From positions 1 through 52,673 of the IMG/VR virus record IMGVR_UViG_3300036715_001331: a DNA stretch of 52,673 bases. One strand, given 5' to 3'. The notes beneath the pieces were generated by a model. The model made no database searches. It was not told the DNA's origin and saw nothing but the letters and a program-made list of their open reading frames with translations. This document shows positions 1 through 52,673 of the stretch, piece by piece. Each line of letters starts with the position of its first letter. Positions within the stretch are counted from its first letter, which is position 1. The translations under genes and the position numbers were made by a program. This stretch comes from a virus. Lineage: Duplodnaviria > Caudoviricetes.

Positions 1-127
1 AGCTGGTCCTCCGGCGCCTGCTGACGGACGGCGTCGACCCGCTCAAACTTCGACCCGTTCCGGCGGTACAGCTTTTCTCCCTGGCGAATCCGGATCACGT
101 CGTACTCGTCCTCGGGACCGATGACCA
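1..127. repeat. Exact terminal direct repeat (copy 1), most likely assembly overlap of a circular contig
   Basis: 1-127 is identical to 52547-52673; 127 is a common assembler k-mer size; an ORF reads through the join. Confidence 0.95.
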
Positions 128-133
128 GGGTGA

Positions 134-2320
134 TCACGCGAGGCGCTCCACTTCGATCAGCGGGTCCAGAGCCTTCATGCGGTCGATTGTCACCTGGACG
201 TACCGCGGGTCGAGGTCCATGGCTGCGCACCGGCGGTCCAGCTGGTGGCAGGCGACCATGGTGGACCCGGACCCGATGAAGGCGTCGCCGACGAGCTCGC
301 CGGCCCGGCTGCTGTTCATGATCAGGTCGGCCAGGAGGATCACCGGCTTCATGGTGGGGTGGAGGTCGTTCTTGGCGGGTTTGTTCTGGCGCAGGACGGT
401 GGTCCGCGCCGGCCCCTCGGTCAGGGCCTCGATCATGCTGACCAGTTCGCTCTTGCTCATCTTCTGCAAGTCGGCCCTATCTTCGATCACCGTGCTGTTG
501 GTCCGGTCGGTGGTGAAGTAGTGGCCTCCGCCCGGCTTCCAACCGTAGAGGCAATTGTGCGTGATCAGGCCATCGGCGACGTAGTGTCCGTCCTCTTCCA
601 CGTCGAGCGAGTAGACCTGGCAATGGGCCGATTCTTTTCCTGTTTGAGTAATTGTCTTCCACTCGAATCCCTGGCCTTCGGTCGGGACAGGCAGCTGCAT
701 GATCCCTGGAATAAGGTTGACGGCCTTGATGGTTCGGGATGCCTCCCGGCTGAACATCCCGGTTTCCCCTCGTACCAGGATTGGGTTTGCCTCGTCCAGT
801 CTGAAATATCGCAGGATCTCGCTGGCCCCTTGCTTCACGCGGTCCATGCCGATTATCTGGTAGATCTCTTCCACCCCATCGAAGGTCCGCAATTTCTCCG
901 GTGCATTGCTGTACGGATCAATTCTCCACTGAGTCTGCGGAATGCTGAACCGACACGAAAGAGCTTGCTCGAGAACTCGGGCGTGTACCTTATCCCGGGA
1001 GACGGCCAGAATCCAGGCGACGTCTCCGTCCTCATCGGCCAGCCTGCTGGCAAGTCCGAATCCCCGGGTGTTGAATAGTCGGACTTGACCGATCCGCCAT
1101 CGTTCACTTTTCCGCATCAGGTAGATGATCTGACTGTCGGCTGCTCCCTCGTCTAGCTTGATCGTGAAGCGGTGGTCAGCGGTGGCCCTGGTCGTTTTTC
1201 CGTCACAGGTCACGTCCACCATGAGGCCGTCGTATTCTCGGGACGCTATTTTTATCGGTCGTCCCCTCTGGTGAACTATCGCTTGGGTCGAATTGTAGCT
1301 GACCACCACGTCTCCGTCTTTCAGGGTCTCGATTGGCACGTCCTGGGTTTGGGAGAAAGCCCATTGTCTGCCTTTTTCGGTGGCCCTCGGTTCGATCACC
1401 TTTCTGACCAGCGTTCCGGCAGGTTGGCATGGTTCATGCTTCCATTGGTAGTCCCGACGGCCGAGGACGAGGCTGTTCTTGACCCAGATCAGGCACTGCT
1501 TCAGGAGCAGGCCGGATTCCTCGAAGGTGGCCCGGAAGTTGACGCCCTCGCTGTCTGCGTGCCAGACGTACCAAGCTTCGCCTGGTTTGGTGACCTCGAT
1601 CCAGGTGGTGTAGAACTTCTTGAGGAACTCGCGGAAGGCGACATCCCCCATCCGGTCATTCATGATCTTGAGGTGGTCCCTGGTCCCGCCCTCGTAGTCC
1701 ACGTTATACGGGGGGTCGGTGACAACCAGATCGACGGCGGCGCCGTCCAGCAACAGGTCGACGTGGTCGCGGTTGGTGCTGTCCCCGCACATCAGGCGGT
1801 GCGGTCCGACCTGGAACAGCTGGCCTGCCTGGATTTCCGTCTTGACCTCGGTCAGGGGCTTGGGCTCGTACCCGTCCTCGGTGACGTCGGAGATCTTCGG
1901 CGCGAAGTCGAGGAACTTGGCGCCTGGCAGGGCGAGGTCCCCGAACTCGACGTCGAGATCGCCGATGAACTCGAGGACGCTTTCCTCGGTCATGGTGCCG
2001 TACTGGCTGTTGAGGCGCAGGAGCTTGTTTTTGGCTTCTGCTTCGTCTTTGGCTTCGACCCAGGCGACCGGGAACTCTGGCAGGTCTTCCCCTCGTTTCC
2101 TGGCGACCTTGAGGGCCTGGAGCCGGCCGTGTCCGTCCAGACACCGGTTGCGGTCCCCGTCCCTCCAGATGAAGAACGGGAAACTGAAGCCGAATTTCTC
2201 GATGCTGCGGAGGATCTTGTCGGCCTCGTCGGCCGTCCGGATTTTGAGCGTGCCCTGGAAGTCTTCGATCATCTCGATCGGGAGCGTCGCGGCCCCCTCA
2301 CATTCGATTCGGATCGTCAT
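134..2320 (-). CDS. ParB-like N-terminal domain fused to beta-class N6/N4 DNA methyltransferase, intein-containing
   Basis: LDGHGRL ParB/Srx motif; VTDPPY (motif IV); HPTMKP and DAFIGSGST (motif I); start MTIRIE at 2320 overlaps the upstream TGA. Confidence 0.9.
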   Translation of the reverse strand: MTIRIECEGAATLPIEMIEDFQGTLKIRTADEADKILRSIEKFGFSFPFFIWRDGDRNRCLDGHGRLQALKVARKRGEDLPEFPVAWVEAKDEAEAKNKLLRLNSQYGTMTEESVLEFIGDLDVEFGDLALPGAKFLDFAPKISDVTEDGYEPKPLTEVKTEIQAGQLFQVGPHRLMCGDSTNRDHVDLLLDGAAVDLVVTDPPYNVDYEGGTRDHLKIMNDRMGDVAFREFLKKFYTTWIEVTKPGEAWYVWHADSEGVNFRATFEESGLLLKQCLIWVKNSLVLGRRDYQWKHEPCQPAGTLVRKVIEPRATEKGRQWAFSQTQDVPIETLKDGDVVVSYNSTQAIVHQRGRPIKIASREYDGLMVDVTCDGKTTRATADHRFTIKLDEGAADSQIIYLMRKSERWRIGQVRLFNTRGFGLASRLADEDGDVAWILAVSRDKVHARVLEQALSCRFSIPQTQWRIDPYSNAPEKLRTFDGVEEIYQIIGMDRVKQGASEILRYFRLDEANPILVRGETGMFSREASRTIKAVNLIPGIMQLPVPTEGQGFEWKTITQTGKESAHCQVYSLDVEEDGHYVADGLITHNCLYGWKPGGGHYFTTDRTNSTVIEDRADLQKMSKSELVSMIEALTEGPARTTVLRQNKPAKNDLHPTMKPVILLADLIMNSSRAGELVGDAFIGSGSTMVACHQLDRRCAAMDLDPRYVQVTIDRMKALDPLIEVERLA
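554..1429 (-). mobile_element. Intein (292 aa) in the methyltransferase
   Basis: KHEP|CQPAGT N-junction, TADHRF block B, VYSLDVEEDGHYVADGLITHN|C C-junction; removal restores YQWKHEPCLYGWK; DNA is visibly more AT-rich than its flanks. Confidence 0.93.
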
Positions 2321-2586
2321 TTGGACGTTTCCTCGCTGGGGACGATCCATATGCTGTCGTTCTGTTTCACGGCAACGATGCCCATTTCCCCGTCCGGCTT
2401 GGCGTACCGCGTGTACGTTCCGCCTTTTTCCTGGAGAACAATGAGGCGGGAAATGTCGGTTTTCTCAAGACGAATCGGCATCCAGATGTGGGCCGGCTGG
2501 GGAAGAAGCAGGCGGTCTGTGACCACCCCAAACAAGACGGCCCCGGCGAGGGCTAGAACAAATCCCGAGACAACGGCTGCTTTCAT
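2317..2586 (-). CDS. Small membrane-anchored hypothetical protein
   Basis: MKAAVVSGFVLALAGAVLFGVV hydrophobic N-terminus; ATGA-coupled at both ends. Confidence 0.7.
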   Translation of the reverse strand: MKAAVVSGFVLALAGAVLFGVVTDRLLLPQPAHIWMPIRLEKTDISRLIVLQEKGGTYTRYAKPDGEMGIVAVKQNDSIWIVPSEETSK

Positions 2587-3068
2587 TGTTTTCCCTTGTA
2601 TCCTTTGCTGGCGAGCCATGCGGAGAAACCGCTGGTGCTCCCGTCCGGCTCGACATCGACGTTCTGGCGGTTGACCGTCTCGGCGACGGCATCCCCCTTG
2701 CGGTAGCCTGGGTCGAGCTCCTGGTCGAGCCACCCCAGGTTGTCTTTGACGTAGGTGATGGCGCCCAGGCCCACCAGCAGGTCGTCCAGCTGCACGGGGT
2801 CGGTTGCGTGGAAGAGGGCGGCTCCCCACCGCTCGAGCCATTCGATCCGCTGGGCCTCGAATTGCTCCGCAATCATCTTGAGGTCCGGCAGGGGCTTCCG
2901 GCCGGGCTTCCTTTCCTCGAACAGCAGCGGGTCGATCCGGCGGATGTCGTCGGGCGTGAGGTCGGTCGGCTTCCTGGGGGCTCCCCGTTTGATCCCGGCC
3001 CGGACGACGGCCCGGTATGCCTGGGTGTAGGTCACCATTCTGGCTTTGGCGTACATTTCGATGGTCAT
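2583..3068 (-). CDS. Hypothetical protein, possible N-terminal DNA-binding helix
   Basis: Start MTIEMYAK after GAGGAAACT; ATGA overlaps; basic N-terminus with PGRKP. Confidence 0.65.
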   Translation of the reverse strand: MTIEMYAKARMVTYTQAYRAVVRAGIKRGAPRKPTDLTPDDIRRIDPLLFEERKPGRKPLPDLKMIAEQFEAQRIEWLERWGAALFHATDPVQLDDLLVGLGAITYVKDNLGWLDQELDPGYRKGDAVAETVNRQNVDVEPDGSTSGFSAWLASKGYKGKQ

Positions 3069-3634
3069 AGTTTCCTCGGGTCGATTTTGAACTTTTCCAG
3101 CTGGTACCGGATGTTTGCGGCCCCGACCCCTGGGGCGTTTTTCTCTCCTGAAATCTTGACGCACTGGTAGAGCAGAAAGGCATCCGCCTCGTCCGTCGTC
3201 TTGAACCTGGCCCCGAACTTCTTGGTCACCTCGTTCAGGTAGTCGCTTTCGTAGTCGGCTCGGCCCTTCTTCATGCTGATGCCGGTAACCATCTTCCAGG
3301 TGCCGATCGGTACCTCGATGATCGGCACCTTTCTGGCGTTGAAGAGCCCACGGAGAAGTCCGCCGACCTCGGCCAGCCCGGTGAGCGAGCTTGACCCGCC
3401 CCGGACCTGCCCGGACCGGTCGACGAACTTCTCGCGGGCCATGAAGGCGTACTGCTCGATGATCATCAGGTCCCACCCCTCGGCGCTGATGCGGGCGAAC
3501 TTGAGGCAGAACCGGCCGAGCACGTCGATCCGGTTCTCCTCCTTGCGTTGGATGGCCTCGCTGAACCAGACCCCGTCTTCACAGGTGAAAATCCCGAGGC
3601 TTCGGAGGCTGGGGTCCAGCGAGATCGCTTTCAC
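3065..3634 (-). CDS. RuvC-like Holliday junction resolvase
   Basis: ISLDPSLRSLG, IIEQY, EVPIGTWKMVTG and TDEADA match the RNase H-fold RuvC acidic motifs. Confidence 0.85.
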   Translation of the reverse strand: MKAISLDPSLRSLGIFTCEDGVWFSEAIQRKEENRIDVLGRFCLKFARISAEGWDLMIIEQYAFMAREKFVDRSGQVRGGSSSLTGLAEVGGLLRGLFNARKVPIIEVPIGTWKMVTGISMKKGRADYESDYLNEVTKKFGARFKTTDEADAFLLYQCVKISGEKNAPGVGAANIRYQLEKFKIDPRKL

Positions 3635-4086
3635 TCCGGGTCGCTCCCAGGCGTGGGGGGTCCGTCGCCACCGCCGGCGTCGCCCAGGCCGTCGAGCTCC
3701 GCCTGGCCGTGGTCGTCATCCTCGCTGTCCTCCTCGGCCGTGGTGACGTCGCCCTTGACCGACGAAAACTCGACCTTGAGGTTGACCTCTTTCGTCACGT
3801 TGGCGAGGAAGAAGCTTCCGGTCTTCGGCTCATTCGGCATGAAGAAGTCCAGCTTGACGCCACCGTTGCGCAGGCTGGTGAGCTTCAGGAGCTCGCCCTG
3901 GCTGCTGGCTTTCCGGCCATCGTGTTCGACCGTGACCCTGCAGATCTTGTTCACGTTCTTGAGCAGGACCGAGGCCTTTTCGTCGTTGGCCACCCGGACC
4001 GGGATCCCGATGCCACCGTCTCGGTAGGTTTTCAGGTCCCCCAATTTCCCGCCACCTTCGTAGGTGCCGGCGTTGAAGTCGATCAT
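3631..4086 (-). CDS. Hypothetical protein with internal duplication and acidic tail
   Basis: Strong RBS GGAGGGAAGAG; phage-like codon bias. Confidence 0.7.
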   Translation of the reverse strand: MIDFNAGTYEGGGKLGDLKTYRDGGIGIPVRVANDEKASVLLKNVNKICRVTVEHDGRKASSQGELLKLTSLRNGGVKLDFFMPNEPKTGSFFLANVTKEVNLKVEFSSVKGDVTTAEEDSEDDDHGQAELDGLGDAGGGDGPPTPGSDPE

Positions 4087-4114
4087 TCTCTCTTCCCTCC
4101 TTTGGGATGATTTC

Positions 4115-5359
4115 TCAAAAGCTAGACCTTTGTTTTCGCTCCGTCAAGAGCGCCATGAGGATGGTCCAGGCCAGGACCACCACCTGGGGAACCTGCCCGT
4201 TTCCAATGGCCTTGAGCCGGTCGACCCGGGCCGGGCGCCCGCGGGCCACCCGGGGGATGTCGGCCTCCCAGCTGCCGTCCGCCCATGGCTGGCGACCGTA
4301 CCGGCCCTTCTCCCAGATCCAGGCCTGGAAGTCCTCGAGGCTCACCGGCTGAAGGCTGGACCAGCCCATGGGCCACCCCATCAGGAGCTCGACCCAGTCG
4401 GCGTTCAGCTGGCCCCCGATGGCGTTGGGCAGTTGCTCGCCCTTCTTTCCTCCGCCCCGGGCTTCGTAGCTTTCGGCGTTCGGGCTTCGATAGTCCCGCG
4501 CTGCCGGCGTTAGGAAGGCCTCGCGCTCGGCCGTTGCCACCGCGGTCTCGAGAGTGGCTCCGAACCGGACCCCGGAGGCGCTGGTTCTTGTTTTCCCGTC
4601 CGCCGAGACGTCGCCGGCAATTTGTCCGGTGTGGGCGCCCCGGGGCGTGGCGCTTGGTGTGGGCCAAGTCTGGGTGAAGGAGTGCAGGGTATCCGGAACT
4701 CCTCGGTGTGCCCCCGTGCTCTGTGAATCCTCGGCTCGAGGGGTGGGAAACCTCTGGGCTACAACGCTGAGGCTCGGGCTCCCGTTGGGGTATCCCTTCA
4801 CCATTTCGGCGTCAGCCCTGATCGGTGTGGGCCAGAATCCAGATCCGGTCCCGCTGGTGGGGAGCACCGGCGTCGGCCGCGGCCAGAACACCCCATTCCG
4901 CACCGTACCCCATCTTGGCCAGGTCTCCGAGTACGGTTCCAAGTCCCCGAGAAGTGAGCATTGGCGAGTTTTCCACGAACGCGAATCGGGGTCGTACTTC
5001 GCCAATGATGCGGGCCATTTCTTTCCAGAGCCCGCTTCGCTCTCCCTCGAGGCCGTCTCCGTTTCCGGCGGCGCTGATGTCCTGGCAAGGTCAAGGGAAC
5101 CCGCCACAAATGACGAGTTCCCGATTAACCTCCCTTGCCCTGTCGAAGAAGGGTCTTGTTTCTGGATTGTCGGCTCGGAACGTCTTAACGTCGTCCCAAA
5201 TGGGAAAAACCGGTAGAACTCCGTCAAGCTGTCTTTGGAGCAGAACTCTTCGGGGATAGCTTTCGATTTCAACGGCGCAGATCGGGACGTGTCCCAAAAG
5301 GGCGTCGGCGACAATCCCCCCCCTGCTCCTGCAAATAAGTGGATGGAATACAAACCCAT
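4115..5359 (-). CDS. C5-cytosine methyltransferase locus, open frame carrying motif I, PTP repeats and motifs IX/X
   Basis: HLFAGAGG motif I; repeated [WF]PTP units; GQLNADWVELLMGWP (IX); RLKAIGNGQVP (X); catalytic motifs IV-VIII are in an overlapping frame. Confidence 0.75.
   Translation of the reverse strand: MGLYSIHLFAGAGGGLSPTPFWDTSRSAPLKSKAIPEEFCSKDSLTEFYRFFPFGTTLRRSEPTIQKQDPSSTGQGRLIGNSSFVAGSLDLARTSAPPETETASRESEAGSGKKWPASLAKYDPDSRSWKTRQCSLLGDLEPYSETWPRWGTVRNGVFWPRPTPVLPTSGTGSGFWPTPIRADAEMVKGYPNGSPSLSVVAQRFPTPRAEDSQSTGAHRGVPDTLHSFTQTWPTPSATPRGAHTGQIAGDVSADGKTRTSASGVRFGATLETAVATAEREAFLTPAARDYRSPNAESYEARGGGKKGEQLPNAIGGQLNADWVELLMGWPMGWSSLQPVSLEDFQAWIWEKGRYGRQPWADGSWEADIPRVARGRPARVDRLKAIGNGQVPQVVVLAWTILMALLTERKQRSSF
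4812..5359 (-). pseudogene. C5 methyltransferase catalytic frame, interrupted by a G8 frameshift and an in-frame TGA
   Basis: Adding one G at 5316-5323 gives GAGGGIVADALLGHVPICAVE; then GGFP*PCQDISAAG, VENS (VI) and HQRDRIWI (VIII); frame ends at 4812. Confidence 0.8.
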
Positions 5360-5363
5360 GCCA

Positions 5364-6113
5364 TCAGGCCCTCCTTGATGCCCAGTTCAGTTCCAGTATG
5401 GCGCCACCGCCCTCCCGCAGTCTGTCGGTGATCGCGTCGCCAAGAAAGGCCCGGAACCCGTCGATGTCCATGTTCGTGACCAGAAGCGTCGGCTTCCTGC
5501 GGTTGTACCGTTCGTTCATCAGGTCGAAAAGGTACAGGCGTTCGACTTCGGTTTCAAACTGCCGGCCGAGCTCGTCGATCACCAGCACCCCGACCGAGGC
5601 GTACCGGTCCCGGATCACGCTCTCCGGCTCGGGGCTGTCTTTCCGGTAGCTCTCTTTGATCCTGCCGGTGTAGTCCTTGGCGGTGGTGTACATCCCGTCC
5701 AGCATGGCCTGGTGGCGGTCGTTCAGGATCCCGCAGGCGATCCAGGTTTTGCCTGTGCCTGCGCTTCCTTGGAGCGACATGGACGGGCAGCCGAGTTTTC
5801 CGAGCATTTCGACCCAGACCAGCATTCGGTCCCTGACGTGGGTTTCCTTGGGGCCTTCGGGTTTCCAGCCGGCCAGGGTGGCGGTAGAGAACCGCTCGGG
5901 GATCCCGCTCGAGTCCCGAAGGGCCTTGATGCCGGCGTCCCTCTGTTCCCTGGCCTTTCGCACTTCTTCCTGTTCGAAGAGGTCAGGCCCCTGCCCCTTC
6001 ATCTCCTCGAGGCGCTGGTCGATCATCTCAAGCGTTCTCCCGAGACACCCCGAAACCTCGACCCAGTCCTCGACCCACTTTCCGTCCCGGATGAACCTTC
6101 TCCACACCTTCAT
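5364..6113 (-). CDS. DnaC/IstB-like AAA+ helicase loader
   Basis: GIPERF, Walker A GSAGTGKT, Walker B VLVIDELG, TLLVTN, ITDRL; directly follows the initiator gene. Confidence 0.92.
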   Translation of the reverse strand: MKVWRRFIRDGKWVEDWVEVSGCLGRTLEMIDQRLEEMKGQGPDLFEQEEVRKAREQRDAGIKALRDSSGIPERFSTATLAGWKPEGPKETHVRDRMLVWVEMLGKLGCPSMSLQGSAGTGKTWIACGILNDRHQAMLDGMYTTAKDYTGRIKESYRKDSPEPESVIRDRYASVGVLVIDELGRQFETEVERLYLFDLMNERYNRRKPTLLVTNMDIDGFRAFLGDAITDRLREGGGAILELNWASRRA

Positions 6114-6880
6114 AGCTTGTGCTCCTGTACCGAGGGTTTGCTCGGGTCGAACCTGACGGCCCCGAACCTGTTTTCTCCGGCCTTGGTTATCCGGGTTGGA
6201 GTGCTAGCTTCGTTGAGGTACTTGTCAAACTTGCCTGGTCTGAAGAGCGTTTCGGGCGTGAGGTACTTTTCCCACTCCGTACCCTTCCAGGCCTTGATCC
6301 TGCTGTCGATGACAGCCTTGAAATCATCCAGAGAGTACCCCTCGCGGATGCGCTCTAGCAGCCCGGTTCCCTTCCAGGTTCTGAAGCGCTTTCCAGCCTT
6401 TTCGTTGAGGTATGAAAGAATGCTTTCTGGGGTGATTTCGGCATTACTCTTAAGTGGGGTTTTAGAGTGGGGTTTTTGTTTAACTGTAGGATGTGACGTG
6501 GCGGTCACTTCCGGGGTGACGGCGCCGTCACTTCCGAAAAGGTTTTGATGTGACAGCGCCGTCACTTCCGGAAGTGACGTGGCGGTCACTTCCGGATTGT
6601 CGTTTTCTTCCCACAGAACCCGGTAGATGTTGGTTCGGTTTTGGCCGCGTTGCTGTCGCTCGAGCCACTTCATTTCGATCAGGTGAACCACGGCCCTGCT
6701 GACGGTTTCGGGCGCCAGGCCGGCGTGTTTGGCGATCTCATCCCTGGACGGGTAGGCTTCGTCATTGTGGCCTTGGAACATCGCCAGAACCGTGTAGACC
6801 CGGAGGTCCGCAAAGGTCAGGTCTGGCTCCTGAAGGAGGAGAATCGGGACCACCCCGTGGCGGGGAATTTTGACCCTCAT
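6110..6880 (-). CDS. Phage replication initiator (N-terminal winged HTH, conserved phage C-terminal domain)
   Basis: AYPSRDEIAKHAGLAPETVSRAV HTH; YLNEKAGKRF and YLTPETLFRPGKFDKYLNE C-terminal motifs; internal iterons. Confidence 0.88.
   Translation of the reverse strand: MRVKIPRHGVVPILLLQEPDLTFADLRVYTVLAMFQGHNDEAYPSRDEIAKHAGLAPETVSRAVVHLIEMKWLERQQRGQNRTNIYRVLWEENDNPEVTATSLPEVTALSHQNLFGSDGAVTPEVTATSHPTVKQKPHSKTPLKSNAEITPESILSYLNEKAGKRFRTWKGTGLLERIREGYSLDDFKAVIDSRIKAWKGTEWEKYLTPETLFRPGKFDKYLNEASTPTRITKAGENRFGAVRFDPSKPSVQEHKL
6441..6595. promoter_or_regulatory. Putative replication origin: four palindromic iterons and an adjacent AT-richer tract
   Basis: GTGAC-N6-GTCAC-TTCCG at 6493, 6516, 6550 and 6574, inside the initiator gene as in lambda O. 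Confidence 0.85.
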
Positions 6881-7431
6881 GCCCGTTGGTCTCCGAATCC
6901 AAGATGGTAGTTTTCGCGCTCGACGGCCTGGTCGGATTGGGCTTTGGTAAGTACCCGGCTGGTGGCTCCCGCTCCTGCCCTGATCACCTTGGCCTTGAGG
7001 CCGTCAGTGATTTCGAGCAGTCCCTTGAGCACGATGTCTCGCTCGTGTGGGGTTGGCTCTGGCAGGAGGGCGAGTGCTTTGTTCTCGAAGAGGGCCAGTC
7101 CAAGGGCCTGGGCCACCTGCTGCCGGTCGATGGCTTTCTTCTCCCAAAGGATGCGGATTTCCCGCAGTTGGGCTCCGTTGGGAAGTCTGCGGACCTCGCT
7201 GTTTGGCAAAGGTCTAGCTTTGTCATTTGGCGAGGTCCGGAAGGCCAGGGCGATGGCGTCGGCCACCGGCTGGGGCACCTTCCCGTACACGTAGCTGGCC
7301 AGGTGTTCAACCTCGGCCCTGGTGAATATTTTCCGGATGCCGTTTTGCATTGGGATCCCGGCGTCTTGTGCGTGCCGGCGGATGGTGCTTTCTCCCTTTC
7401 CAAAGAAGCCGGCCAAGTCAGAAACGGTCAT
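6877..7431 (-). CDS. HTH DNA-binding protein (antirepressor/regulator-like)
   Basis: MTVSDLAGFFGKGESTIRRHA HTH; RBS AGGAGGAAACC; preceded by a structured leader. Confidence 0.65.
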   Translation of the reverse strand: MTVSDLAGFFGKGESTIRRHAQDAGIPMQNGIRKIFTRAEVEHLASYVYGKVPQPVADAIALAFRTSPNDKARPLPNSEVRRLPNGAQLREIRILWEKKAIDRQQVAQALGLALFENKALALLPEPTPHERDIVLKGLLEITDGLKAKVIRAGAGATSRVLTKAQSDQAVERENYHLGFGDQRA

Positions 7432-7444
7432 GGTTTCCTCCTGG

Positions 7445-7521
7445 AAATAAAAAAGGGCTTCGACCTGCCCACCCGCACGCTCGTGAAAGCGTGTCACCCC
7501 GGATGAACAGATCGAAGCCCT
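7445..7521 (-). ncRNA. Structured RNA / attenuator upstream of the HTH and replication genes
   Basis: 21-bp stem 7454-7474 with 7501-7521; four non-Watson-Crick positions are all G-U on the minus strand; internal hairpin; U-rich tract follows. Confidence 0.65.
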
Positions 7522-7581
7522 GAACCGATGTTCGTACCTTCCAACCTTCGGGGGGTGAATCCCGGCGGTCGGTTGATGGTC

Positions 7582-7725
7582 TCAAGATACCGGAGCTCCC
7601 TGGACCAAGTCAACACCCGGAGGGAGGTGGTGCTGGTGGGCCGACCATGCTATCCATGCGGCCGTGAGGACACAGACCGCGCAGAGAATCAGGATCTTGA
7701 TGCCGTGCTTTGTTCCTGGGATCAT
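7582..7725 (-). CDS. Small single-TM protein (47 aa)
   Basis: IKILILCAVCVLTAAWIAW; ATGA-coupled to the upstream gene. Confidence 0.55.
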   Translation of the reverse strand: MIPGTKHGIKILILCAVCVLTAAWIAWSAHQHHLPPGVDLVQGAPVS

Positions 7726-8090
7726 GGCGCCTTTCCTGTCCCGTGCTGCTCGGCGAGCTCCCGGTAGAAGTCTTCCATGCGCAGGTCGAAGCCCTGGGCC
7801 AGCTGGTCGTGGATCCGGTGTGCCAGGGTGTGGGCCGACATCGGTTGCATCCCAAGGTTCATGGCGCTGTTGCAGGGCTCGACCTGGCAGACCGGCGCAA
7901 GGTTGTAGGGATGGTTGATGACGTCCAAGCCCCAGCGGACGATGTTCCCTTTGGTCTTGGCGATGCGGTGGGCCAGCTGCGGTGTGCCGTGCTCCCGAAG
8001 GTATCCTCTGCAGTGGAGGCACTTCCAGTCGGCGGCCTCGAAGAGCTCTTGTCGGCGCTCGTTCGCGTCGTGCTTCTGGCGGGCGTTCAT
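7722..8090 (-). CDS. HNH-like zinc-binding endonuclease
   Basis: CLHC...QLAHRI...HPYNLAPVC..PCN. Confidence 0.65.
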   Translation of the reverse strand: MNARQKHDANERRQELFEAADWKCLHCRGYLREHGTPQLAHRIAKTKGNIVRWGLDVINHPYNLAPVCQVEPCNSAMNLGMQPMSAHTLAHRIHDQLAQGFDLRMEDFYRELAEQHGTGKAP

Positions 8091-8446
8091 AGCTGCCCGT
8101 CCTTCCTGGAAAACACTTTCACGAGGTGCCTGGCCACGGCTAGATCTGCTTCATTCCAGATCCGGCCACCCCATCGGCAGAAGTGGATTTCTTCGGCGAC
8201 ACGCTCTACTTCGGTTGCCTTGAAAATCCCAAGGGGTGGTGTCCATCCAAGCGCCATCAGGCCCTTCCGGATGGCTTCTTCCTTGAGGTCGACGATTTCC
8301 TTGTAGTGGTTCACCATCTTGTCGTTCATCGTCTCGAGCACGTCGAAGGAGAGCGTCTGTTCCTGGGGGTCAATGCTGGGGGTGATGGTTGTCTTTCCGA
8401 TGAATGTTTCTCCGCTCAAGGCACCACCCTCCCGAACATCAGGCAT
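8087..8446 (-). CDS. Hypothetical protein (start uncertain, possibly TTG at 8419)
   Basis: Coupled to the downstream gene; plausible composition. Confidence 0.6.
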   Translation of the reverse strand: MPDVREGGALSGETFIGKTTITPSIDPQEQTLSFDVLETMNDKMVNHYKEIVDLKEEAIRKGLMALGWTPPLGIFKATEVERVAEEIHFCRWGGRIWNEADLAVARHLVKVFSRKDGQL

Positions 8447-8613
8447 CCGCTGACGCTGGCGAGGGAGTCCAGTTTGATTTGGACGCCGGGCGCCTCCAGA
8501 CCGGTCACCTGAACCGGCGCCAGATTTCCTCCCAAGAACACCTCGTCGGTTGGTCGAATGAATCCATCGTCGAGGATCCGGCCCAGCCTGGTGTGGAGTT
8601 CCTGGGCGGTCAT
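8416..8613 (-). CDS. Hypothetical protein
   Basis: MTAQELHTRL start overlaps the upstream TGA; RBS GGAGAG. Confidence 0.6.
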   Translation of the reverse strand: MTAQELHTRLGRILDDGFIRPTDEVFLGGNLAPVQVTGLEAPGVQIKLDSLASVSGCLMFGRVVP

Positions 8614-9062
8614 GATTCTCTCCCCGGACGCATGACGGCTTCGCGGGCCTCTTCCCAGCCCTCGTCTCGAATGCTGATGTTCAGGGGGTGCACAGTAGCC
8701 TCCGAGATGATCAGGTGGTCCTGCTTGATCTGTGGCAGGTTCCCCAGGATTTCGGCGACGGTGATGGTTTTCTTGGCTGCGACAATGACCTCGCGCTTTC
8801 GCTTGAGGAGCCAATCAAGGAACGATGCCGGCGGAATCGGGACCACCGTGGAGATGACCAAGTCGTGCTCGGTGACGACCCGCTGCATGAACCAAGCCTC
8901 GAGTCGGTGGACTAACTCGTCCCTGAAGTCATCCTCGGTTGTTGTCCGTTTTTCAATTTTCAGCATTGCAACGGCTCGGCTTTCCCTTAGTTGTGAGACG
9001 AGTGTTTTTGTTTCAAAAACGAAGGACACCAAGTTGCCTTCGATGCTGGTCTGTGGTTTCAT
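8610..9062 (-). CDS. Hypothetical protein
   Basis: MKPQTSIEG start with ATGA overlap and GAGGAGGGG RBS. Confidence 0.65.
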   Translation of the reverse strand: MKPQTSIEGNLVSFVFETKTLVSQLRESRAVAMLKIEKRTTTEDDFRDELVHRLEAWFMQRVVTEHDLVISTVVPIPPASFLDWLLKRKREVIVAAKKTITVAEILGNLPQIKQDHLIISEATVHPLNISIRDEGWEEAREAVMRPGRES

Positions 9063-9775
9063 TTGCCTTTCCCCTCCTCGAGAATTTTCTTGAAATCTTC
9101 CCGCAGTTGCAGGAATTCGTCGATGTCGGTCTTGAGCAGTCCGCCCTCGGTGATCTGGTCGATCTTGCGTTTCACCCAGGGCGAGAACTCTTTCGTGTCG
9201 AGGTAGCTGGTGGTTCTCCAGACCTCGACCCGGTAGGTGTTCCCGTCGCCCACCGGCTCTTTGCGCTTCACCTTGCCGAGCTCGACCTCCACCCCGCGGG
9301 TGAACCCGAACACGTCGTCTTTGGGGACGAAGTAGGCGGTCTTGACGGCGTAGGTTTCGAGCTCGTCTTCGTGGATCTCGGCCGGCGTCACGATCTGCCC
9401 TGGCGTCTTCTTGGACCAGTACCCGGACCGGTAGGCTGGCGTGCCGTTGATCCAGTTGGCTTCGATCTCGAGGAGCTTCCACCACAGGGCGGTGGCGTTG
9501 ATGCTGCGCTTCCTGAAGTGGATGGTCAGGTCGAGCTCGAGCTCCACCAGGGTGTCGGCGTAGTTCGGCGCCGGCCCGCGGGCTCCGGACGCCCGGTGCT
9601 TCTCGACGGCCTTGTTGTAGAGTCCTGCCTGGCGCTTGATCAGGATCGCCAGCTGCTCGCCGAGGCGGGCGCGGTACTCGTCGCCGACCTGAAGCAGGAG
9701 CAGGCCGTTGCCTTTCGGAATTCCCAGCTTCAGGTTGGTGAACGGGTTGAACGTCGATCTGGCCTTGATTCTCAT
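9059..9775 (-). CDS. NinB/Orf-like recombination protein
   Basis: RKRSINATALWW and TTSYLDTKEFSPWV resemble NinB N- and C-terminal motifs; lies in the recombination module. Confidence 0.6.
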   Translation of the reverse strand: MRIKARSTFNPFTNLKLGIPKGNGLLLLQVGDEYRARLGEQLAILIKRQAGLYNKAVEKHRASGARGPAPNYADTLVELELDLTIHFRKRSINATALWWKLLEIEANWINGTPAYRSGYWSKKTPGQIVTPAEIHEDELETYAVKTAYFVPKDDVFGFTRGVEVELGKVKRKEPVGDGNTYRVEVWRTTSYLDTKEFSPWVKRKIDQITEGGLLKTDIDEFLQLREDFKKILEEGKGK

Positions 9776-10353
9776 GGCTGGACCACCTTGAAGCTGACGA
9801 CCTGGACCCAGGGGTTTTTCTGCCAGCTGCCGGGGCCGTTGATCGACTCCCAAAGCATCACGTAGGCGTCGACCCGGGAGAGCGTCTCCATCTGCTTCTC
9901 GCTCAGGTTCTCCATGGCCCAGGTGTAGACCCCTTCCTGGCGGGCGTCGTCGTCGGTGATGTCCCAGAGACGTTCGATCCTCTCGGGCTCGGTACGCTCG
10001 AGGAGGATCCGGCTTTCTTTTCTCGGCATGAAGATCGACGGCTTCCAGCATCCTTCGTATGCATCCCCGGTGTGGCTGGCCCTGTAAATCGTCGGGGCTC
10101 GCTTGGTGATGTCGTAGGCGTCCAGGACCGGGCAGAAGGTTTCCTTAACCCACAGGCGGTCTCCTGGCGGGCCGAATTTGAAGCTCTGAAGAAGCCAGGA
10201 CCTATTTCCGGGGTCTCGCACGTAGCTGTCGGTCCATCTGCCGTCGAACAGCCCTAAGCCTCCAGGTTTTGCGAGGCGCCTGGTCTGCGTCTTGTGTCCG
10301 GCCAGAATCGCCCGGACCATGGGGCCGGAAAAAAGGATGGGGTGTTCTTTCAC
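9772..10353 (-). CDS. Conserved phage protein (ASCH/PUA-like)
   Basis: PILFSGPMVRAILAGHKTQTRR, GDRLWVKET, WKPSIFMPR and NPWVQVVSF are hallmarks of a widespread phage family. Confidence 0.8.
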   Translation of the reverse strand: MKEHPILFSGPMVRAILAGHKTQTRRLAKPGGLGLFDGRWTDSYVRDPGNRSWLLQSFKFGPPGDRLWVKETFCPVLDAYDITKRAPTIYRASHTGDAYEGCWKPSIFMPRKESRILLERTEPERIERLWDITDDDARQEGVYTWAMENLSEKQMETLSRVDAYVMLWESINGPGSWQKNPWVQVVSFKVVQP

Positions 10354-10559
10354 TGGATTCCCCTCCTAGCGCCCGGCGCCGAGTACATGGCGATCCGCTC
10401 GGTCTTGATGAAGGCCCCGTGCGTTTCCTGAACGCCGGCGAGCGTGAACGTCTGGGCTCCGCCGACCAGGGTGGGGTGAGGCCGGCTGATGACGGCCGGG
10501 GGCGGGTCGTCGACCTCCCCGTGGTAGGTGTTTCCTTCGATCGTAAATTGTGCTTTCAC
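10350..10559 (-). CDS. Hypothetical protein
   Basis: GTGA-coupled at both ends; RBS GAGGAGGG. Confidence 0.55.
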   Translation of the reverse strand: MKAQFTIEGNTYHGEVDDPPPAVISRPHPTLVGGAQTFTLAGVQETHGAFIKTERIAMYSAPGARRGIQ

Positions 10560-10858
10560 TTCAGTGCCCTCCTCTTCAAAAAGTCGATCAGGGCCTGGGC
10601 GTCGCCCATCATGTATCGGTCGCCGACCCTCCACTTGTTCACGGTGGGCCAGAAGTCAATCGCCGGGTACCCGCGGTGGCGCACCAGAACCACGTCGCCG
10701 GCGTTCTGGAACTTGAACGGCAGCGTGGAGGCGCGAAGGACCGAGAGGTTGGCTTCCTTCCGGTCGGCGTGCTTTTTCTGCTCGTCCTGGCGGATTTCTC
10801 GGTACATCTCGGTGGTCTCGTTCAGGCCATTCCGGCGCCGGTCGTATCCGTGGCTCAC
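10556..10858 (-). CDS. Hypothetical protein
   Basis: GTGA-coupled; IDFWPTVNKW. Confidence 0.7.
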   Translation of the reverse strand: MSHGYDRRRNGLNETTEMYREIRQDEQKKHADRKEANLSVLRASTLPFKFQNAGDVVLVRHRGYPAIDFWPTVNKWRVGDRYMMGDAQALIDFLKRRALK

Positions 10859-11511
10859 GCCTTCCTCCCCAGGTCCACGTAGGTGGCCCTTTCGAGCTTG
10901 GCGATGGTGGCTTCGACGTCCTCGAGGAACCGGACCACACCGTCTTTGATGATCCGGATGGTGGATTCGTCGCGCCAGACCCGCTTGATGTACAGGCGCT
11001 GGGCCTCAGGCAGTCTCGGGTGGAAGCTCACGAAGTCGCACCACTCCAGGGCGGCACACTCCATGAGGGCCTGCATCTGCAGGTAGTACCCGCGAGGGAC
11101 GGCGCCGGTCAGCACGTACTTGGCGTGGGTGGCCAGGAGCGGGCACTTGCCCTCGAGGCCACCGCGGATCTCCGGCATCACGCCGTCCGGGCTCACTCCG
11201 AACCCGGCCAGCGTCGGGTGGTCGATGAATCCGACCTCCTGGACCAGGACGTCCTGGCGTTCCTCGTAGAGGCTCCGCATCACCGGCTCGCGTTCCTTCC
11301 CGTCTCGGATGGCCTGGTTGACGAACCCTTCGGGGGTCGGCTCGCCGGTCATGCGCTCGGAGACGATCTCGTAGAGGTAGTTCTGATAGCTCGCGGTGGT
11401 CGTCGCCATCAGGACGTCCTCGATCCTGCTGCCGGTGGCTTTGCCGGAGCGGATCCGCTTCCACTCGTCGGTGCCCTGGACGATGTCGGTGTGCCAGTTG
11501 GGGCGGGTCAT
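10855..11511 (-). CDS. YqaJ / lambda-exonuclease family recombination nuclease
   Basis: QGTDEWKRIRSGKATGS, GVSPDG, EGKCP, YYLQMQ, WCDFVSF. Confidence 0.92.
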   Translation of the reverse strand: MTRPNWHTDIVQGTDEWKRIRSGKATGSRIEDVLMATTTASYQNYLYEIVSERMTGEPTPEGFVNQAIRDGKEREPVMRSLYEERQDVLVQEVGFIDHPTLAGFGVSPDGVMPEIRGGLEGKCPLLATHAKYVLTGAVPRGYYLQMQALMECAALEWCDFVSFHPRLPEAQRLYIKRVWRDESTIRIIKDGVVRFLEDVEATIAKLERATYVDLGRKA

Positions 11512-11600
11512 CGGTTGGACTCGGTCTGAATCACGGGATCCATGATCAGCTGTTCGGACCTGCGGTTCTGCTTTGAAATCTCGACCTTGAAAATGTTCAC
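11508..11600 (-). CDS. 30-aa microprotein (not in ORF track)
   Basis: MNIFKVEISKQNRRSEQLIMDPVIQTESNR; GTG overlaps the ERF stop and its TGA overlaps the YqaJ ATG. Confidence 0.55.
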   Translation of the reverse strand: MNIFKVEISKQNRRSEQLIMDPVIQTESNR

Positions 11601-12475
11601 AGGCGGCCTCCGCTGATTTCCTTCAGGCGCTGATTTTTGACCGTGACGATCACCTTGCGGTCCTCGTCGCTCTTGTCCTTGACCGCGGTCATGTAGGCCA
11701 TCTTGAGCTCCTCCTGGTTTTTGGCCTCGCGGATCAGGCTGATTTCGTTGGAGAGTCGGACGCCGACCTCGAAGGTCAGGGACCGGGCGTCGTCGTCCTG
11801 GTCTTCCATCACCATCCCGAAGCCGGCGGTCATGGCGTAGCGGTGGCCGTAGCTCTGCAGGCTGGCCGCCTTCTGGGCGCCGTTCATCAGCGGGGCGCTG
11901 GCGCTCCCCTCGGGCAGGTCCACGTAGGTGGTCCGGGTGTGGCCCCAGCCGGTGATGTCGATGTAGTACCGCATCACCTTCCTGGCGTCGAGGTATTCCT
12001 CGCGGAAGGAGTAGCTGAACCCGTGATCGGCGATCGCCCGGCCGTTGGTCTGGACCATGGCCTCGATCGGGGCGTAGTCGTACAGGTCCCGGCCCTTGTC
12101 GTTGTCCCTGGCCGTCTTGATCCTGGGGACCGGTTTGAAGTCGCCCTGCATCAGGGCAAAGTTCCGGTCAAAGTCGAGCTTGGCCTGGCGGGCCTCTTCG
12201 CGGTCCCGGAGGTCCATGAACTTCTCCAGGGTGGGCAGGTCGGCTCCCCTCTCAACCAGGGTTGCCAGCATCGTGGCACCGCTGGTGCGGTCGGGCATCG
12301 GCATGATCGGCATCGACCGGACGGCGACCTCGCGCTCAGCCTGCTCGGCGATCGCCCGGTTGCGCTCCGGATCCAGCCCCCTGCCCAGGTCGCTGAAAAG
12401 GTCCGGCCCGCGGGCCTGGTCGAGGTCGACGACCTCGGGCTGCTGGTCGGTGCCAGCTTCGTTCAAATCGGACAT
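11597..12475 (-). CDS. erf: ERF family single-strand annealing protein
   Basis: YDYAPIE; ASLQSYGHRYAMTAGFG...DQDDDA ERF signature; next to the exonuclease. Confidence 0.88.
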   Translation of the reverse strand: MSDLNEAGTDQQPEVVDLDQARGPDLFSDLGRGLDPERNRAIAEQAEREVAVRSMPIMPMPDRTSGATMLATLVERGADLPTLEKFMDLRDREEARQAKLDFDRNFALMQGDFKPVPRIKTARDNDKGRDLYDYAPIEAMVQTNGRAIADHGFSYSFREEYLDARKVMRYYIDITGWGHTRTTYVDLPEGSASAPLMNGAQKAASLQSYGHRYAMTAGFGMVMEDQDDDARSLTFEVGVRLSNEISLIREAKNQEELKMAYMTAVKDKSDEDRKVIVTVKNQRLKEISGGRL

Positions 12476-12499
12476 CTTGTGTCCCTCCTTTCTCTCGGC

Positions 12500-12528
12500 A
12501 GTGTAACCCTTTGTCGCTTTGTTTGCAA
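12500..12528 (-). promoter_or_regulatory. Sigma70-like promoter for the recombination operon
   Basis: TTGCAA-17 bp-TACACT upstream of the erf RBS AAAGGAGG. Confidence 0.6.
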
Positions 12529-12531
12529 CAG

Positions 12532-12705
12532 TCAGACATTTTGTTTAGGCATGGGCTGAACCCGAGACGACTTGAGCAGGCGGGACTCCTCTCTGCCCTG
12601 ACCGGTGTCTCGGCAGACCTCAGTCAGGTCGCGGATCGTGCGGACGAAGCGCCAGCCGTCCTCGGGCGGTCGGTCGTCAAGAATCACGGGGGCGTCGTAT
12701 TCCAT
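12532..12705 (-). CDS. Small hypothetical protein
   Basis: GGAGGACACC-ATG start. Confidence 0.5.
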   Translation of the reverse strand: MEYDAPVILDDRPPEDGWRFVRTIRDLTEVCRDTGQGREESRLLKSSRVQPMPKQNV

Positions 12706-12715
12706 GGTGTCCTCC

Positions 12716-12744
12716 AAAAAAAGGCCCCGGGGGTTACCCGGGGC
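12716..12744 (-). terminator. Rho-independent terminator
   Basis: GCCCCGGG/CCCGGGGC stem followed by T7 on the minus strand, just after the 12751 stop. Confidence 0.75.
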
Positions 12745-12750
12745 TGGTTG

Positions 12751-13794
12751 CTACTTCAGTTCCCTGCGGGCACTGTCGACCATTTCGGTGAACGTGAACC
12801 GGAACGACTTCACGGCCTGTGCCAGCGCCTTGTCGGCGATCTCGGGGGGGGTGGCCATGAAGGCTTCCAGGGCCGTCAGCCACCTGGCGATCTTTTCCTT
12901 GTCGGGCGCCAGTGCCGCCAGCCGGTCGGCCTCCGCCTTTCGCTGGGCTTCCTCGGCGTCGGCCCGGGCCTGGGCGTCGATCTTGGCCTGGGTTGCTTCC
13001 TTCTCCCGGCGGAGCTTGTCGGCCTCGGCTTGAGCGTCGTCGGCGATCTTCTGCAGACGGGCTTTTTCGGCCTTGTCGGCTTCCTCCTGGATCCGGCGCT
13101 GGCTGGCTTCGAGTTCGGCCTTCTGGGCGTCGATCCGGCGCTGCTCGGCTTCCTGTTCCTGGCGCTGGTTCTCGAGGCGTTCGGCTTCCTTCCGGTTGGC
13201 CTCGGCCAGTTCCCGGGCCTCGCGCTCTTCCCGTTCCTTCCGCTCGGCCTCCGCCCGCCGGCCGGCTTCCATGATCTTGAAGTCGGCCTCGGCCTTGGCG
13301 AGCCGGTCGGCGAACATGGCCGGGGTGTCCTGGGCGACCTCGTAGGGGTTGCCGTTCCACTCGAAGGCTCGCAGCTGGGCCAGGAGGCCGTCGACCCGGT
13401 CCTGCTCGGCCTTGGCTTTGGCGTCCTCGATGGCCTGGCGGTCGGCGAGGTACTTCTCTTCCTTGGCCTTCGAGATTCCCTCGATGGTCTGAAGCCGGCC
13501 GACGATCTCGTCTTCTTTGGCCTTGACCTTCCGCTGGTACTCGAGGGCGTCCGCCCGAAGCGCCTTCATGACCTCCGTGGTCTTGGTCCGGATCGGGACG
13601 ATGTCCAGACGGTGCCGGCGGACTTTCTCGTACCCTTCCTTGTCCTCGGGGCCGGCGATCTCCAGGGCGCGGGCCGAGGCCTCGAGCTCGGTGAGAACCT
13701 TCTCGGTGACGTTGACCTTCACCAGGGCGGTGACGATCGGATCCGGCGGGGCGTCCTGGAGCTCCTGGGGAGTCTCTTCGTTCTCGTTTGCCAT
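12751..13794 (-). CDS. Long coiled-coil phage protein
   Basis: E/A/R/K-rich heptads; RBS AGGAGG before MANENEE. Confidence 0.8.
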   Translation of the reverse strand: MANENEETPQELQDAPPDPIVTALVKVNVTEKVLTELEASARALEIAGPEDKEGYEKVRRHRLDIVPIRTKTTEVMKALRADALEYQRKVKAKEDEIVGRLQTIEGISKAKEEKYLADRQAIEDAKAKAEQDRVDGLLAQLRAFEWNGNPYEVAQDTPAMFADRLAKAEADFKIMEAGRRAEAERKEREEREARELAEANRKEAERLENQRQEQEAEQRRIDAQKAELEASQRRIQEEADKAEKARLQKIADDAQAEADKLRREKEATQAKIDAQARADAEEAQRKAEADRLAALAPDKEKIARWLTALEAFMATPPEIADKALAQAVKSFRFTFTEMVDSARRELK

Positions 13795-13816
13795 GTTTCC
13801 CTCCTTTTGGGTTTGG

Positions 13817-13972
13817 CTACTTCGTTTCGTTCTGGTCGGGCTGCTTGAGGTGTTCCGGCGAAAGGTCGGCGCAGACCGCCACTTTCCCGCAAACCTCGCA
13901 CGGCCCACAGCTGGCGCCAAGGTCCACCTTCCATCGATGTTTCTCCGGAAGGCATTCCCTGCAGATGAACAC
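13817..13972 (-). CDS. 51-aa Cys-rich zinc-finger microprotein (not in ORF track)
   Basis: MFICRECLPEKHRWKVDLGASCGPCEVCGKVAVCADL...; fills the intergenic gap. Confidence 0.65.
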   Translation of the reverse strand: MFICRECLPEKHRWKVDLGASCGPCEVCGKVAVCADLSPEHLKQPDQNETK

Positions 13973-13975
13973 CGC

Positions 13976-14266
13976 CTAGCCCTTTTTCTTCGGCCGGCCG
14001 CCGGCGCCCATGCTGAGGAGGCCGTTCCGGGCGTTCCGGTCGGCGATCCTCTTGGCGACCGCGGGGTCCCGGCGGGCCTTCCGAATCTCGGCGGCGTGCA
14101 GGAGGACCTGGTCCTCGTAATCCAGCAGGTCGCTGGGGCTGTCGAAGAACCCGAACCCGCCCGGCACCCGCTTCATGGCGTGGTAGCTGGGTCCCTCGAA
14201 CCGTTGCAGGGCTTCGTACTCTTGCTCTTCCTTCGGGACGTCCCTGGGGATGCTGACAATCGTCAT
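13976..14266 (-). CDS. Hypothetical protein with C-terminal GGRP basic motif
   Basis: RNARNG...GGRPKKK; RBS AAGGAG. Confidence 0.7.
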   Translation of the reverse strand: MTIVSIPRDVPKEEQEYEALQRFEGPSYHAMKRVPGGFGFFDSPSDLLDYEDQVLLHAAEIRKARRDPAVAKRIADRNARNGLLSMGAGGRPKKKG

Positions 14267-14335
14267 TCCTTGCTCCTTTCGCTTTCGCGGACCCGATTCC
14301 AGGCCGGGTTTCGGCCGGGCGCGACCCGGCTCTCA

Positions 14336-14662
14336 TCAGCGCGATAAAACTCCGGGCTGCTCGCCCTCGTCTTTTGTCAGTTGCCGGACCCGGCCTTCGA
14401 CCTCGGGCCAGATCGGCATGGCCACCCGGATCACTTCCTCGACGCTCAGGATGGTGGCGCCCTGGTTCAGCTTTGCTGTGAAGACCCACCCTCGGTCGTC
14501 CGGGTCGAAAAGCGCCGAGGTCAGGCCGAGCTGCAGGGTGCCTTCGTAGTGAACCAGGAACTCCCGGCGCGTAATCCCTTCTTTGAGCAGGATCGGATTC
14601 TGTCCTCGACACTGGCCGGCGAGGCTCATCCGTCCGGGCTCTTCCCAGTCGAGGTCGATCAT
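14336..14662 (-). CDS. Hypothetical protein
   Basis: ATGA-coupled, phage-like codon bias. Confidence 0.65.
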   Translation of the reverse strand: MIDLDWEEPGRMSLAGQCRGQNPILLKEGITRREFLVHYEGTLQLGLTSALFDPDDRGWVFTAKLNQGATILSVEEVIRVAMPIWPEVEGRVRQLTKDEGEQPGVLSR

Positions 14663-14976
14663 TCGTTCCGTCCCTGGCGGGCGCCCATCGGGTCGTCGAC
14701 CAGCTGGATCCGGTAGAAGGTGAACCCCCGGACCTGGGTGGTCTTCATTTCATAGGCGCCCTCGCGGTAGGGGTCCATTCCCCGGTTTCCCGGCTCGTCC
14801 TGCCATGCGATCGTCGCCAGGGTTTCATTCGGAAACCAGACCCCGGCTTGGCCCTCGTCCTCGAGGTAAAGGTGAGGCTTGGAGGTGTACCCGATGTTCC
14901 CCATGAACCCAGGGAGGCCGGCCATCTCGCTGTAGGTGGTGCAGACCCGGCGTCCGGGCTCGACGGTGATGCTCAT
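14659..14976 (-). CDS. Hypothetical protein
   Basis: MSITVEPG start overlaps the upstream TGA; GGAGG RBS. Confidence 0.65.
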   Translation of the reverse strand: MSITVEPGRRVCTTYSEMAGLPGFMGNIGYTSKPHLYLEDEGQAGVWFPNETLATIAWQDEPGNRGMDPYREGAYEMKTTQVRGFTFYRIQLVDDPMGARQGRNE

Positions 14977-15347
14977 TCTGGCTTCCTCCAGTACTTGTCG
15001 ACGAATTCCTGAATCGTCCCCCCGAAGAAGGACACAAACTGGCGCCGTTCCCACTCGTTCCAGGCCCAGGTCTTCCGGCTGTAGGCGATCACGTGGATCC
15101 CGTTGCTTTCCATTCTCAGGTCGTACTTGTACTCGGTGCCGATGTTGATCCCGTGGGACGGAGTCGGATCGGCGCTCGGGTCGGCCTCGACAAAGCAGTC
15201 CTCGTAGGGCGCTGTCGGGTTTCTGGCCCAGATCTCGAGCAGGAGCTTGAAGCGCCCGGCAGCCCCGCTTTGGTATCCATCGTGGTGGACGTAGAAGAAC
15301 TTGTCGGCGCCTTCCTTTTTGAACCGGTATGTGGCGGAGGTGCTCAT
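14973..15347 (-). CDS. Conserved phage early protein (YxHxDGY type)
   Basis: MST...FYVHHDGYQSG...TEYKY pattern. Confidence 0.7.
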   Translation of the reverse strand: MSTSATYRFKKEGADKFFYVHHDGYQSGAAGRFKLLLEIWARNPTAPYEDCFVEADPSADPTPSHGINIGTEYKYDLRMESNGIHVIAYSRKTWAWNEWERRQFVSFFGGTIQEFVDKYWRKPE

Positions 15348-15562
15348 CGACTCCTCCAGTCGTTGCGCTGGTCGGTGATCGGCTCAAAGCACAGGATGCC
15401 GACATTTTCGCCGTGCGTGTAGGCCTTGCACCGATCGCACCGTCCGGTGAAGAACAGGCCATCCTTTGTCGCTTCGGACTTGAAGACGGCGACCATAGTG
15501 GCGGGCCTCCCGCATTCGTGTCCCCACGTTCCCGCTTGGGCGAATGAGCAGGTTGTGATCAT
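15344..15562 (-). CDS. Small Cys-rich protein
   Basis: C-x10-CGRPA...RCDRC; coupled at both ends. Confidence 0.6.
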   Translation of the reverse strand: MITTCSFAQAGTWGHECGRPATMVAVFKSEATKDGLFFTGRCDRCKAYTHGENVGILCFEPITDQRNDWRSR

Positions 15563-15777
15563 TCTTCCTTCTCTCCCGTGTAGGGGTTGAGGCCGAGGCA
15601 GGGGCGCAGTTGCTCGACGTACATCCCGAGGTTTCCGGCGTACCCCCAGTTTTTCGTTGTGCGCCCGGCTTGAGCATCTTCCTTGATCTTGCCGATCAGG
15701 GCGGTGGCGAGAGTAAGAGCATTCGCCTCCCGCCGGTCGATGGTCTGTTTCAGGGTTTCGTGCTTCGTGGCGGGCAT
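15559..15777 (-). CDS. Hypothetical protein
   Basis: NWGYAGNL motif; coupled. Confidence 0.65.
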   Translation of the reverse strand: MPATKHETLKQTIDRREANALTLATALIGKIKEDAQAGRTTKNWGYAGNLGMYVEQLRPCLGLNPYTGEKEE

Positions 15778-16322
15778 CAGCGGGCCTCCCTGACCATCTG
15801 CGCTTCGATGTCCTGGGCCTCTTCGATCTTGCTGTCGATGTCCGCCTTGCTGGCGACGGCGCCGTTGGCGACCCAGAAGCGGGCGGTTTCGGGAAGGTCC
15901 CCGCTTTCCGTCAGGTAGCTGAAGAAGTCGATCTTGGAAACCTCGGCCTCGGCCTCGGTCATCTTCTCGACCTTGGCGCGGCTCTCGATTTCAGCTTCGG
16001 CGAAGAGCAGGGCGTCAATGAAGGCCAGAACCTTGTCGGGGTCTTCGTCGGAGATCAGCTTGGTGTAGTTGTTCTCGTCGTCGTACCACTCCTCGTTTCC
16101 GTTGGTGAAGCCACGGGCGTCGCCGTTGACCGTCGTCTTGTTGACCCGGGCCAGGAAGAACCCGCCCTCTTCGTCGTCGAAGGCCAGGAAGTCGTGGGTC
16201 TTGTTTTCCTTGATCAGGTAGGCCCGGAGGTTCCAGTCGGCGTTCAGGCCGACCATCTTGAAGTTGCGGGCCTCGAAGGTCACCCGGAAAACCTCGCCAG
16301 TCTCGTCGTTGTACTTCGCCAT
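15777..16322 (-). CDS. Acidic hypothetical protein, first gene after the 16.4 kb promoter
   Basis: Start MAKYNDETG; strong GC3 bias. Confidence 0.75.
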   Translation of the reverse strand: MAKYNDETGEVFRVTFEARNFKMVGLNADWNLRAYLIKENKTHDFLAFDDEEGGFFLARVNKTTVNGDARGFTNGNEEWYDDENNYTKLISDEDPDKVLAFIDALLFAEAEIESRAKVEKMTEAEAEVSKIDFFSYLTESGDLPETARFWVANGAVASKADIDSKIEEAQDIEAQMVREAR

Positions 16323-16377
16323 CTCGTTCGCGCCCCCTTTGCGCTGGCAGGGTTTCTTTCGTCCCCCTGTTGAGATC

Positions 16378-16406
16378 ATTCTAACCCCAGAATGGGGTTT
16401 GTGCAA
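16378..16406 (-). promoter_or_regulatory. Sigma70-like promoter with palindromic operator in the spacer
   Basis: TTGCAC-17 bp-TAGAAT; spacer contains ACCCCA-N3-TGGGGT (16384-16398). Confidence 0.75.
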
Positions 16407-16426
16407 GCGAGGCATCGGTTTTTTGC

Positions 16427-16473
16427 AAAATAAAAACCCCGCCATTGGCCCTTTCCCGGGCTTTTGGCGGGGT
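16427..16473 (-). terminator. Rho-independent terminator ending the late/lysis operon
   Basis: ACCCCGCCA/TGGCGGGGT stem followed by a T-rich tract on the minus strand. Confidence 0.7.
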
Positions 16474-16508
16474 CTGTGTTCTGGCGGTCCGGATGTCGGT
16501 CTTTTGGG

Positions 16509-17078
16509 CTACTTGTGGCCCAGCAGGGACGCCAGGATCCAGAGAACTGCGACCGTCGCTGCGCCTGCGGTGGCAAACGCCCATCGCGCTTGTTTCAGGG
16601 CTCCGATCTCGGTGGCCTGGTCGTCGTCAGTAACCTTCACCAAGTCTTTGTAGGTCGTAAAGTCCTTGCCGGTAGTGTCCAAGGAGGTCGAGGCATTTTT
16701 TAACGAGCTCGATGTCGCCGTCGAGTCCTCCTGAGACTGATCGAGCGTAATCGCCAGATTGCTTGACGAATCGGTCAATTCCGACCCGGACTTCGCTGAG
16801 TTGTCGGCTTGCTTTTCGGCTTGCTTGGATTGCTCGTTCAGCCGTTGCTCGAGCGTCTTCAAGGTCTGCTCGAGCTCGTCCAAGATCGGCGTCGGCTTTT
16901 CGGCCGGCGGCGTCTCGGGCTTCGCGGTCGGCGATGATGGTTCGCTCGAGCTCGGCGACTCTTGGCCCCAGGCTTCCCCTGGCGAAAGCGTCACCAGCCC
17001 AAAGGCCAGCCCCAAAAAAAACCAGGCCCGCCAAGGCCCAAAGAAATACTTTTTCCATCGGGATTCCCTTTTTTCCAT
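16509..17078 (-). CDS. Spanin-like protein: signal/TM, coiled coil, C-terminal TM
   Basis: Hydrophobic N-terminus ending EAWG, S/P linker, heptads, C-terminal hydrophobic helix; last gene of the lysis cassette. Confidence 0.6.
   Translation of the reverse strand: MEKRESRWKKYFFGPWRAWFFLGLAFGLVTLSPGEAWGQESPSSSEPSSPTAKPETPPAEKPTPILDELEQTLKTLEQRLNEQSKQAEKQADNSAKSGSELTDSSSNLAITLDQSQEDSTATSSSLKNASTSLDTTGKDFTTYKDLVKVTDDDQATEIGALKQARWAFATAGAATVAVLWILASLLGHK
16627..17058 (-). CDS. i-spanin-like protein nested in an alternative frame
   Basis: MEKVFLWALAGLVFFGAGLWAG TM followed by an A/R/D/E coiled coil; fully inside 16509-17078. Confidence 0.6.
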   Translation of the reverse strand: MEKVFLWALAGLVFFGAGLWAGDAFARGSLGPRVAELERTIIADREARDAAGRKADADLGRARADLEDARATAERAIQASRKASRQLSEVRVGIDRFVKQSGDYARSVSGGLDGDIELVKKCLDLLGHYRQGLYDLQRLGEGY

Positions 17079-17084
17079 GACGGG

Positions 17085-17402
17085 TCATTCTCCTTCGGTC
17101 CACTCCGGCAGGTCAACCGTCTTTCCCGCGAGTTCGTGGGCGCTGTCGGGGAGGAACTGGATCCGGCCGTCTGTGACGAAGGAATGGCAGAGGGTTTCCT
17201 GGGGCTTTCCTCTGGGCCAGTCGGCGCTCGGTGGCAGGGCCGGGGTGTAGAGCAGGAGGGATGGGGTAAACGTTGGGAGGTCTGGGTTTCCGTTGTAGGT
17301 CCAGGTTGGGTGGTCCCCAGGAACGACCCAGACGGTGTGGTGGTACTTGCACCCCGGGCACATGAACATCATCAGGCCGTCGCGGATTTCTCGTAGCTTC
17401 AC
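17085..17402 (-). CDS. DUF6527-like Cys/His protein, paralog 1
   Basis: CPGC..HH, WTYNG..PTFTPS, CHSFVTDGRIQFLPDSAHELAGKT. Confidence 0.7.
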   Translation of the reverse strand: MKLREIRDGLMMFMCPGCKYHHTVWVVPGDHPTWTYNGNPDLPTFTPSLLLYTPALPPSADWPRGKPQETLCHSFVTDGRIQFLPDSAHELAGKTVDLPEWTEGE

Positions 17403-17632
17403 TGCTTTGCCTCGCTGGTCGCCGGGTCAAGCTCGGGCCGGTAGTGCTTCGATCGGGTGTAGTTGTCAGCCGAGTTGGATGCCTGGTAGGAGGCGGCGGC
17501 GGCCACCAGGGCCGTCAGAATGGCCCCCAGGGCCTCGACCAGGTGTTCCGGTGCCCGCCATGCCACAACCGCAAAGGCGGCCGCCAGGAACAGGTAAACG
17601 GCCCAGAAGGCCGTGCTCTTTTTTGTCTTCAT
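17399..17632 (-). CDS. Putative holin (2 TM)
   Basis: 77 aa, two hydrophobic helices, charged C-terminus, in the lysis cassette. Confidence 0.7.
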   Translation of the reverse strand: MKTKKSTAFWAVYLFLAAAFAVVAWRAPEHLVEALGAILTALVAAAASYQASNSADNYTRSKHYRPELDPATSEAKQ

Positions 17633-18123
17633 GCGGCGACAACCTGGAATACCCGAATACCGCCGGTCCCGTCGCTCTGAAGGGGGTAGGGGTCACCCTC
17701 GGCGACGGTCACCGATCCACCCTTGATCGAGTCCCACTTGACCGGCTTCTTATTCCCGATCACCCAGTGAACGAATCCGGTCCTGGGGTTCTTCCAGGAG
17801 ACGATCACCCAAAACCCCGGACCCGAATACTTGTCATGGTCGGTCTGGTCGAACTTGCCCAGATACTTCAGGTTCAGGCCCAAGAAGTCGACGAACCCCT
17901 GGGGGTTGAGGAGCAGGGCTTCATTCGGGTCATCCATGTCGTCGTCGTCGTTGACATCACCCGAAATCAGCCCTTTGTCGACAGCCAGGTGCATCGTGGC
18001 GCCGAACTCGTGGACCCGCCAGGGTTTTCCCATCCCAAATTCGCGCCAGGCCGCGATCGCATCGGCCAGGCAGGCATAGTGCTGGATCCATCCAGCCAGC
18101 AGGTTGTCGTTCTGAAAAACCAT
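17629..18123 (-). CDS. Candidate endolysin, papain-like (C39/DUF261-like)
   Basis: Q...IQHYAC, FVHWVIG, WDS..GGSVTV.EG...IRVF; coupled to the holin. Confidence 0.5.
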   Translation of the reverse strand: MVFQNDNLLAGWIQHYACLADAIAAWREFGMGKPWRVHEFGATMHLAVDKGLISGDVNDDDDMDDPNEALLLNPQGFVDFLGLNLKYLGKFDQTDHDKYSGPGFWVIVSWKNPRTGFVHWVIGNKKPVKWDSIKGGSVTVAEGDPYPLQSDGTGGIRVFQVVAA

Positions 18124-18134
18124 GAAATCCTCCC

Positions 18135-18950
18135 TTACGCTTGCATTGGTAGACCGGTCAGGCTGGCCGGAATGTCATCGATCTGCCGCTGGGCCACCTT
18201 ATCCAGAATGGTCCGGATCTCGACGTTGTCGGTAGTCTGTTTGAACTCCTCGACGAACGCCATCAGCTTCCGCTCTTCCTCTTGGGCGATCTCGTGGAAC
18301 CGCTCGAGGACTTCGGCCGTCAGGCCCCGGATCTGGTCCTCGAGACGCTTGAAGGCCGGGAGCTTGTTCCCGGGCCAGGCCAGCATCTTCTCGTACCGGA
18401 TCCTGTAGATGGCCACCTTGTCGTTCAGGTAGTCCGGGTTCAGGTACCGCTCCCCGTTGACCTGGCGGTAGACCTCGTCCAGGATGTGGTTGAAGTTGGC
18501 GACGTCCCGGAGAACGGTCGCGTACCGCTCCCAGGCGGCGCTCACCTGCCGCCGGTCCGTGCAGACGCCAGCCAGGATCGGGATGAACAGGTCCTCGACG
18601 GTGGAGTTGATCGCGGCCGTCTGCCTGGCCCAGGTCGTGTTGATCGAGTCAAATCGGTGCCGGGAAACGATCTGGACCATTTGGATCGGCTTGATGTCGA
18701 GCTCGATGCACCGTCGCTCGGGGCCTACGTAGACCCCCTTCTCACCGGCCTTCCGGTCTTCGGCGCTGGAAACCTCAACCTTCCCGGCCTTGGATTGCCA
18801 CCGGATCCCCGGGGCCTTGCCAATCAGAATCAGGATGAAGTACATGATGCCGAGCAAGCCGGCGACAATCGATGGTGCGATGACCCCCCAGGGGACGTCG
18901 GTGTGGATGTCGCGGATCATGTCGGGCGCGGTGGTGATAAGGGTCGTCAT
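18135..18950 (-). CDS. Single-TM membrane protein with large helical soluble domain
   Basis: WGVIAPSIVAGLLGIMYFILILIG; start MTTLITT overlaps the lipase stop. Confidence 0.7.
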   Translation of the reverse strand: MTTLITTAPDMIRDIHTDVPWGVIAPSIVAGLLGIMYFILILIGKAPGIRWQSKAGKVEVSSAEDRKAGEKGVYVGPERRCIELDIKPIQMVQIVSRHRFDSINTTWARQTAAINSTVEDLFIPILAGVCTDRRQVSAAWERYATVLRDVANFNHILDEVYRQVNGERYLNPDYLNDKVAIYRIRYEKMLAWPGNKLPAFKRLEDQIRGLTAEVLERFHEIAQEEERKLMAFVEEFKQTTDNVEIRTILDKVAQRQIDDIPASLTGLPMQA

Positions 18951-19639
18951 TCGGCGGACTCCAAGGCTTTGATGTAGGCGTCTCCATTGTGGACACTCGG
19001 ATGGAAGCCGAACCGGTAGTGCCCGACGTACTGAACTTTCCCGACGTGGCGGTAACCGGCCAGGGCCGGAACGGAGTGGGGGACCGGGTCGCCCCACTGG
19101 CGGATCTGGGTGTAGGAGCAGGGGACCGGGGCTTGGGCCAGGGCCTGCGTGAACTCGTGGGCCGCCCGGCCTTCGTAAAGCCTGGGGCCGCCGAAGCCGA
19201 CCCCGTGGATTTCCATGGCCTTGAAATTGTGCAGGGCGTCTCGGGTGGTCAGAACGGAATGAGCCTCGCCCTGGGAAAACCCGGGGACCCGGATAAGGCT
19301 GGGCCGGTAAATGTCGATCCAGTTCATGACCTCGGCCCGGAAGGTTCTGTACTCCCGAAGGAACCCGTCATGGACCAGGTATTCCTCGGTGCCGACCGAA
19401 AGTTCCATCGGCCAGGCCATCAGGTTCTGCCACCAGTCGGCCGAAAGGAAGAACCTGTTTTTCAGGCTGAAAACGGCTCCCAGGGTGCAATCGAACCCGA
19501 TCACCATTTCCTGAGGCATTACCGAAAGCGTCGAGACGTAGGCGGTCACGTGCCGCGTCTCGTCCTTGATTTCCTTCACCACCCGGAAGCCCTGGGGGGC
19601 CTGCCCCTGGGTGGACCGGAACGCTTCGCTGTACTTCAA
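18947..19639 (-). CDS. Class-3 lipase-like alpha/beta hydrolase
   Basis: VHDGF, GFSQG nucleophile elbow, FGGPR, DPVP, GYRHVG, late His (HNGDAY); TTGA-coupled start. Confidence 0.85.
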   Translation of the reverse strand: MKYSEAFRSTQGQAPQGFRVVKEIKDETRHVTAYVSTLSVMPQEMVIGFDCTLGAVFSLKNRFFLSADWWQNLMAWPMELSVGTEEYLVHDGFLREYRTFRAEVMNWIDIYRPSLIRVPGFSQGEAHSVLTTRDALHNFKAMEIHGVGFGGPRLYEGRAAHEFTQALAQAPVPCSYTQIRQWGDPVPHSVPALAGYRHVGKVQYVGHYRFGFHPSVHNGDAYIKALESAE

Positions 19640-20382
19640 TTCGCGGCCTCCCAGTTGTCGTAGATCTTCGCGGCCATCGCCGCGCTGGTGGCCTGCCGGA
19701 TGTTGTTCTTGATAGCCCCAATGTTCGCCGAGGTGCTTTGAACGAAGGCAAACAGGGCCTTCACGTACCCCTGAAAATCGGCCAGGGCCTTGAACGTCAC
19801 GGTATTGTCCGAGGCGTCGGGCCACTGAAGCGGGAAGTCGACCGGTATCCCGGCGGCCAGGGCCACGTTGACCCCGGTGGCGTTGACCACCTGGTCCTGG
19901 GTGCCCGAGAACCTCATGCTCTCGAAAACGAACCCATTGGCCAGAATCTCGCCCATCTTCGAGTCGATCATGGCGAAAAGCTGGGACTGAAGAACGCCCT
20001 GGTCGATCAGGCCGGCGTAGGCCTTTTCGCTCGGCGTCATCCCTCGGATTCCGCCAGCGCCACTATTCAGGCTGGCATCATAGATCTCGCCGGAGGGAAC
20101 CTTGACCTGACCTGCATCGATCAATTCCTTTAGAGTCATCTCGGCGAGAGTCAAGCCGACGAGTTTGAAGCCGACAGGAACAGGAACAATCTTATTAACT
20201 ACCAGGGTGGCGTAGGGGATGGTATTCCATGTTTCATCCCAAAGGGCGCGAAGATCGCCCCTTTTTGGAACAACATGATCAGGAACTTTTTCAAAGCCCT
20301 CTGCATCAGGAAAGGGGCCGCAAAACACCCCATCAATGACGTCGTTGGTTTTATGAACGTAAACCAGGTTTTCATACGTCAT
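19636..20382 (-). CDS. Tail fibre assembly chaperone-like protein (DUF4376-like C-terminus)
   Basis: Directly after the fibre; WPDASDNTV followed by a helical C-terminus. Confidence 0.6.
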   Translation of the reverse strand: MTYENLVYVHKTNDVIDGVFCGPFPDAEGFEKVPDHVVPKRGDLRALWDETWNTIPYATLVVNKIVPVPVGFKLVGLTLAEMTLKELIDAGQVKVPSGEIYDASLNSGAGGIRGMTPSEKAYAGLIDQGVLQSQLFAMIDSKMGEILANGFVFESMRFSGTQDQVVNATGVNVALAAGIPVDFPLQWPDASDNTVTFKALADFQGYVKALFAFVQSTSANIGAIKNNIRQATSAAMAAKIYDNWEAAN

Positions 20383-21830
20383 GCCGTCCTCCTCCATTTT
20401 GTTGCCAAAGTATAAGAAGTCGTCGTTTCTGGTCCGGAACGGACACTACCAGACACCCCATCTGAAATAGGTCCCGTGATAGACACGATAGGGAGGTTTG
20501 CACTGCCAGCAACACTACCCGATGGGCCTGATCCAGAAAAACCTTGAAAAGTGACGTTTGTGGCGTGAAAGTGCCCCTCAAAAGAATCGGCAAACGTATA
20601 AAATCCGTCAAACAAAAGGGCCCTTCCTGACGTATATCCAGCCCCTGGCGTCGTTGTGGTCACTCCCGTGATAGCACCGCCAGAGTTCGTTGTTGCCGTG
20701 CCAACCCACTGCGTAGTACAAGTGCCCACAAGGGTGAGAGGAATCGTTGTACTCGCTGGATACCCAGACCCACCACTGACAACGTTAAAAGATGGAACCC
20801 CAGCCGAGACTGAGACTGTGATTTGTGCCGGAACCCCCGATACTTTCGTGTTTCCAGGAGCACTTTGCCCGATTCTCCTGGATGTGCCAAGTTCTTCCCA
20901 GTTTACGTTTGCCCAGGTGGTTCCCGGGAACAAAGACGCAGGGGTAGCATCGTTATTTCCCTGGATGTAGACCGAGAGAATCGGTGGCGTAGAAGAGCGA
21001 ATCCAGGGTTGCCACGTGCCGGCGACCAAGGCCGAGTACCAGATGTCGGCCGTCGCGCCAACTTTGAACGCGGTGATCAGGCCATTCGATCCGTCGCCCT
21101 GGTAGTCGTAGTACCACGTGCCGGTGGCGGTGCCTTCCGGGGTGGTGGTCGCTCCGGTCAGGAAGGTGAACATCCCGGGCGAGGCATTGGCCTTCACCTG
21201 GGCCTGGGAGTCACCGGTCAATCCGGTAGCGGCAAACATCGCGGCCGATGCCACGGGGGCCATCTTAAGGTTCGTGATCGGGGAGGATCCGCTGTTGTAC
21301 GTGAAGGTGGCAACCAGCACGGAATCGGCCGGGATCGACCCGGTGGTGACGCCGAACACCACGGTGGGGGTGATTTCGTAGTTGTACGATCCGGAGGCCT
21401 TGGCCCGGGTTCTTGAGGGCCCGTTCACTTCGGAGTACGAGGCGTAAAGCTTGTACGCCGTGCCGCCTCCGGAAGCCCCCAGGGTGGTGACGTTGACGGT
21501 CTGGGCGGCCCAGGCCAGCGGAAGGTTCGCGGTGAACGTCGTAGTGGGGGGGGGCATGGCCCACGAGGCCCCGGGGATGGTCACCAAAAACGGCAAAACC
21601 GCCAAGGCGGCGGAAAGGTCGATCTGGTTATTCGGGAGGGTGGCGTTGATCGCCGGGATCGTCTGGCGGATGAGCGTCGGTACACCGGGCAGGCGGCCAA
21701 CAACAGCCAACAGCGCGGTTCCAAGCTGGTCATACAGGTGGTAGAAGTCCCGCGCGAGATCCTGGGAATAGTACCGGTCTCCGGCCGCCAGCGGGTAGCC
21801 TGAACTGAATTGGAAATTGTGATGGTTCAT
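20379..21830 (-). CDS. Tail fibre / receptor-binding protein
   Basis: G/S/T-rich beta repeats (VVSGGSGY, TTPGAGYTS); PASLFPGTTW; DSFEGHFH...GPET fibre-tip motifs. Confidence 0.8.
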   Translation of the reverse strand: MNHHNFQFSSGYPLAAGDRYYSQDLARDFYHLYDQLGTALLAVVGRLPGVPTLIRQTIPAINATLPNNQIDLSAALAVLPFLVTIPGASWAMPPPTTTFTANLPLAWAAQTVNVTTLGASGGGTAYKLYASYSEVNGPSRTRAKASGSYNYEITPTVVFGVTTGSIPADSVLVATFTYNSGSSPITNLKMAPVASAAMFAATGLTGDSQAQVKANASPGMFTFLTGATTTPEGTATGTWYYDYQGDGSNGLITAFKVGATADIWYSALVAGTWQPWIRSSTPPILSVYIQGNNDATPASLFPGTTWANVNWEELGTSRRIGQSAPGNTKVSGVPAQITVSVSAGVPSFNVVSGGSGYPASTTIPLTLVGTCTTQWVGTATTNSGGAITGVTTTTPGAGYTSGRALLFDGFYTFADSFEGHFHATNVTFQGFSGSGPSGSVAGSANLPIVSITGPISDGVSGSVRSGPETTTSYTLATKWRRTA

Positions 21831-21839
21831 GCGTCTCTC

Positions 21840-22499
21840 CTAACCAATCTGTCCTCCGGCGTAGGGAACGAAGGTCCCGGCCGAAGTGTAACCCATGAAA
21901 ATCCTCATGTAACAGGGGACGAATCCGGCCAGGGCGACCACGATCTGGCTGACCTGATCCGCGGTCAGCGTGCTGGTTCCCACGTCGATCAGGAAGATGC
22001 CGGTGATGTCCGACTCGTTCCCGGAGCCAACGAGGTCCAGCCCGGTGTTCAGGTCGACCCCGTTCGTTCCGATCACGCCCTGGTACGTGGCGAGGTAGCT
22101 CGGGTTCTCGCTCCCGCCGATCATGATCCAGTCGGATGAGTTCGTGCTGTTGTAGAAGCTTGAGGAGAACCCGGTGATCCCGTCGCTCGTGGGCTTGATG
22201 TTGTCGTCCCAGGTGCTTAGGTACCGGAGGCTGTGGACCCCTTGTTGGATCTTGATCCTCTTCTGCTGGTCGGTGTCTGTGTTTAGCAGGGTGACGCCGA
22301 CGAAGTAGGCGAGCTCCGGTAGGAACTGGGGCGGAACGCGGGCCGGGTCGCGCCACATCGATTCCAGAAGCATTTCCTGCTGGATGGCTACCATCAGCTT
22401 GTCCAGGTAGGCTGCCAGGGCCAGGACCCCTGGGTCGGCCTCTTCCCGCAGTCGCCTCGGGAAGTAGTTCAGGCTGGGATACGGGAGCCGGTTTCCCAT
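21840..22499 (-). CDS. Baseplate wedge protein (P2 gpI-like)
   Basis: DPARVPPQFLPELAYFVGV motif; follows baseplate J. Confidence 0.7.
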   Translation of the reverse strand: MGNRLPYPSLNYFPRRLREEADPGVLALAAYLDKLMVAIQQEMLLESMWRDPARVPPQFLPELAYFVGVTLLNTDTDQQKRIKIQQGVHSLRYLSTWDDNIKPTSDGITGFSSSFYNSTNSSDWIMIGGSENPSYLATYQGVIGTNGVDLNTGLDLVGSGNESDITGIFLIDVGTSTLTADQVSQIVVALAGFVPCYMRIFMGYTSAGTFVPYAGGQIG

Positions 22500-22500
22500 G

Positions 22501-24264
22501 CTAGACCTGCGCCAGGGTGTTGGTCCCTGCCTGGGTTATCTCGGTGGCTGCGCAGACAAACGGGAAGCTGGGGACGCTGGCGATGATGTATGCCACCCCC
22601 GGCACGCCACCCTGGACGAATTCGTACAGTTGAGAAAGCTGGATGGCGTCGCCGAAACTCCGGGGCGGATTGACCGCAAACTGCGAGAGGATCTGCGTGA
22701 TTACGACGTAGTCGTTGGTCCCGAAGCTGTAGGACAGAATGCTGTTGATCAGGGCGACGGCCGATGAGATACCGGTCGCTGCGTAGGCTTCATAGATCTG
22801 GGATCCAGCGTCGCTGAAGAAGAGCTTACACGCGAGGTCGATGTAGGTCTGGACGTTGGCCCAAAGGTACCCGGGAAGGAGGTGGACGTTGGCGGTCACC
22901 CCGGTCGGCGTGAAAATTCCGGCGTCGAAGAAAACCGTCACGCTGTTGAGGACCGTTTTGGACTGCAGGTATGCTGCGATTGCGGTTCGGAGAGCAAGAG
23001 ACGGCGAACCGCCCCCGGATGCGACGCCTAGAACTTGGGCAGTCAAAACCCCGTAAGCGTTCGCGTTGACGATCGCCAGCGAAAGCCCACCATAGGCGAT
23101 TGCTAGGGCCTGGCCGTCGCTGGCCGTTACGAACCGATTCTGTGCCTTGAGGAGCATCGGTCCTGTGTTCGCTGCGTGCGTCAGACTCTCGGGGTCCGCT
23201 CCGCCGGTCAGGGCCAGAGGATTGGTCGCGCCGGCGACGTTGGCGTTGTTTCCTGCGTAGGCATTGAGACCGTCTGGCAGTGCCACGTTCGAGGCGGCAC
23301 CGCCACCGTAGGCGTAGCTTGCGACGATCGGGAACGCTCCGGGGATCGCGCCATACACGCCGTCGTTGAACTCGACGTTGACGGTGCCGTCCGTGTTGTA
23401 GACCAGCTTATAGACCTGCGAAGCCGGACCGGACTGGACAAACGTGGTGACCTGGCTCCATGTGACGCCGTTTACCGTCACGATGACCGTGGCGCGGAGG
23501 ACGTTCGGCGTGCCGATCTTGAAGCTCTGGTACGGGGTAACACCGTCACTGGTGCCGATGGTCTGGGCTGCCACGGACTGTTGCTGGTAGGCGGTGGCTG
23601 TCGCCGAAAGACGGGTGAGCGTGTGGTTTCCGCTTCCCTGGGTGCTGAACGAGAGCGCCGTGCCGGCGTAGGCATTCTTCCGGCTGGTGGCGAGCTTGAT
23701 GGTCGTCGGGCTCAGGTAGATGGCGAAGTAGTCGGTTCCCGCGGTGATCCCGGTGGGCAGGACGCCCGAGGTGCTGACCTGGACCTTTTCCCCGGTGGTG
23801 TACGCGTTGGCGACCGTGATCACTCCGGTGCCGGTGTTCCAGGCTGCAAACCCCGTCACCTCTGTCGTCAGCGGGTAGGTCAGTCCGGCCCTGGCCTCGA
23901 ACCGGCGAGCCGAGGAGCTTCCTGATCCGGGAGCGTTGAAAACCAGATCGGCGGCCGACAGCGTCACCGGCCACCCGTCGGCCGGGCTGGGCACGATGTC
24001 GACCAGCACGGCTCCGGTGGCCGGCGTGGCCTCGGTCATCTGGTAATCGATGAGGGCCATCAGGTCCCACATGGCCCGCCGGGTGAAGGCGGTTCTGGGA
24101 AAGGCCTGGTTGGCGCTGGCGTTCTCCCACGTGCTGACGGCGTCTCCGATTCCGGCCACCAGCCTTTTGATCCAGTCAGGTTTGTCGGCGAGGTTGGCGT
24201 CGGCGTTCAGATCGTTCAGGATCGTGGCGAACGACCGGCTTGTCGCCTGGATTGGGTTGGTCAT
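22501..24264 (-). CDS. Baseplate J / T4 gp6-like wedge protein
   Basis: GTSDG, VEFNDGVYGAIP, LTGGADPES, QNRFVTASD. Confidence 0.88.
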   Translation of the reverse strand: MTNPIQATSRSFATILNDLNADANLADKPDWIKRLVAGIGDAVSTWENASANQAFPRTAFTRRAMWDLMALIDYQMTEATPATGAVLVDIVPSPADGWPVTLSAADLVFNAPGSGSSSARRFEARAGLTYPLTTEVTGFAAWNTGTGVITVANAYTTGEKVQVSTSGVLPTGITAGTDYFAIYLSPTTIKLATSRKNAYAGTALSFSTQGSGNHTLTRLSATATAYQQQSVAAQTIGTSDGVTPYQSFKIGTPNVLRATVIVTVNGVTWSQVTTFVQSGPASQVYKLVYNTDGTVNVEFNDGVYGAIPGAFPIVASYAYGGGAASNVALPDGLNAYAGNNANVAGATNPLALTGGADPESLTHAANTGPMLLKAQNRFVTASDGQALAIAYGGLSLAIVNANAYGVLTAQVLGVASGGGSPSLALRTAIAAYLQSKTVLNSVTVFFDAGIFTPTGVTANVHLLPGYLWANVQTYIDLACKLFFSDAGSQIYEAYAATGISSAVALINSILSYSFGTNDYVVITQILSQFAVNPPRSFGDAIQLSQLYEFVQGGVPGVAYIIASVPSFPFVCAATEITQAGTNTLAQV

Positions 24265-24668
24265 CTTGATCCACCTCCGATGGTGGTTTTGGCTTGCTTG
24301 AGGCTCGAAAGGTCGGCCAGCAGGAAGTACGGCACGGTCACGTCTAGGGCGCCTCCGCCGGCGTCGGTCACCTGGACGACGTTCTGGCTCGTCATCGCCC
24401 GGCGGTCGGCGTACTGGACGCCGTTGACAATCTGCCCTCCGGTCACCACGGCGTTTCGCGTTGACATGAACTTGGCGACTTCAAGGCGCAGGGTGACGAT
24501 CGTAAGCAGGCTGATTGGCGTGTTCTCGAAATCCGGCACGCCGGCGCCGTAGCTGCGGTTGTAGTACATGGTCCGCTTGCCCTGTGTGAGTCCGCCCAGG
24601 ATGTCCTCTCCGACCTCCTGGGAGATGGGAATCTGGCCCCAGTTGAAGAACCCCTCGGCAGCGCTCAT
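24261..24668 (-). CDS. gp25/gpW-like baseplate protein
   Basis: LTQGKRTMYYNRSYG; size and position between spike and J. Confidence 0.65.
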   Translation of the reverse strand: MSAAEGFFNWGQIPISQEVGEDILGGLTQGKRTMYYNRSYGAGVPDFENTPISLLTIVTLRLEVAKFMSTRNAVVTGGQIVNGVQYADRRAMTSQNVVQVTDAGGGALDVTVPYFLLADLSSLKQAKTTIGGGSR

Positions 24669-25315
24669 TGTCCGAGCACCTTGGTAGAGCGGAAGTCCGA
24701 CAGGGACGGGGCGCTGGAGACTGGGCCGCCGGACGTTCCTGTGACCGGGCTGCCCGGCCCGGCGCTCAGGTAAAGCCCGGCGCCGTGAGTGTGCCCAGAA
24801 ATCCAGGTCATCAGGTTCTGCATGAACGTGTAGAACGTGCTGCCTTTCACGAAAGCCTCCGAACCGTCGCCGATCTTAAAGGTCTGCAGGAGGATGTCGA
24901 GCTCCTGCTTCGCTTCGTCGTAGGTCATAGAATCGCCTGTTTTCGGGTTTTGGTACAGAGTATGCTTTCCGGGGTCGACCGCTGTCGGTGCCTTGAACCC
25001 GTTCAGCGGGCTCTGCCATGCGACCTCCTGGACGCCGGCCAAGTATACAGGGCGCCGGGCCTCGCCGGCAATGAACCAAACCTCGACCCATTCACCAACC
25101 GCGGGGACGTCAGCCTGGTGGCCCTGGCGGGGCCAGCACCAGATGGCGAGGGCCGGGGTGTCGAATCCTAGTTCGTCGATCTGAACCTTGACCCGGCCGG
25201 CCGGCGTGGGCTTAGGGTCGGCGTTTTCGACCACTTTTCCGATGTAGTGGCGGAGGTAGCGGGTTTCTTCATAGACGATCCGCTGGATCTGTCCGTGGAT
25301 GGTTCTGTCAAACAT
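24665..25315 (-). CDS. Baseplate spike (gpV/Gp5 OB-fold)
   Basis: GRVKVQI, VPAVGEWVEVWFIAGEARRPVY, C-terminal HTH metal-binding motif (GHTHG). Confidence 0.85.
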   Translation of the reverse strand: MFDRTIHGQIQRIVYEETRYLRHYIGKVVENADPKPTPAGRVKVQIDELGFDTPALAIWCWPRQGHQADVPAVGEWVEVWFIAGEARRPVYLAGVQEVAWQSPLNGFKAPTAVDPGKHTLYQNPKTGDSMTYDEAKQELDILLQTFKIGDGSEAFVKGSTFYTFMQNLMTWISGHTHGAGLYLSAGPGSPVTGTSGGPVSSAPSLSDFRSTKVLGQ

Positions 25316-26625
25316 CAGATGATCCCCAGGGCGTTGATGGTGAAGGTGTCGACCACGTCGGCTTCGGTGTAGTAGCTGGCCTTGTCGATGGTGTGGGTGA
25401 CTTTTCGGAGCCAGAACGCGACCGGTGGGAGGCCGGTCGGGACCGCCCCAGGCCCGAGGCCGGCGAGGCCGGTCTGGCTTTTGGGAGTCCCATCGTCTCT
25501 GCGGAACATCGACGGGAACCCGGGGCCGAACTGCGCCATCATGCCGGCCGTGGTCATCGGGTCCCCGATCAAGCTCATGCTGATTTCGTACCCGATCCCG
25601 TTGGGCGCCGTCTGCTGGTCGACCATCTTGAAGGCCCAGTTGATCCCCTTGTCTGTGACCAGGGGGGCAGCAAGGGCTGCCTGGACGATGGCGGTCTTTG
25701 CGGAGGCATCGGTGTTCGGATCGTTCATGGCCTTGTCGATGGCCTGCTGGTCGATTACCCAGGTCTGGACGCTGTCGGTGGCGGCCGTGTAGCGCAGGTA
25801 GGTCGGCTGTCCGTTGGGGTAGGTCAGGACCACGTTGTCGCCGGATCCGTTGATGCCGGCATTGTTTTTCCAGTTGTAGCTGCGGACGTTCCCCCGTGTG
25901 CCGGCGCCCCACTCGAAGATTCCGGATGCGCTGGCGGCCCCGCAGACCGCGGGCGCTATCGGGAAGTTCGGCAGGTACTTCGGGTCGCAGAACACCCCGG
26001 TGAGCGTCCCGTCTTGGTTGGTGGCCATCGTGAAAACGCACCGCCACTCTCGGGCCAGGCGGACCAGGAACTGCCAGTCTGTTTCGGTCTGGCGCTCGAC
26101 GCTGGTGGAGTCGTAGAGCTCGAGGCCTCGGTCGAACTGAACCATGGGGCTTTTGAGGGTGGTGCCGGCGCCCGATGCGATCCTGTTCAAGACGTCGAGC
26201 ACAACGGTTTGTTTCGACCCGCTGTCATAGGTCTTAAACTGGGCCGGCTGGACCCAGCCCATCGACAGAAGCTGACAGCTGAACGTGCGCAGGCCGTTGT
26301 CCTGGGCGCCTCCGGAGGGATTCATGACCTGAAAGTTCAGTCCTCGGCGCTCGAGGTTTAAAGACTGCAGGTCGGCATTCCCTTGGTTCAGACCCCCGGA
26401 GAAGTCGATACCGTTCCGCTTGTATCCGAAACTGGCCTGGGTGAGTGTTCCGGCTTTGAACACCGACCCATAGAGGCCGTTGCGGTCGAGAAGGGAAAGC
26501 TGGCCGTTGGTGACCTGGCCCATCTCCTCGGTCACTGAAAAGCTCAGGATGTCGCGCGTGTCGATCAGATTCTGGGGGATGTTTGTCAGGGTGAAAAATG
26601 CCGAGGCCCGGTTTCGGTAGATCAT
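25315..26625 (-). CDS. Baseplate hub (gpD/gp27-like)
   Basis: RQTETDWQFLVRLARE, IGDP, VTHTIDKASYYTE. Confidence 0.82.
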   Translation of the reverse strand: MIYRNRASAFFTLTNIPQNLIDTRDILSFSVTEEMGQVTNGQLSLLDRNGLYGSVFKAGTLTQASFGYKRNGIDFSGGLNQGNADLQSLNLERRGLNFQVMNPSGGAQDNGLRTFSCQLLSMGWVQPAQFKTYDSGSKQTVVLDVLNRIASGAGTTLKSPMVQFDRGLELYDSTSVERQTETDWQFLVRLAREWRCVFTMATNQDGTLTGVFCDPKYLPNFPIAPAVCGAASASGIFEWGAGTRGNVRSYNWKNNAGINGSGDNVVLTYPNGQPTYLRYTAATDSVQTWVIDQQAIDKAMNDPNTDASAKTAIVQAALAAPLVTDKGINWAFKMVDQQTAPNGIGYEISMSLIGDPMTTAGMMAQFGPGFPSMFRRDDGTPKSQTGLAGLGPGAVPTGLPPVAFWLRKVTHTIDKASYYTEADVVDTFTINALGII

Positions 26626-26894
26626 CTCGGTACCTTGATCCGGCTCAAGGCGTCGTAGTTCAGCAGGTTGTCGAAGATGTCGACGATGTTGGCCTCGTCG
26701 AGCTTGTAGCTCTGGCTTTCTCCGCCGGCGCCGTAGATGGCCTCTCGGCTGGCGATCTCATCGAAGTCGTCGGCTGCGTTCCTGGCGATGACGGTGACCG
26801 CGGGGAACGTCTCGATCGGCTTCATGTCGTGGACGGTCCGGCTCACGCCGTTGATGTCCGTGAAGGCTGCAGTCGGTACTCCGATCCACCGCAT
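26622..26894 (-). CDS. Tail X / LysM-like baseplate protein
   Basis: DDFDEIA...IYG...DEAN...IKVP. Confidence 0.65.
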   Translation of the reverse strand: MRWIGVPTAAFTDINGVSRTVHDMKPIETFPAVTVIARNAADDFDEIASREAIYGAGGESQSYKLDEANIVDIFDNLLNYDALSRIKVPR

Positions 26895-27484
26895 CAGTAG
26901 GCCCCCTGGTTGGTCTGCGAAAGCGTCGAGAGCAGGCCAGTGGCGGACCCGACCAAGCCGGCGAGAGATCTGAAGGCGACCTCCTGCTGGTAGATCGGAT
27001 CCTCTTCGTCGAGGATGAGCTCGAACTCGATTTCGCTGTACTGTGGCTGGCCGGAAGCGTTGACCCATCCCATCTTGTGGGTGGCGTCAGCCTTAGCGAC
27101 CCAGTAGACCAGGGGCACGCTGCCGGTCCCCCAGTAGTAGAGCACCTTCGGGTTGCTGTTGAACCGGAAGGTGCCCGGGGACGCGAAGGCGCCCAGGAGG
27201 CCCAGGCTCTGGTTTCTCAGGGCGTCGATCTGCTTCAGGACCAGGACGTTCCCGACGTAGTTGTCGCGCATGATCAGCGGAAGAGTGAAGCTCAGTTTTC
27301 GGTTCCCTCCGCCCCCCGGGATCACTGGCTGGTAGTTCAGGCCTGGCACCGGAGCCTCGGTCAGCACGACGCTTTTGGTGTCGCGGATATCGCTGGGGAT
27401 CGTTCTGCTGGTGATCAGCTGGTAGTTCGACAGGTCAAACATGAACCACGGAATGTTGAAGGGGAACTTCGGCAGCTTCATCAT
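26894..27484 (-). CDS. Tail tube initiator-like protein
   Basis: VPGLNYQP, GNRKLSFTL; located between tape measure and LysM genes. Confidence 0.65.
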   Translation of the reverse strand: MMKLPKFPFNIPWFMFDLSNYQLITSRTIPSDIRDTKSVVLTEAPVPGLNYQPVIPGGGGNRKLSFTLPLIMRDNYVGNVLVLKQIDALRNQSLGLLGAFASPGTFRFNSNPKVLYYWGTGSVPLVYWVAKADATHKMGWVNASGQPQYSEIEFELILDEEDPIYQQEVAFRSLAGLVGSATGLLSTLSQTNQGAY

Positions 27485-28797
27485 CGCACCTTCGGTATCG
27501 GCGTTCGGCCGGTGTTTGTTTGGTTGGCCCAGATCTCGTTGATTACCTGCTCGACGCTTTCCTTGGTTTTCTTGGCCCTGGTCTGAACCTCGGCGTCGCT
27601 CATGTGAATCATGCTCTCGGCTTGCGTCACGGTAACCGTCAGGCCTCCCATGTTGATCGTTGGTCCGATGCCCATGGAGGACCCGATGTTCTGGAACGTG
27701 GCTGCGTAGGACGCTCCCTGTTTCTTGAGGAGCTCCGCCTGCTGCGATGCCAAGCTCGAGGCCTCTTTGGCCCAATCGAAGGCCTGGCCGGTGCTCAAGG
27801 CCGTTACCCCGCGGATCACGTACATGAGCCACTGCAGGGCGTCAACCAGGAGCATGATGCCGGTGGTGATCGAGGTGATGGTCAGCATGACGTCGTTGCC
27901 GAAGTTCTGGCCGATCCAAGAGAAAAAGCTCTGCCCGCCCTCCGATCCCGTGAAGTCAGAAATGTTTTTCATCAGGCCGGCGATCGCTTCGGCGACGTTG
28001 GTCAGCGGGGTCATGATCTGCGTCAGGCTGCTCTTCATGATGCCGTCCGTCAGGGCCTTCACCACGTCGCCGATCACTTTGAACGCGAGGCCTATCGCCT
28101 GCGCGAGGGGCTTGAAGAACGTTGCCATGCTGTCGCCGAGGCGGTTGGCTTTGAACAGGCCGGCGACGAAGTCCACCACGTTTTTGACGATGGCCTGAAG
28201 GTCCGCCAGGATAGCCTTGAAAATCGGGCTTTTGAAAATGCTGTTGAACGTCGCCGTCAGGAAGCTGGCAACGATGGCCAGTTTGGCGAGCAACAGGTTC
28301 ACCCCTCCCCCGATGCCCTCGGATCCAAAAATGGACCCGATGATCGGCTTCAGGATGTTGGTCCACAGCCCTGACAAGATGTTCCACAATTGCTGGGCAA
28401 GAATCACTCCGGTTCTGAACGCGTTTGCGAGCACCTGCCCCCACTTCGCGAACTGGGCACGGTTGTCCCTCACCCAGTCGAGAAGGTGTTGCAGGTACGG
28501 CCCGAGGGCCTGGCGCAACGGCCATAGGAAGTTCTTCATGAAGATGTCGTTTGCGATCTTGAACGTCTGTCCAATCTCGGGGATCTGGTTGGCGACGTTA
28601 CTGACGGCACCCTTGATGGCGGCGCCCAGGGCCTGGGCCTTGAGCATTCCCCACGTCATCGCGCTGGACATCTTCTCGCCTACGGCCTTGGTCGTCTTCT
28701 CGAGCTTCTCCAGTCCGCCGTTGGCTTTCTGGAGGCCAGCAAGAAAGGGCTTCGGGTCGAACGTAAATCCTACGTCGTCAGCTGCTGTTGCCGGCAT
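27481..28797 (-). CDS. Short tape measure protein (438 aa)
   Basis: Amphipathic helical A/L/G-rich protein after the chaperone pair. Confidence 0.8.
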   Translation of the reverse strand: MPATAADDVGFTFDPKPFLAGLQKANGGLEKLEKTTKAVGEKMSSAMTWGMLKAQALGAAIKGAVSNVANQIPEIGQTFKIANDIFMKNFLWPLRQALGPYLQHLLDWVRDNRAQFAKWGQVLANAFRTGVILAQQLWNILSGLWTNILKPIIGSIFGSEGIGGGVNLLLAKLAIVASFLTATFNSIFKSPIFKAILADLQAIVKNVVDFVAGLFKANRLGDSMATFFKPLAQAIGLAFKVIGDVVKALTDGIMKSSLTQIMTPLTNVAEAIAGLMKNISDFTGSEGGQSFFSWIGQNFGNDVMLTITSITTGIMLLVDALQWLMYVIRGVTALSTGQAFDWAKEASSLASQQAELLKKQGASYAATFQNIGSSMGIGPTINMGGLTVTVTQAESMIHMSDAEVQTRAKKTKESVEQVINEIWANQTNTGRTPIPKVR

Positions 28798-29038
28798 TTT
28801 GTGTCCCTCCCTCGCTCTTCTTGCTCAATTCCGCGATCATGGCCTGGTAGTCGTCCCAGGCCATCTCCTGGCAATCCTGGTAGCGGATCCCGCCGAATGT
28901 CGCCCTGGCGACCGAGACGGCCTCAAGGATCAAGCTCCGGTGGTCCACGTCGAGGCCCGAAACGGCCGGAACCATCCAGAGCTCCCTGACGGTCTTCCGG
29001 GCTGCTACTGGGCTCCCTGAAGACCGGACGCGAAAAAA
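28778..29038 (-). CDS. Tail chaperone -1 frameshift extension (GT-like)
   Basis: -1 frame is open from the slippery T TTT TTC (29038-29032) to the tape measure start. Confidence 0.65.
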   Translation of the reverse strand, partial: FFRVRSSGSPVAARKTVRELWMVPAVSGLDVDHRSLILEAVSVARATFGGIRYQDCQEMAWDDYQAMIAELSKKSEGGTQNAGNSS

Positions 29039-29835
29039 TCTTGCGTTGGCACCACGGCGTGGTACTTCTTCCCGCACTGGGCGCAGACCACCTCCATCCG
29101 GTTGTCGAGGCCGTAGTCGGTCAGGGCCTTGGCGATGGTCCGGACGTCGGCAAGGTCCATCCGCTCAAAGAGCTTATCCCACCACTGCAGGCGCCACTTG
29201 TCGTCGACCGGTTCTCCGTCGACCTCGCGAATGCTCTGCGCCCAGGCGAAATACTGGAGCCTGGTCGTGTCGTTCAGGCCCACCCGCTTTTGGGCTGCGA
29301 TCAGGCTCCTGAGAGTCGGGATTTCGAACAGGATTTCGCTGGCCGAAAGAAGGGTTACTTCTGTCCGCTCTCTGGTGCTCTTGCTCACAATCTCGATCGG
29401 GTACTCGAGCTTGACCAATGGCTCCGGCACGACCGGCACCGGGCCGGTTTCCTCCTCGAGCTCGGAGACCACCAGGGGAAGGTCCCGGAGTCGGGGGCTT
29501 TGTTGCGTGGTCTTGGTCTTGCAGACCGGGCAGGTGCAGATCATGTCGATGGGGTCGTCGGCGCCGATGCTGGCGAGGGCCATGAGCGACAGGTACTCGG
29601 TGTTCACGTACGGTCCCTCGAGCAACAGGGTCTTGATCTGCCCGCGGTCTTCCTCCCGCCCGCCGGCCTCGTCGACCAAGGCCGAAACCCCGCCAGAGGC
29701 CAGGATGTGCATGGCGAGCCATGGCTCGCCGTTGTCCCTGGCCTTGCTGGCGTCAGCCAGGGCCATGCCCTTGAGGCGCCCGCTGTCGGCGCCGATGATC
29801 ATCCGGTCTACCCGGTAAGGTACCGGCAGCTTCAT
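29005..29835 (-). CDS. Tail assembly chaperone with two CxxC motifs
   Basis: CPVC and CAQC; between tube and tape measure; ends ...QDFF at the slippery site. Confidence 0.75.
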   Translation of the reverse strand: MKLPVPYRVDRMIIGADSGRLKGMALADASKARDNGEPWLAMHILASGGVSALVDEAGGREEDRGQIKTLLLEGPYVNTEYLSLMALASIGADDPIDMICTCPVCKTKTTQQSPRLRDLPLVVSELEEETGPVPVVPEPLVKLEYPIEIVSKSTRERTEVTLLSASEILFEIPTLRSLIAAQKRVGLNDTTRLQYFAWAQSIREVDGEPVDDKWRLQWWDKLFERMDLADVRTIAKALTDYGLDNRMEVVCAQCGKKYHAVVPTQDFFASGLQGAQ

Positions 29836-30257
29836 GCGAGGGCGTCCATCGGGGTGAAGTCGAACGGGATGAAGGTGGCCTCAAGCTGGGCGAACTTGGG
29901 CGAGGCGGCATCGTAGTCCGGCTCGGAGAACTTGATGCACTCGGCGCCGGGGGCGAGGTCCCTGGCGAACTCGGTACCCGTGGCGTCGCACCGGAGGATG
30001 GTCAGGTCGTGGACCTCGTTGTTGAGGTACCAGTTGCGGATGGTTGCCAGGGCCGTTCCGCCCTTGGCGATCTTGTACTTGACCTGGACCATGGGGATCT
30101 TTGTGACGCCGTTCTGGATGTTCCGCTTCTTGGCGAACTCCGGAACCTCTATGACGTCCTTTTCCATCTCGACCGCGCCCACGTAGACGAGGTCGGGAAT
30201 CTCGATGCCGTCGACCAGCAGGCGCTTCTTTTCAGCGAGGTCGTTTCTCTGGCTCAT
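29832..30257 (-). CDS. Tail tube protein (T4 gp19-like)
   Basis: 141 aa, beta-rich, downstream of the sheath; DYDAAS motif. Confidence 0.75.
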   Translation of the reverse strand: MSQRNDLAEKKRLLVDGIEIPDLVYVGAVEMEKDVIEVPEFAKKRNIQNGVTKIPMVQVKYKIAKGGTALATIRNWYLNNEVHDLTILRCDATGTEFARDLAPGAECIKFSEPDYDAASPKFAQLEATFIPFDFTPMDALA

Positions 30258-30260
30258 GGG

Positions 30261-30842
30261 TTACTCCTGCCCGGTCGGGGCGGTGGGTCCGCCGTTGGGG
30301 CCGGACTGCGAGTCGAGCGGGCCGGTGCCGGCTGGCGCCGGGACGGTGGGAGCGCCGTCCTGGGTGGACGCCGGGGCCGGCTCGCTTCCGGGGGCCGATT
30401 CGGGGTCGGTCTGGGGAGACTCCGCGGTGTCGACCTTCTGCTGAAGCTGAAGCTCGAGGGCCTCGACCTGCTTCTGGAGCTCGGTGGCGTTGTCCCTGGC
30501 GGCTTCGGTGGCTTGGCGCTCGGTTTCCAGCTGGGCCATGTAGGAGTCGCGCTGGGCCTCGACTTCGAGGATCTTGGCCTCGGCCTGGTCGGCTCGGGCG
30601 ATGGCGCCCTGGTACTCCGCGGGGTCGATGGCCTCCGCGGGGCCTTCGTACTCGGGGACGGCCTCGGCGGTGCCGTGCTCGGTCACCAGATCCTTGAGGT
30701 TGGCGGTCAGGGGGTGGCCCTTCTTGAGCAGGGTGGCGGCCTCGTCCAGAAGGCGCTTGCCCTCCTCGAAGGCGTTTCCTGCCAGCGACTGGGCGCCGAC
30801 GAGGATGGACTGGGCAACGATCAGAGCGTGCTTGATGGTCAT
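30261..30842 (-). CDS. Hypothetical coiled-coil protein with Pro-rich tail, between sheath and tube
   Basis: RBS AAGGAGAG; strong GC3 bias. Confidence 0.75.
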   Translation of the reverse strand: MTIKHALIVAQSILVGAQSLAGNAFEEGKRLLDEAATLLKKGHPLTANLKDLVTEHGTAEAVPEYEGPAEAIDPAEYQGAIARADQAEAKILEVEAQRDSYMAQLETERQATEAARDNATELQKQVEALELQLQQKVDTAESPQTDPESAPGSEPAPASTQDGAPTVPAPAGTGPLDSQSGPNGGPTAPTGQE

Positions 30843-30856
30843 GATTCTCTCTCCTT

Positions 30857-32722
30857 CTAGTTCCTGAGCAGGATGCCGACCCCGATCCGGATGGATCCGG
30901 CGGGGACCGGGTAGGTAAAGTACACGTCGTAGTTCTGCTGCCCGGCGTTGAGTCCGGACTGCGGATTGTTGATGGCGTCGGCCTTGACCTCGAAATGGTC
31001 GGAGAACTTGGTCGGGGTGACGCCGTCGCTGGCGAAGGTCTGCCCGAAGGTTTCGCCGGTGGGCACGTTTCCGGTGCTGCCGGCGTTCCAAAGGTTGATC
31101 AGGAAGTTGAGAATTCCGGCCTTCGATTCCTTCAAGAAGGCATAGCTGTTGGGGGTGTTTTCCCGGCCCTGCATCGACGAGGTGACGCTGGCCTTGATGA
31201 ATTCCCGCATGAGAACCCCGTTTGCCCACTGAAACTCGAGGGTGGTGCTGGGCGTGAAGAAGTTTCGGATGACGATGCCGTAGCCCGGCAGTTGCTGGAC
31301 CACGTTCACGCCGGCGTTGCACACGTCGGTCCGGTCGACGTCGTTGAGGATCTGGTCGCCCGACACCCCGATGCATCCCAGGAGGTTGATGTCTTTGGTG
31401 GCCGGGATGTAGTGGATGCCTTTGAAGTAGATCGATTGGATCCAGGCGCCCATGGCGTGACCGGTGGCCGGCACGTGTCTGGGGGGCGCCGTGGGGCTAG
31501 TGGCGTAGGGGTCCGTCGCCAGGAGCCAGTGGCCGATGTTGACCTGCATCACGTCGTCGGCCCGCTGGTACTGAACACCCCAGGCGAGCATGGAGCTTTT
31601 GCTCATGGCCTCGGGGCCGTGGACCAGGGCCTTCGGGCTGTCGTTTGTGGTCCTGTTCTTCAGGTAGCTCTCGAAGGCCTTCTGGGTCGGGATGTCGGTC
31701 GTCTCGGGGAGGCATGCCATCACGAACGGGATGTTGTTCAGGTTCTGCATCAGCGGGGTGAAGGCTGCGGCGTTGGCCGGCTGGGTACCGTCCACTCCTA
31801 GTGCGCTGGGTGCGACCGCGGTGGGGTACAGAGTCGTCGCGTTGGTGAAGCTGGTTCCGGACGGGGTCTTCTTGTCCGCCGTCGACGTGGTGGTGTTGAC
31901 GCTGACCAGGAGGTAGTTCGAGTTCGCGAACACGGCCGGCGCGTAGTAAGGGGTGGCGTTCGGGTTGAGCGACAGCCATTGCTGGCTCAGGGCGACGTCG
32001 ACCTCGGTCTCGGCGCCAGCCGGAGTTTTGTACCACGTGTGGATTTTGAAGGCCGACACGCTGAGGGGGTCGCCGATGGCCATGGTTGTGGCGGTCGTGA
32101 CCACGGTCACGGTGATCTGGTTGAGGATCGGGTTGACCGCGGTGACGGTGCCCCATTGCGTGCCCGGGGTGCCGCCGGTCCATGCGCCGGTGACGATGTC
32201 GCCGACGTAGATTCCCGCGACGCTGGACAGCGACAGCACCTGGCTGGCGCCGGCGCTCGAGGTGGCCGTGGCCGCTACGGTGTAGCGCACGCCGGTTTCG
32301 ATTCGGACACCGACCCGGTTGCCCGCTGCCCCGTACTGGGGATAGGGCACGCCGAGGTATGTCAGGCCCGGCTGAATGGTCAGCGGGTACTGAACGGTGC
32401 CCATGGTGTCAGGGATGCCGAGCGTGGCAGCCACGTCACCGGACCAGTTGGGGCTCGAAACCCAGAGCGTTGCGCCGGCGCCTTTGAGGTTGGCGAAGAA
32501 CCCGTCGACGGCGTCGGGGCCGTAGTAGGTGCTGGGCTGGTTAAGGCGCTGGCCGAACTGGCGCCAGACATCCTGGGGCGTGTTGGACGGGAACGGGACG
32601 GTGAACTTCCTCTCGAAAAATCCCATGATGGCGGCGACCGTGAACACGGCCGGCTGCACGCTCAGGGTTTTCTTGGTCGGGTTGGATTCTCCGTATACGC
32701 CTTGGCGACGAAGTCCTGGCAT
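30857..32722 (-). CDS. Tail sheath protein
   Basis: GVYGE, FFANLKG, VPATGHAMG, GVNVVQQLPGYGIVI, FEVKADAINNP, PVPAGSIRI. Confidence 0.93.
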   Translation of the reverse strand: MPGLRRQGVYGESNPTKKTLSVQPAVFTVAAIMGFFERKFTVPFPSNTPQDVWRQFGQRLNQPSTYYGPDAVDGFFANLKGAGATLWVSSPNWSGDVAATLGIPDTMGTVQYPLTIQPGLTYLGVPYPQYGAAGNRVGVRIETGVRYTVAATATSSAGASQVLSLSSVAGIYVGDIVTGAWTGGTPGTQWGTVTAVNPILNQITVTVVTTATTMAIGDPLSVSAFKIHTWYKTPAGAETEVDVALSQQWLSLNPNATPYYAPAVFANSNYLLVSVNTTTSTADKKTPSGTSFTNATTLYPTAVAPSALGVDGTQPANAAAFTPLMQNLNNIPFVMACLPETTDIPTQKAFESYLKNRTTNDSPKALVHGPEAMSKSSMLAWGVQYQRADDVMQVNIGHWLLATDPYATSPTAPPRHVPATGHAMGAWIQSIYFKGIHYIPATKDINLLGCIGVSGDQILNDVDRTDVCNAGVNVVQQLPGYGIVIRNFFTPSTTLEFQWANGVLMREFIKASVTSSMQGRENTPNSYAFLKESKAGILNFLINLWNAGSTGNVPTGETFGQTFASDGVTPTKFSDHFEVKADAINNPQSGLNAGQQNYDVYFTYPVPAGSIRIGVGILLRN

Positions 32723-32965
32723 TTAGTTCACCTCCTGAACGGTGAAGAACCCGGCTTGCTTCTTGGCCTGGAAGTCGGGATGGTCGATGATTTCCCTCGG
32801 GAGGGTCTTGCTTTCGTAGGCGCTCCACGTCGAGTGGATGCTCCCGTTGATCCAAAGTTCAAACGCCCGGTTGTGCTGAAAGCACACGGTCGGGTCTTTG
32901 GCGGGGGCCGGCGCGGGCGGAGCCTTGGGGGGCTTTTCCGGGGCCTGGGTTTGCTCGTCGCTCAA
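32723..32965 (-). CDS. Small hypothetical virion-region protein
   Basis: Fills the gap before the sheath; coupled. Confidence 0.65.
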   Translation of the reverse strand: MSDEQTQAPEKPPKAPPAPAPAKDPTVCFQHNRAFELWINGSIHSTWSAYESKTLPREIIDHPDFQAKKQAGFFTVQEVN

Positions 32966-34170
32966 TTGATGCCTCCTGTGTGAAGGTTGGGCAGGACGCC
33001 TACCTTCGTGGTGAACGTGGCGGCCGGCGTTGTGAAGGCGGGCAGGAACGTCCGGGCCTGTCTTTCCTCGAATGCGTCGACCTCGATTCTAAACTGGATT
33101 TTCGGGATCTGGATAGTGGCCTCTGTCGGCTCGACGCTGGCGGTCTGCCAGTCGATCCGCAGGTCGTTCCTCCTGGCGTTGATCCAGACGCTTTGCCCTC
33201 CGAGCCACCACCGGACCGCCCGGCTCAAAAGGGCCAGTGTCTGCACCTGCCTGGCTTCGCAGTCGATCAGAACCTCGTAGGTCTGTTGCATGACGTTCTT
33301 GCGAACCGCTGCGCCCCCGCTTGGCGTGAACGTGTCGACGATGGTGCCGACGTCCGAGGAGCTCTGGTCCGGCACGGGGTTGAGGCCCCAGATTGTGATG
33401 GCCGGGACGACGGCTTCTTTTTCGGTGACGCCGTACTCGACAGGAATCCAAAGGCTGATGCTGGCTGGCGCATACGAGAACTTGAGCGCCTGGCCGTCGT
33501 AGAGGCTGGTGAACTGGACGGCGCTCTCGTCCCACCGCTGGATCTGGTGGTACTCGGTGTGTGTGCCGTCTGTGAACTTGAGGACTGCTCCCCGCTCGAG
33601 AAAGCTGGGCCAGGGCGAGAATGCGACCGACGTGGCGCCGGCGGCGAGGGTCTTGCTGCCGATGGTCGGCAGGGTGAAGGTCGCCAGAGCCTGGCGGATT
33701 CCGTCCTGGATGCCGGAGTAGACGTCCAGAGGGTACTCGTCGGTGACGGCGTAGCACCCGGAAATAATCAGCCAGTCTTCATTGTTTGTCTGGGGGATGA
33801 TCTTGATCTGCGAGGCGTCGGTCCATCCGTTGATGCCGATGTCGACGGCGTCAAAGGTCATCGGGGTCGGGAGCATGAAGACGTTCCCACCTCCGAAGTC
33901 GATTTCGTAGGCGTAGTCGGCCGGCTTGTTCTGGGTGGCCCTGCGCTGCTGGCGGCTCCAGACCGACAGCACGATGCTCGAGGCCCCGGGGAAGCTGGCG
34001 CTGACGTTTTTCACGAAGCTTTGGCCGAGGCTGTTGGGCGGGATGTAGATGACCAGGCTCGCTCCGAGATTGTTGGCGATGAACTCTTCGACTTGGTTGA
34101 CGGTGAAGGTCGCTCCTACAGGGCCGGTCCATCCGGCTGCGCTGGTCAGGGTGTCGATGGGGGTGAGCAT
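32962..34170 (-). CDS. Tail terminator/completion protein with extra N-terminal domains
   Basis: VPAITIWG and YEVLIDCEAR in the C-terminal part; position before the sheath. Confidence 0.55.
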   Translation of the reverse strand: MLTPIDTLTSAAGWTGPVGATFTVNQVEEFIANNLGASLVIYIPPNSLGQSFVKNVSASFPGASSIVLSVWSRQQRRATQNKPADYAYEIDFGGGNVFMLPTPMTFDAVDIGINGWTDASQIKIIPQTNNEDWLIISGCYAVTDEYPLDVYSGIQDGIRQALATFTLPTIGSKTLAAGATSVAFSPWPSFLERGAVLKFTDGTHTEYHQIQRWDESAVQFTSLYDGQALKFSYAPASISLWIPVEYGVTEKEAVVPAITIWGLNPVPDQSSSDVGTIVDTFTPSGGAAVRKNVMQQTYEVLIDCEARQVQTLALLSRAVRWWLGGQSVWINARRNDLRIDWQTASVEPTEATIQIPKIQFRIEVDAFEERQARTFLPAFTTPAATFTTKVGVLPNLHTGGIN

Positions 34171-34820
34171 CAGGCGTCCCACTTTCCCCAGGGCTCACCC
34201 GCGGGGCCTTCATGCTTTGCCATTTCCTCGATGGCCTTGGCGTCGCCGTCTCGCACCAGCTTGACGATGGCCTCTTTCACCATCTTGGTGTTCTCGGTCC
34301 TCTTGAGCTTGCGCATCAGGGTGTTGTAGGCGACGTGGAGCGCCGGCCGGGGTGGGATCCGGATCAGGATGCCCCGGCCGAACCCGTTCTCGATCGTCCG
34401 GCCGTATTCGTGGACCTGGAACAGGTCGGCCAGCTTGATCGGTTTTCTTCCGGCTTCGATGTCTTCCTGGGTCTGGTGGTGGAACCCTTCGGCGGGTCGG
34501 ACCCAGTATTTCCGGCCGTTGGCGTCCCTGGTGATCCGCATCATGTTGGCGTAGGTCATCTTCTCTTCGTCGTCGTCACCCCACCCGTAGAGGGGGGTTT
34601 CGGGCTGGGCCTGGCCGAGCGCCTCTTTCCTCGAGATCGTGGTGTCTCTCAACGGCTCGAGGCCGAGCTCGTCGTTCTTGATGCCGTCGTGGAAGATCTC
34701 GATCACCTCGATCGCTCTCTTTTTGGCGCTGGTTTCGATGGCGTCGAGGACGATCTTGGGGAGTCTCTTGATCCGGCTTTTTTTGGCCTCGAAGTTTTTT
34801 GAGAACCGGGCTTTGATCAT
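34170..34820 (-). CDS. Neck / tail completion protein
   Basis: PLRDTTISRK, VHEYG, IPPRP motifs. Confidence 0.7.
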   Translation of the reverse strand: MIKARFSKNFEAKKSRIKRLPKIVLDAIETSAKKRAIEVIEIFHDGIKNDELGLEPLRDTTISRKEALGQAQPETPLYGWGDDDEEKMTYANMMRITRDANGRKYWVRPAEGFHHQTQEDIEAGRKPIKLADLFQVHEYGRTIENGFGRGILIRIPPRPALHVAYNTLMRKLKRTENTKMVKEAIVKLVRDGDAKAIEEMAKHEGPAGEPWGKWDA

Positions 34821-35146
34821 TCGGGCCTCTGAGGGAGTTCCATGGTTTTCCCGGCGCTGGTATGCGGGCAGTCCGGCAGGAACTGGATTTTCCCGTCCGT
34901 CACGAACGAGTGGCAGCAGGTCTTCTGTCCTCGGCCGAGACCGGGGTGCGTTGGCATATAGAAGTGGTCTCCGGGGCTCCACTGGACGGCCTCCAGCTTC
35001 ACGCTCGGGGTGAAGCTGGGCTCGTCAAGGGATCCGTTCCATCCCCAACCGGTGTCTGGCGTCACGTTGACGGCGTGCTCGGTGTTGCACCCCGGGCACC
35101 AGAACGACAGATAGGGCGGGTGCGGGTTGAACCATGCTTTGGCCAT
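34817..35146 (-). CDS. DUF6527-like Cys/His protein, paralog 2
   Basis: CPGC..EH, WGWNG..PSFTPS, CHSFVTDGKIQFLPDCPHTSAGKT; coupled at both ends. Confidence 0.75.
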   Translation of the reverse strand: MAKAWFNPHPPYLSFWCPGCNTEHAVNVTPDTGWGWNGSLDEPSFTPSVKLEAVQWSPGDHFYMPTHPGLGRGQKTCCHSFVTDGKIQFLPDCPHTSAGKTMELPQRPE

Positions 35147-35622
35147 CACCCTCTCCTGCTGAGGCCGAACGCGTAGTAGAGGTACCCGTTGGCGTAGGCG
35201 CCGGTCCGGCTCTTCTCGCGCACCTCGTAGGTGGCCCCGCTGGACTCCCCGGGAATCACCGGCTGAATCACCACGGTGGTCCGGATCGTCTCGAGGTCGT
35301 CGAAGGCCACCCCGATGTCCATAAAGTCCTGGACGGCGCACTTGATCGTTACGTCGCACTTCTCCCGGAGGCCGACCTTCTCGAGCTGCTTGCTCGTCGG
35401 GTTGTAGGAAATGGTGGCGGCGTTGACGTTGAACGGGAAGACCCCAGTGGGGACCGCTCGGCTGGCGATGCTGTTGTACAGGTCGCGGGTGACCTCGCTT
35501 TCCTTTCGCTGGTTGAACGTGACCGGATTTCCATACTCGGCCGTCATGGCCTGCGCGTCTTGGAGCGCCTGGAGGAATTCCGAAGCGACACCGCTGGCCG
35601 ACACCGGGTGCTGGGTGTTCAT
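35146..35622 (-). CDS. Head closure / stopper-like protein
   Basis: Position after the adaptor; EYGNPVTF. Confidence 0.55.
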   Translation of the reverse strand: MNTQHPVSASGVASEFLQALQDAQAMTAEYGNPVTFNQRKESEVTRDLYNSIASRAVPTGVFPFNVNAATISYNPTSKQLEKVGLREKCDVTIKCAVQDFMDIGVAFDDLETIRTTVVIQPVIPGESSGATYEVREKSRTGAYANGYLYYAFGLSRRG

Positions 35623-36485
35623 CCCATCGCTCCGGTCATGTATCCGCGCAGGTCCGCCATGGCCTCACGGGTGAGCCGGCGCCGTTCGTGGGTGTACTTT
35701 CCGCTCTTCCCGAAACTGCGCGAGTAGCCTTCTCCGGAAAGGTCCCCGCCTCCGGTTTTGCTCGCTGCGGAAGCGAGGGCCTGCTCGGCTACCAGGGCGC
35801 AGATGGCCTGGTTCACGTCGGCCGGGATGGTGGCGTACCCGTACTGGTAGATCACCTGGATGTTCCTGGTCCCGCGGTAGAAAATCGGGATGTAGCTCGA
35901 GTCGTTGAAGTTGCTCTTCGCCTTGAGGATTCCCTCGGCCTGCATCAGCAGGATGGCGCTGGGCGTTAGGTAGTAGAGGTTGCTGTTGACGTTGGTGTAG
36001 CTGATGGATAGGAGCGAAACCACCGGGCGCCGGCGGAGCATCAGAACGGCCTCGCCTGTCCCGTCGTAGAACTCGGTCACGGTCTGGATGCCTTGGAAGT
36101 TCTGTTTCGTGACCCGGTTCACCCACGGGATGACGGTGGAGTCCCGGCACTGGATGAGCCATTCGTCGCTCTTCACGCTGTAGTACCAGACGGTCAGGGC
36201 CTGCGGGCCAGGGCCGGTCGTGGGTGTGTCGAGCACGATGGTGCCGTTGCTGAGGCCCGGGTCGCTCGGGGTCAGGATGGAGGCCACCCTGGTGCCCTGA
36301 GCGATGTTGGTTCCGGTCACCATCATGTACGGCCGGATGCCTTTGGTGCTGACTCCTGAAACGTTGACGCCTCCGCTGGTGAAGGCGCCGGACGGCAGAG
36401 AGAGGGAGGCCTGGGCGTCGAATCCGTATCCTTCGATCCTGGCCCGGATGTCATCAGGGGTCGGTATGCCCAGGCTCATGCCCAT
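35619..36485 (-). CDS. Head-tail adaptor protein
   Basis: TEFYDGTG, LRRRPVVS, NIQVIYQYGYATIPADVNQA, EGYSRSF. Confidence 0.8.
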   Translation of the reverse strand: MGMSLGIPTPDDIRARIEGYGFDAQASLSLPSGAFTSGGVNVSGVSTKGIRPYMMVTGTNIAQGTRVASILTPSDPGLSNGTIVLDTPTTGPGPQALTVWYYSVKSDEWLIQCRDSTVIPWVNRVTKQNFQGIQTVTEFYDGTGEAVLMLRRRPVVSLLSISYTNVNSNLYYLTPSAILLMQAEGILKAKSNFNDSSYIPIFYRGTRNIQVIYQYGYATIPADVNQAICALVAEQALASAASKTGGGDLSGEGYSRSFGKSGKYTHERRRLTREAMADLRGYMTGAMG

Positions 36486-36488
36486 CGG

Positions 36489-36980
36489 TTACTCCTCGTA
36501 GCAGTCAAGGTCAAACGTGTAATTTCCGGACGCCAGCAGGTTCAGAGTCAGCAGGTAGACCGTATTCGGCTTCAGGATGGTTTCGGCTCCGCTCTGAAGG
36601 CCAGCCTGAGCCCACCCGATCGGATTGACCGGGACGGAGTCTGAAGCTACCACCGCACCTCCGGTTCCACCCGTGACGCCTTTCAGGCCCGAGGTCAACA
36701 GGCCTTTGAGCGCCTGCATCCGGTTGTAGGGCTGGATCGCCATGGCAGCTCCACCTCCCCATCCGGTTGGCGCTTCGGTGATCGTCATCAGCCCGCCAGT
36801 CGAAATCGAAATCCTCCGCATGATGTGGAGGGGCTTCGCTCCCACGGTCAGGAGGTACAGGACCGGTCCGGCTACGGCCTGGCCTGAATCTCCATAGGTG
36901 AAGAGCAGGCCGGACTGAACGAGGAACCGGCTGTACTCCATTTCCGTGGAGGAGTTGTTGGGGGCTTGCTTGGCTCCCAT
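36489..36980 (-). CDS. Hypothetical structural-region protein
   Basis: ILKPNTVYLLTL; beta-sandwich-like composition. Confidence 0.65.
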   Translation of the reverse strand: MGAKQAPNNSSTEMEYSRFLVQSGLLFTYGDSGQAVAGPVLYLLTVGAKPLHIMRRISISTGGLMTITEAPTGWGGGAAMAIQPYNRMQALKGLLTSGLKGVTGGTGGAVVASDSVPVNPIGWAQAGLQSGAETILKPNTVYLLTLNLLASGNYTFDLDCYEE

Positions 36981-36983
36981 GGC

Positions 36984-37493
36984 CTACAGCCTCTTCACGT
37001 AGACAAACACGGTCCGCTTGGCAGCGGTGGCGCCGCCGGCGTCGACCAGGTTGAGGGGGTTGGCAGCGTAGGCAGCCGGGTTGGACAGGGGAAGGAACTG
37101 GCTCTGCGCGGGGTCGATGGTGCCCGCCCTGGTGATGGCGTTGAGCGAGGCCGAGATGATGGCATCGGAGACGGCCGTGGCGCCCTTTTTCAGCTGGACG
37201 GTGCTGGAGGCGACGGCCGTCTCGGTTCGGACCACCACGTCGACGACTTCGAAGTCGAAGAGCAGGTCCGGCCTGGCGCCGGCGACGGCTCCCTGTCCCG
37301 CGGGCAGGTATGCGGCAAGGCTGGGGAGGGGAAGCTGGGTGATCACACCGGCGGTGCCGGCGGGAATGGGAACCTTGAACACCATGAGGCCCCACTGGGC
37401 CTCTTCGACGATCCGGGATCCGAGTCCTTCGATCTGGGTCCAGGGCTCCTGGGCGTTGATCATGTCGGCGTCAGCGGGAAGGGCGGTTTTCAT
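36984..37493 (-). CDS. Putative capsid decoration protein
   Basis: Small A/V/G-rich beta protein downstream of the capsid gene. Confidence 0.5.
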   Translation of the reverse strand: MKTALPADADMINAQEPWTQIEGLGSRIVEEAQWGLMVFKVPIPAGTAGVITQLPLPSLAAYLPAGQGAVAGARPDLLFDFEVVDVVVRTETAVASSTVQLKKGATAVSDAIISASLNAITRAGTIDPAQSQFLPLSNPAAYAANPLNLVDAGGATAAKRTVFVYVKRL

Positions 37494-37885
37494 TTCTCTT
37501 GCTCCTTGAGGCGGTCAAGCTCGGCCTGCCACCGTGGTTCATTCTGGACGAAGGGGACGTCGTTCACAAGCCGAAATCCCTTAGCTTTCAAGGCCTCGCA
37601 GACAGCCGGGTCGGTCGTGCTGTACTGGCCCATGTCGGGCTTCAGGGCCACCCGCTGGCCGTCTGGCAATTCGACGACGAACTTTGACCTGACCGGGTCC
37701 CCTTCGGTGGAGTCCGGATGGACAAAGACCCAGGTCTTCGGGTCCACGGGGTTTTCGACCTCGCGTACCCTCGTCCTGGGCTTCGGCTGGAAAAGATTCC
37801 TGACGGCGTCGACCGGCGAATCGAAGGAGGGAATGGGCGCTTGCGCTGCCCGCCGTTCCGCCAGTTGAGAGGCCGTCAGGACCAT
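37490..37885 (-). CDS. Hypothetical protein
   Basis: Directly after the capsid gene; coupled. Confidence 0.65.
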   Translation of the reverse strand: MVLTASQLAERRAAQAPIPSFDSPVDAVRNLFQPKPRTRVREVENPVDPKTWVFVHPDSTEGDPVRSKFVVELPDGQRVALKPDMGQYSTTDPAVCEALKAKGFRLVNDVPFVQNEPRWQAELDRLKEQEK

Positions 37886-37888
37886 TTG

Positions 37889-39394
37889 CTAACTCACCCG
37901 CAGGCCGATGTTCACGACGCTGGTGGCTTCCCAGCTGTCGATCATCGTCAGGTACGACTTGATCAGGAACGGCAGGTTGTCGTCGGTCTTGGCCAGGGGC
38001 TCCAGGCTGACCAGGCCGTTGAACCGGGAGCCGGCGGCGTTGGTGTAGGCCACCTTGCCGAGGCCCTGGATTTCGTCGAGGTCCCACAGGATGATCCGCT
38101 CGGGGGGCGAGGCCTGGCCGGCCGGCTGGTAGAGGGGCACGTCGCTCTGGAGCACCGTGGGCACCGTGGCCGTCAGCGAGGGAACCACACCACCGCCGGA
38201 AGCGGTGCCGGCGGGCGCCGTGGCGTTGATCAAGGAGATGGTCGGGTTAGCAACCGAGGGATCGGTGCTGAACTGGACCGAGATCACCTTGTCCGCAGGG
38301 GTGCCGTTCACGTCGTAAAGCTGGCCGGGCAGGACGCAGACGAGCTTCTCGCCCAGGGAACCGGCGGCGGAAAGCTTGGACGCGTAGATCTTGTAGTAGA
38401 ACGGCGCACCGCCGGGACCCGCGGTCCAAGTGGCCCAGGCGAGGGTGACAACGGAGGTCGAGCCGGTAGTAACCTGCGAAACTTCGGCGCTGGCGAGTTC
38501 TTCGCCACCCCAGTCGACAACGGAGACCATGAAGTAGTAGGTGCCGGCCGCGATGGTGCCACCGATGGTGGAGGTGGTCGGGGTGACGGTGGTCATCTGG
38601 GCGGTGGGGCGCATCTGGGTGGACTGGATGATCGGGATGTCACGGTACCCCTGGAGGCGCCAACCGCCGGGAACGTCGATCACGCTCATGCCACCGGCCG
38701 ACAGGCCCTGGTTGAGGCGGACGTTGGTCAGCATCCGGCTGATCTTCGACAGCATCTGGGGGCTCATGATGAAAGCCTTTCTGTGGGCCGCGCCCTGGCG
38801 CAGAAGGTTCTTGTCGATCATGTCGTCGAGAAATGCGAGGTCGGTCGGGACAATGCCACCGATCACGTTGACGGTCCGGTTGCTCTGGATGAGCAGGTCG
38901 AGCCCGGGGAAGGTGAGGGCGTCGGCGTTGTCGTTGCCCCACATCAGCAGGGTAACCAAGTCGTAGACGTGGGCCTGGACGTGGTTCTCCATTTCGATGG
39001 CGGATGCGTCGACGTAGTTCTTGCTGGCGTCCTGCAGGAAGTTGGTCACCGCGCCTTTGCGACGGATGACCTTCAGGATGCGCCCGGTCCGGACGTAGGT
39101 CGAACGGAGGGTGGGGGTAACGGCGCCTTCACCCATCTGCCCGGCAGCGGCGGGGAGCGCGGTGAGCCGGTTGAACTCGTGGTAGGTCTGGGCGTCGTAT
39201 TTGGGGGTGATCAGGGCGATCTCGGGCGCGAGCCTGACGATCGTGTTGGTGATCAGCTTTTCGAGATGCTGGGGAACCAGGGGTCCCGCTGCGCCGTTGC
39301 CGGCTCCACTGGTAAGCAGAGCCTTCTGGACCAGCGACTGAATCGCGCCCTTCTGGATCTGCATATTCGGGTTTCCGAAGTTGCTACCGTACAT
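37889..39394 (-). CDS. Major capsid protein with inserted Ig-like domain
   Basis: PLVPQHLEKLIT, GEG, LMWGN..AL.FPGL, FIMSP; insertion GTYYFMVSVVD...YKIYAS; position after protease and scaffold; strong RBS. Confidence 0.88.
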   Translation of the reverse strand: MYGSNFGNPNMQIQKGAIQSLVQKALLTSGAGNGAAGPLVPQHLEKLITNTIVRLAPEIALITPKYDAQTYHEFNRLTALPAAAGQMGEGAVTPTLRSTYVRTGRILKVIRRKGAVTNFLQDASKNYVDASAIEMENHVQAHVYDLVTLLMWGNDNADALTFPGLDLLIQSNRTVNVIGGIVPTDLAFLDDMIDKNLLRQGAAHRKAFIMSPQMLSKISRMLTNVRLNQGLSAGGMSVIDVPGGWRLQGYRDIPIIQSTQMRPTAQMTTVTPTTSTIGGTIAAGTYYFMVSVVDWGGEELASAEVSQVTTGSTSVVTLAWATWTAGPGGAPFYYKIYASKLSAAGSLGEKLVCVLPGQLYDVNGTPADKVISVQFSTDPSVANPTISLINATAPAGTASGGGVVPSLTATVPTVLQSDVPLYQPAGQASPPERIILWDLDEIQGLGKVAYTNAAGSRFNGLVSLEPLAKTDDNLPFLIKSYLTMIDSWEATSVVNIGLRVS

Positions 39395-39414
39395 GGTGAT
39401 TTCTCCTTGTTGCT

Positions 39415-40668
39415 TTAGTTCGCGTTCCAGAGGCCGTTGCGACCGAAGAGGCCGGTGAACGCCTGCATGGACTTGTGGACGGCCTGGTTGTTTCCGGGGG
39501 CCTGTCCCTGGTCGTCGGCAAGAAGCGCGTCAAGTTCCGGGTCGCCATAGGTGCTCTGGACTCCCGGTCGGCCGGTGCCGGCAGACTTCTTGACGATCGC
39601 GTCGGCCAGCTGGTCGATGATGCTGCCGCCCTGGGTGTCCATGGGGTAGGCAGCCTGGGGGCGGGCCGACTTGGTGACGGTGCGGGGAAGCTCGGGGGGC
39701 AGGGGAGCTCCGGTGGCGGCGGCCTGGATCCCGGCCAAGACCTCGTTGAGGATCTGGGACTGCTTCTGGACGGTGGTCCGGAGCACGGTCATTTCGTGGT
39801 TCTGGATGCTCTTGGCGACCTTCTGCTGGTGCCGGCGGCCGATGGCCTCGAGCATCTTTTCGACGGCCTTCGGACTGGCTCCGGTGCTCCGGCTCAGATC
39901 ATCGATGTCGTCGATGTCGTACTGGGGCAAGTCGCCGATGATCTCGTCGGCGCTGTCGAGGCTGTCATGCCCGTTGTGCGGGGTGCCTTCGATCGCCTTG
40001 TTCACCTGAGCGAGCTCGGCCTCGAGGGCCGCCTTTCTGGCGAGGGCCTGCGACTTGAACGCCGAATACCGGCCAGGCTTGGCTCCGTCGTCCTGGATGC
40101 CAGCACCCTGCTTGGAGGCCTCGGGCATCCCCTCGTCGTCGGGGGCGCCGAAGTCGCCCTCACCCCAGTTGTCATCGCCAGACCCATTGGGCGCCGTGGC
40201 GGTGGTTTCCGGAGTGCGGGTCCTCATGCCATCCACTCCGATCATGGTCGAGCCTTTGTAGACTCCGTTGCGCAGGTTCATGTTGGGTTCCTCCCCTTCA
40301 AAGTAGAATTCTTCGGCCGTGCTTTTGGCCGCATTGGGTCCGCCGTTGCGGAATTTGCCCGCGGTGCGGGGGTCCGGGGCTTCATCGCCGTCCGGCTCGT
40401 TTTTGGGATCGTAACCTTCCTCTTTGGGGGGTTCGTCTCCGCTTTGGGCGTCCTGGTAGCCCTGGTCGACGACGTCGCCGTCGTCGTACCCGGGGGCCTG
40501 GTCCATCTGAGCGTCCTGGCCCGGGGCGAAGGCATCGAGGCCCTGTCCCTGGGTCACGCTCGGTGACGCCCCCATCATGGTCTTGAGCTCACTGACGAGG
40601 GCCTCGACCTCACTGAGGGTCTGGAGCTCTTCAGGGCTGCCTTTGAATACCAGCGTGCTTCTCGACAC
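39415..40668 (-). CDS. Scaffold-like acidic low-complexity protein
   Basis: D/E/G/P-rich with coiled-coil segments; between protease and capsid. Confidence 0.7.
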   Translation of the reverse strand: MSRSTLVFKGSPEELQTLSEVEALVSELKTMMGASPSVTQGQGLDAFAPGQDAQMDQAPGYDDGDVVDQGYQDAQSGDEPPKEEGYDPKNEPDGDEAPDPRTAGKFRNGGPNAAKSTAEEFYFEGEEPNMNLRNGVYKGSTMIGVDGMRTRTPETTATAPNGSGDDNWGEGDFGAPDDEGMPEASKQGAGIQDDGAKPGRYSAFKSQALARKAALEAELAQVNKAIEGTPHNGHDSLDSADEIIGDLPQYDIDDIDDLSRSTGASPKAVEKMLEAIGRRHQQKVAKSIQNHEMTVLRTTVQKQSQILNEVLAGIQAAATGAPLPPELPRTVTKSARPQAAYPMDTQGGSIIDQLADAIVKKSAGTGRPGVQSTYGDPELDALLADDQGQAPGNNQAVHKSMQAFTGLFGRNGLWNAN

Positions 40669-41596
40669 GGTTTACTCCTTCCCGCCATGTACCGGCGAGG
40701 GATCGCAGTCTATCCGCCAAGCTCTGGAGCTTCAGAAGCCCCGGGCTGGGAGAATTGTCCGCATCCTCACCTGGCCCACGTGGGGTCGGAGAGTAGCTGT
40801 CTGGGTGATCGAGGATCTCTTTCTGGGCCAAGGTCGAAAACTGGCCCAAGAGATCCGCCAGCCGGGAGGGGCGCTCGCTTTCGTCTTCCGTCATGATCGT
40901 CCGGATTCCGTCGTCGAGGGCGTCCTGCAACTGGTACCAAGTCCGGAAGTGGGACTTCTGGTCTTGGCCTTCCTCCGCCGGCCGGACGCTCTTCTCGAGG
41001 GCTTTCCGGATCCGCCAGGGGGGCGTGAGGCCCAGGGCCTTGTAGACCCCGTGCGCGATACTGTCGGCGTAGGCCGGCTTGTCCACGACCACCACCCCGG
41101 TGAGGGTGACGTCGTTCATCACTCGGCGACCGTCCTGCTCCGCGGAAAGGATTCCGCCTGGCGGGACTTCGCCTTCGATCGAGAAGCCCTTTTGTCTGGG
41201 CTTCGTGTACGGGGCCAGCCCGCAGACCTGCTTCCACAGCTTGTCTGCCCGGCCAAGGGTGACCGAATCCATTCCGTCCGATTCGTCATAGAGCCGGTAC
41301 TTTGTCTTCCAGTTCCCGTCCGGGTCTATGGTTGACTCGACCAGCTTTCCGATGTCGTCGATGAAGTTGACCCCGTGGAGCCCTCCATACAACAGAATGT
41401 CCCCGCTCTCCGCTTGGCGCTGGAACGAAAGGATACACGCTTCCGTCATCCTTTCGCCGTGGCCGTCCACCTTGCTGCCCGAGGTGACGCCTTCCAGGTA
41501 CCGTTTTTTGGCACCGCCTTCCGCTTTCTCAACCGCACCCACGTTGGGCGCTGCGTTGAGGCGGAAGTGGAATTGAACCTTCACCTTGTCGCTCAT
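40631..41596 (-). CDS. Prohead maturation protease (HK97/XkdF-type)
   Basis: VDGHGERMT, H (GLHG), KGFSIEG, VVVDKPA. Confidence 0.85.
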   Translation of the reverse strand: MSDKVKVQFHFRLNAAPNVGAVEKAEGGAKKRYLEGVTSGSKVDGHGERMTEACILSFQRQAESGDILLYGGLHGVNFIDDIGKLVESTIDPDGNWKTKYRLYDESDGMDSVTLGRADKLWKQVCGLAPYTKPRQKGFSIEGEVPPGGILSAEQDGRRVMNDVTLTGVVVVDKPAYADSIAHGVYKALGLTPPWRIRKALEKSVRPAEEGQDQKSHFRTWYQLQDALDDGIRTIMTEDESERPSRLADLLGQFSTLAQKEILDHPDSYSPTPRGPGEDADNSPSPGLLKLQSLADRLRSLAGTWREGVNRVEKHAGIQRQP

Positions 41597-41605
41597 GTTC
41601 TTTCC

Positions 41606-41634
41606 TTTGTAGATCCGCCGAGACTTGCTGTCAA
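41606..41634 (-). promoter_or_regulatory. Possible sigma70-like promoter immediately upstream of the protease
   Basis: TTGACA-17 bp-TACAAA; -10 box ends 9 nt before the ATG. Confidence 0.4.
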
Positions 41635-41653
41635 GGGCGGGTCTGTGGTCGTT

Positions 41654-43138
41654 TCAGGCTTGGCGCCCGCCCGGGGCGCCTTTTTTCACGGTCAGGACGA
41701 TTCCTTTTCTGTTCAGGACGTGGTTTCGCAGGGCTGCCTTGAGCGCCTTGAGCACTTCGATCCGCTGGCCTGGCCGGTCGGCGATGATCCTCTTGAACTC
41801 GTCCATGGGGATCTCTTCCATGCTTTGGAGCACCATCCTGTCGTAGTGCGCTTCGAACCACCGGCGGGCCTCGCCCGGGCCGGCGAAGCCCAGCATAACC
41901 TTGTCTTCGTCGTAGTCCATGCTGCCGGGCTTGTACGTGTGGATGACGTAGGCGTTCGGGGATTCGGGGAAGTCGCCGATGAACACGTCGACCTCGTCGC
42001 CGTCCGTCCCGCGGGTGCCCCGGATGTACCCGTAGGGAAACAGCATCTTGGTTTTCCAGGGCTTTCCGTCCGGGTCGACGCCCTGGCGCACTCCGCCTTT
42101 GTGGTGCTCGAGGCTGATGGGCAGTCCCTGGAACTCGGTCCGGCCGGCCAGCTTGTGGTAGCCCTTCTGTACCCTCGGGTCAATCCATTCGTCGGCGAGT
42201 TTGCTGAACTCGGCCATGGACCCTCCGGTGGCGAGCAGGCGATCGTCGCTCGGGATCCCGCTGTCGGTGAACCTCCCGTCTGAATCCCGCGGGTGCTCAT
42301 CTTCCTTGAAGGCCTTGTGAACGGCGCCGGCCATCCGGTCGGTCACGAACTCGTACCTGTAGTTTACCTCGCAGTGGCAGTTGATCACCTGTTCGGGCGG
42401 GGCGCTGGGGTCGTGCGGGTGGAGCATGGCGACGTCGCCCTGGTGCCACCACGTTCCGTGGCGCTTGACCATGTTGGCGACCATGAAGCGGTCGTGAAGG
42501 CCGATGGTCCGGCCATCTTCCATGGCGTGGCCCTCGCGGGGCTCGGCGCTCAGGCCTGGCCTGTGGATCCACGTCTTGGTCATGAAGATCTTCCCGCGGT
42601 TGGCTTCGGCGAGGCTGACGGCGTACTGGTGTTTCGTGTCGCTGGCCGCCGACCGGACCTCGGTTTCGGCGATGGTACGGATGTTCGGGGGGAACTCGCC
42701 GTTTCCGCTCTGGGTGTACTCGCTGAAGAGCTCGGAGATCCGACCCTGGAACTGGTCGACCAGGGCTGGATTGACGGTCCCCCGTGCCTGGCCCCGGCTG
42801 TGCTCATGGTCGCTGGCGATGTACTCGGCCATGGTGGTCCGCAGGGCTTGGCTCAGTTTCGTGCGCATGGTGTCCGCCAGGAGGGCACCGTTGGTTGCGC
42901 CCTTGCGGATCTGCTGCTGTCGGGAAAGCTGAACCTCGATGGCCTTGGGGATCTGCAGTTGTCTCGCGGTGGACTTCTTCATCCGCCTCAGTTGCCCTCG
43001 GAAGTGCTCTTCGGACAGGGTGGCGACACGCTCCTGGACGGTGGCGTGCGTCTTGGAGACGATACCGGCCATCAAGGCCCGGTACTTTCCTCCGGTCCAT
43101 CCGAAGCGCTCCCGCAGGCGGTCGAGGCGGACTCGCAT
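41654..43138 (-). CDS. MuF-like minor head protein fused to an inorganic-pyrophosphatase-like domain
   Basis: RTIAETE, KTW, REGH, HPHDPSAPPEQVINCHC (MuF); EHPRDSDGRF; YGYIRGTRGTDGDEVDVFIG, YDEDKVMLGF (InPase-like). Confidence 0.88.
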   Translation of the reverse strand: MRVRLDRLRERFGWTGGKYRALMAGIVSKTHATVQERVATLSEEHFRGQLRRMKKSTARQLQIPKAIEVQLSRQQQIRKGATNGALLADTMRTKLSQALRTTMAEYIASDHEHSRGQARGTVNPALVDQFQGRISELFSEYTQSGNGEFPPNIRTIAETEVRSAASDTKHQYAVSLAEANRGKIFMTKTWIHRPGLSAEPREGHAMEDGRTIGLHDRFMVANMVKRHGTWWHQGDVAMLHPHDPSAPPEQVINCHCEVNYRYEFVTDRMAGAVHKAFKEDEHPRDSDGRFTDSGIPSDDRLLATGGSMAEFSKLADEWIDPRVQKGYHKLAGRTEFQGLPISLEHHKGGVRQGVDPDGKPWKTKMLFPYGYIRGTRGTDGDEVDVFIGDFPESPNAYVIHTYKPGSMDYDEDKVMLGFAGPGEARRWFEAHYDRMVLQSMEEIPMDEFKRIIADRPGQRIEVLKALKAALRNHVLNRKGIVLTVKKGAPGGRQA

Positions 43139-44082
43139 CAGAGACCTTTTTCGACCCGGAGGTTGAAGGCGGCGATGTCGGGGTCGATGGATTTGTGGAG
43201 TCGCTTGTACTTCTCCAGTTGAATGGCGGCATTTGTCTTGTTCTTCTGTCTCTGCTTTTCAGAGACTGGTCCGAGCATCATCTTCGACCTCGGGTTTTCT
43301 TCCTTTTTCCCATTCCCCGCATGGTGTCCCAGCAGCCTCTCCGGGTCGGCGCCGTGGTCGAGGGCGTATTCCTTGATCCGCTCGGGGGTGGCGTCCGGGC
43401 CGAGCTCGGCGACGTCCTTGGCGGCGTTCTTGTGGCGCTTGTCGGCTGCCTCGGGGGTATCGGCGTGCAGGTCGGGATGGATCAGCTTGTGTAGGGCTCG
43501 GCCTTTTTCCTTCGATCCGGTGAACCCGTTGTAGAACCCGGCGCCATGCTCGGGGGCGATACCGTTCTCTTCGCCGAGCTTGCGAATCTTGGCGAGCTCC
43601 GTTTTGGTCAGTCCCTCGGGTCCAGCCTGGGCCAAGTCTTTCAGCTGTCTGGCCCGGTGCATGGGAGTTCGGTCTGGGTAGGTGCTGGTCTTCTTGTGGT
43701 GCTCGTCCCACTTCTTGCTTTCGTCTTCGTTGGCTGCGTGCTCGGCCCGGAGCTTGTCGTGGGCAGAGCTTTCGCGGGGCGGAGGGGTTCCTCTGGACCT
43801 GGGCTTTTCATTCTGGCCAGTTTGAGCGAGTTCACGGGCTGAAGTTTCCCTGGCGGGTGTATCGAGCCTGGATTGTTGGGGGTGAGGTTTCGTCGTTGCG
43901 GATCCGTAGGGCCTTTCGAATTCCCCGCTGCGCCCGCCGTCGCGTTGCTTGACCCACTCCCCGCGGACCTTCCGGTAGGTGCCATCTTTTCGCTGGGAGG
44001 TGGAACCGTCAGGGCGCCCGCCCTTTTCGACCGTTCGGTTAAAGGCTTCGATATCCGGATCAATCATTCTCGACGGCATCAT
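43138..44082 (-). CDS. Hydrophilic putative internal head protein with duplicated terminal motif
   Basis: IDPDIEAFNRTVEKG at the N-terminus and IDPDIAAFNLRVEKG at the C-terminus; between portal and MuF. Confidence 0.7.
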   Translation of the reverse strand: MMPSRMIDPDIEAFNRTVEKGGRPDGSTSQRKDGTYRKVRGEWVKQRDGGRSGEFERPYGSATTKPHPQQSRLDTPARETSARELAQTGQNEKPRSRGTPPPRESSAHDKLRAEHAANEDESKKWDEHHKKTSTYPDRTPMHRARQLKDLAQAGPEGLTKTELAKIRKLGEENGIAPEHGAGFYNGFTGSKEKGRALHKLIHPDLHADTPEAADKRHKNAAKDVAELGPDATPERIKEYALDHGADPERLLGHHAGNGKKEENPRSKMMLGPVSEKQRQKNKTNAAIQLEKYKRLHKSIDPDIAAFNLRVEKGL

Positions 44083-44094
44083 GGCGCGTCCTCC

Positions 44095-44301
44095 TCAAGA
44101 ATAGGTTTGCTCTTCCGGCTCAGGGGCCAGCAGGGCGTCGACTTCTGAAACAAGCTTTTCAATGGTCCAATGCTCCCGGCCGGCCCGGGCCACCAGCTTC
44201 TGGACGTCGTTTTCGAGCGCCGAAAAGGCAGCGAGCAGGTCTTTGCTCGGCTCCTCGGCCATGTCGTCGTACTTGCCCCGGGTGAGGCGCAGGCCGTCCA
44301 T
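44095..44301 (-). CDS. Small hypothetical protein
   Basis: Fills the gap after the portal; start may be 44262. Confidence 0.55.
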   Translation of the reverse strand: MDGLRLTRGKYDDMAEEPSKDLLAAFSALENDVQKLVARAGREHWTIEKLVSEVDALLAPEPEEQTYS

Positions 44302-44304
44302 GGG

Positions 44305-45867
44305 CTACCGGCTCATCCCGGACCCGAGCAGTCCGCCCAGGCTCGCTGCACCGCCCGGCCCGGCTTGGCCCGAGGGCGCGTTGGGGTCGGGTTGCTGTCC
44401 CTGCAGGGGCCGGCCATACTGCCCACCCCAGGGCTCGTCGCCCCGCTTCACCCGGACCTCGTCGATGCTGTAGGTCTGGCTCTGGACCATGGCGGTGTCG
44501 AGCTCGAGCTGCTCTTTGTCCGACAGCCCGCTCTTGAACTTGAATTTGTACCCGCCCCCGAACCGAAGAGGGAGTACTTCGTTGTTCCAGTGGTTCTCCT
44601 CGATCTTGACCAGGGGGTAGATGCCCTTCTCTTTCTCGATCGTGGCCTGGGCCTCGCTGGTCGACCGCCCTGAGGTGTCCTCGCTGCCGGTGCTGTTGAT
44701 TTCCATGTTGGTCATGTTGAAGACCAGGGCGACGGCCTCGCGGATGTCCTTCTGGCGTTCGTTCTGGTACTGGAAGGTGTCGGCCCGGCTCAGGTCCATC
44801 ACCACCGGCGTGCCGTACCCGGAAAGCACCCGGATGGCGTTTTTCCTGGGTTCGTTGATGATGACCTCGATCCGGCTCTGGTCATCCTGCGTCAGCGGAA
44901 CCTTCAGGGCTTCCTCGCCGGTCAGGTCACCGAAGGGCGAGTCCTCGCCCATGATGACGACCTTCTCCGGGGGCCTGGTGCCGTCCGCGGCCTCGGCTGC
45001 CCTCTGGTCAAACAAAAGCGACTCGGCGACCTTGTTCACCAGGGCCTCGAGGGGGATGAGGCCGTAGGCGATCCCGGATGTCGGCATATAGGTGCTGAAG
45101 CAGACCTCGTCGCTGAAGTAGATCTGTGGGTCCATCCCGGGCAAGGCCTGGGCGAAGGCGTTGTGGGCTGAAACGAAGCGGTCGCGCAGGGGCACCACCG
45201 ACCCGCCGGGGAGCACGTAGACCGACCGGAGCAGGCCTTGCTCGTCCCGTTCCTTGTAGCCTGCGACGGCGCCGTGGACCATCAGGTCTTGGATCCGCTT
45301 CTTGGTGTAGTCCTCGAAGGTGTCCTGGGCGTTGGGCCGGTTCATCCAGTCAATGATCTGCTGGCTTTCATCGTCCTTCTGGGCCTGGATCCGGCGGTGC
45401 CACCGAAGCAGGGCTCCGTCGAAGTTGGCAAGGTCCGGCAGCACGTCGGGCAGGTAGGCCCGGACCTTTCCGAGCAGGAGCGCCCTGGTGGTGATCTCGG
45501 CGATCGTCCTCCGGCCGGCGTACTCGCTGTGGATGGCCTTGCACGACTTCAGGTAGTCGGCGATGCGGTCCTCGTCTTTGCTTTCCTTGGTCACCGTCCA
45601 CTCGAGGCCAGAGATCCGCCCAGCCCGGCCGGAGACCACTCCGAAGACGGGGTCACACCGCTGGGCGATCATGATCCGGTCGTACAGGCTCAGGCCGAAC
45701 AGCGGTTGCTCGACGGTCCCGCTGACGATGGTGCCGTCTTTGGCCCGGCCGGCGATGCCGACGATGCCGGTGGTGGTGTAGACGTTGAGCCCTCTCCGCG
45801 GTGGCTCGCCTCCGTTCTTCGGGAGGCCCATGTCCACCAGGATGTTGCTCGCTACTGCGTTGATCAT
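44305..45867 (-). CDS. Portal protein
   Basis: DLMVHG, YGLIPLE, IREAVALVFNM, SIDEVRVKRGDEP..G; follows TerL. Confidence 0.92.
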   Translation of the reverse strand: MINAVASNILVDMGLPKNGGEPPRRGLNVYTTTGIVGIAGRAKDGTIVSGTVEQPLFGLSLYDRIMIAQRCDPVFGVVSGRAGRISGLEWTVTKESKDEDRIADYLKSCKAIHSEYAGRRTIAEITTRALLLGKVRAYLPDVLPDLANFDGALLRWHRRIQAQKDDESQQIIDWMNRPNAQDTFEDYTKKRIQDLMVHGAVAGYKERDEQGLLRSVYVLPGGSVVPLRDRFVSAHNAFAQALPGMDPQIYFSDEVCFSTYMPTSGIAYGLIPLEALVNKVAESLLFDQRAAEAADGTRPPEKVVIMGEDSPFGDLTGEEALKVPLTQDDQSRIEVIINEPRKNAIRVLSGYGTPVVMDLSRADTFQYQNERQKDIREAVALVFNMTNMEINSTGSEDTSGRSTSEAQATIEKEKGIYPLVKIEENHWNNEVLPLRFGGGYKFKFKSGLSDKEQLELDTAMVQSQTYSIDEVRVKRGDEPWGGQYGRPLQGQQPDPNAPSGQAGPGGAASLGGLLGSGMSR

Positions 45868-45874
45868 CGCTTTC

Positions 45875-47446
45875 CTACCTTTGTGCCATCTGGATCAGCC
45901 TGGCGGCGATCAGGCAGTACCCTGTCGCCAGGAAGTAGTGGTCCGCCTTGCTACCCTCGACCCAGAAGTACCCGCCCTCACCGCCGTTGGCGTCGGGGTC
46001 GTACACTCTGGTCGACGCGATCATCTGGTCGTAAAACCCGGGGACGGATGGGGCGTTGGCTGGCAGGCTCAGGCCCCGGGTCATTACGGCTGCTTTGACG
46101 TTGTCCAGCGTTGCGGTTCGGTCTGTCGAGATCCGGCGGTGAGTGACCACGTCGCCCTTCCCCTTCGTGAAGAAGCAGACGAATCCTCCCGGGTGCCGGG
46201 CCACGATGGTCCGAGAAAGCCTCATCTCTGGCATCCCGTCTATCACGAAAGAGCGTACACCGTATTTCACCAAGGCGTCCAGAACCTGCTCGGGGTCGCG
46301 CACTTCGAGGATGTCCAGCACCCTGACGCCCGGCTCCCCGTACTTCAGGTGGCCGATGATGATGTTGAACGTCGCCCCGACGTCGATGCCGGCGACCGCC
46401 ACCCCGCCGTCCGGGATCTCCCCGGTGTGGTGCTGGCCGAGGGCTTCGTTCAGTGCTGCGACCGAGAGCTTGGCGCCAGGGCTGTTGTACGGCAGGCCCA
46501 GGTCGGCGTTGTAGAACCGGGCCATGAGGTCGTCGTTCCCTTCGGCCTTGCTGAACTTCTCGATGAGCTCTCGGATCTCGACGTGCGTGGTGAACAGCTT
46601 GGAGAAGTGGTAGCCCCGCTTCCCTGGCACCCCGTGGGCCTGCCACCGGCCGAGGCCCCGCCGGTCGATCTTCCGACCGCACCGGTGGCACACCAGCCTG
46701 GCGTCGCCTGGCCCCGTGGGGTCGAAGTCCGTATCGGAAACCACCCACAGGTTTTCGTCCTCCTGGCGCAGAATGTGCCGGAAGAAGTCGGGCTCGATGA
46801 ACTTCCCGCAGTCGCACTTGATCGCCCAGTGCAGCTGGTCGGTCGAGGAGAACCCGCTGTCGAAGGCGTCGCCCTCGAGCATAGGCTGGCTGATGTTGAT
46901 CTTCCGGCGGTAGGTGCTGGCCGACAGGCGTTCGTCGGTCATCAGGATGTTGACTTGGTCGCACCGGACGTACTCGTCGATGATGGCGACGTCGGCTGCA
47001 AACTCTGTGAAGCTGGCGGGGGCGTTGCTGCCGACGAAGACCGCGGTCCCTGGCCCGATCTGCTTCATGCCGACGTTGTCTGTCCGGCCTCCGGTGGCGA
47101 TCAACTTTCCGTAGTGCTTCGTGTAGACGATGGTCTTGTCGAACCGCTCGCGGACGAACCGGCCGGCCAGTTGAATCGTGGGCAGGACGTAGAACACGTT
47201 CCGGCCGGCGGAGCACTCGGTGAAAACGGTCACCAGCAGCCACTCGCTGACGCCGTTCTGCGTGCTCTTCATCACCCAGATTTCCTTGCTTTGGTCGCCG
47301 TACAGGGTGAGCATGGCTGGGTTGCTTTTCAGGTCGAGCAGGGTGCCTTTGTGGGTCCGGTGCCCGCGGAGGGCCATACCTAGGGTCGGGTGAAGCTCTT
47401 GGATGGCCTGGGCCTGCAGGTCGATCCGGGATGGCGTCACTACCAT
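45875..47446 (-). CDS. terL: Terminase large subunit (lambda gpA-like)
   Basis: VMKSTQNGVSE Walker A, AIIDEY Walker B, ISQP, CDC/CHRC zinc motif, FYNADLGLPY, AGIDVG, DH. Confidence 0.93.
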   Translation of the reverse strand: MVVTPSRIDLQAQAIQELHPTLGMALRGHRTHKGTLLDLKSNPAMLTLYGDQSKEIWVMKSTQNGVSEWLLVTVFTECSAGRNVFYVLPTIQLAGRFVRERFDKTIVYTKHYGKLIATGGRTDNVGMKQIGPGTAVFVGSNAPASFTEFAADVAIIDEYVRCDQVNILMTDERLSASTYRRKINISQPMLEGDAFDSGFSSTDQLHWAIKCDCGKFIEPDFFRHILRQEDENLWVVSDTDFDPTGPGDARLVCHRCGRKIDRRGLGRWQAHGVPGKRGYHFSKLFTTHVEIRELIEKFSKAEGNDDLMARFYNADLGLPYNSPGAKLSVAALNEALGQHHTGEIPDGGVAVAGIDVGATFNIIIGHLKYGEPGVRVLDILEVRDPEQVLDALVKYGVRSFVIDGMPEMRLSRTIVARHPGGFVCFFTKGKGDVVTHRRISTDRTATLDNVKAAVMTRGLSLPANAPSVPGFYDQMIASTRVYDPDANGGEGGYFWVEGSKADHYFLATGYCLIAARLIQMAQR

Positions 47447-47742
47447 ATGCGGATCGAGACGACCTCGGCCATGTCCAGCGTCAGGTCGCCGATGGTGGTG
47501 ACGGACGGGTGCTTTGCGGGGTGGTCAACGAAACGGTGGCCTTCCATCTGCGTCCTGAAGTCCTTTTGCGCCTGGCCGAGCACCGTGCGGACGTTGTCGC
47601 TTCGGTCGATGACCGTGCGGACCTTGGTACGCTGGCGAGTCCCGTTTCGGAAGATCACCAGGATGTGGAAGTTCAGCACCCGCGGTCGGGTGATTGGCTT
47701 GGGTGCGGGAGCCGGGGGCTTTGTCGGTTGCTGGTCGCTCAT
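47440..47742 (-). CDS. Hypothetical protein
   Basis: RBS AGGAG; fills the gap. Confidence 0.65.
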   Translation of the reverse strand: MSDQQPTKPPAPAPKPITRPRVLNFHILVIFRNGTRQRTKVRTVIDRSDNVRTVLGQAQKDFRTQMEGHRFVDHPAKHPSVTTIGDLTLDMAEVVSIRIW

Positions 47743-47763
47743 TCGGTTCTCCTGTTGGGCCGG

Positions 47764-48390
47764 TCAGAACCGGTTGCTGGTTGCGCTTGACCCGGTGGCA
47801 AAGAACCCGGCCATGACCGGTTCCCTGAATTCGTACTCGTCCAGAAGCTTGAGGGCCGCCATGGCCACCCGGTAGGTTTCTTCGTTGTGCTTCTCGGACT
47901 TCCTGAGCCCTTCCTCGCGCTGGGCGATGATCCCGCCCCCGATGTCCATCACGGCCGGCGCCCGAATGATCCGGCTCTTGGCGGCCTCGAGGATCCGTCG
48001 TTGCTGGGCGATGTTGATCTTGTTTTGCTGGTAGATCTGCTCGGCCTGCAGTCGAAACCCGTTGATGTTGGCGGCGATCGGGAGGCCGGCCTGCTGCAAC
48101 AGCAAGGCCGAGAAGTACTCGCCGAATTGCACATGGACGGCGCCTTCGATGTCGGGCTTTTCCGTCACGCCCTCCTGGTCGTAGCGCTGGCGCTTTTCCG
48201 GGTCGCTCAGGACGACGTAGGCGCCGGTGATCTCGGCCATTTCGCTTTCGCTTCCGCCTTGGTCCGGGTGCGCCTCTTTGGCCGCGATCCGGTAGGCTTT
48301 CTTGATCTCGGCCTGGTCGGCCGTCTTCTCGACACCCAGGATGTCGTACAGCGTGAGGGCCGGCAGGCCCGTGGGTTCATTCTGTTCCAT
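47764..48390 (-). CDS. J-domain (DnaJ-like) protein
   Basis: LYDILGV, EIKKAYR, HPD, AYVVLSDPEKRQRYD. Confidence 0.93.
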   Translation of the reverse strand: MEQNEPTGLPALTLYDILGVEKTADQAEIKKAYRIAAKEAHPDQGGSESEMAEITGAYVVLSDPEKRQRYDQEGVTEKPDIEGAVHVQFGEYFSALLLQQAGLPIAANINGFRLQAEQIYQQNKINIAQQRRILEAAKSRIIRAPAVMDIGGGIIAQREEGLRKSEKHNEETYRVAMAALKLLDEYEFREPVMAGFFATGSSATSNRF

Positions 48391-48820
48391 CGCCGTCTCC
48401 CCCTGCCTGAACGATTCCCGGTATGAGCTCTGTGAGCCCGGCTTTCAGGGCTTCGCGTTCCTCATCGGTCAGCTGGACGCTGCCGGTCCCGATCAGCCCG
48501 CCCAGCTGCACCCGCTGGACGCTCTTTCCGAAGTTCCACTCCAGCATCTCGCGGACGGTGTTCACCCGGCCGGTCTTGAAGTCCTCGACCAGGGCTCGGA
48601 TGTAGGCCCGAATCATCCACGGTTGCGTCTTGTCCCGCAGGATGTCCCGAAGCTCGGCCTCGGTCTTTTCCCCGATCAGGTCGAGGAAGATGGAGGCGAC
48701 GTCGCTCTTGCTCAGGTCCATTTCTTTGGCGAGGGCCTTGAGCTTGTTCGGCTTCCGGCCACCACCCTCGCGCCGGGGGTCGTACCCTTTCTGAAAGGGG
48801 ATCAGGTTCTGGTCGTTCAC
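48377..48820 (-). CDS. terS: Putative terminase small subunit
   Basis: NLIPFQKG...GGRKP N-terminus, GKSVQRV C-terminus; upstream of TerL. Confidence 0.65.
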   Translation of the reverse strand: MNDQNLIPFQKGYDPRREGGGRKPNKLKALAKEMDLSKSDVASIFLDLIGEKTEAELRDILRDKTQPWMIRAYIRALVEDFKTGRVNTVREMLEWNFGKSVQRVQLGGLIGTGSVQLTDEEREALKAGLTELIPGIVQAGGDGDGTE

Positions 48821-49104
48821 ATGAACCTCGGAGTTTGTGCCCTGCTTTCACGTTTCCAGCGTCTTGCTTTCCTGGCGAGGCGGAGGGCCATGGTTTCGAC
48901 GCGGAGCATTTGCTCGAGGTGCTGGTCGGCCTGGCCCTCGAGGGTCACGGCTCGGATCACGCCGGCTGGCTCCCTTGGCGGTTTGGGTTCTCGGATACCC
49001 TGGAGGAGGTTGATGACCTCTGCGTTTGTCCAGGTGACGTTTGGGTTGAGGGCTCCGATTTCCTCGACGGTTTGGATGGCGTGCAGGATGGAGTCGGTCT
49101 TCAT
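48817..49104 (-). CDS. Hypothetical protein
   Basis: RBS AGGAG; coupled to the TerS start. Confidence 0.55.
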   Translation of the reverse strand: MKTDSILHAIQTVEEIGALNPNVTWTNAEVINLLQGIREPKPPREPAGVIRAVTLEGQADQHLEQMLRVETMALRLARKARRWKRESRAQTPRFM

Positions 49105-49134
49105 TCCGATCTCCTGGGGGTGTGGGTGGTGGGT

Positions 49135-50031
49135 TCACTCATGCATTTTCTCCTGGTCAGAAATACCCGAAGGGGTTTCCCTTGCTGCTGTCGGACAGCT
49201 GGACTTAGGTTTGGATCCACCTGCGGACCTGGCCGGGGTGCTCACGCTTCGGGCCTTGGCAGGGCTGCCTTTCCCGGCCGGCGCCCCGGTTGAACTTAGC
49301 GCCCTTTTTCTCGCTACCTGATGCCATAGTTCTTTCCCCCTGATTTCTTTTCGGATGGTGCTGTACCGGTCCAGTATACGGTCTTGGTAGGCTTTGTTGA
49401 AGTCGTACAGCATCGGGTTCTCCTCGACCATCACCTGCTCAATGTTCCCGCTGCTTCGGAGGTTTGCGCTGCCGTGGATCACCACCTTTCGGCCGCAGTC
49501 GGTCTCAAAGATGCACGTCTTGGCGTGCGTGCCGGCGACGGCCAGCTGGAACCTGTCGCCCTGGTCCAATCGCTTGTAGATGTACGGGATCAGGTTGTGC
49601 CGTTCGTGGCTGAAGAAGTAGCTGCTGATGATGGGCGGAAGTCCTGCAGGTAGCCCTTCTCCATCATGGTGGCGAGGCTGTCGACGTTGTTCTCGCTCAT
49701 GCTCAGGGTGGACAGCGTCATCTCGGTGGCCAGGAAGTTCTTTTCCACCAGTAGGGCTTCGATGAAGTCGCCGAAGATGAAGCTGCCGGCAACGGGCGAA
49801 GGTGCGGGCGCCGAAGTCCAGGTCCACGGCTCGGGCCAGCCGGCGGGCGCCCTCGTAGGCGAGGTACTCTTCCTTCACGCTGTGGGGCAGGGGTGGGCGG
49901 ACGTATCGCGGTTCCAGGTCGGCGTCGAAGTCGGAAGGCGTGCCGAACAGCGACGGGTCGAGGTCCATGTCGACTCCGCCCAGGTCAACGTCGGGGATCT
50001 CCGGAATCTCGAGATCGTCCGGCCCGCTCAT
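49135..50031 (-). pseudogene. PLD-like nuclease-fold gene with two compensating frameshifts
   Basis: THAK...IHGSANL HKD-like motif; 49633-49794 reads as junk in the open frame but as FIFGDFIEAL...STLSMSENNVDSL in the shifted frame. Confidence 0.7.
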
Positions 50032-50177
50032 ACCGGCCTTCCCCAGATGTCGTACCAGCGGGCCTTGTAGATCTCCTCGGCCGTCGCGCCCTGGCGCACC
50101 ATTTCCTGAAGCTCGGCGAGCGTGACCTTTGGTTTTGGCTTTTCCGGTTGTTCGAACAGGTCGAGTTGGTCGTTCAC
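50028..50177 (-). CDS. 49-aa protein with QLDLF clamp-binding-like motif
   Basis: MNDQLDLFEQPEK; coupled at both ends. Confidence 0.65.
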   Translation of the reverse strand: MNDQLDLFEQPEKPKPKVTLAELQEMVRQGATAEEIYKARWYDIWGRPV

Positions 50178-50428
50178 CCGATCCTTCCTGAAGGCGCCAG
50201 CCTGGTGCCGGTGCCGTTGTACCCTTCGGTCTGGACCAGGGTGGCGGTGAACGCGATCAGGTCGATCCGAGGGTCCTTCTCCGTTAGGTCGGTGTTGGTC
50301 ATCACGTGGCGGACCACGTCGCAGAACTCGTCCATCCCGATTTCGTGGATGCCGATCCACACCTCCGGGGTTATGGGGTGCGGCTGGGTTTTGACGCTAA
50401 TGCCGGCTTTTTCGAGTACGATGCTCAC
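50174..50428 (-). CDS. Hypothetical protein
   Basis: VMTNTDL..KDPR; coupled. Confidence 0.7.
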   Translation of the reverse strand: MSIVLEKAGISVKTQPHPITPEVWIGIHEIGMDEFCDVVRHVMTNTDLTEKDPRIDLIAFTATLVQTEGYNGTGTRLAPSGRIG

Positions 50429-51030
50429 GGCGTCACCCCTGGGGTGATGGTGGCTAGGTATTCTTCGACGGTATCTGCGGTTGCGTCATCAGCTTGCCCA
50501 TCTATGTACGCCCTCCGCACCTGCTCCCGCGAGTACCATTGTGCGGTGGGGGCTTCGAGTGATTTGACGTAATTGAGCACGGCATTTTCGATAGACGCGG
50601 CGTCTTCAAGGGGGTGCCCAATACCCCATTCCACGATGCCCTTGATGTAGGCCAGTGCGTCTGTAGTCCTTTTGACAGCCGTCCAGGCTTCTACATCGAC
50701 GGTGGGGGCGGTGCGGAGGGCTTCGCTGAACCCAAAGAAGTACCCTTCTTCGAGAAGCTTCAGGGCGAACTCCCAGTCCTTGAAGTGACCCATGTCCACG
50801 TAGTCGAGCATCTCCTCGTGAGCTTGGGCCTTGATGTCGGCGTCGGTGATGACCCATTCCTGGCCGGACTGAAGATTGCTGGTCGCCCGCTCGTTGGCTG
50901 CCAGGAGGCGTTTCAGGATTGCGTTGGTGTCGTCAGGCATTTCGACCTGTCGGCCCTGGGCGTCAAACCCGACGATCCTGACGACCTCGGCAAACACGGG
51001 GGCTCGCTGGGAGGCTTCGTGTTCCATCAT
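50425..51030 (-). CDS. Hypothetical protein (possibly mosaic)
   Basis: Coupled; 3' half is more AT-rich. Confidence 0.65.
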   Translation of the reverse strand: MMEHEASQRAPVFAEVVRIVGFDAQGRQVEMPDDTNAILKRLLAANERATSNLQSGQEWVITDADIKAQAHEEMLDYVDMGHFKDWEFALKLLEEGYFFGFSEALRTAPTVDVEAWTAVKRTTDALAYIKGIVEWGIGHPLEDAASIENAVLNYVKSLEAPTAQWYSREQVRRAYIDGQADDATADTVEEYLATITPGVTP

Positions 51031-51446
51031 TTGCCTCCGGGCTGCAGGGGCTCACCCTTGATCTCGACGGAGTCGTCGGCCGGCGTCAGCACCCCGATCT
51101 TGCTTTGCTCGGGCTGGACGATTTTCCCGTCCGGTCCGATGGTGGCGGTGGCGTAGGCGTTGACCTCGGCGACGGCGTCCCCGAACCTGGCCGACATTCG
51201 TTTGTCCTTCCGAAGCAGGATCAGGATGATCGACAGGTAGAACGTGTCGTCAACAATCGCTTTGGCGGCGTCGTCCCGGTACTGGACGTATTTCCCGTAC
51301 ACGCCGAGCTTGCGCTTCATGTCGGGATTCTTGTTTGCCAGCAAAACCTGAATGCATCGCCTCTTTTCCCCGATCTCGGTGAAGACTTCACCCCGCTCCT
51401 GTGGCGTCAGCACGTCGCGCTTTTTGAACCAATCCGTGATCTTCAT
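51027..51446 (-). CDS. Hypothetical protein
   Basis: AAAGGAGG RBS before MKITDW. Confidence 0.7.
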   Translation of the reverse strand: MKITDWFKKRDVLTPQERGEVFTEIGEKRRCIQVLLANKNPDMKRKLGVYGKYVQYRDDAAKAIVDDTFYLSIILILLRKDKRMSARFGDAVAEVNAYATATIGPDGKIVQPEQSKIGVLTPADDSVEIKGEPLQPGGK

Positions 51447-51515
51447 GTGGCCCTCCTTTGGGTCTTCAAACGACAACGACCAGCCTCGCGGGCTGGCCTT
51501 GTCTCGGGTTATTTT

Positions 51516-51782
51516 TCAGTCTGTGTAGTCATCCTCGTCCGGTGGCTCCCTGTCGGCATCCCAGTTCTCGGCGCCGTACTCGTAGGCCCATTCCTCGATC
51601 GCGTCGCGCTCGCGCTCCCAGACGCCTTCGTAAACGTCGCGGACCTCGATGTCCTGGACTCTGGCGGGGTCCGGCGGGGACACGGTGGTCGGTCCGACCG
51701 GCGTCCTGTCGGCAGGGGTGTAGTCAAAGCTCACGGTCCAATCCTCGCCGTCTCGGTTGGTGTAGGTACCCGTGAGCGTCAT
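51516..51782 (-). CDS. Small acidic hypothetical protein
   Basis: TGATG-coupled; D/E-rich. Confidence 0.65.
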   Translation of the reverse strand: MTLTGTYTNRDGEDWTVSFDYTPADRTPVGPTTVSPPDPARVQDIEVRDVYEGVWERERDAIEEWAYEYGAENWDADREPPDEDDYTD

Positions 51783-51970
51783 CACCAGACCTCGGCCGAG
51801 ATGTCGGCCAGAAGGATGCAAACCGGGCAGGTTCTGGCGTCGTGCTTGCCCCTGTAAATGGGGTCCGAGGCCAGCCGGGCGCTGTGCTCCTCATGGAGGC
51901 GGGCACGAAGGCTGAACATCCGGTTGGTCATCTTGTCGATGGTGGCGATCAGTTCGGCGTTGGTCTTCAT
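51782..51970 (-). CDS. Small protein with H..TCPVC motif
   Basis: ATGA-coupled. Confidence 0.6.
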   Translation of the reverse strand: MKTNAELIATIDKMTNRMFSLRARLHEEHSARLASDPIYRGKHDARTCPVCILLADISAEVW

Positions 51971-52152
51971 GCCACAATCCCTTCCCAAACCAGAATGGTC
52001 TGCCATGCGAAGTCCCAGAAGGGGGTTTCGTAGTCGTCGGTTTCGGTCTGAAACTTGGCATACTCGGCCCGCAGTTCCGTGTCGTGCAGGTTGATCAGCT
52101 GGGCGATGGCGATCTGGTCGCGCATCTTGAGCGTCATGGTGGCGGTGCTCAT
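51967..52152 (-). CDS. Small hypothetical protein
   Basis: Coupled at both ends. Confidence 0.6.
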   Translation of the reverse strand: MSTATMTLKMRDQIAIAQLINLHDTELRAEYAKFQTETDDYETPFWDFAWQTILVWEGIVA

Positions 52153-52388
52153 CAGGGGGCCACCTGAAGGGTGATGGTACCGTACTGGTCGTTGAGCTCT
52201 TTGCGCCAGTTGAGCCGGATCATTTCGCGAACCTTTTTCTTGGCCTCGGTCAGTGTCAGCGGCCCCCGTGGCTTGAGTTCGACCCGTTCGCCGGTCATCC
52301 GCTTGAAGGTGAAAATCCAGCCACCTGTGCCTTTAGGCATCTGGCCGTGGGTTCCTTCGTATTCTGTGGTCTCGAACTTTACCGCCAT
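52152..52388 (-). CDS. Small hypothetical protein, first gene after the 52.45 kb promoter
   Basis: AAGGAGG RBS; HG..PKG.G.W.F motif. Confidence 0.7.
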   Translation of the reverse strand: MAVKFETTEYEGTHGQMPKGTGGWIFTFKRMTGERVELKPRGPLTLTEAKKKVREMIRLNWRKELNDQYGTITLQVAP

Positions 52389-52446
52389 CTTTGCGCCCCT
52401 CCTTCGGGCTGGGGCCGGGGGGCTTTTGCTCCCTCAACCTTGACCC

Positions 52447-52476
52447 ATTGTAACCCCAAAGTGGGGTATTGGTCTA
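52447..52476 (-). promoter_or_regulatory. Sigma70-like promoter with the same palindromic operator
   Basis: TAGACC-18 bp-TACAAT; ACCCCA-N3-TGGGGT at 52453-52467 abuts the -10 box exactly as at 16384-16398. Confidence 0.7.
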
Positions 52477-52488
52477 GCACTTTTGCAA

Positions 52489-52673
52489 TCAACCCGACCG
52501 ATTTCCTGCAATTTGAACCGGTTCCTCGGGCTGGTCAAACAGCGTCAGCTGGTCCTCCGGCGCCTGCTGACGGACGGCGTCGACCCGCTCAAACTTCGAC
52601 CCGTTCCGGCGGTACAGCTTTTCTCCCTGGCGAATCCGGATCACGTCGTACTCGTCCTCGGGACCGATGACCA
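52489..52673 (-). CDS. 64-aa junction-spanning protein (starts at GTG 137) with QLTLF motif
   Basis: MITLVIGPEDEYDVIRIRQGEKLYRRNGSKFERVDAVRQQAPEDQLTLFDQPEEPVQIAGNRSG; GTG overlaps the methyltransferase TGA. Confidence 0.7.
   Translation of the reverse strand, partial: VIGPEDEYDVIRIRQGEKLYRRNGSKFERVDAVRQQAPEDQLTLFDQPEEPVQIAGNRSG
52547..52673. repeat. Exact terminal direct repeat (copy 2)
   Basis: Identical to 1-127. Confidence 0.95.

What the first reader, a model, noticed from the sequence alone, without database searches (positions are those of the whole stretch)
16509..19639. Unusual seven-gene lysis cassette, a candidate undescribed envelope-lysis system
Seen: a tightly packed, mostly coupled run after the fibre genes: class-3 lipase, single-TM protein, papain-like Cys/His protein, 2-TM holin, DUF6527-like protein, nested spanin-like pair, then a terminator. 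No recognisable lysozyme, amidase or lipoprotein o-spanin. Known: standard diderm lysis uses holin, endolysin and spanins, and mycobacteriophages add the esterase LysB. Inference: a lysis strategy adapted to an atypical outer membrane, such as a glycolipid-based spirochaete sheath.
Basis: partly seen in the sequence, partly recalled or inferred. Interest (0 to 1): 0.72.

Follow-up and report, generated by a model that had tools for sequence, protein, structure and literature searches.

The report
Phage lysis cassette with unusual parts
This is the cell-bursting gene set of an uncultured phage that follows the usual plan but seems to use an uncharacterised cysteine protease family (DUF261) as its wall-cutting enzyme and an odd overlapping gene pair in place of ordinary spanins.

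Summary
The seven ORFs are real. They are translationally coupled, end at a strong terminator, and close the late operon of a complete 52.7-kb phage genome. No conventional lysin is detectable anywhere in that genome.

- **g3, likely endolysin:** the "papain-like" protein is a divergent member of Pfam DUF261, so far a Borrelia-plasmid family of unknown function. It has a papain-like predicted fold and invariant Cys and His.
- **Context of g3 relatives:** four other phage lineages place a g3 relative between small membrane proteins and the same kind of nested gene pair.
- **Slot replacement:** a syntenic relative (G010) has a standard Amidase_2 lysin in exactly that slot.
- **Nested pair:** a signal + coiled-coil + C-terminal-anchor protein contains an embedded N-terminal-TM ORF. 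This recurs in five lineages, always in the same relative frame (combined shuffle p about 1e-5). No clear lipobox was seen, so the pair fails the o-spanin and u-spanin definitions.
- **Accessory genes:** the esterase (Lipase_3 here, GDSL-like or lipase-like in two relatives) and DUF6527 recur but are optional.
- **g2:** an orphan with no relatives.
- **Host:** the spirochaete-sheath idea has no support, and the host is unknown.

Verdict: a new variant of the holin–endolysin–spanin scheme, built from parts that have not been described.

The parts
18947..19639 (-). g1: class-3 lipase-like esterase, 230 aa, no signal peptide. Probably an accessory lipid esterase released at lysis; a tail or host-surface role is not excluded.
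   Evidence: Pfam Lipase_3, E 4.2e-7, 30.4 bits over the cut-off of 22. PHROG 21992 esterase/lipase, E 5e-6. In a weak alignment to feruloyl esterase A, GFSQG aligns with the GHSLG nucleophile elbow, and GDPVP and GYRHVG align with the Asp and His regions (E 0.22).
18135..18950 (-). g2: orphan membrane protein, 271 aa, with one N-terminal TM helix (residues 19-47). Role unknown.
   Evidence: No Pfam, PHROG or NCBIfam family. The only database match is itself. No usable ESM Atlas lead; the Atlas model has pLDDT 0.52. Strong coding signal.
17629..18123 (-). g3: divergent DUF261-family papain-like cysteine peptidase, 164 aa, cytoplasmic. Proposed endolysin.
   Evidence: AF2 model with pLDDT 77. 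VIA-align top hits are papain-fold cysteine peptidases, Z up to 7.2. Q4, C18 and H119 are invariant and D131 nearly so across 47 family members. 28 of 47 members match DUF261. hhalign against the Borrelia lp28-2 DUF261 protein gives 98.9% probability. The lysis-slot context repeats in 4 other lineages, and Amidase_2 fills that slot in G010.
17399..17632 (-). g4: holin-like protein, 77 aa, with two TM helices and a charged C-terminal tail.
   Evidence: TM segments at 6-27 and 30-49. No family hit. Small 1-2-TM proteins occupy the same position in L002, G013, L007 and G010.
17085..17402 (-). g5: DUF6527 zinc-ribbon protein, 105 aa. The family includes BubE, a Ser/His peptidase. Accessory gene, role in lysis unknown.
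   Evidence: Pfam DUF6527, 46.6 bits over the cut-off of 23.6. PHROG 3362, E 2.4e-32. In Pseudomonas phage Haddon a homologue lies between the endolysin and the i-/o-spanin genes. BubE biochemistry was read in passages of bioRxiv 10.1101/2024.11.21.623953.
16627..17088 (-). g6: nested ORF, 153 aa, with an N-terminal TM helix and a coiled coil. Topology is i-spanin-like.
   Evidence: ATGA overlap with the g5 stop. Weak Rz-like spanin PHROG match, E 7e-4. An equivalent nested ORF in the same relative frame occurs in 5 lineages; synonymous-codon shuffles reach its length in 149 of 5000 for the window, and the Fisher combined p over 5 loci is 1.1e-5.
16509..17078 (-). g7: 189-aa protein with a Sec-type signal, a Ser/Pro-rich linker, a coiled coil and a C-terminal TM helix. 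It contains no cysteine. Topology is u-spanin-like without the lipid anchor.
   Evidence: Hydrophobic segments at 18-32 and 167-188, and no Cys. GC3 of 0.74, typical of the genome. The same architecture occurs in L002, L005, G013 and G010; L007 has a lipobox-bearing version.
16426..16475 (-). Intrinsic terminator that closes the late operon.
   Evidence: Hairpin of -29.5 kcal/mol followed by a U run, z -5.9. A sigma-70-like promoter for the next gene follows at 16405-16378.

Best explanation
The region is the lysis module at the end of the late operon of a complete, uncultured contractile-tail-type phage. It follows the standard three-step order but uses non-standard proteins.

1. **Membrane step (inferred).** g4, a 77-aa two-TM holin-like protein, permeabilises the cytoplasmic membrane at the end of infection.
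2. **Wall step (inferred from fold, conserved residues and gene position).** This releases g3, a cytoplasmic 164-aa cysteine peptidase of the DUF261 superfamily. It has a papain-like fold, a probable Cys18-His119-Asp131 catalytic set and a probable Ca-binding DxNxDGD loop. g3 acts as the endolysin by cutting peptide stems or cross-links of the wall.
3. **Envelope step (inferred).** The overlapping pair g6 and g7 completes disruption of the envelope, in the way spanins do. g6 has an N-terminal TM helix and a coiled coil. g7 has a signal peptide, a Ser/Pro linker, a coiled coil and a C-terminal TM helix. Neither has a lipoprotein anchor.

Three further genes:
- g1, a class-3 lipase without an export signal, is most simply an accessory esterase that attacks envelope lipids once it is released. 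That is analogous to mycobacteriophage LysB in function, not homologous to it.
- g5 (DUF6527) is a recurrent passenger of lysis cassettes with an unknown target.
- g2 is an orphan membrane protein.

Shown here: the genes, their families and predicted fold, their conservation, and their positions. Inferred: every activity.
For: **1. Complete genome with no other lysin.**
- The window is the whole record. It has a 127-bp terminal repeat and CheckV completeness of 100.
- 81 ORFs scanned against Pfam gave 22 families, none muralytic.
- The single PHROG 'endolysin' label (phrog_938) is a 110-position match inside the MuF-type head gene.

**2. g3 fold and residues.**
- AF2 gave pLDDT 77.4 and pTM 0.78.
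- Of the 50 VIA-align rows, almost all are papain-fold cysteine peptidases or deubiquitinases by title. They include staphopain (Z 7.2), PCAT1 C39 (Z 6.9) and the pseudomurein endoisopeptidase PeiR (Z 6.8).
- Q4, C18, H119, S137 and G143 are invariant, and D131 and R157 are at least 90% conserved, across 47 members that fall to 23% identity.

**3. Family.**
- The profile search found 60 representatives at E <= 1e-3.
- 28 of 47 members match DUF261.
- 6 of 10 members scanned individually pass its cut-off.
- hhalign against the B. burgdorferi lp28-2 DUF261 protein gave 98.9%, E 3.7e-17, with the Cys, His, Asp and Ser columns aligned.

**4. Position.**
- In L002, L005, G013 and L007 a g3 relative follows the fibre genes. 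It is flanked by small TM proteins and by the signal/coil/C-anchor protein.
- In G010, whose baseplate and fibre genes are syntenic at 33-44% identity, the order is: C-terminal-TM protein, Amidase_2, two-TM protein, nested pair. A canonical endolysin therefore sits in g3's slot.

**5. Nested pair.**
- All five lineages have the embedded ORF in the same relative frame.
- Synonymous-codon shuffles reached the observed open length in 149/5000 (window), 14/5000 (L005), 117/5000 (L002), 300/5000 (G013) and 48/5000 (G010).
- The Fisher combined p is 1.1e-5.
- The third frame shows no excess.

**6. Esterases.**
- L007 has a lipase-like gene between its holin-like and u-spanin-like genes. It matches the same PHROG 21992 at E 0.008, and BLASTP to g1 gives E 0.02 across the GxSQG elbow.
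- G013 has a GDSL-like lipoprotein in the g1 position (E 4.7e-6, below the cut-off).

**7. DUF6527.** In Pseudomonas phage Haddon it lies between the endolysin and the spanin genes.
Against: - No activity has been tested.
- g3 itself matches no Pfam or PHROG model. Its link to DUF261 is transitive.
- Foldseek found no PDB match at E <= 0.001, and the VIA Z values (7.2 or lower) are in the range the tool calls middling.
- A papain fold is equally compatible with a protease or a deubiquitinase.
- No family member carries a wall-binding domain. The three long profile hits are spurious repeat proteins.
- G013, which has a g3 relative, also encodes a secreted 156-aa SLT-domain protein elsewhere, next to an SSB-like gene. 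g3 relatives therefore need not be the only muralytic enzyme.
- Only 2 of 23 records searched carry a g3 relative (the 22 virus records behind my loci, one of which (G023) came from a g3-family search rather than from the terminase scan, plus the MAG G018). Most of the 22 virus records also lack Amidase_2, lysozyme and SLT, so a complementary distribution is not established.
- g6 has atypical codon composition, and the alternative frame of a signal peptide is hydrophobic partly by construction (shuffle means 1.6-2.6).
- g1 and the G013 esterase lie directly after fibre genes, and the G013 enzyme matches esterase domains of tail-fibre PHROGs. A tail or host-surface role is therefore possible.
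- Neither g6 nor g7 has an evident outer-membrane anchor, so the spanin analogy lacks its defining link.
Confidence: 0.6

Rival explanations
1. g3 is not a lysin. It is a papain-like protease or deconjugating enzyme with another job, such as removing host ubiquitin-like tags from tail proteins together with the DUF6527 peptidase g5, or processing a phage or host protein. The true muralytic enzyme is an unrecognised protein elsewhere in the genome.
For: VIA-align hits include deubiquitinases and UFM1/ATG4-type proteases at Z 4.8-5.8. The DUF6527 family member BubE cleaves peptide and isopeptide bonds of a ubiquitin-like conjugation system (passages read). Both genes lie just downstream of the fibre genes. 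The genome has a second DUF6527 copy in the structural module at 34817-35149. G013 carries a separate SLT protein.
Against: g3 relatives sit between holin-like and spanin-like genes in 5 lineages, and a bona fide Amidase_2 occupies that slot in syntenic G010. No other lysin candidate exists in a complete genome. Four of the five g3-bearing cassettes (L002, L005, G013, L007) show no DUF6527 in the ORFs inspected, so g3 does not depend on g5.
Confidence: 0.15
2. Only one gene of the nested pair is real. g7, the frame with normal codon usage, is a lipobox-less unimolecular-spanin-like protein. g6 is an open alternative frame with no product.
For: g6 has GC3 of 0.49 against 0.7-0.9 for real genes, and a codon score near zero. 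Its only family hit is weak (E 7e-4). In the shuffles the alternative frame is open for 57-86 codons on average, and its N-terminus is hydrophobic partly by construction. L007 has no nested ORF.
Against: The nested ORF has the same relative frame, the same N-terminal-TM-plus-helix design and a start at the beginning of the long gene in 5 of 5 lipobox-less lineages, whose locus GC ranges from 0.50 to 0.62. The combined p is 1.1e-5. The g6 ATG overlaps the g5 stop, just as the i-spanin start follows DUF6527 in phage Haddon. Overprinted genes normally show atypical codon usage (general knowledge).
Confidence: 0.2
3. g1, and perhaps g2, belongs to the tail-fibre and host-recognition module rather than to lysis. 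It would be an esterase that modifies or removes a surface lipid or acyl group at adsorption, or a conversion enzyme.
For: g1 is translationally coupled to the DUF4376 fibre-associated gene. The G013 esterase in the same position is a lipoprotein whose best PHROG hits are esterase domains of tail-fibre proteins. L002, L005 and G010 have no esterase, so it is dispensable for the lysis scheme.
Against: g1 has no signal peptide and no fibre-like domain. In L007 the lipase-like gene lies inside the cassette, between the holin-like and u-spanin-like genes.
Confidence: 0.35
4. One reading: the cassette is an adaptation to an atypical glycolipid outer sheath such as that of spirochaetes.
For: DUF261 is annotated only on Borrelia and Borreliella plasmids in the plasmid collection (31 and 39 records). 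No lipoprotein o-spanin is present. A lipase is present.
Against: The phage has 62% GC. It has Shine-Dalgarno motifs before 51 of 80 genes and a sigma-70-like promoter. The runs that hold pieces of it are microbial-mat and sediment metagenomes. The g3 family has 60 representative clusters in metagenomes, and relatives range from 45% to 62% GC. The same nested pair works alongside an ordinary Amidase_2 in G010.
Confidence: 0.04

Closest known systems
Cysteine-peptidase endolysins of the papain-like fold: CHAP and NlpC/P60 domains, and the pseudomurein endoisopeptidases PeiW/PeiP/PeiR of methanogen viruses
   Same: A small enzyme with a papain-like fold and a Cys-His-(Asp/Asn) set. It is encoded beside a holin and has no export signal. 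PeiR is among the best structural matches (Z 6.8, rmsd 3.6 over 125 residues).
   Different: There is no sequence match to any of these families. g3 belongs to DUF261, for which no function is in print: searches for 'DUF261' and 'PF03196' as whole words returned 0 papers. It has an invariant Gln 14 residues before the Cys, and most members carry a DxNxDGD loop.
Pfam DUF261 (PF03196), proteins of Borrelia and Borreliella linear plasmids such as lp28-2 and lp54
   Same: Homologous: hhalign gives 98.9%, and 28 of 47 g3-family members hit the model. On lp28-2 the gene is flanked by an N-terminal-TM coiled-coil protein and a lipoprotein, upstream of phage-like structural and terminase genes.
   Different: g3 itself scores below detection against the Pfam model. 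The Borrelia proteins carry an extra N-terminal segment of about 65 residues and lack the DxNxDGD loop.
Spanins: two-component Rz/Rz1 in embedded architecture, and unimolecular T1 gp11 (definitions from passages of Kongari et al. 2018, PMC6139136)
   Same: They are the last genes of the cassette. One gene is embedded out of frame in the other. g6 has i-spanin topology. g7 has the C-terminal TM helix of a u-spanin, and the L007 homologue-by-position has a proper LTGC lipobox plus a C-terminal TM helix.
   Different: g7 has no cysteine, so it cannot be lipoylated. Here the i-spanin-like gene is the embedded one, and the longer gene carries both a signal peptide and a C-terminal anchor. No outer-membrane attachment is evident.
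Mycobacteriophage LysB (recalled from general knowledge, not from a call)
   Same: A lipid esterase without an export signal, encoded in a lysis cassette and thought to act on the outer lipid layer after the wall is cut.
   Different: LysB is a cutinase-type esterase of phages of mycolic-acid bacteria. g1 is a class-3 lipase in a phage with a contractile-tail-type baseplate and an unknown host. No homology was found or claimed.
BubE / DUF6527 serine peptidases of bacterial ubiquitin-like (Bub) operons (bioRxiv 10.1101/2024.11.21.623953, passages read)
   Same: g5 passes the Pfam cut-off for DUF6527. It has the CPGC zinc-ribbon motif and the conserved PS and CH motifs seen in other phage copies.
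   Different: g5 is a stand-alone phage gene with no E1, E2 or Ubl partners in the window. The fourth zinc-binding Cys seen in g5b and in phage Haddon is Ser in g5. Its substrate is unknown.

Membership tests
Lipase_3 (PF01764), for g1 | Profile match above the curated cut-off | tested here: met
   30.4 bits against a cut-off of 22, E 4.2e-7, profile positions 12-137 of 140.
Lipase_3 (PF01764), for g1 | GxSxG nucleophile elbow plus Asp and His of the catalytic triad | tested here: inconclusive
   GFSQG aligns with GHSLG of feruloyl esterase A. GDPVP and GYRHVG align with its Asp and His regions. The alignment itself is weak (E 0.22), and which residues are catalytic in that enzyme is recalled, not from a call.
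DUF261 (PF03196), for g3 | Direct profile match above the curated cut-off (26.1 bits) | tested here: not met
   g3 matches no Pfam family at E <= 1.
DUF261 (PF03196), for g3 | Homology to bona fide members through profiles | tested here: met
   The A2 profile finds P0020 at E 7e-17. P0020 matches DUF261 at 45.3 bits over the full length. 28 of 47 members match. hhalign of A3 against the lp28-2 DUF261 protein gives 98.9% probability.
Papain-like cysteine peptidases (clan CA type), for g3 | Fold: N-terminal helix bearing the Cys, packed against a beta-sheet bearing the His | tested here: met
   AF2 pLDDT 77. The VIA-align rows are dominated by papain-fold enzymes, Z 4.2-7.2, covering residues 1-164. 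Z below 8 is middling by the tool's own note. Foldseek E values are 0.16 or higher.
Papain-like cysteine peptidases (clan CA type), for g3 | Conserved Gln, Cys, His and Asn/Asp in that order | tested here: met
   Q4, C18 and H119 are invariant and D131 is at least 90% conserved across 47 sequences. Their spatial proximity in the model was not checked.
Endolysin (functional class), for g3 | Cleaves cell-wall polymer | not testable with these tools
   Only positional evidence is available: Amidase_2 fills the same slot in G010.
Holin (functional class), for g4 | Small protein with one or more TM helices and a charged C-terminus, next to the lysin | tested here: met
   77 aa, TM helices at 6-27 and 30-49, polar charged tail. 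There is no family match, and hole formation is not testable here.
i-spanin, for g6 | N-terminal TM helix followed by a periplasmic helical or coiled-coil domain, encoded with an o-spanin partner | tested here: inconclusive
   TM helix at 13-30. Rz-like PHROG match at E 7e-4 over residues 10-94. The partner is not an o-spanin.
o-spanin, for g7 | Lipoprotein signal with a lipobox Cys | tested here: not met
   g7 has no cysteine. The consensus [LVI][ASTVI][GAS]C is taken from PMC6139136.
u-spanin, for g7 | N-terminal lipoylation signal and a C-terminal TM domain | tested here: not met
   The C-terminal TM helix at 167-188 is present, but there is no lipobox. The L007 counterpart meets both features: LTGC and a TM helix at 139-159.
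DUF6527 (PF20137), for g5 | Profile match above the cut-off | tested here: met
   46.6 bits against a cut-off of 23.6. PHROG 3362, E 2.4e-32.
DUF6527 / BubE peptidase, for g5 | Ser-His catalytic dyad and C4 zinc finger | tested here: inconclusive
   The CPGC, PS and CH motifs are present, but g5 has only three Cys. No alignment to BubE was made.

The most novel reading that the evidence does not exclude
Two things here could be new in kind.

1. DUF261 is a widespread but unrecognised class of phage endolysin, a Ca-dependent cysteine peptidase. That would also give a function to the Borrelia lp28-2 and lp54 DUF261 genes and point to a lysis cassette on those prophage-like plasmids.
2. The conserved nested pair is a fourth spanin architecture that works without any lipoprotein. 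It consists of a tail-anchored, signal-bearing coiled-coil protein and an overprinted N-anchored partner. Outer-layer disruption would then be achieved by two inner-membrane-anchored proteins, or by a Gly-rich C-terminal segment that inserts into the outer layer.

A further possibility is that lysis-cassette DUF6527 proteins cut the covalent protein tethers between the wall and the outer membrane.
Probability: 0.3. Interest if true: 0.75.

Novelty: new variant of a known kind. Interest (0 to 1): 0.6.

Why it matters
- **A function for DUF261.** Endolysins are catalogued by a limited set of catalytic families. A family that is absent from lysin annotation, yet sits in the lysin slot of several uncultured phage lineages, would fill part of the 'no lysin found' gap in viral metagenomes. 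It would also supply a testable function for a long-standing domain of unknown function on Borrelia plasmids.
- **A spanin gap.** Kongari et al. found no spanin in 91 of 677 phages of Gram-negative hosts (PMC6139136, Table 1, seen). A conserved lipobox-less nested pair is a concrete candidate for one of the missing mechanisms. It is also a clean example of a conserved overprinted gene.
- **Accessory enzymes.** Esterases and DUF6527 recur inside lysis cassettes. This suggests accessory envelope-cutting activities beyond the three classical steps.

Tried and rejected
- **phrog_938 'endolysin'.** This was a false lead. The model has 2185 positions, and only positions 1505-1614 match, inside the MuF-type head gene at 41843-42163.
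- **Relatives of g3 in virus and genome collections.** Scans of viral contigs with g3 and with P0016 found none. A scan of genome contigs with A2 found none. Alignments A3 and A4 were too diverse for the pattern scan.
- **Terminase as a single query.** It found nothing in viral contigs. Only the alignment A5 worked.
- **Host assignment failed.**
  - The window has no tRNA genes.
  - The best cultured-phage terminase hits are only 23% identical.
  - The one genome-contig relative is a 49.9-kb contig of a Clostridia MAG at 39% identity, which may be a binned phage.
- **Gln after the predicted signal cleavage site.** In the four counterparts where I assigned a cleavage site, Gln follows it (assigned by eye; L005, and G010 where I assigned none, also carry a possible non-canonical lipobox Cys). 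This fits the Bacteroidetes Q-rule (PMC5837995 passages; PMC10367356 passage). The window's frequent Shine-Dalgarno motifs and its sigma-70-like promoter argue against a classical Bacteroidia host (that such hosts rarely use these signals is recalled). I therefore draw no host conclusion.
- **Complex prediction of the g6 and g7 soluble parts.** No verdict (score 0.31 against a mark of 0.34).
- **Sequencing runs.** No RNA holder was listed. Four DNA runs hold fragments as short contigs, and the variant table did not cover the g6/g7 overlap, so no codon-position test of selection was possible.
- **Sequence conservation in cassette neighbours.** Alignments of the C-terminal-TM proteins and of the long proteins from different lineages show shared architecture only, with no conserved sequence.
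- **Other searches without leads.**
  - NCBIfam gave nothing.
  - The ESM Atlas gave no lead for g2.
  - BFVD gave one unnamed viral protein of the same fold (E 1.3e-3, TM 0.67/0.77).
  - Long 'hits' of the g3 profile are cadherin-like or DUF7402 repeat proteins and are spurious.
- **Literature.** No paper holds 'DUF261' or 'PF03196' as a whole word. No paper holds 'class 3 lipase' together with 'bacteriophage' and 'endolysin'. The cp32/endolysin/Borrelia search gave nothing relevant. Supplementary files were not consulted.
- **G004.** This complete syntenic relative has no comparable cassette after its fibre gene, and its lysin was not identified.

Full report
**What the window is.** The 52,673-base window is a whole virus record. 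It has a 127-base direct terminal repeat and an estimated completeness of 100. GC is about 62%. A codon-usage gene call gave 80 genes, all on the minus strand, covering about 96% of the sequence. Pfam and PHROG scans of 81 ORFs show three modules: a lambda-gpA-type terminase, portal and MuF-like head module; a P2-type baseplate (Phage_base_V, Phage_GPD, Tail_P2_I); and replication and recombination genes. The finding lies at the very end of the late operon, directly after the fibre gene (20379-21830) and a DUF4376 fibre-associated gene (19636-20397).

**The observation.** All seven ORFs are present and tightly coupled.
- The g1 TTG start overlaps the upstream stop.
- g1/g2, g3/g4 and g5/g6 share ATGA overlaps, and g4/g5 shares a GTGA overlap.
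- g3 is preceded by AGGGAGG.
- Six of the seven have clear coding signal in their own frame. g6 does not (GC3 0.49, score near zero).
- The operon ends in a hairpin of -29.5 kcal/mol followed by a U run (z -5.9). A sigma-70-like promoter for the next gene follows it.
g6 has only a weak Rz-like spanin PHROG match.
- The statement that no lysozyme, amidase or lipoprotein o-spanin is recognisable also holds. None of the 22 Pfam families found in the whole genome is muralytic. Six-frame searches for Amidase_2, Phage_lysozyme and SLT are negative for the window. g7 has no cysteine.
- One PHROG hit labelled 'endolysin' is a partial match to a 2185-position model, inside the head-morphogenesis gene.

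**The papain-like protein (g3).**
- g3 has only ten close relatives (63-83% identity) among 5.8 billion proteins.
- A profile of these found 60 representative clusters at E <= 1e-3 in 1.8 billion. Almost all are stand-alone proteins of 140-180 residues.
- Across 47 members that fall to 23% identity, Q4, C18, H119, S137 and G143 are invariant, and D131 and R157 are nearly so. Most members also carry an ISGDLNxDGDxDD loop. That loop weakly resembles dockerin and FG-GAP calcium loops; calcium binding is my inference.
- An AlphaFold model built from 11 sequences has pLDDT 77 and pTM 0.78.
- Foldseek found nothing at E <= 0.001 in the PDB, but its weak list consists of papain-fold enzymes and type VI amidase effectors.
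- The exhaustive VIA-align search returned almost only papain-fold cysteine peptidases and deubiquitinases. They include staphopain B (Z 7.2), the C39 domain of PCAT1 (Z 6.9) and the pseudomurein endoisopeptidase PeiR (Z 6.8). These Z values are middling by the tool's own calibration. The consistency of the list and the conserved Gln-Cys-His-Asp order are what carry the argument.
- g3 itself hits no Pfam model, but 28 of 47 family members hit DUF261 (best E 1.3e-15), and 6 of 10 members scanned singly pass its cut-off.
- The family profile aligns with the DUF261 protein of B. burgdorferi plasmid lp28-2 at 98.9% probability, with the Cys, His, Asp and Ser columns in register.
- No paper in the searchable library contains 'DUF261' or 'PF03196' as a word.

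**Gene context elsewhere.** The table lists the loci examined.

| Locus | Origin | Order after the fibre genes |
|---|---|---|
| L002 | metagenome contig | 131-aa protein, multi-TM protein, 130-aa C-terminal-TM protein, g3 homologue, 75-aa two-TM protein, long protein with nested ORF |
| L005 (L003 and L004 share an exact 40-base anchor with it and match g3 at the same identity; taken as the same lineage) | metagenome contig | 111-aa membrane protein, 120-aa C-terminal-TM protein, g3 homologue, long protein with nested ORF |
| G013 | closest large terminase relative, 50% identity | 85-aa protein, GDSL-like lipoprotein, 138-aa C-terminal-TM protein, DUF261-like protein, two small TM proteins, long protein with nested ORF |
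| L007 / G023 | viral contig | DUF261-like protein, 77-aa holin-like protein, lipase-like protein, protein with an LTGC lipobox and a C-terminal TM helix (the textbook unimolecular-spanin design); no nested ORF |
| G010 | 53.3 kb, terminal repeats, GC 0.59, baseplate and fibre syntenic at 33-44% identity | C-terminal-TM protein of about 100 aa, Amidase_2 (E 3e-18), two-TM protein of about 68 aa, HNH-like insertion, 179-aa long protein with a 152-aa nested ORF |

- By tblastn, only g3 of the window's cassette is conserved in L002-L005.
- G010 is the decisive comparison. A canonical endolysin occupies the slot that g3 occupies in the window, within an otherwise identical architecture. This is the main reason I read g3 as the endolysin.
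- On lp28-2 of B. burgdorferi the DUF261 gene is flanked by an N-terminal-TM coiled-coil protein and a lipoprotein, upstream of phage-like structural and terminase genes. That fits, but I did not pursue it.

**The nested pair.**
- In the window, g7 has genome-typical codon composition. g6 looks overprinted (GC by codon position 0.73/0.49/0.49), and G010 shows the same pattern (0.76/0.52/0.48).
- To test whether the embedded frame is open by chance, I shuffled synonymous codons of the long gene, keeping its protein and codon usage, and counted how often the alternative frame stayed open as long as observed.

| Locus | Shuffles reaching the observed open length |
|---|---|
| window | 149 of 5000 |
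| L005 | 14 of 5000 |
| L002 | 117 of 5000 |
| G013 | 300 of 5000 |
| G010 | 48 of 5000 |

- In every locus the nested ORF is in the same relative frame. The Fisher combined p is 1.1e-5, and the third frame shows no excess.
- The N-terminal hydrophobic helix of the nested ORF is partly a by-product of lying over a signal peptide, but it is stronger than in most shuffles (combined p 7e-4 over four loci).
- The g6 start overlaps the stop of the DUF6527 gene. In the cultured Pseudomonas phage Haddon, a DUF6527 gene lies between the endolysin and a normal i-spanin/o-spanin pair, with the i-spanin start in the same place.
- I therefore regard both frames as probably coding and the pair as the spanin equivalent of this phage group.
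- It fails the definitions of o-spanin and u-spanin, which require a lipobox (PMC6139136, passages). Three of the five long proteins (window, L002, G013) have no candidate lipoylation cysteine; L005 (LALC) and G010 (ILAC) have a non-canonical lipobox-like motif within the hydrophobic region that I could not exclude. How the outer layer is engaged is unknown.
- In two lineages the C-terminal segment is Gly-rich rather than strongly hydrophobic.

**Accessory genes.**
- **g1.** It has the GxSxG elbow, and its Asp and His regions align with those of a class-3 esterase of known structure, though weakly. It has no export signal. An esterase occurs in 3 of the 6 cassettes examined: Lipase_3 in the window, a lipase-like gene in L007, and a GDSL-like gene in G013. 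Only in L007 does it lie unambiguously inside the lysis genes. The G013 enzyme resembles esterase domains of tail fibres. A LysB-like accessory role is the simplest reading, but a tail or host-surface role remains a serious rival.
- **g5.** It belongs to DUF6527, whose member BubE was reported to be a Ser/His peptidase that cleaves peptide and isopeptide bonds (bioRxiv 10.1101/2024.11.21.623953, passages). A second copy lies in the structural module at 34817-35149. Its role in lysis, if any, is unknown.
- **g2.** It has no relative and no confident structure.

**Host.** I could not name one.
- There are no tRNA genes and no close cultured relative.
- The only genome-contig relative is a possibly mis-binned MAG contig.
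- Fragments identical or close to the stretch occur in four coded DNA runs labelled microbial mat or sediment metagenome.
- The Gln after each predicted signal cleavage site recalls the Bacteroidetes Q-rule. Against that, Shine-Dalgarno motifs precede 51 of 80 genes, compared with 17% of random positions, and a TTGACA/TATAAT-like promoter is present.
- Nothing points to a spirochaete.

**Weak points.**
- All activities are inferred.
- The fold matches are moderate.
- g3 relatives carry no wall-binding domains.
- G013 also has a secreted SLT protein, encoded next to an SSB-like gene, which could be a second lysin.
- Only 2 of 23 records searched (22 virus records plus the MAG G018; L002's record was not held) carry a g3 relative. 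Only 5 of the 22 virus records have Amidase_2 or SLT, and none has Phage_lysozyme. The lysins of most of this phage group remain unidentified, so a clean either/or distribution cannot be claimed.

**Verdict.** It is a variant of the standard scheme, not a new strategy, and the spirochaete inference is unsupported. The points of real interest are a candidate function for DUF261 and a conserved, lipobox-less, overprinted spanin-like pair.

Noticed in passing
window 34817-35149 (-): A second DUF6527 paralogue (110 aa, with CPGC, PS and CCH motifs) lies inside the structural module, between tail and head genes. The phage therefore carries two copies of this peptidase-like family.
   Followed up: partly
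window 134-2320 (-): A 728-aa ParB-like/N6_N4 DNA methyltransferase matches its families in two stretches, residues 7-324 and 636-720. The middle part gives a weak Intein_splicing hit (E 5.9e-4, below the cut-off). This may be an intein or another insertion in the methylase.
   Followed up: no
window 41843-42163 (-): The only PHROG 'endolysin' label in the genome (phrog_938) comes from a 2185-position multi-domain model that matches only about 110 positions within the MuF-type head gene. It is an annotation trap.
   Followed up: yes
L009 (Pseudomonas phage Haddon) 2780-4432: In a cultured phage the order is endolysin, DUF6527, i-spanin (N-terminal TM), overlapped o-spanin (LAGC lipobox). In the record these last three are annotated only as hypothetical proteins.
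   Followed up: partly
L010 (B. burgdorferi B31 lp28-2) 5420-7255: The DUF261 gene is flanked by a 128-aa N-terminal-TM coiled-coil protein, a 124-aa coiled-coil protein and a BBA14-family lipoprotein, upstream of a beta-helix protein and a PBSX-type terminase. This looks like a candidate lysis cassette of a prophage-like plasmid.
   Followed up: partly
L099 (G010) 9087-9779: An HNH or homing-endonuclease-like gene, plus a small ribbon-helix-like ORF, is inserted between the holin-like gene and the nested pair of the related phage.
   Followed up: no
L098 (G013) 2388-2858: A 156-aa SLT-domain protein with a signal peptide is encoded next to an SSB-like gene in the early region of a phage that also has a DUF261-like gene in its lysis cassette.
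   Followed up: partly
window 16962-16970; L002, L005 and L094 counterparts: In the four long spanin-like proteins where I assigned a signal cleavage site by eye (AWG/Q, SQA/Q, ATA/Q, AFS/Q; none assigned in G010), Gln follows it, as in the Bacteroidetes Q-rule. The window's translation and promoter signals look unlike classical Bacteroidia.
   Followed up: partly
L002 9612-10004, L005 9629-9991, L094 5260-5676, L099 10714-11016: A 100-138-aa protein with a single C-terminal TM helix lies immediately upstream of the lysin gene in four lineages, with no detectable sequence similarity between them. The window has the unrelated N-terminal-TM orphan g2 in that position.
   Followed up: partly
window, whole: All 80 called genes are on one strand. 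The genome also encodes an InPase-family protein (PF18823, E 3e-36) and a DnaJ-domain protein.
   Followed up: no
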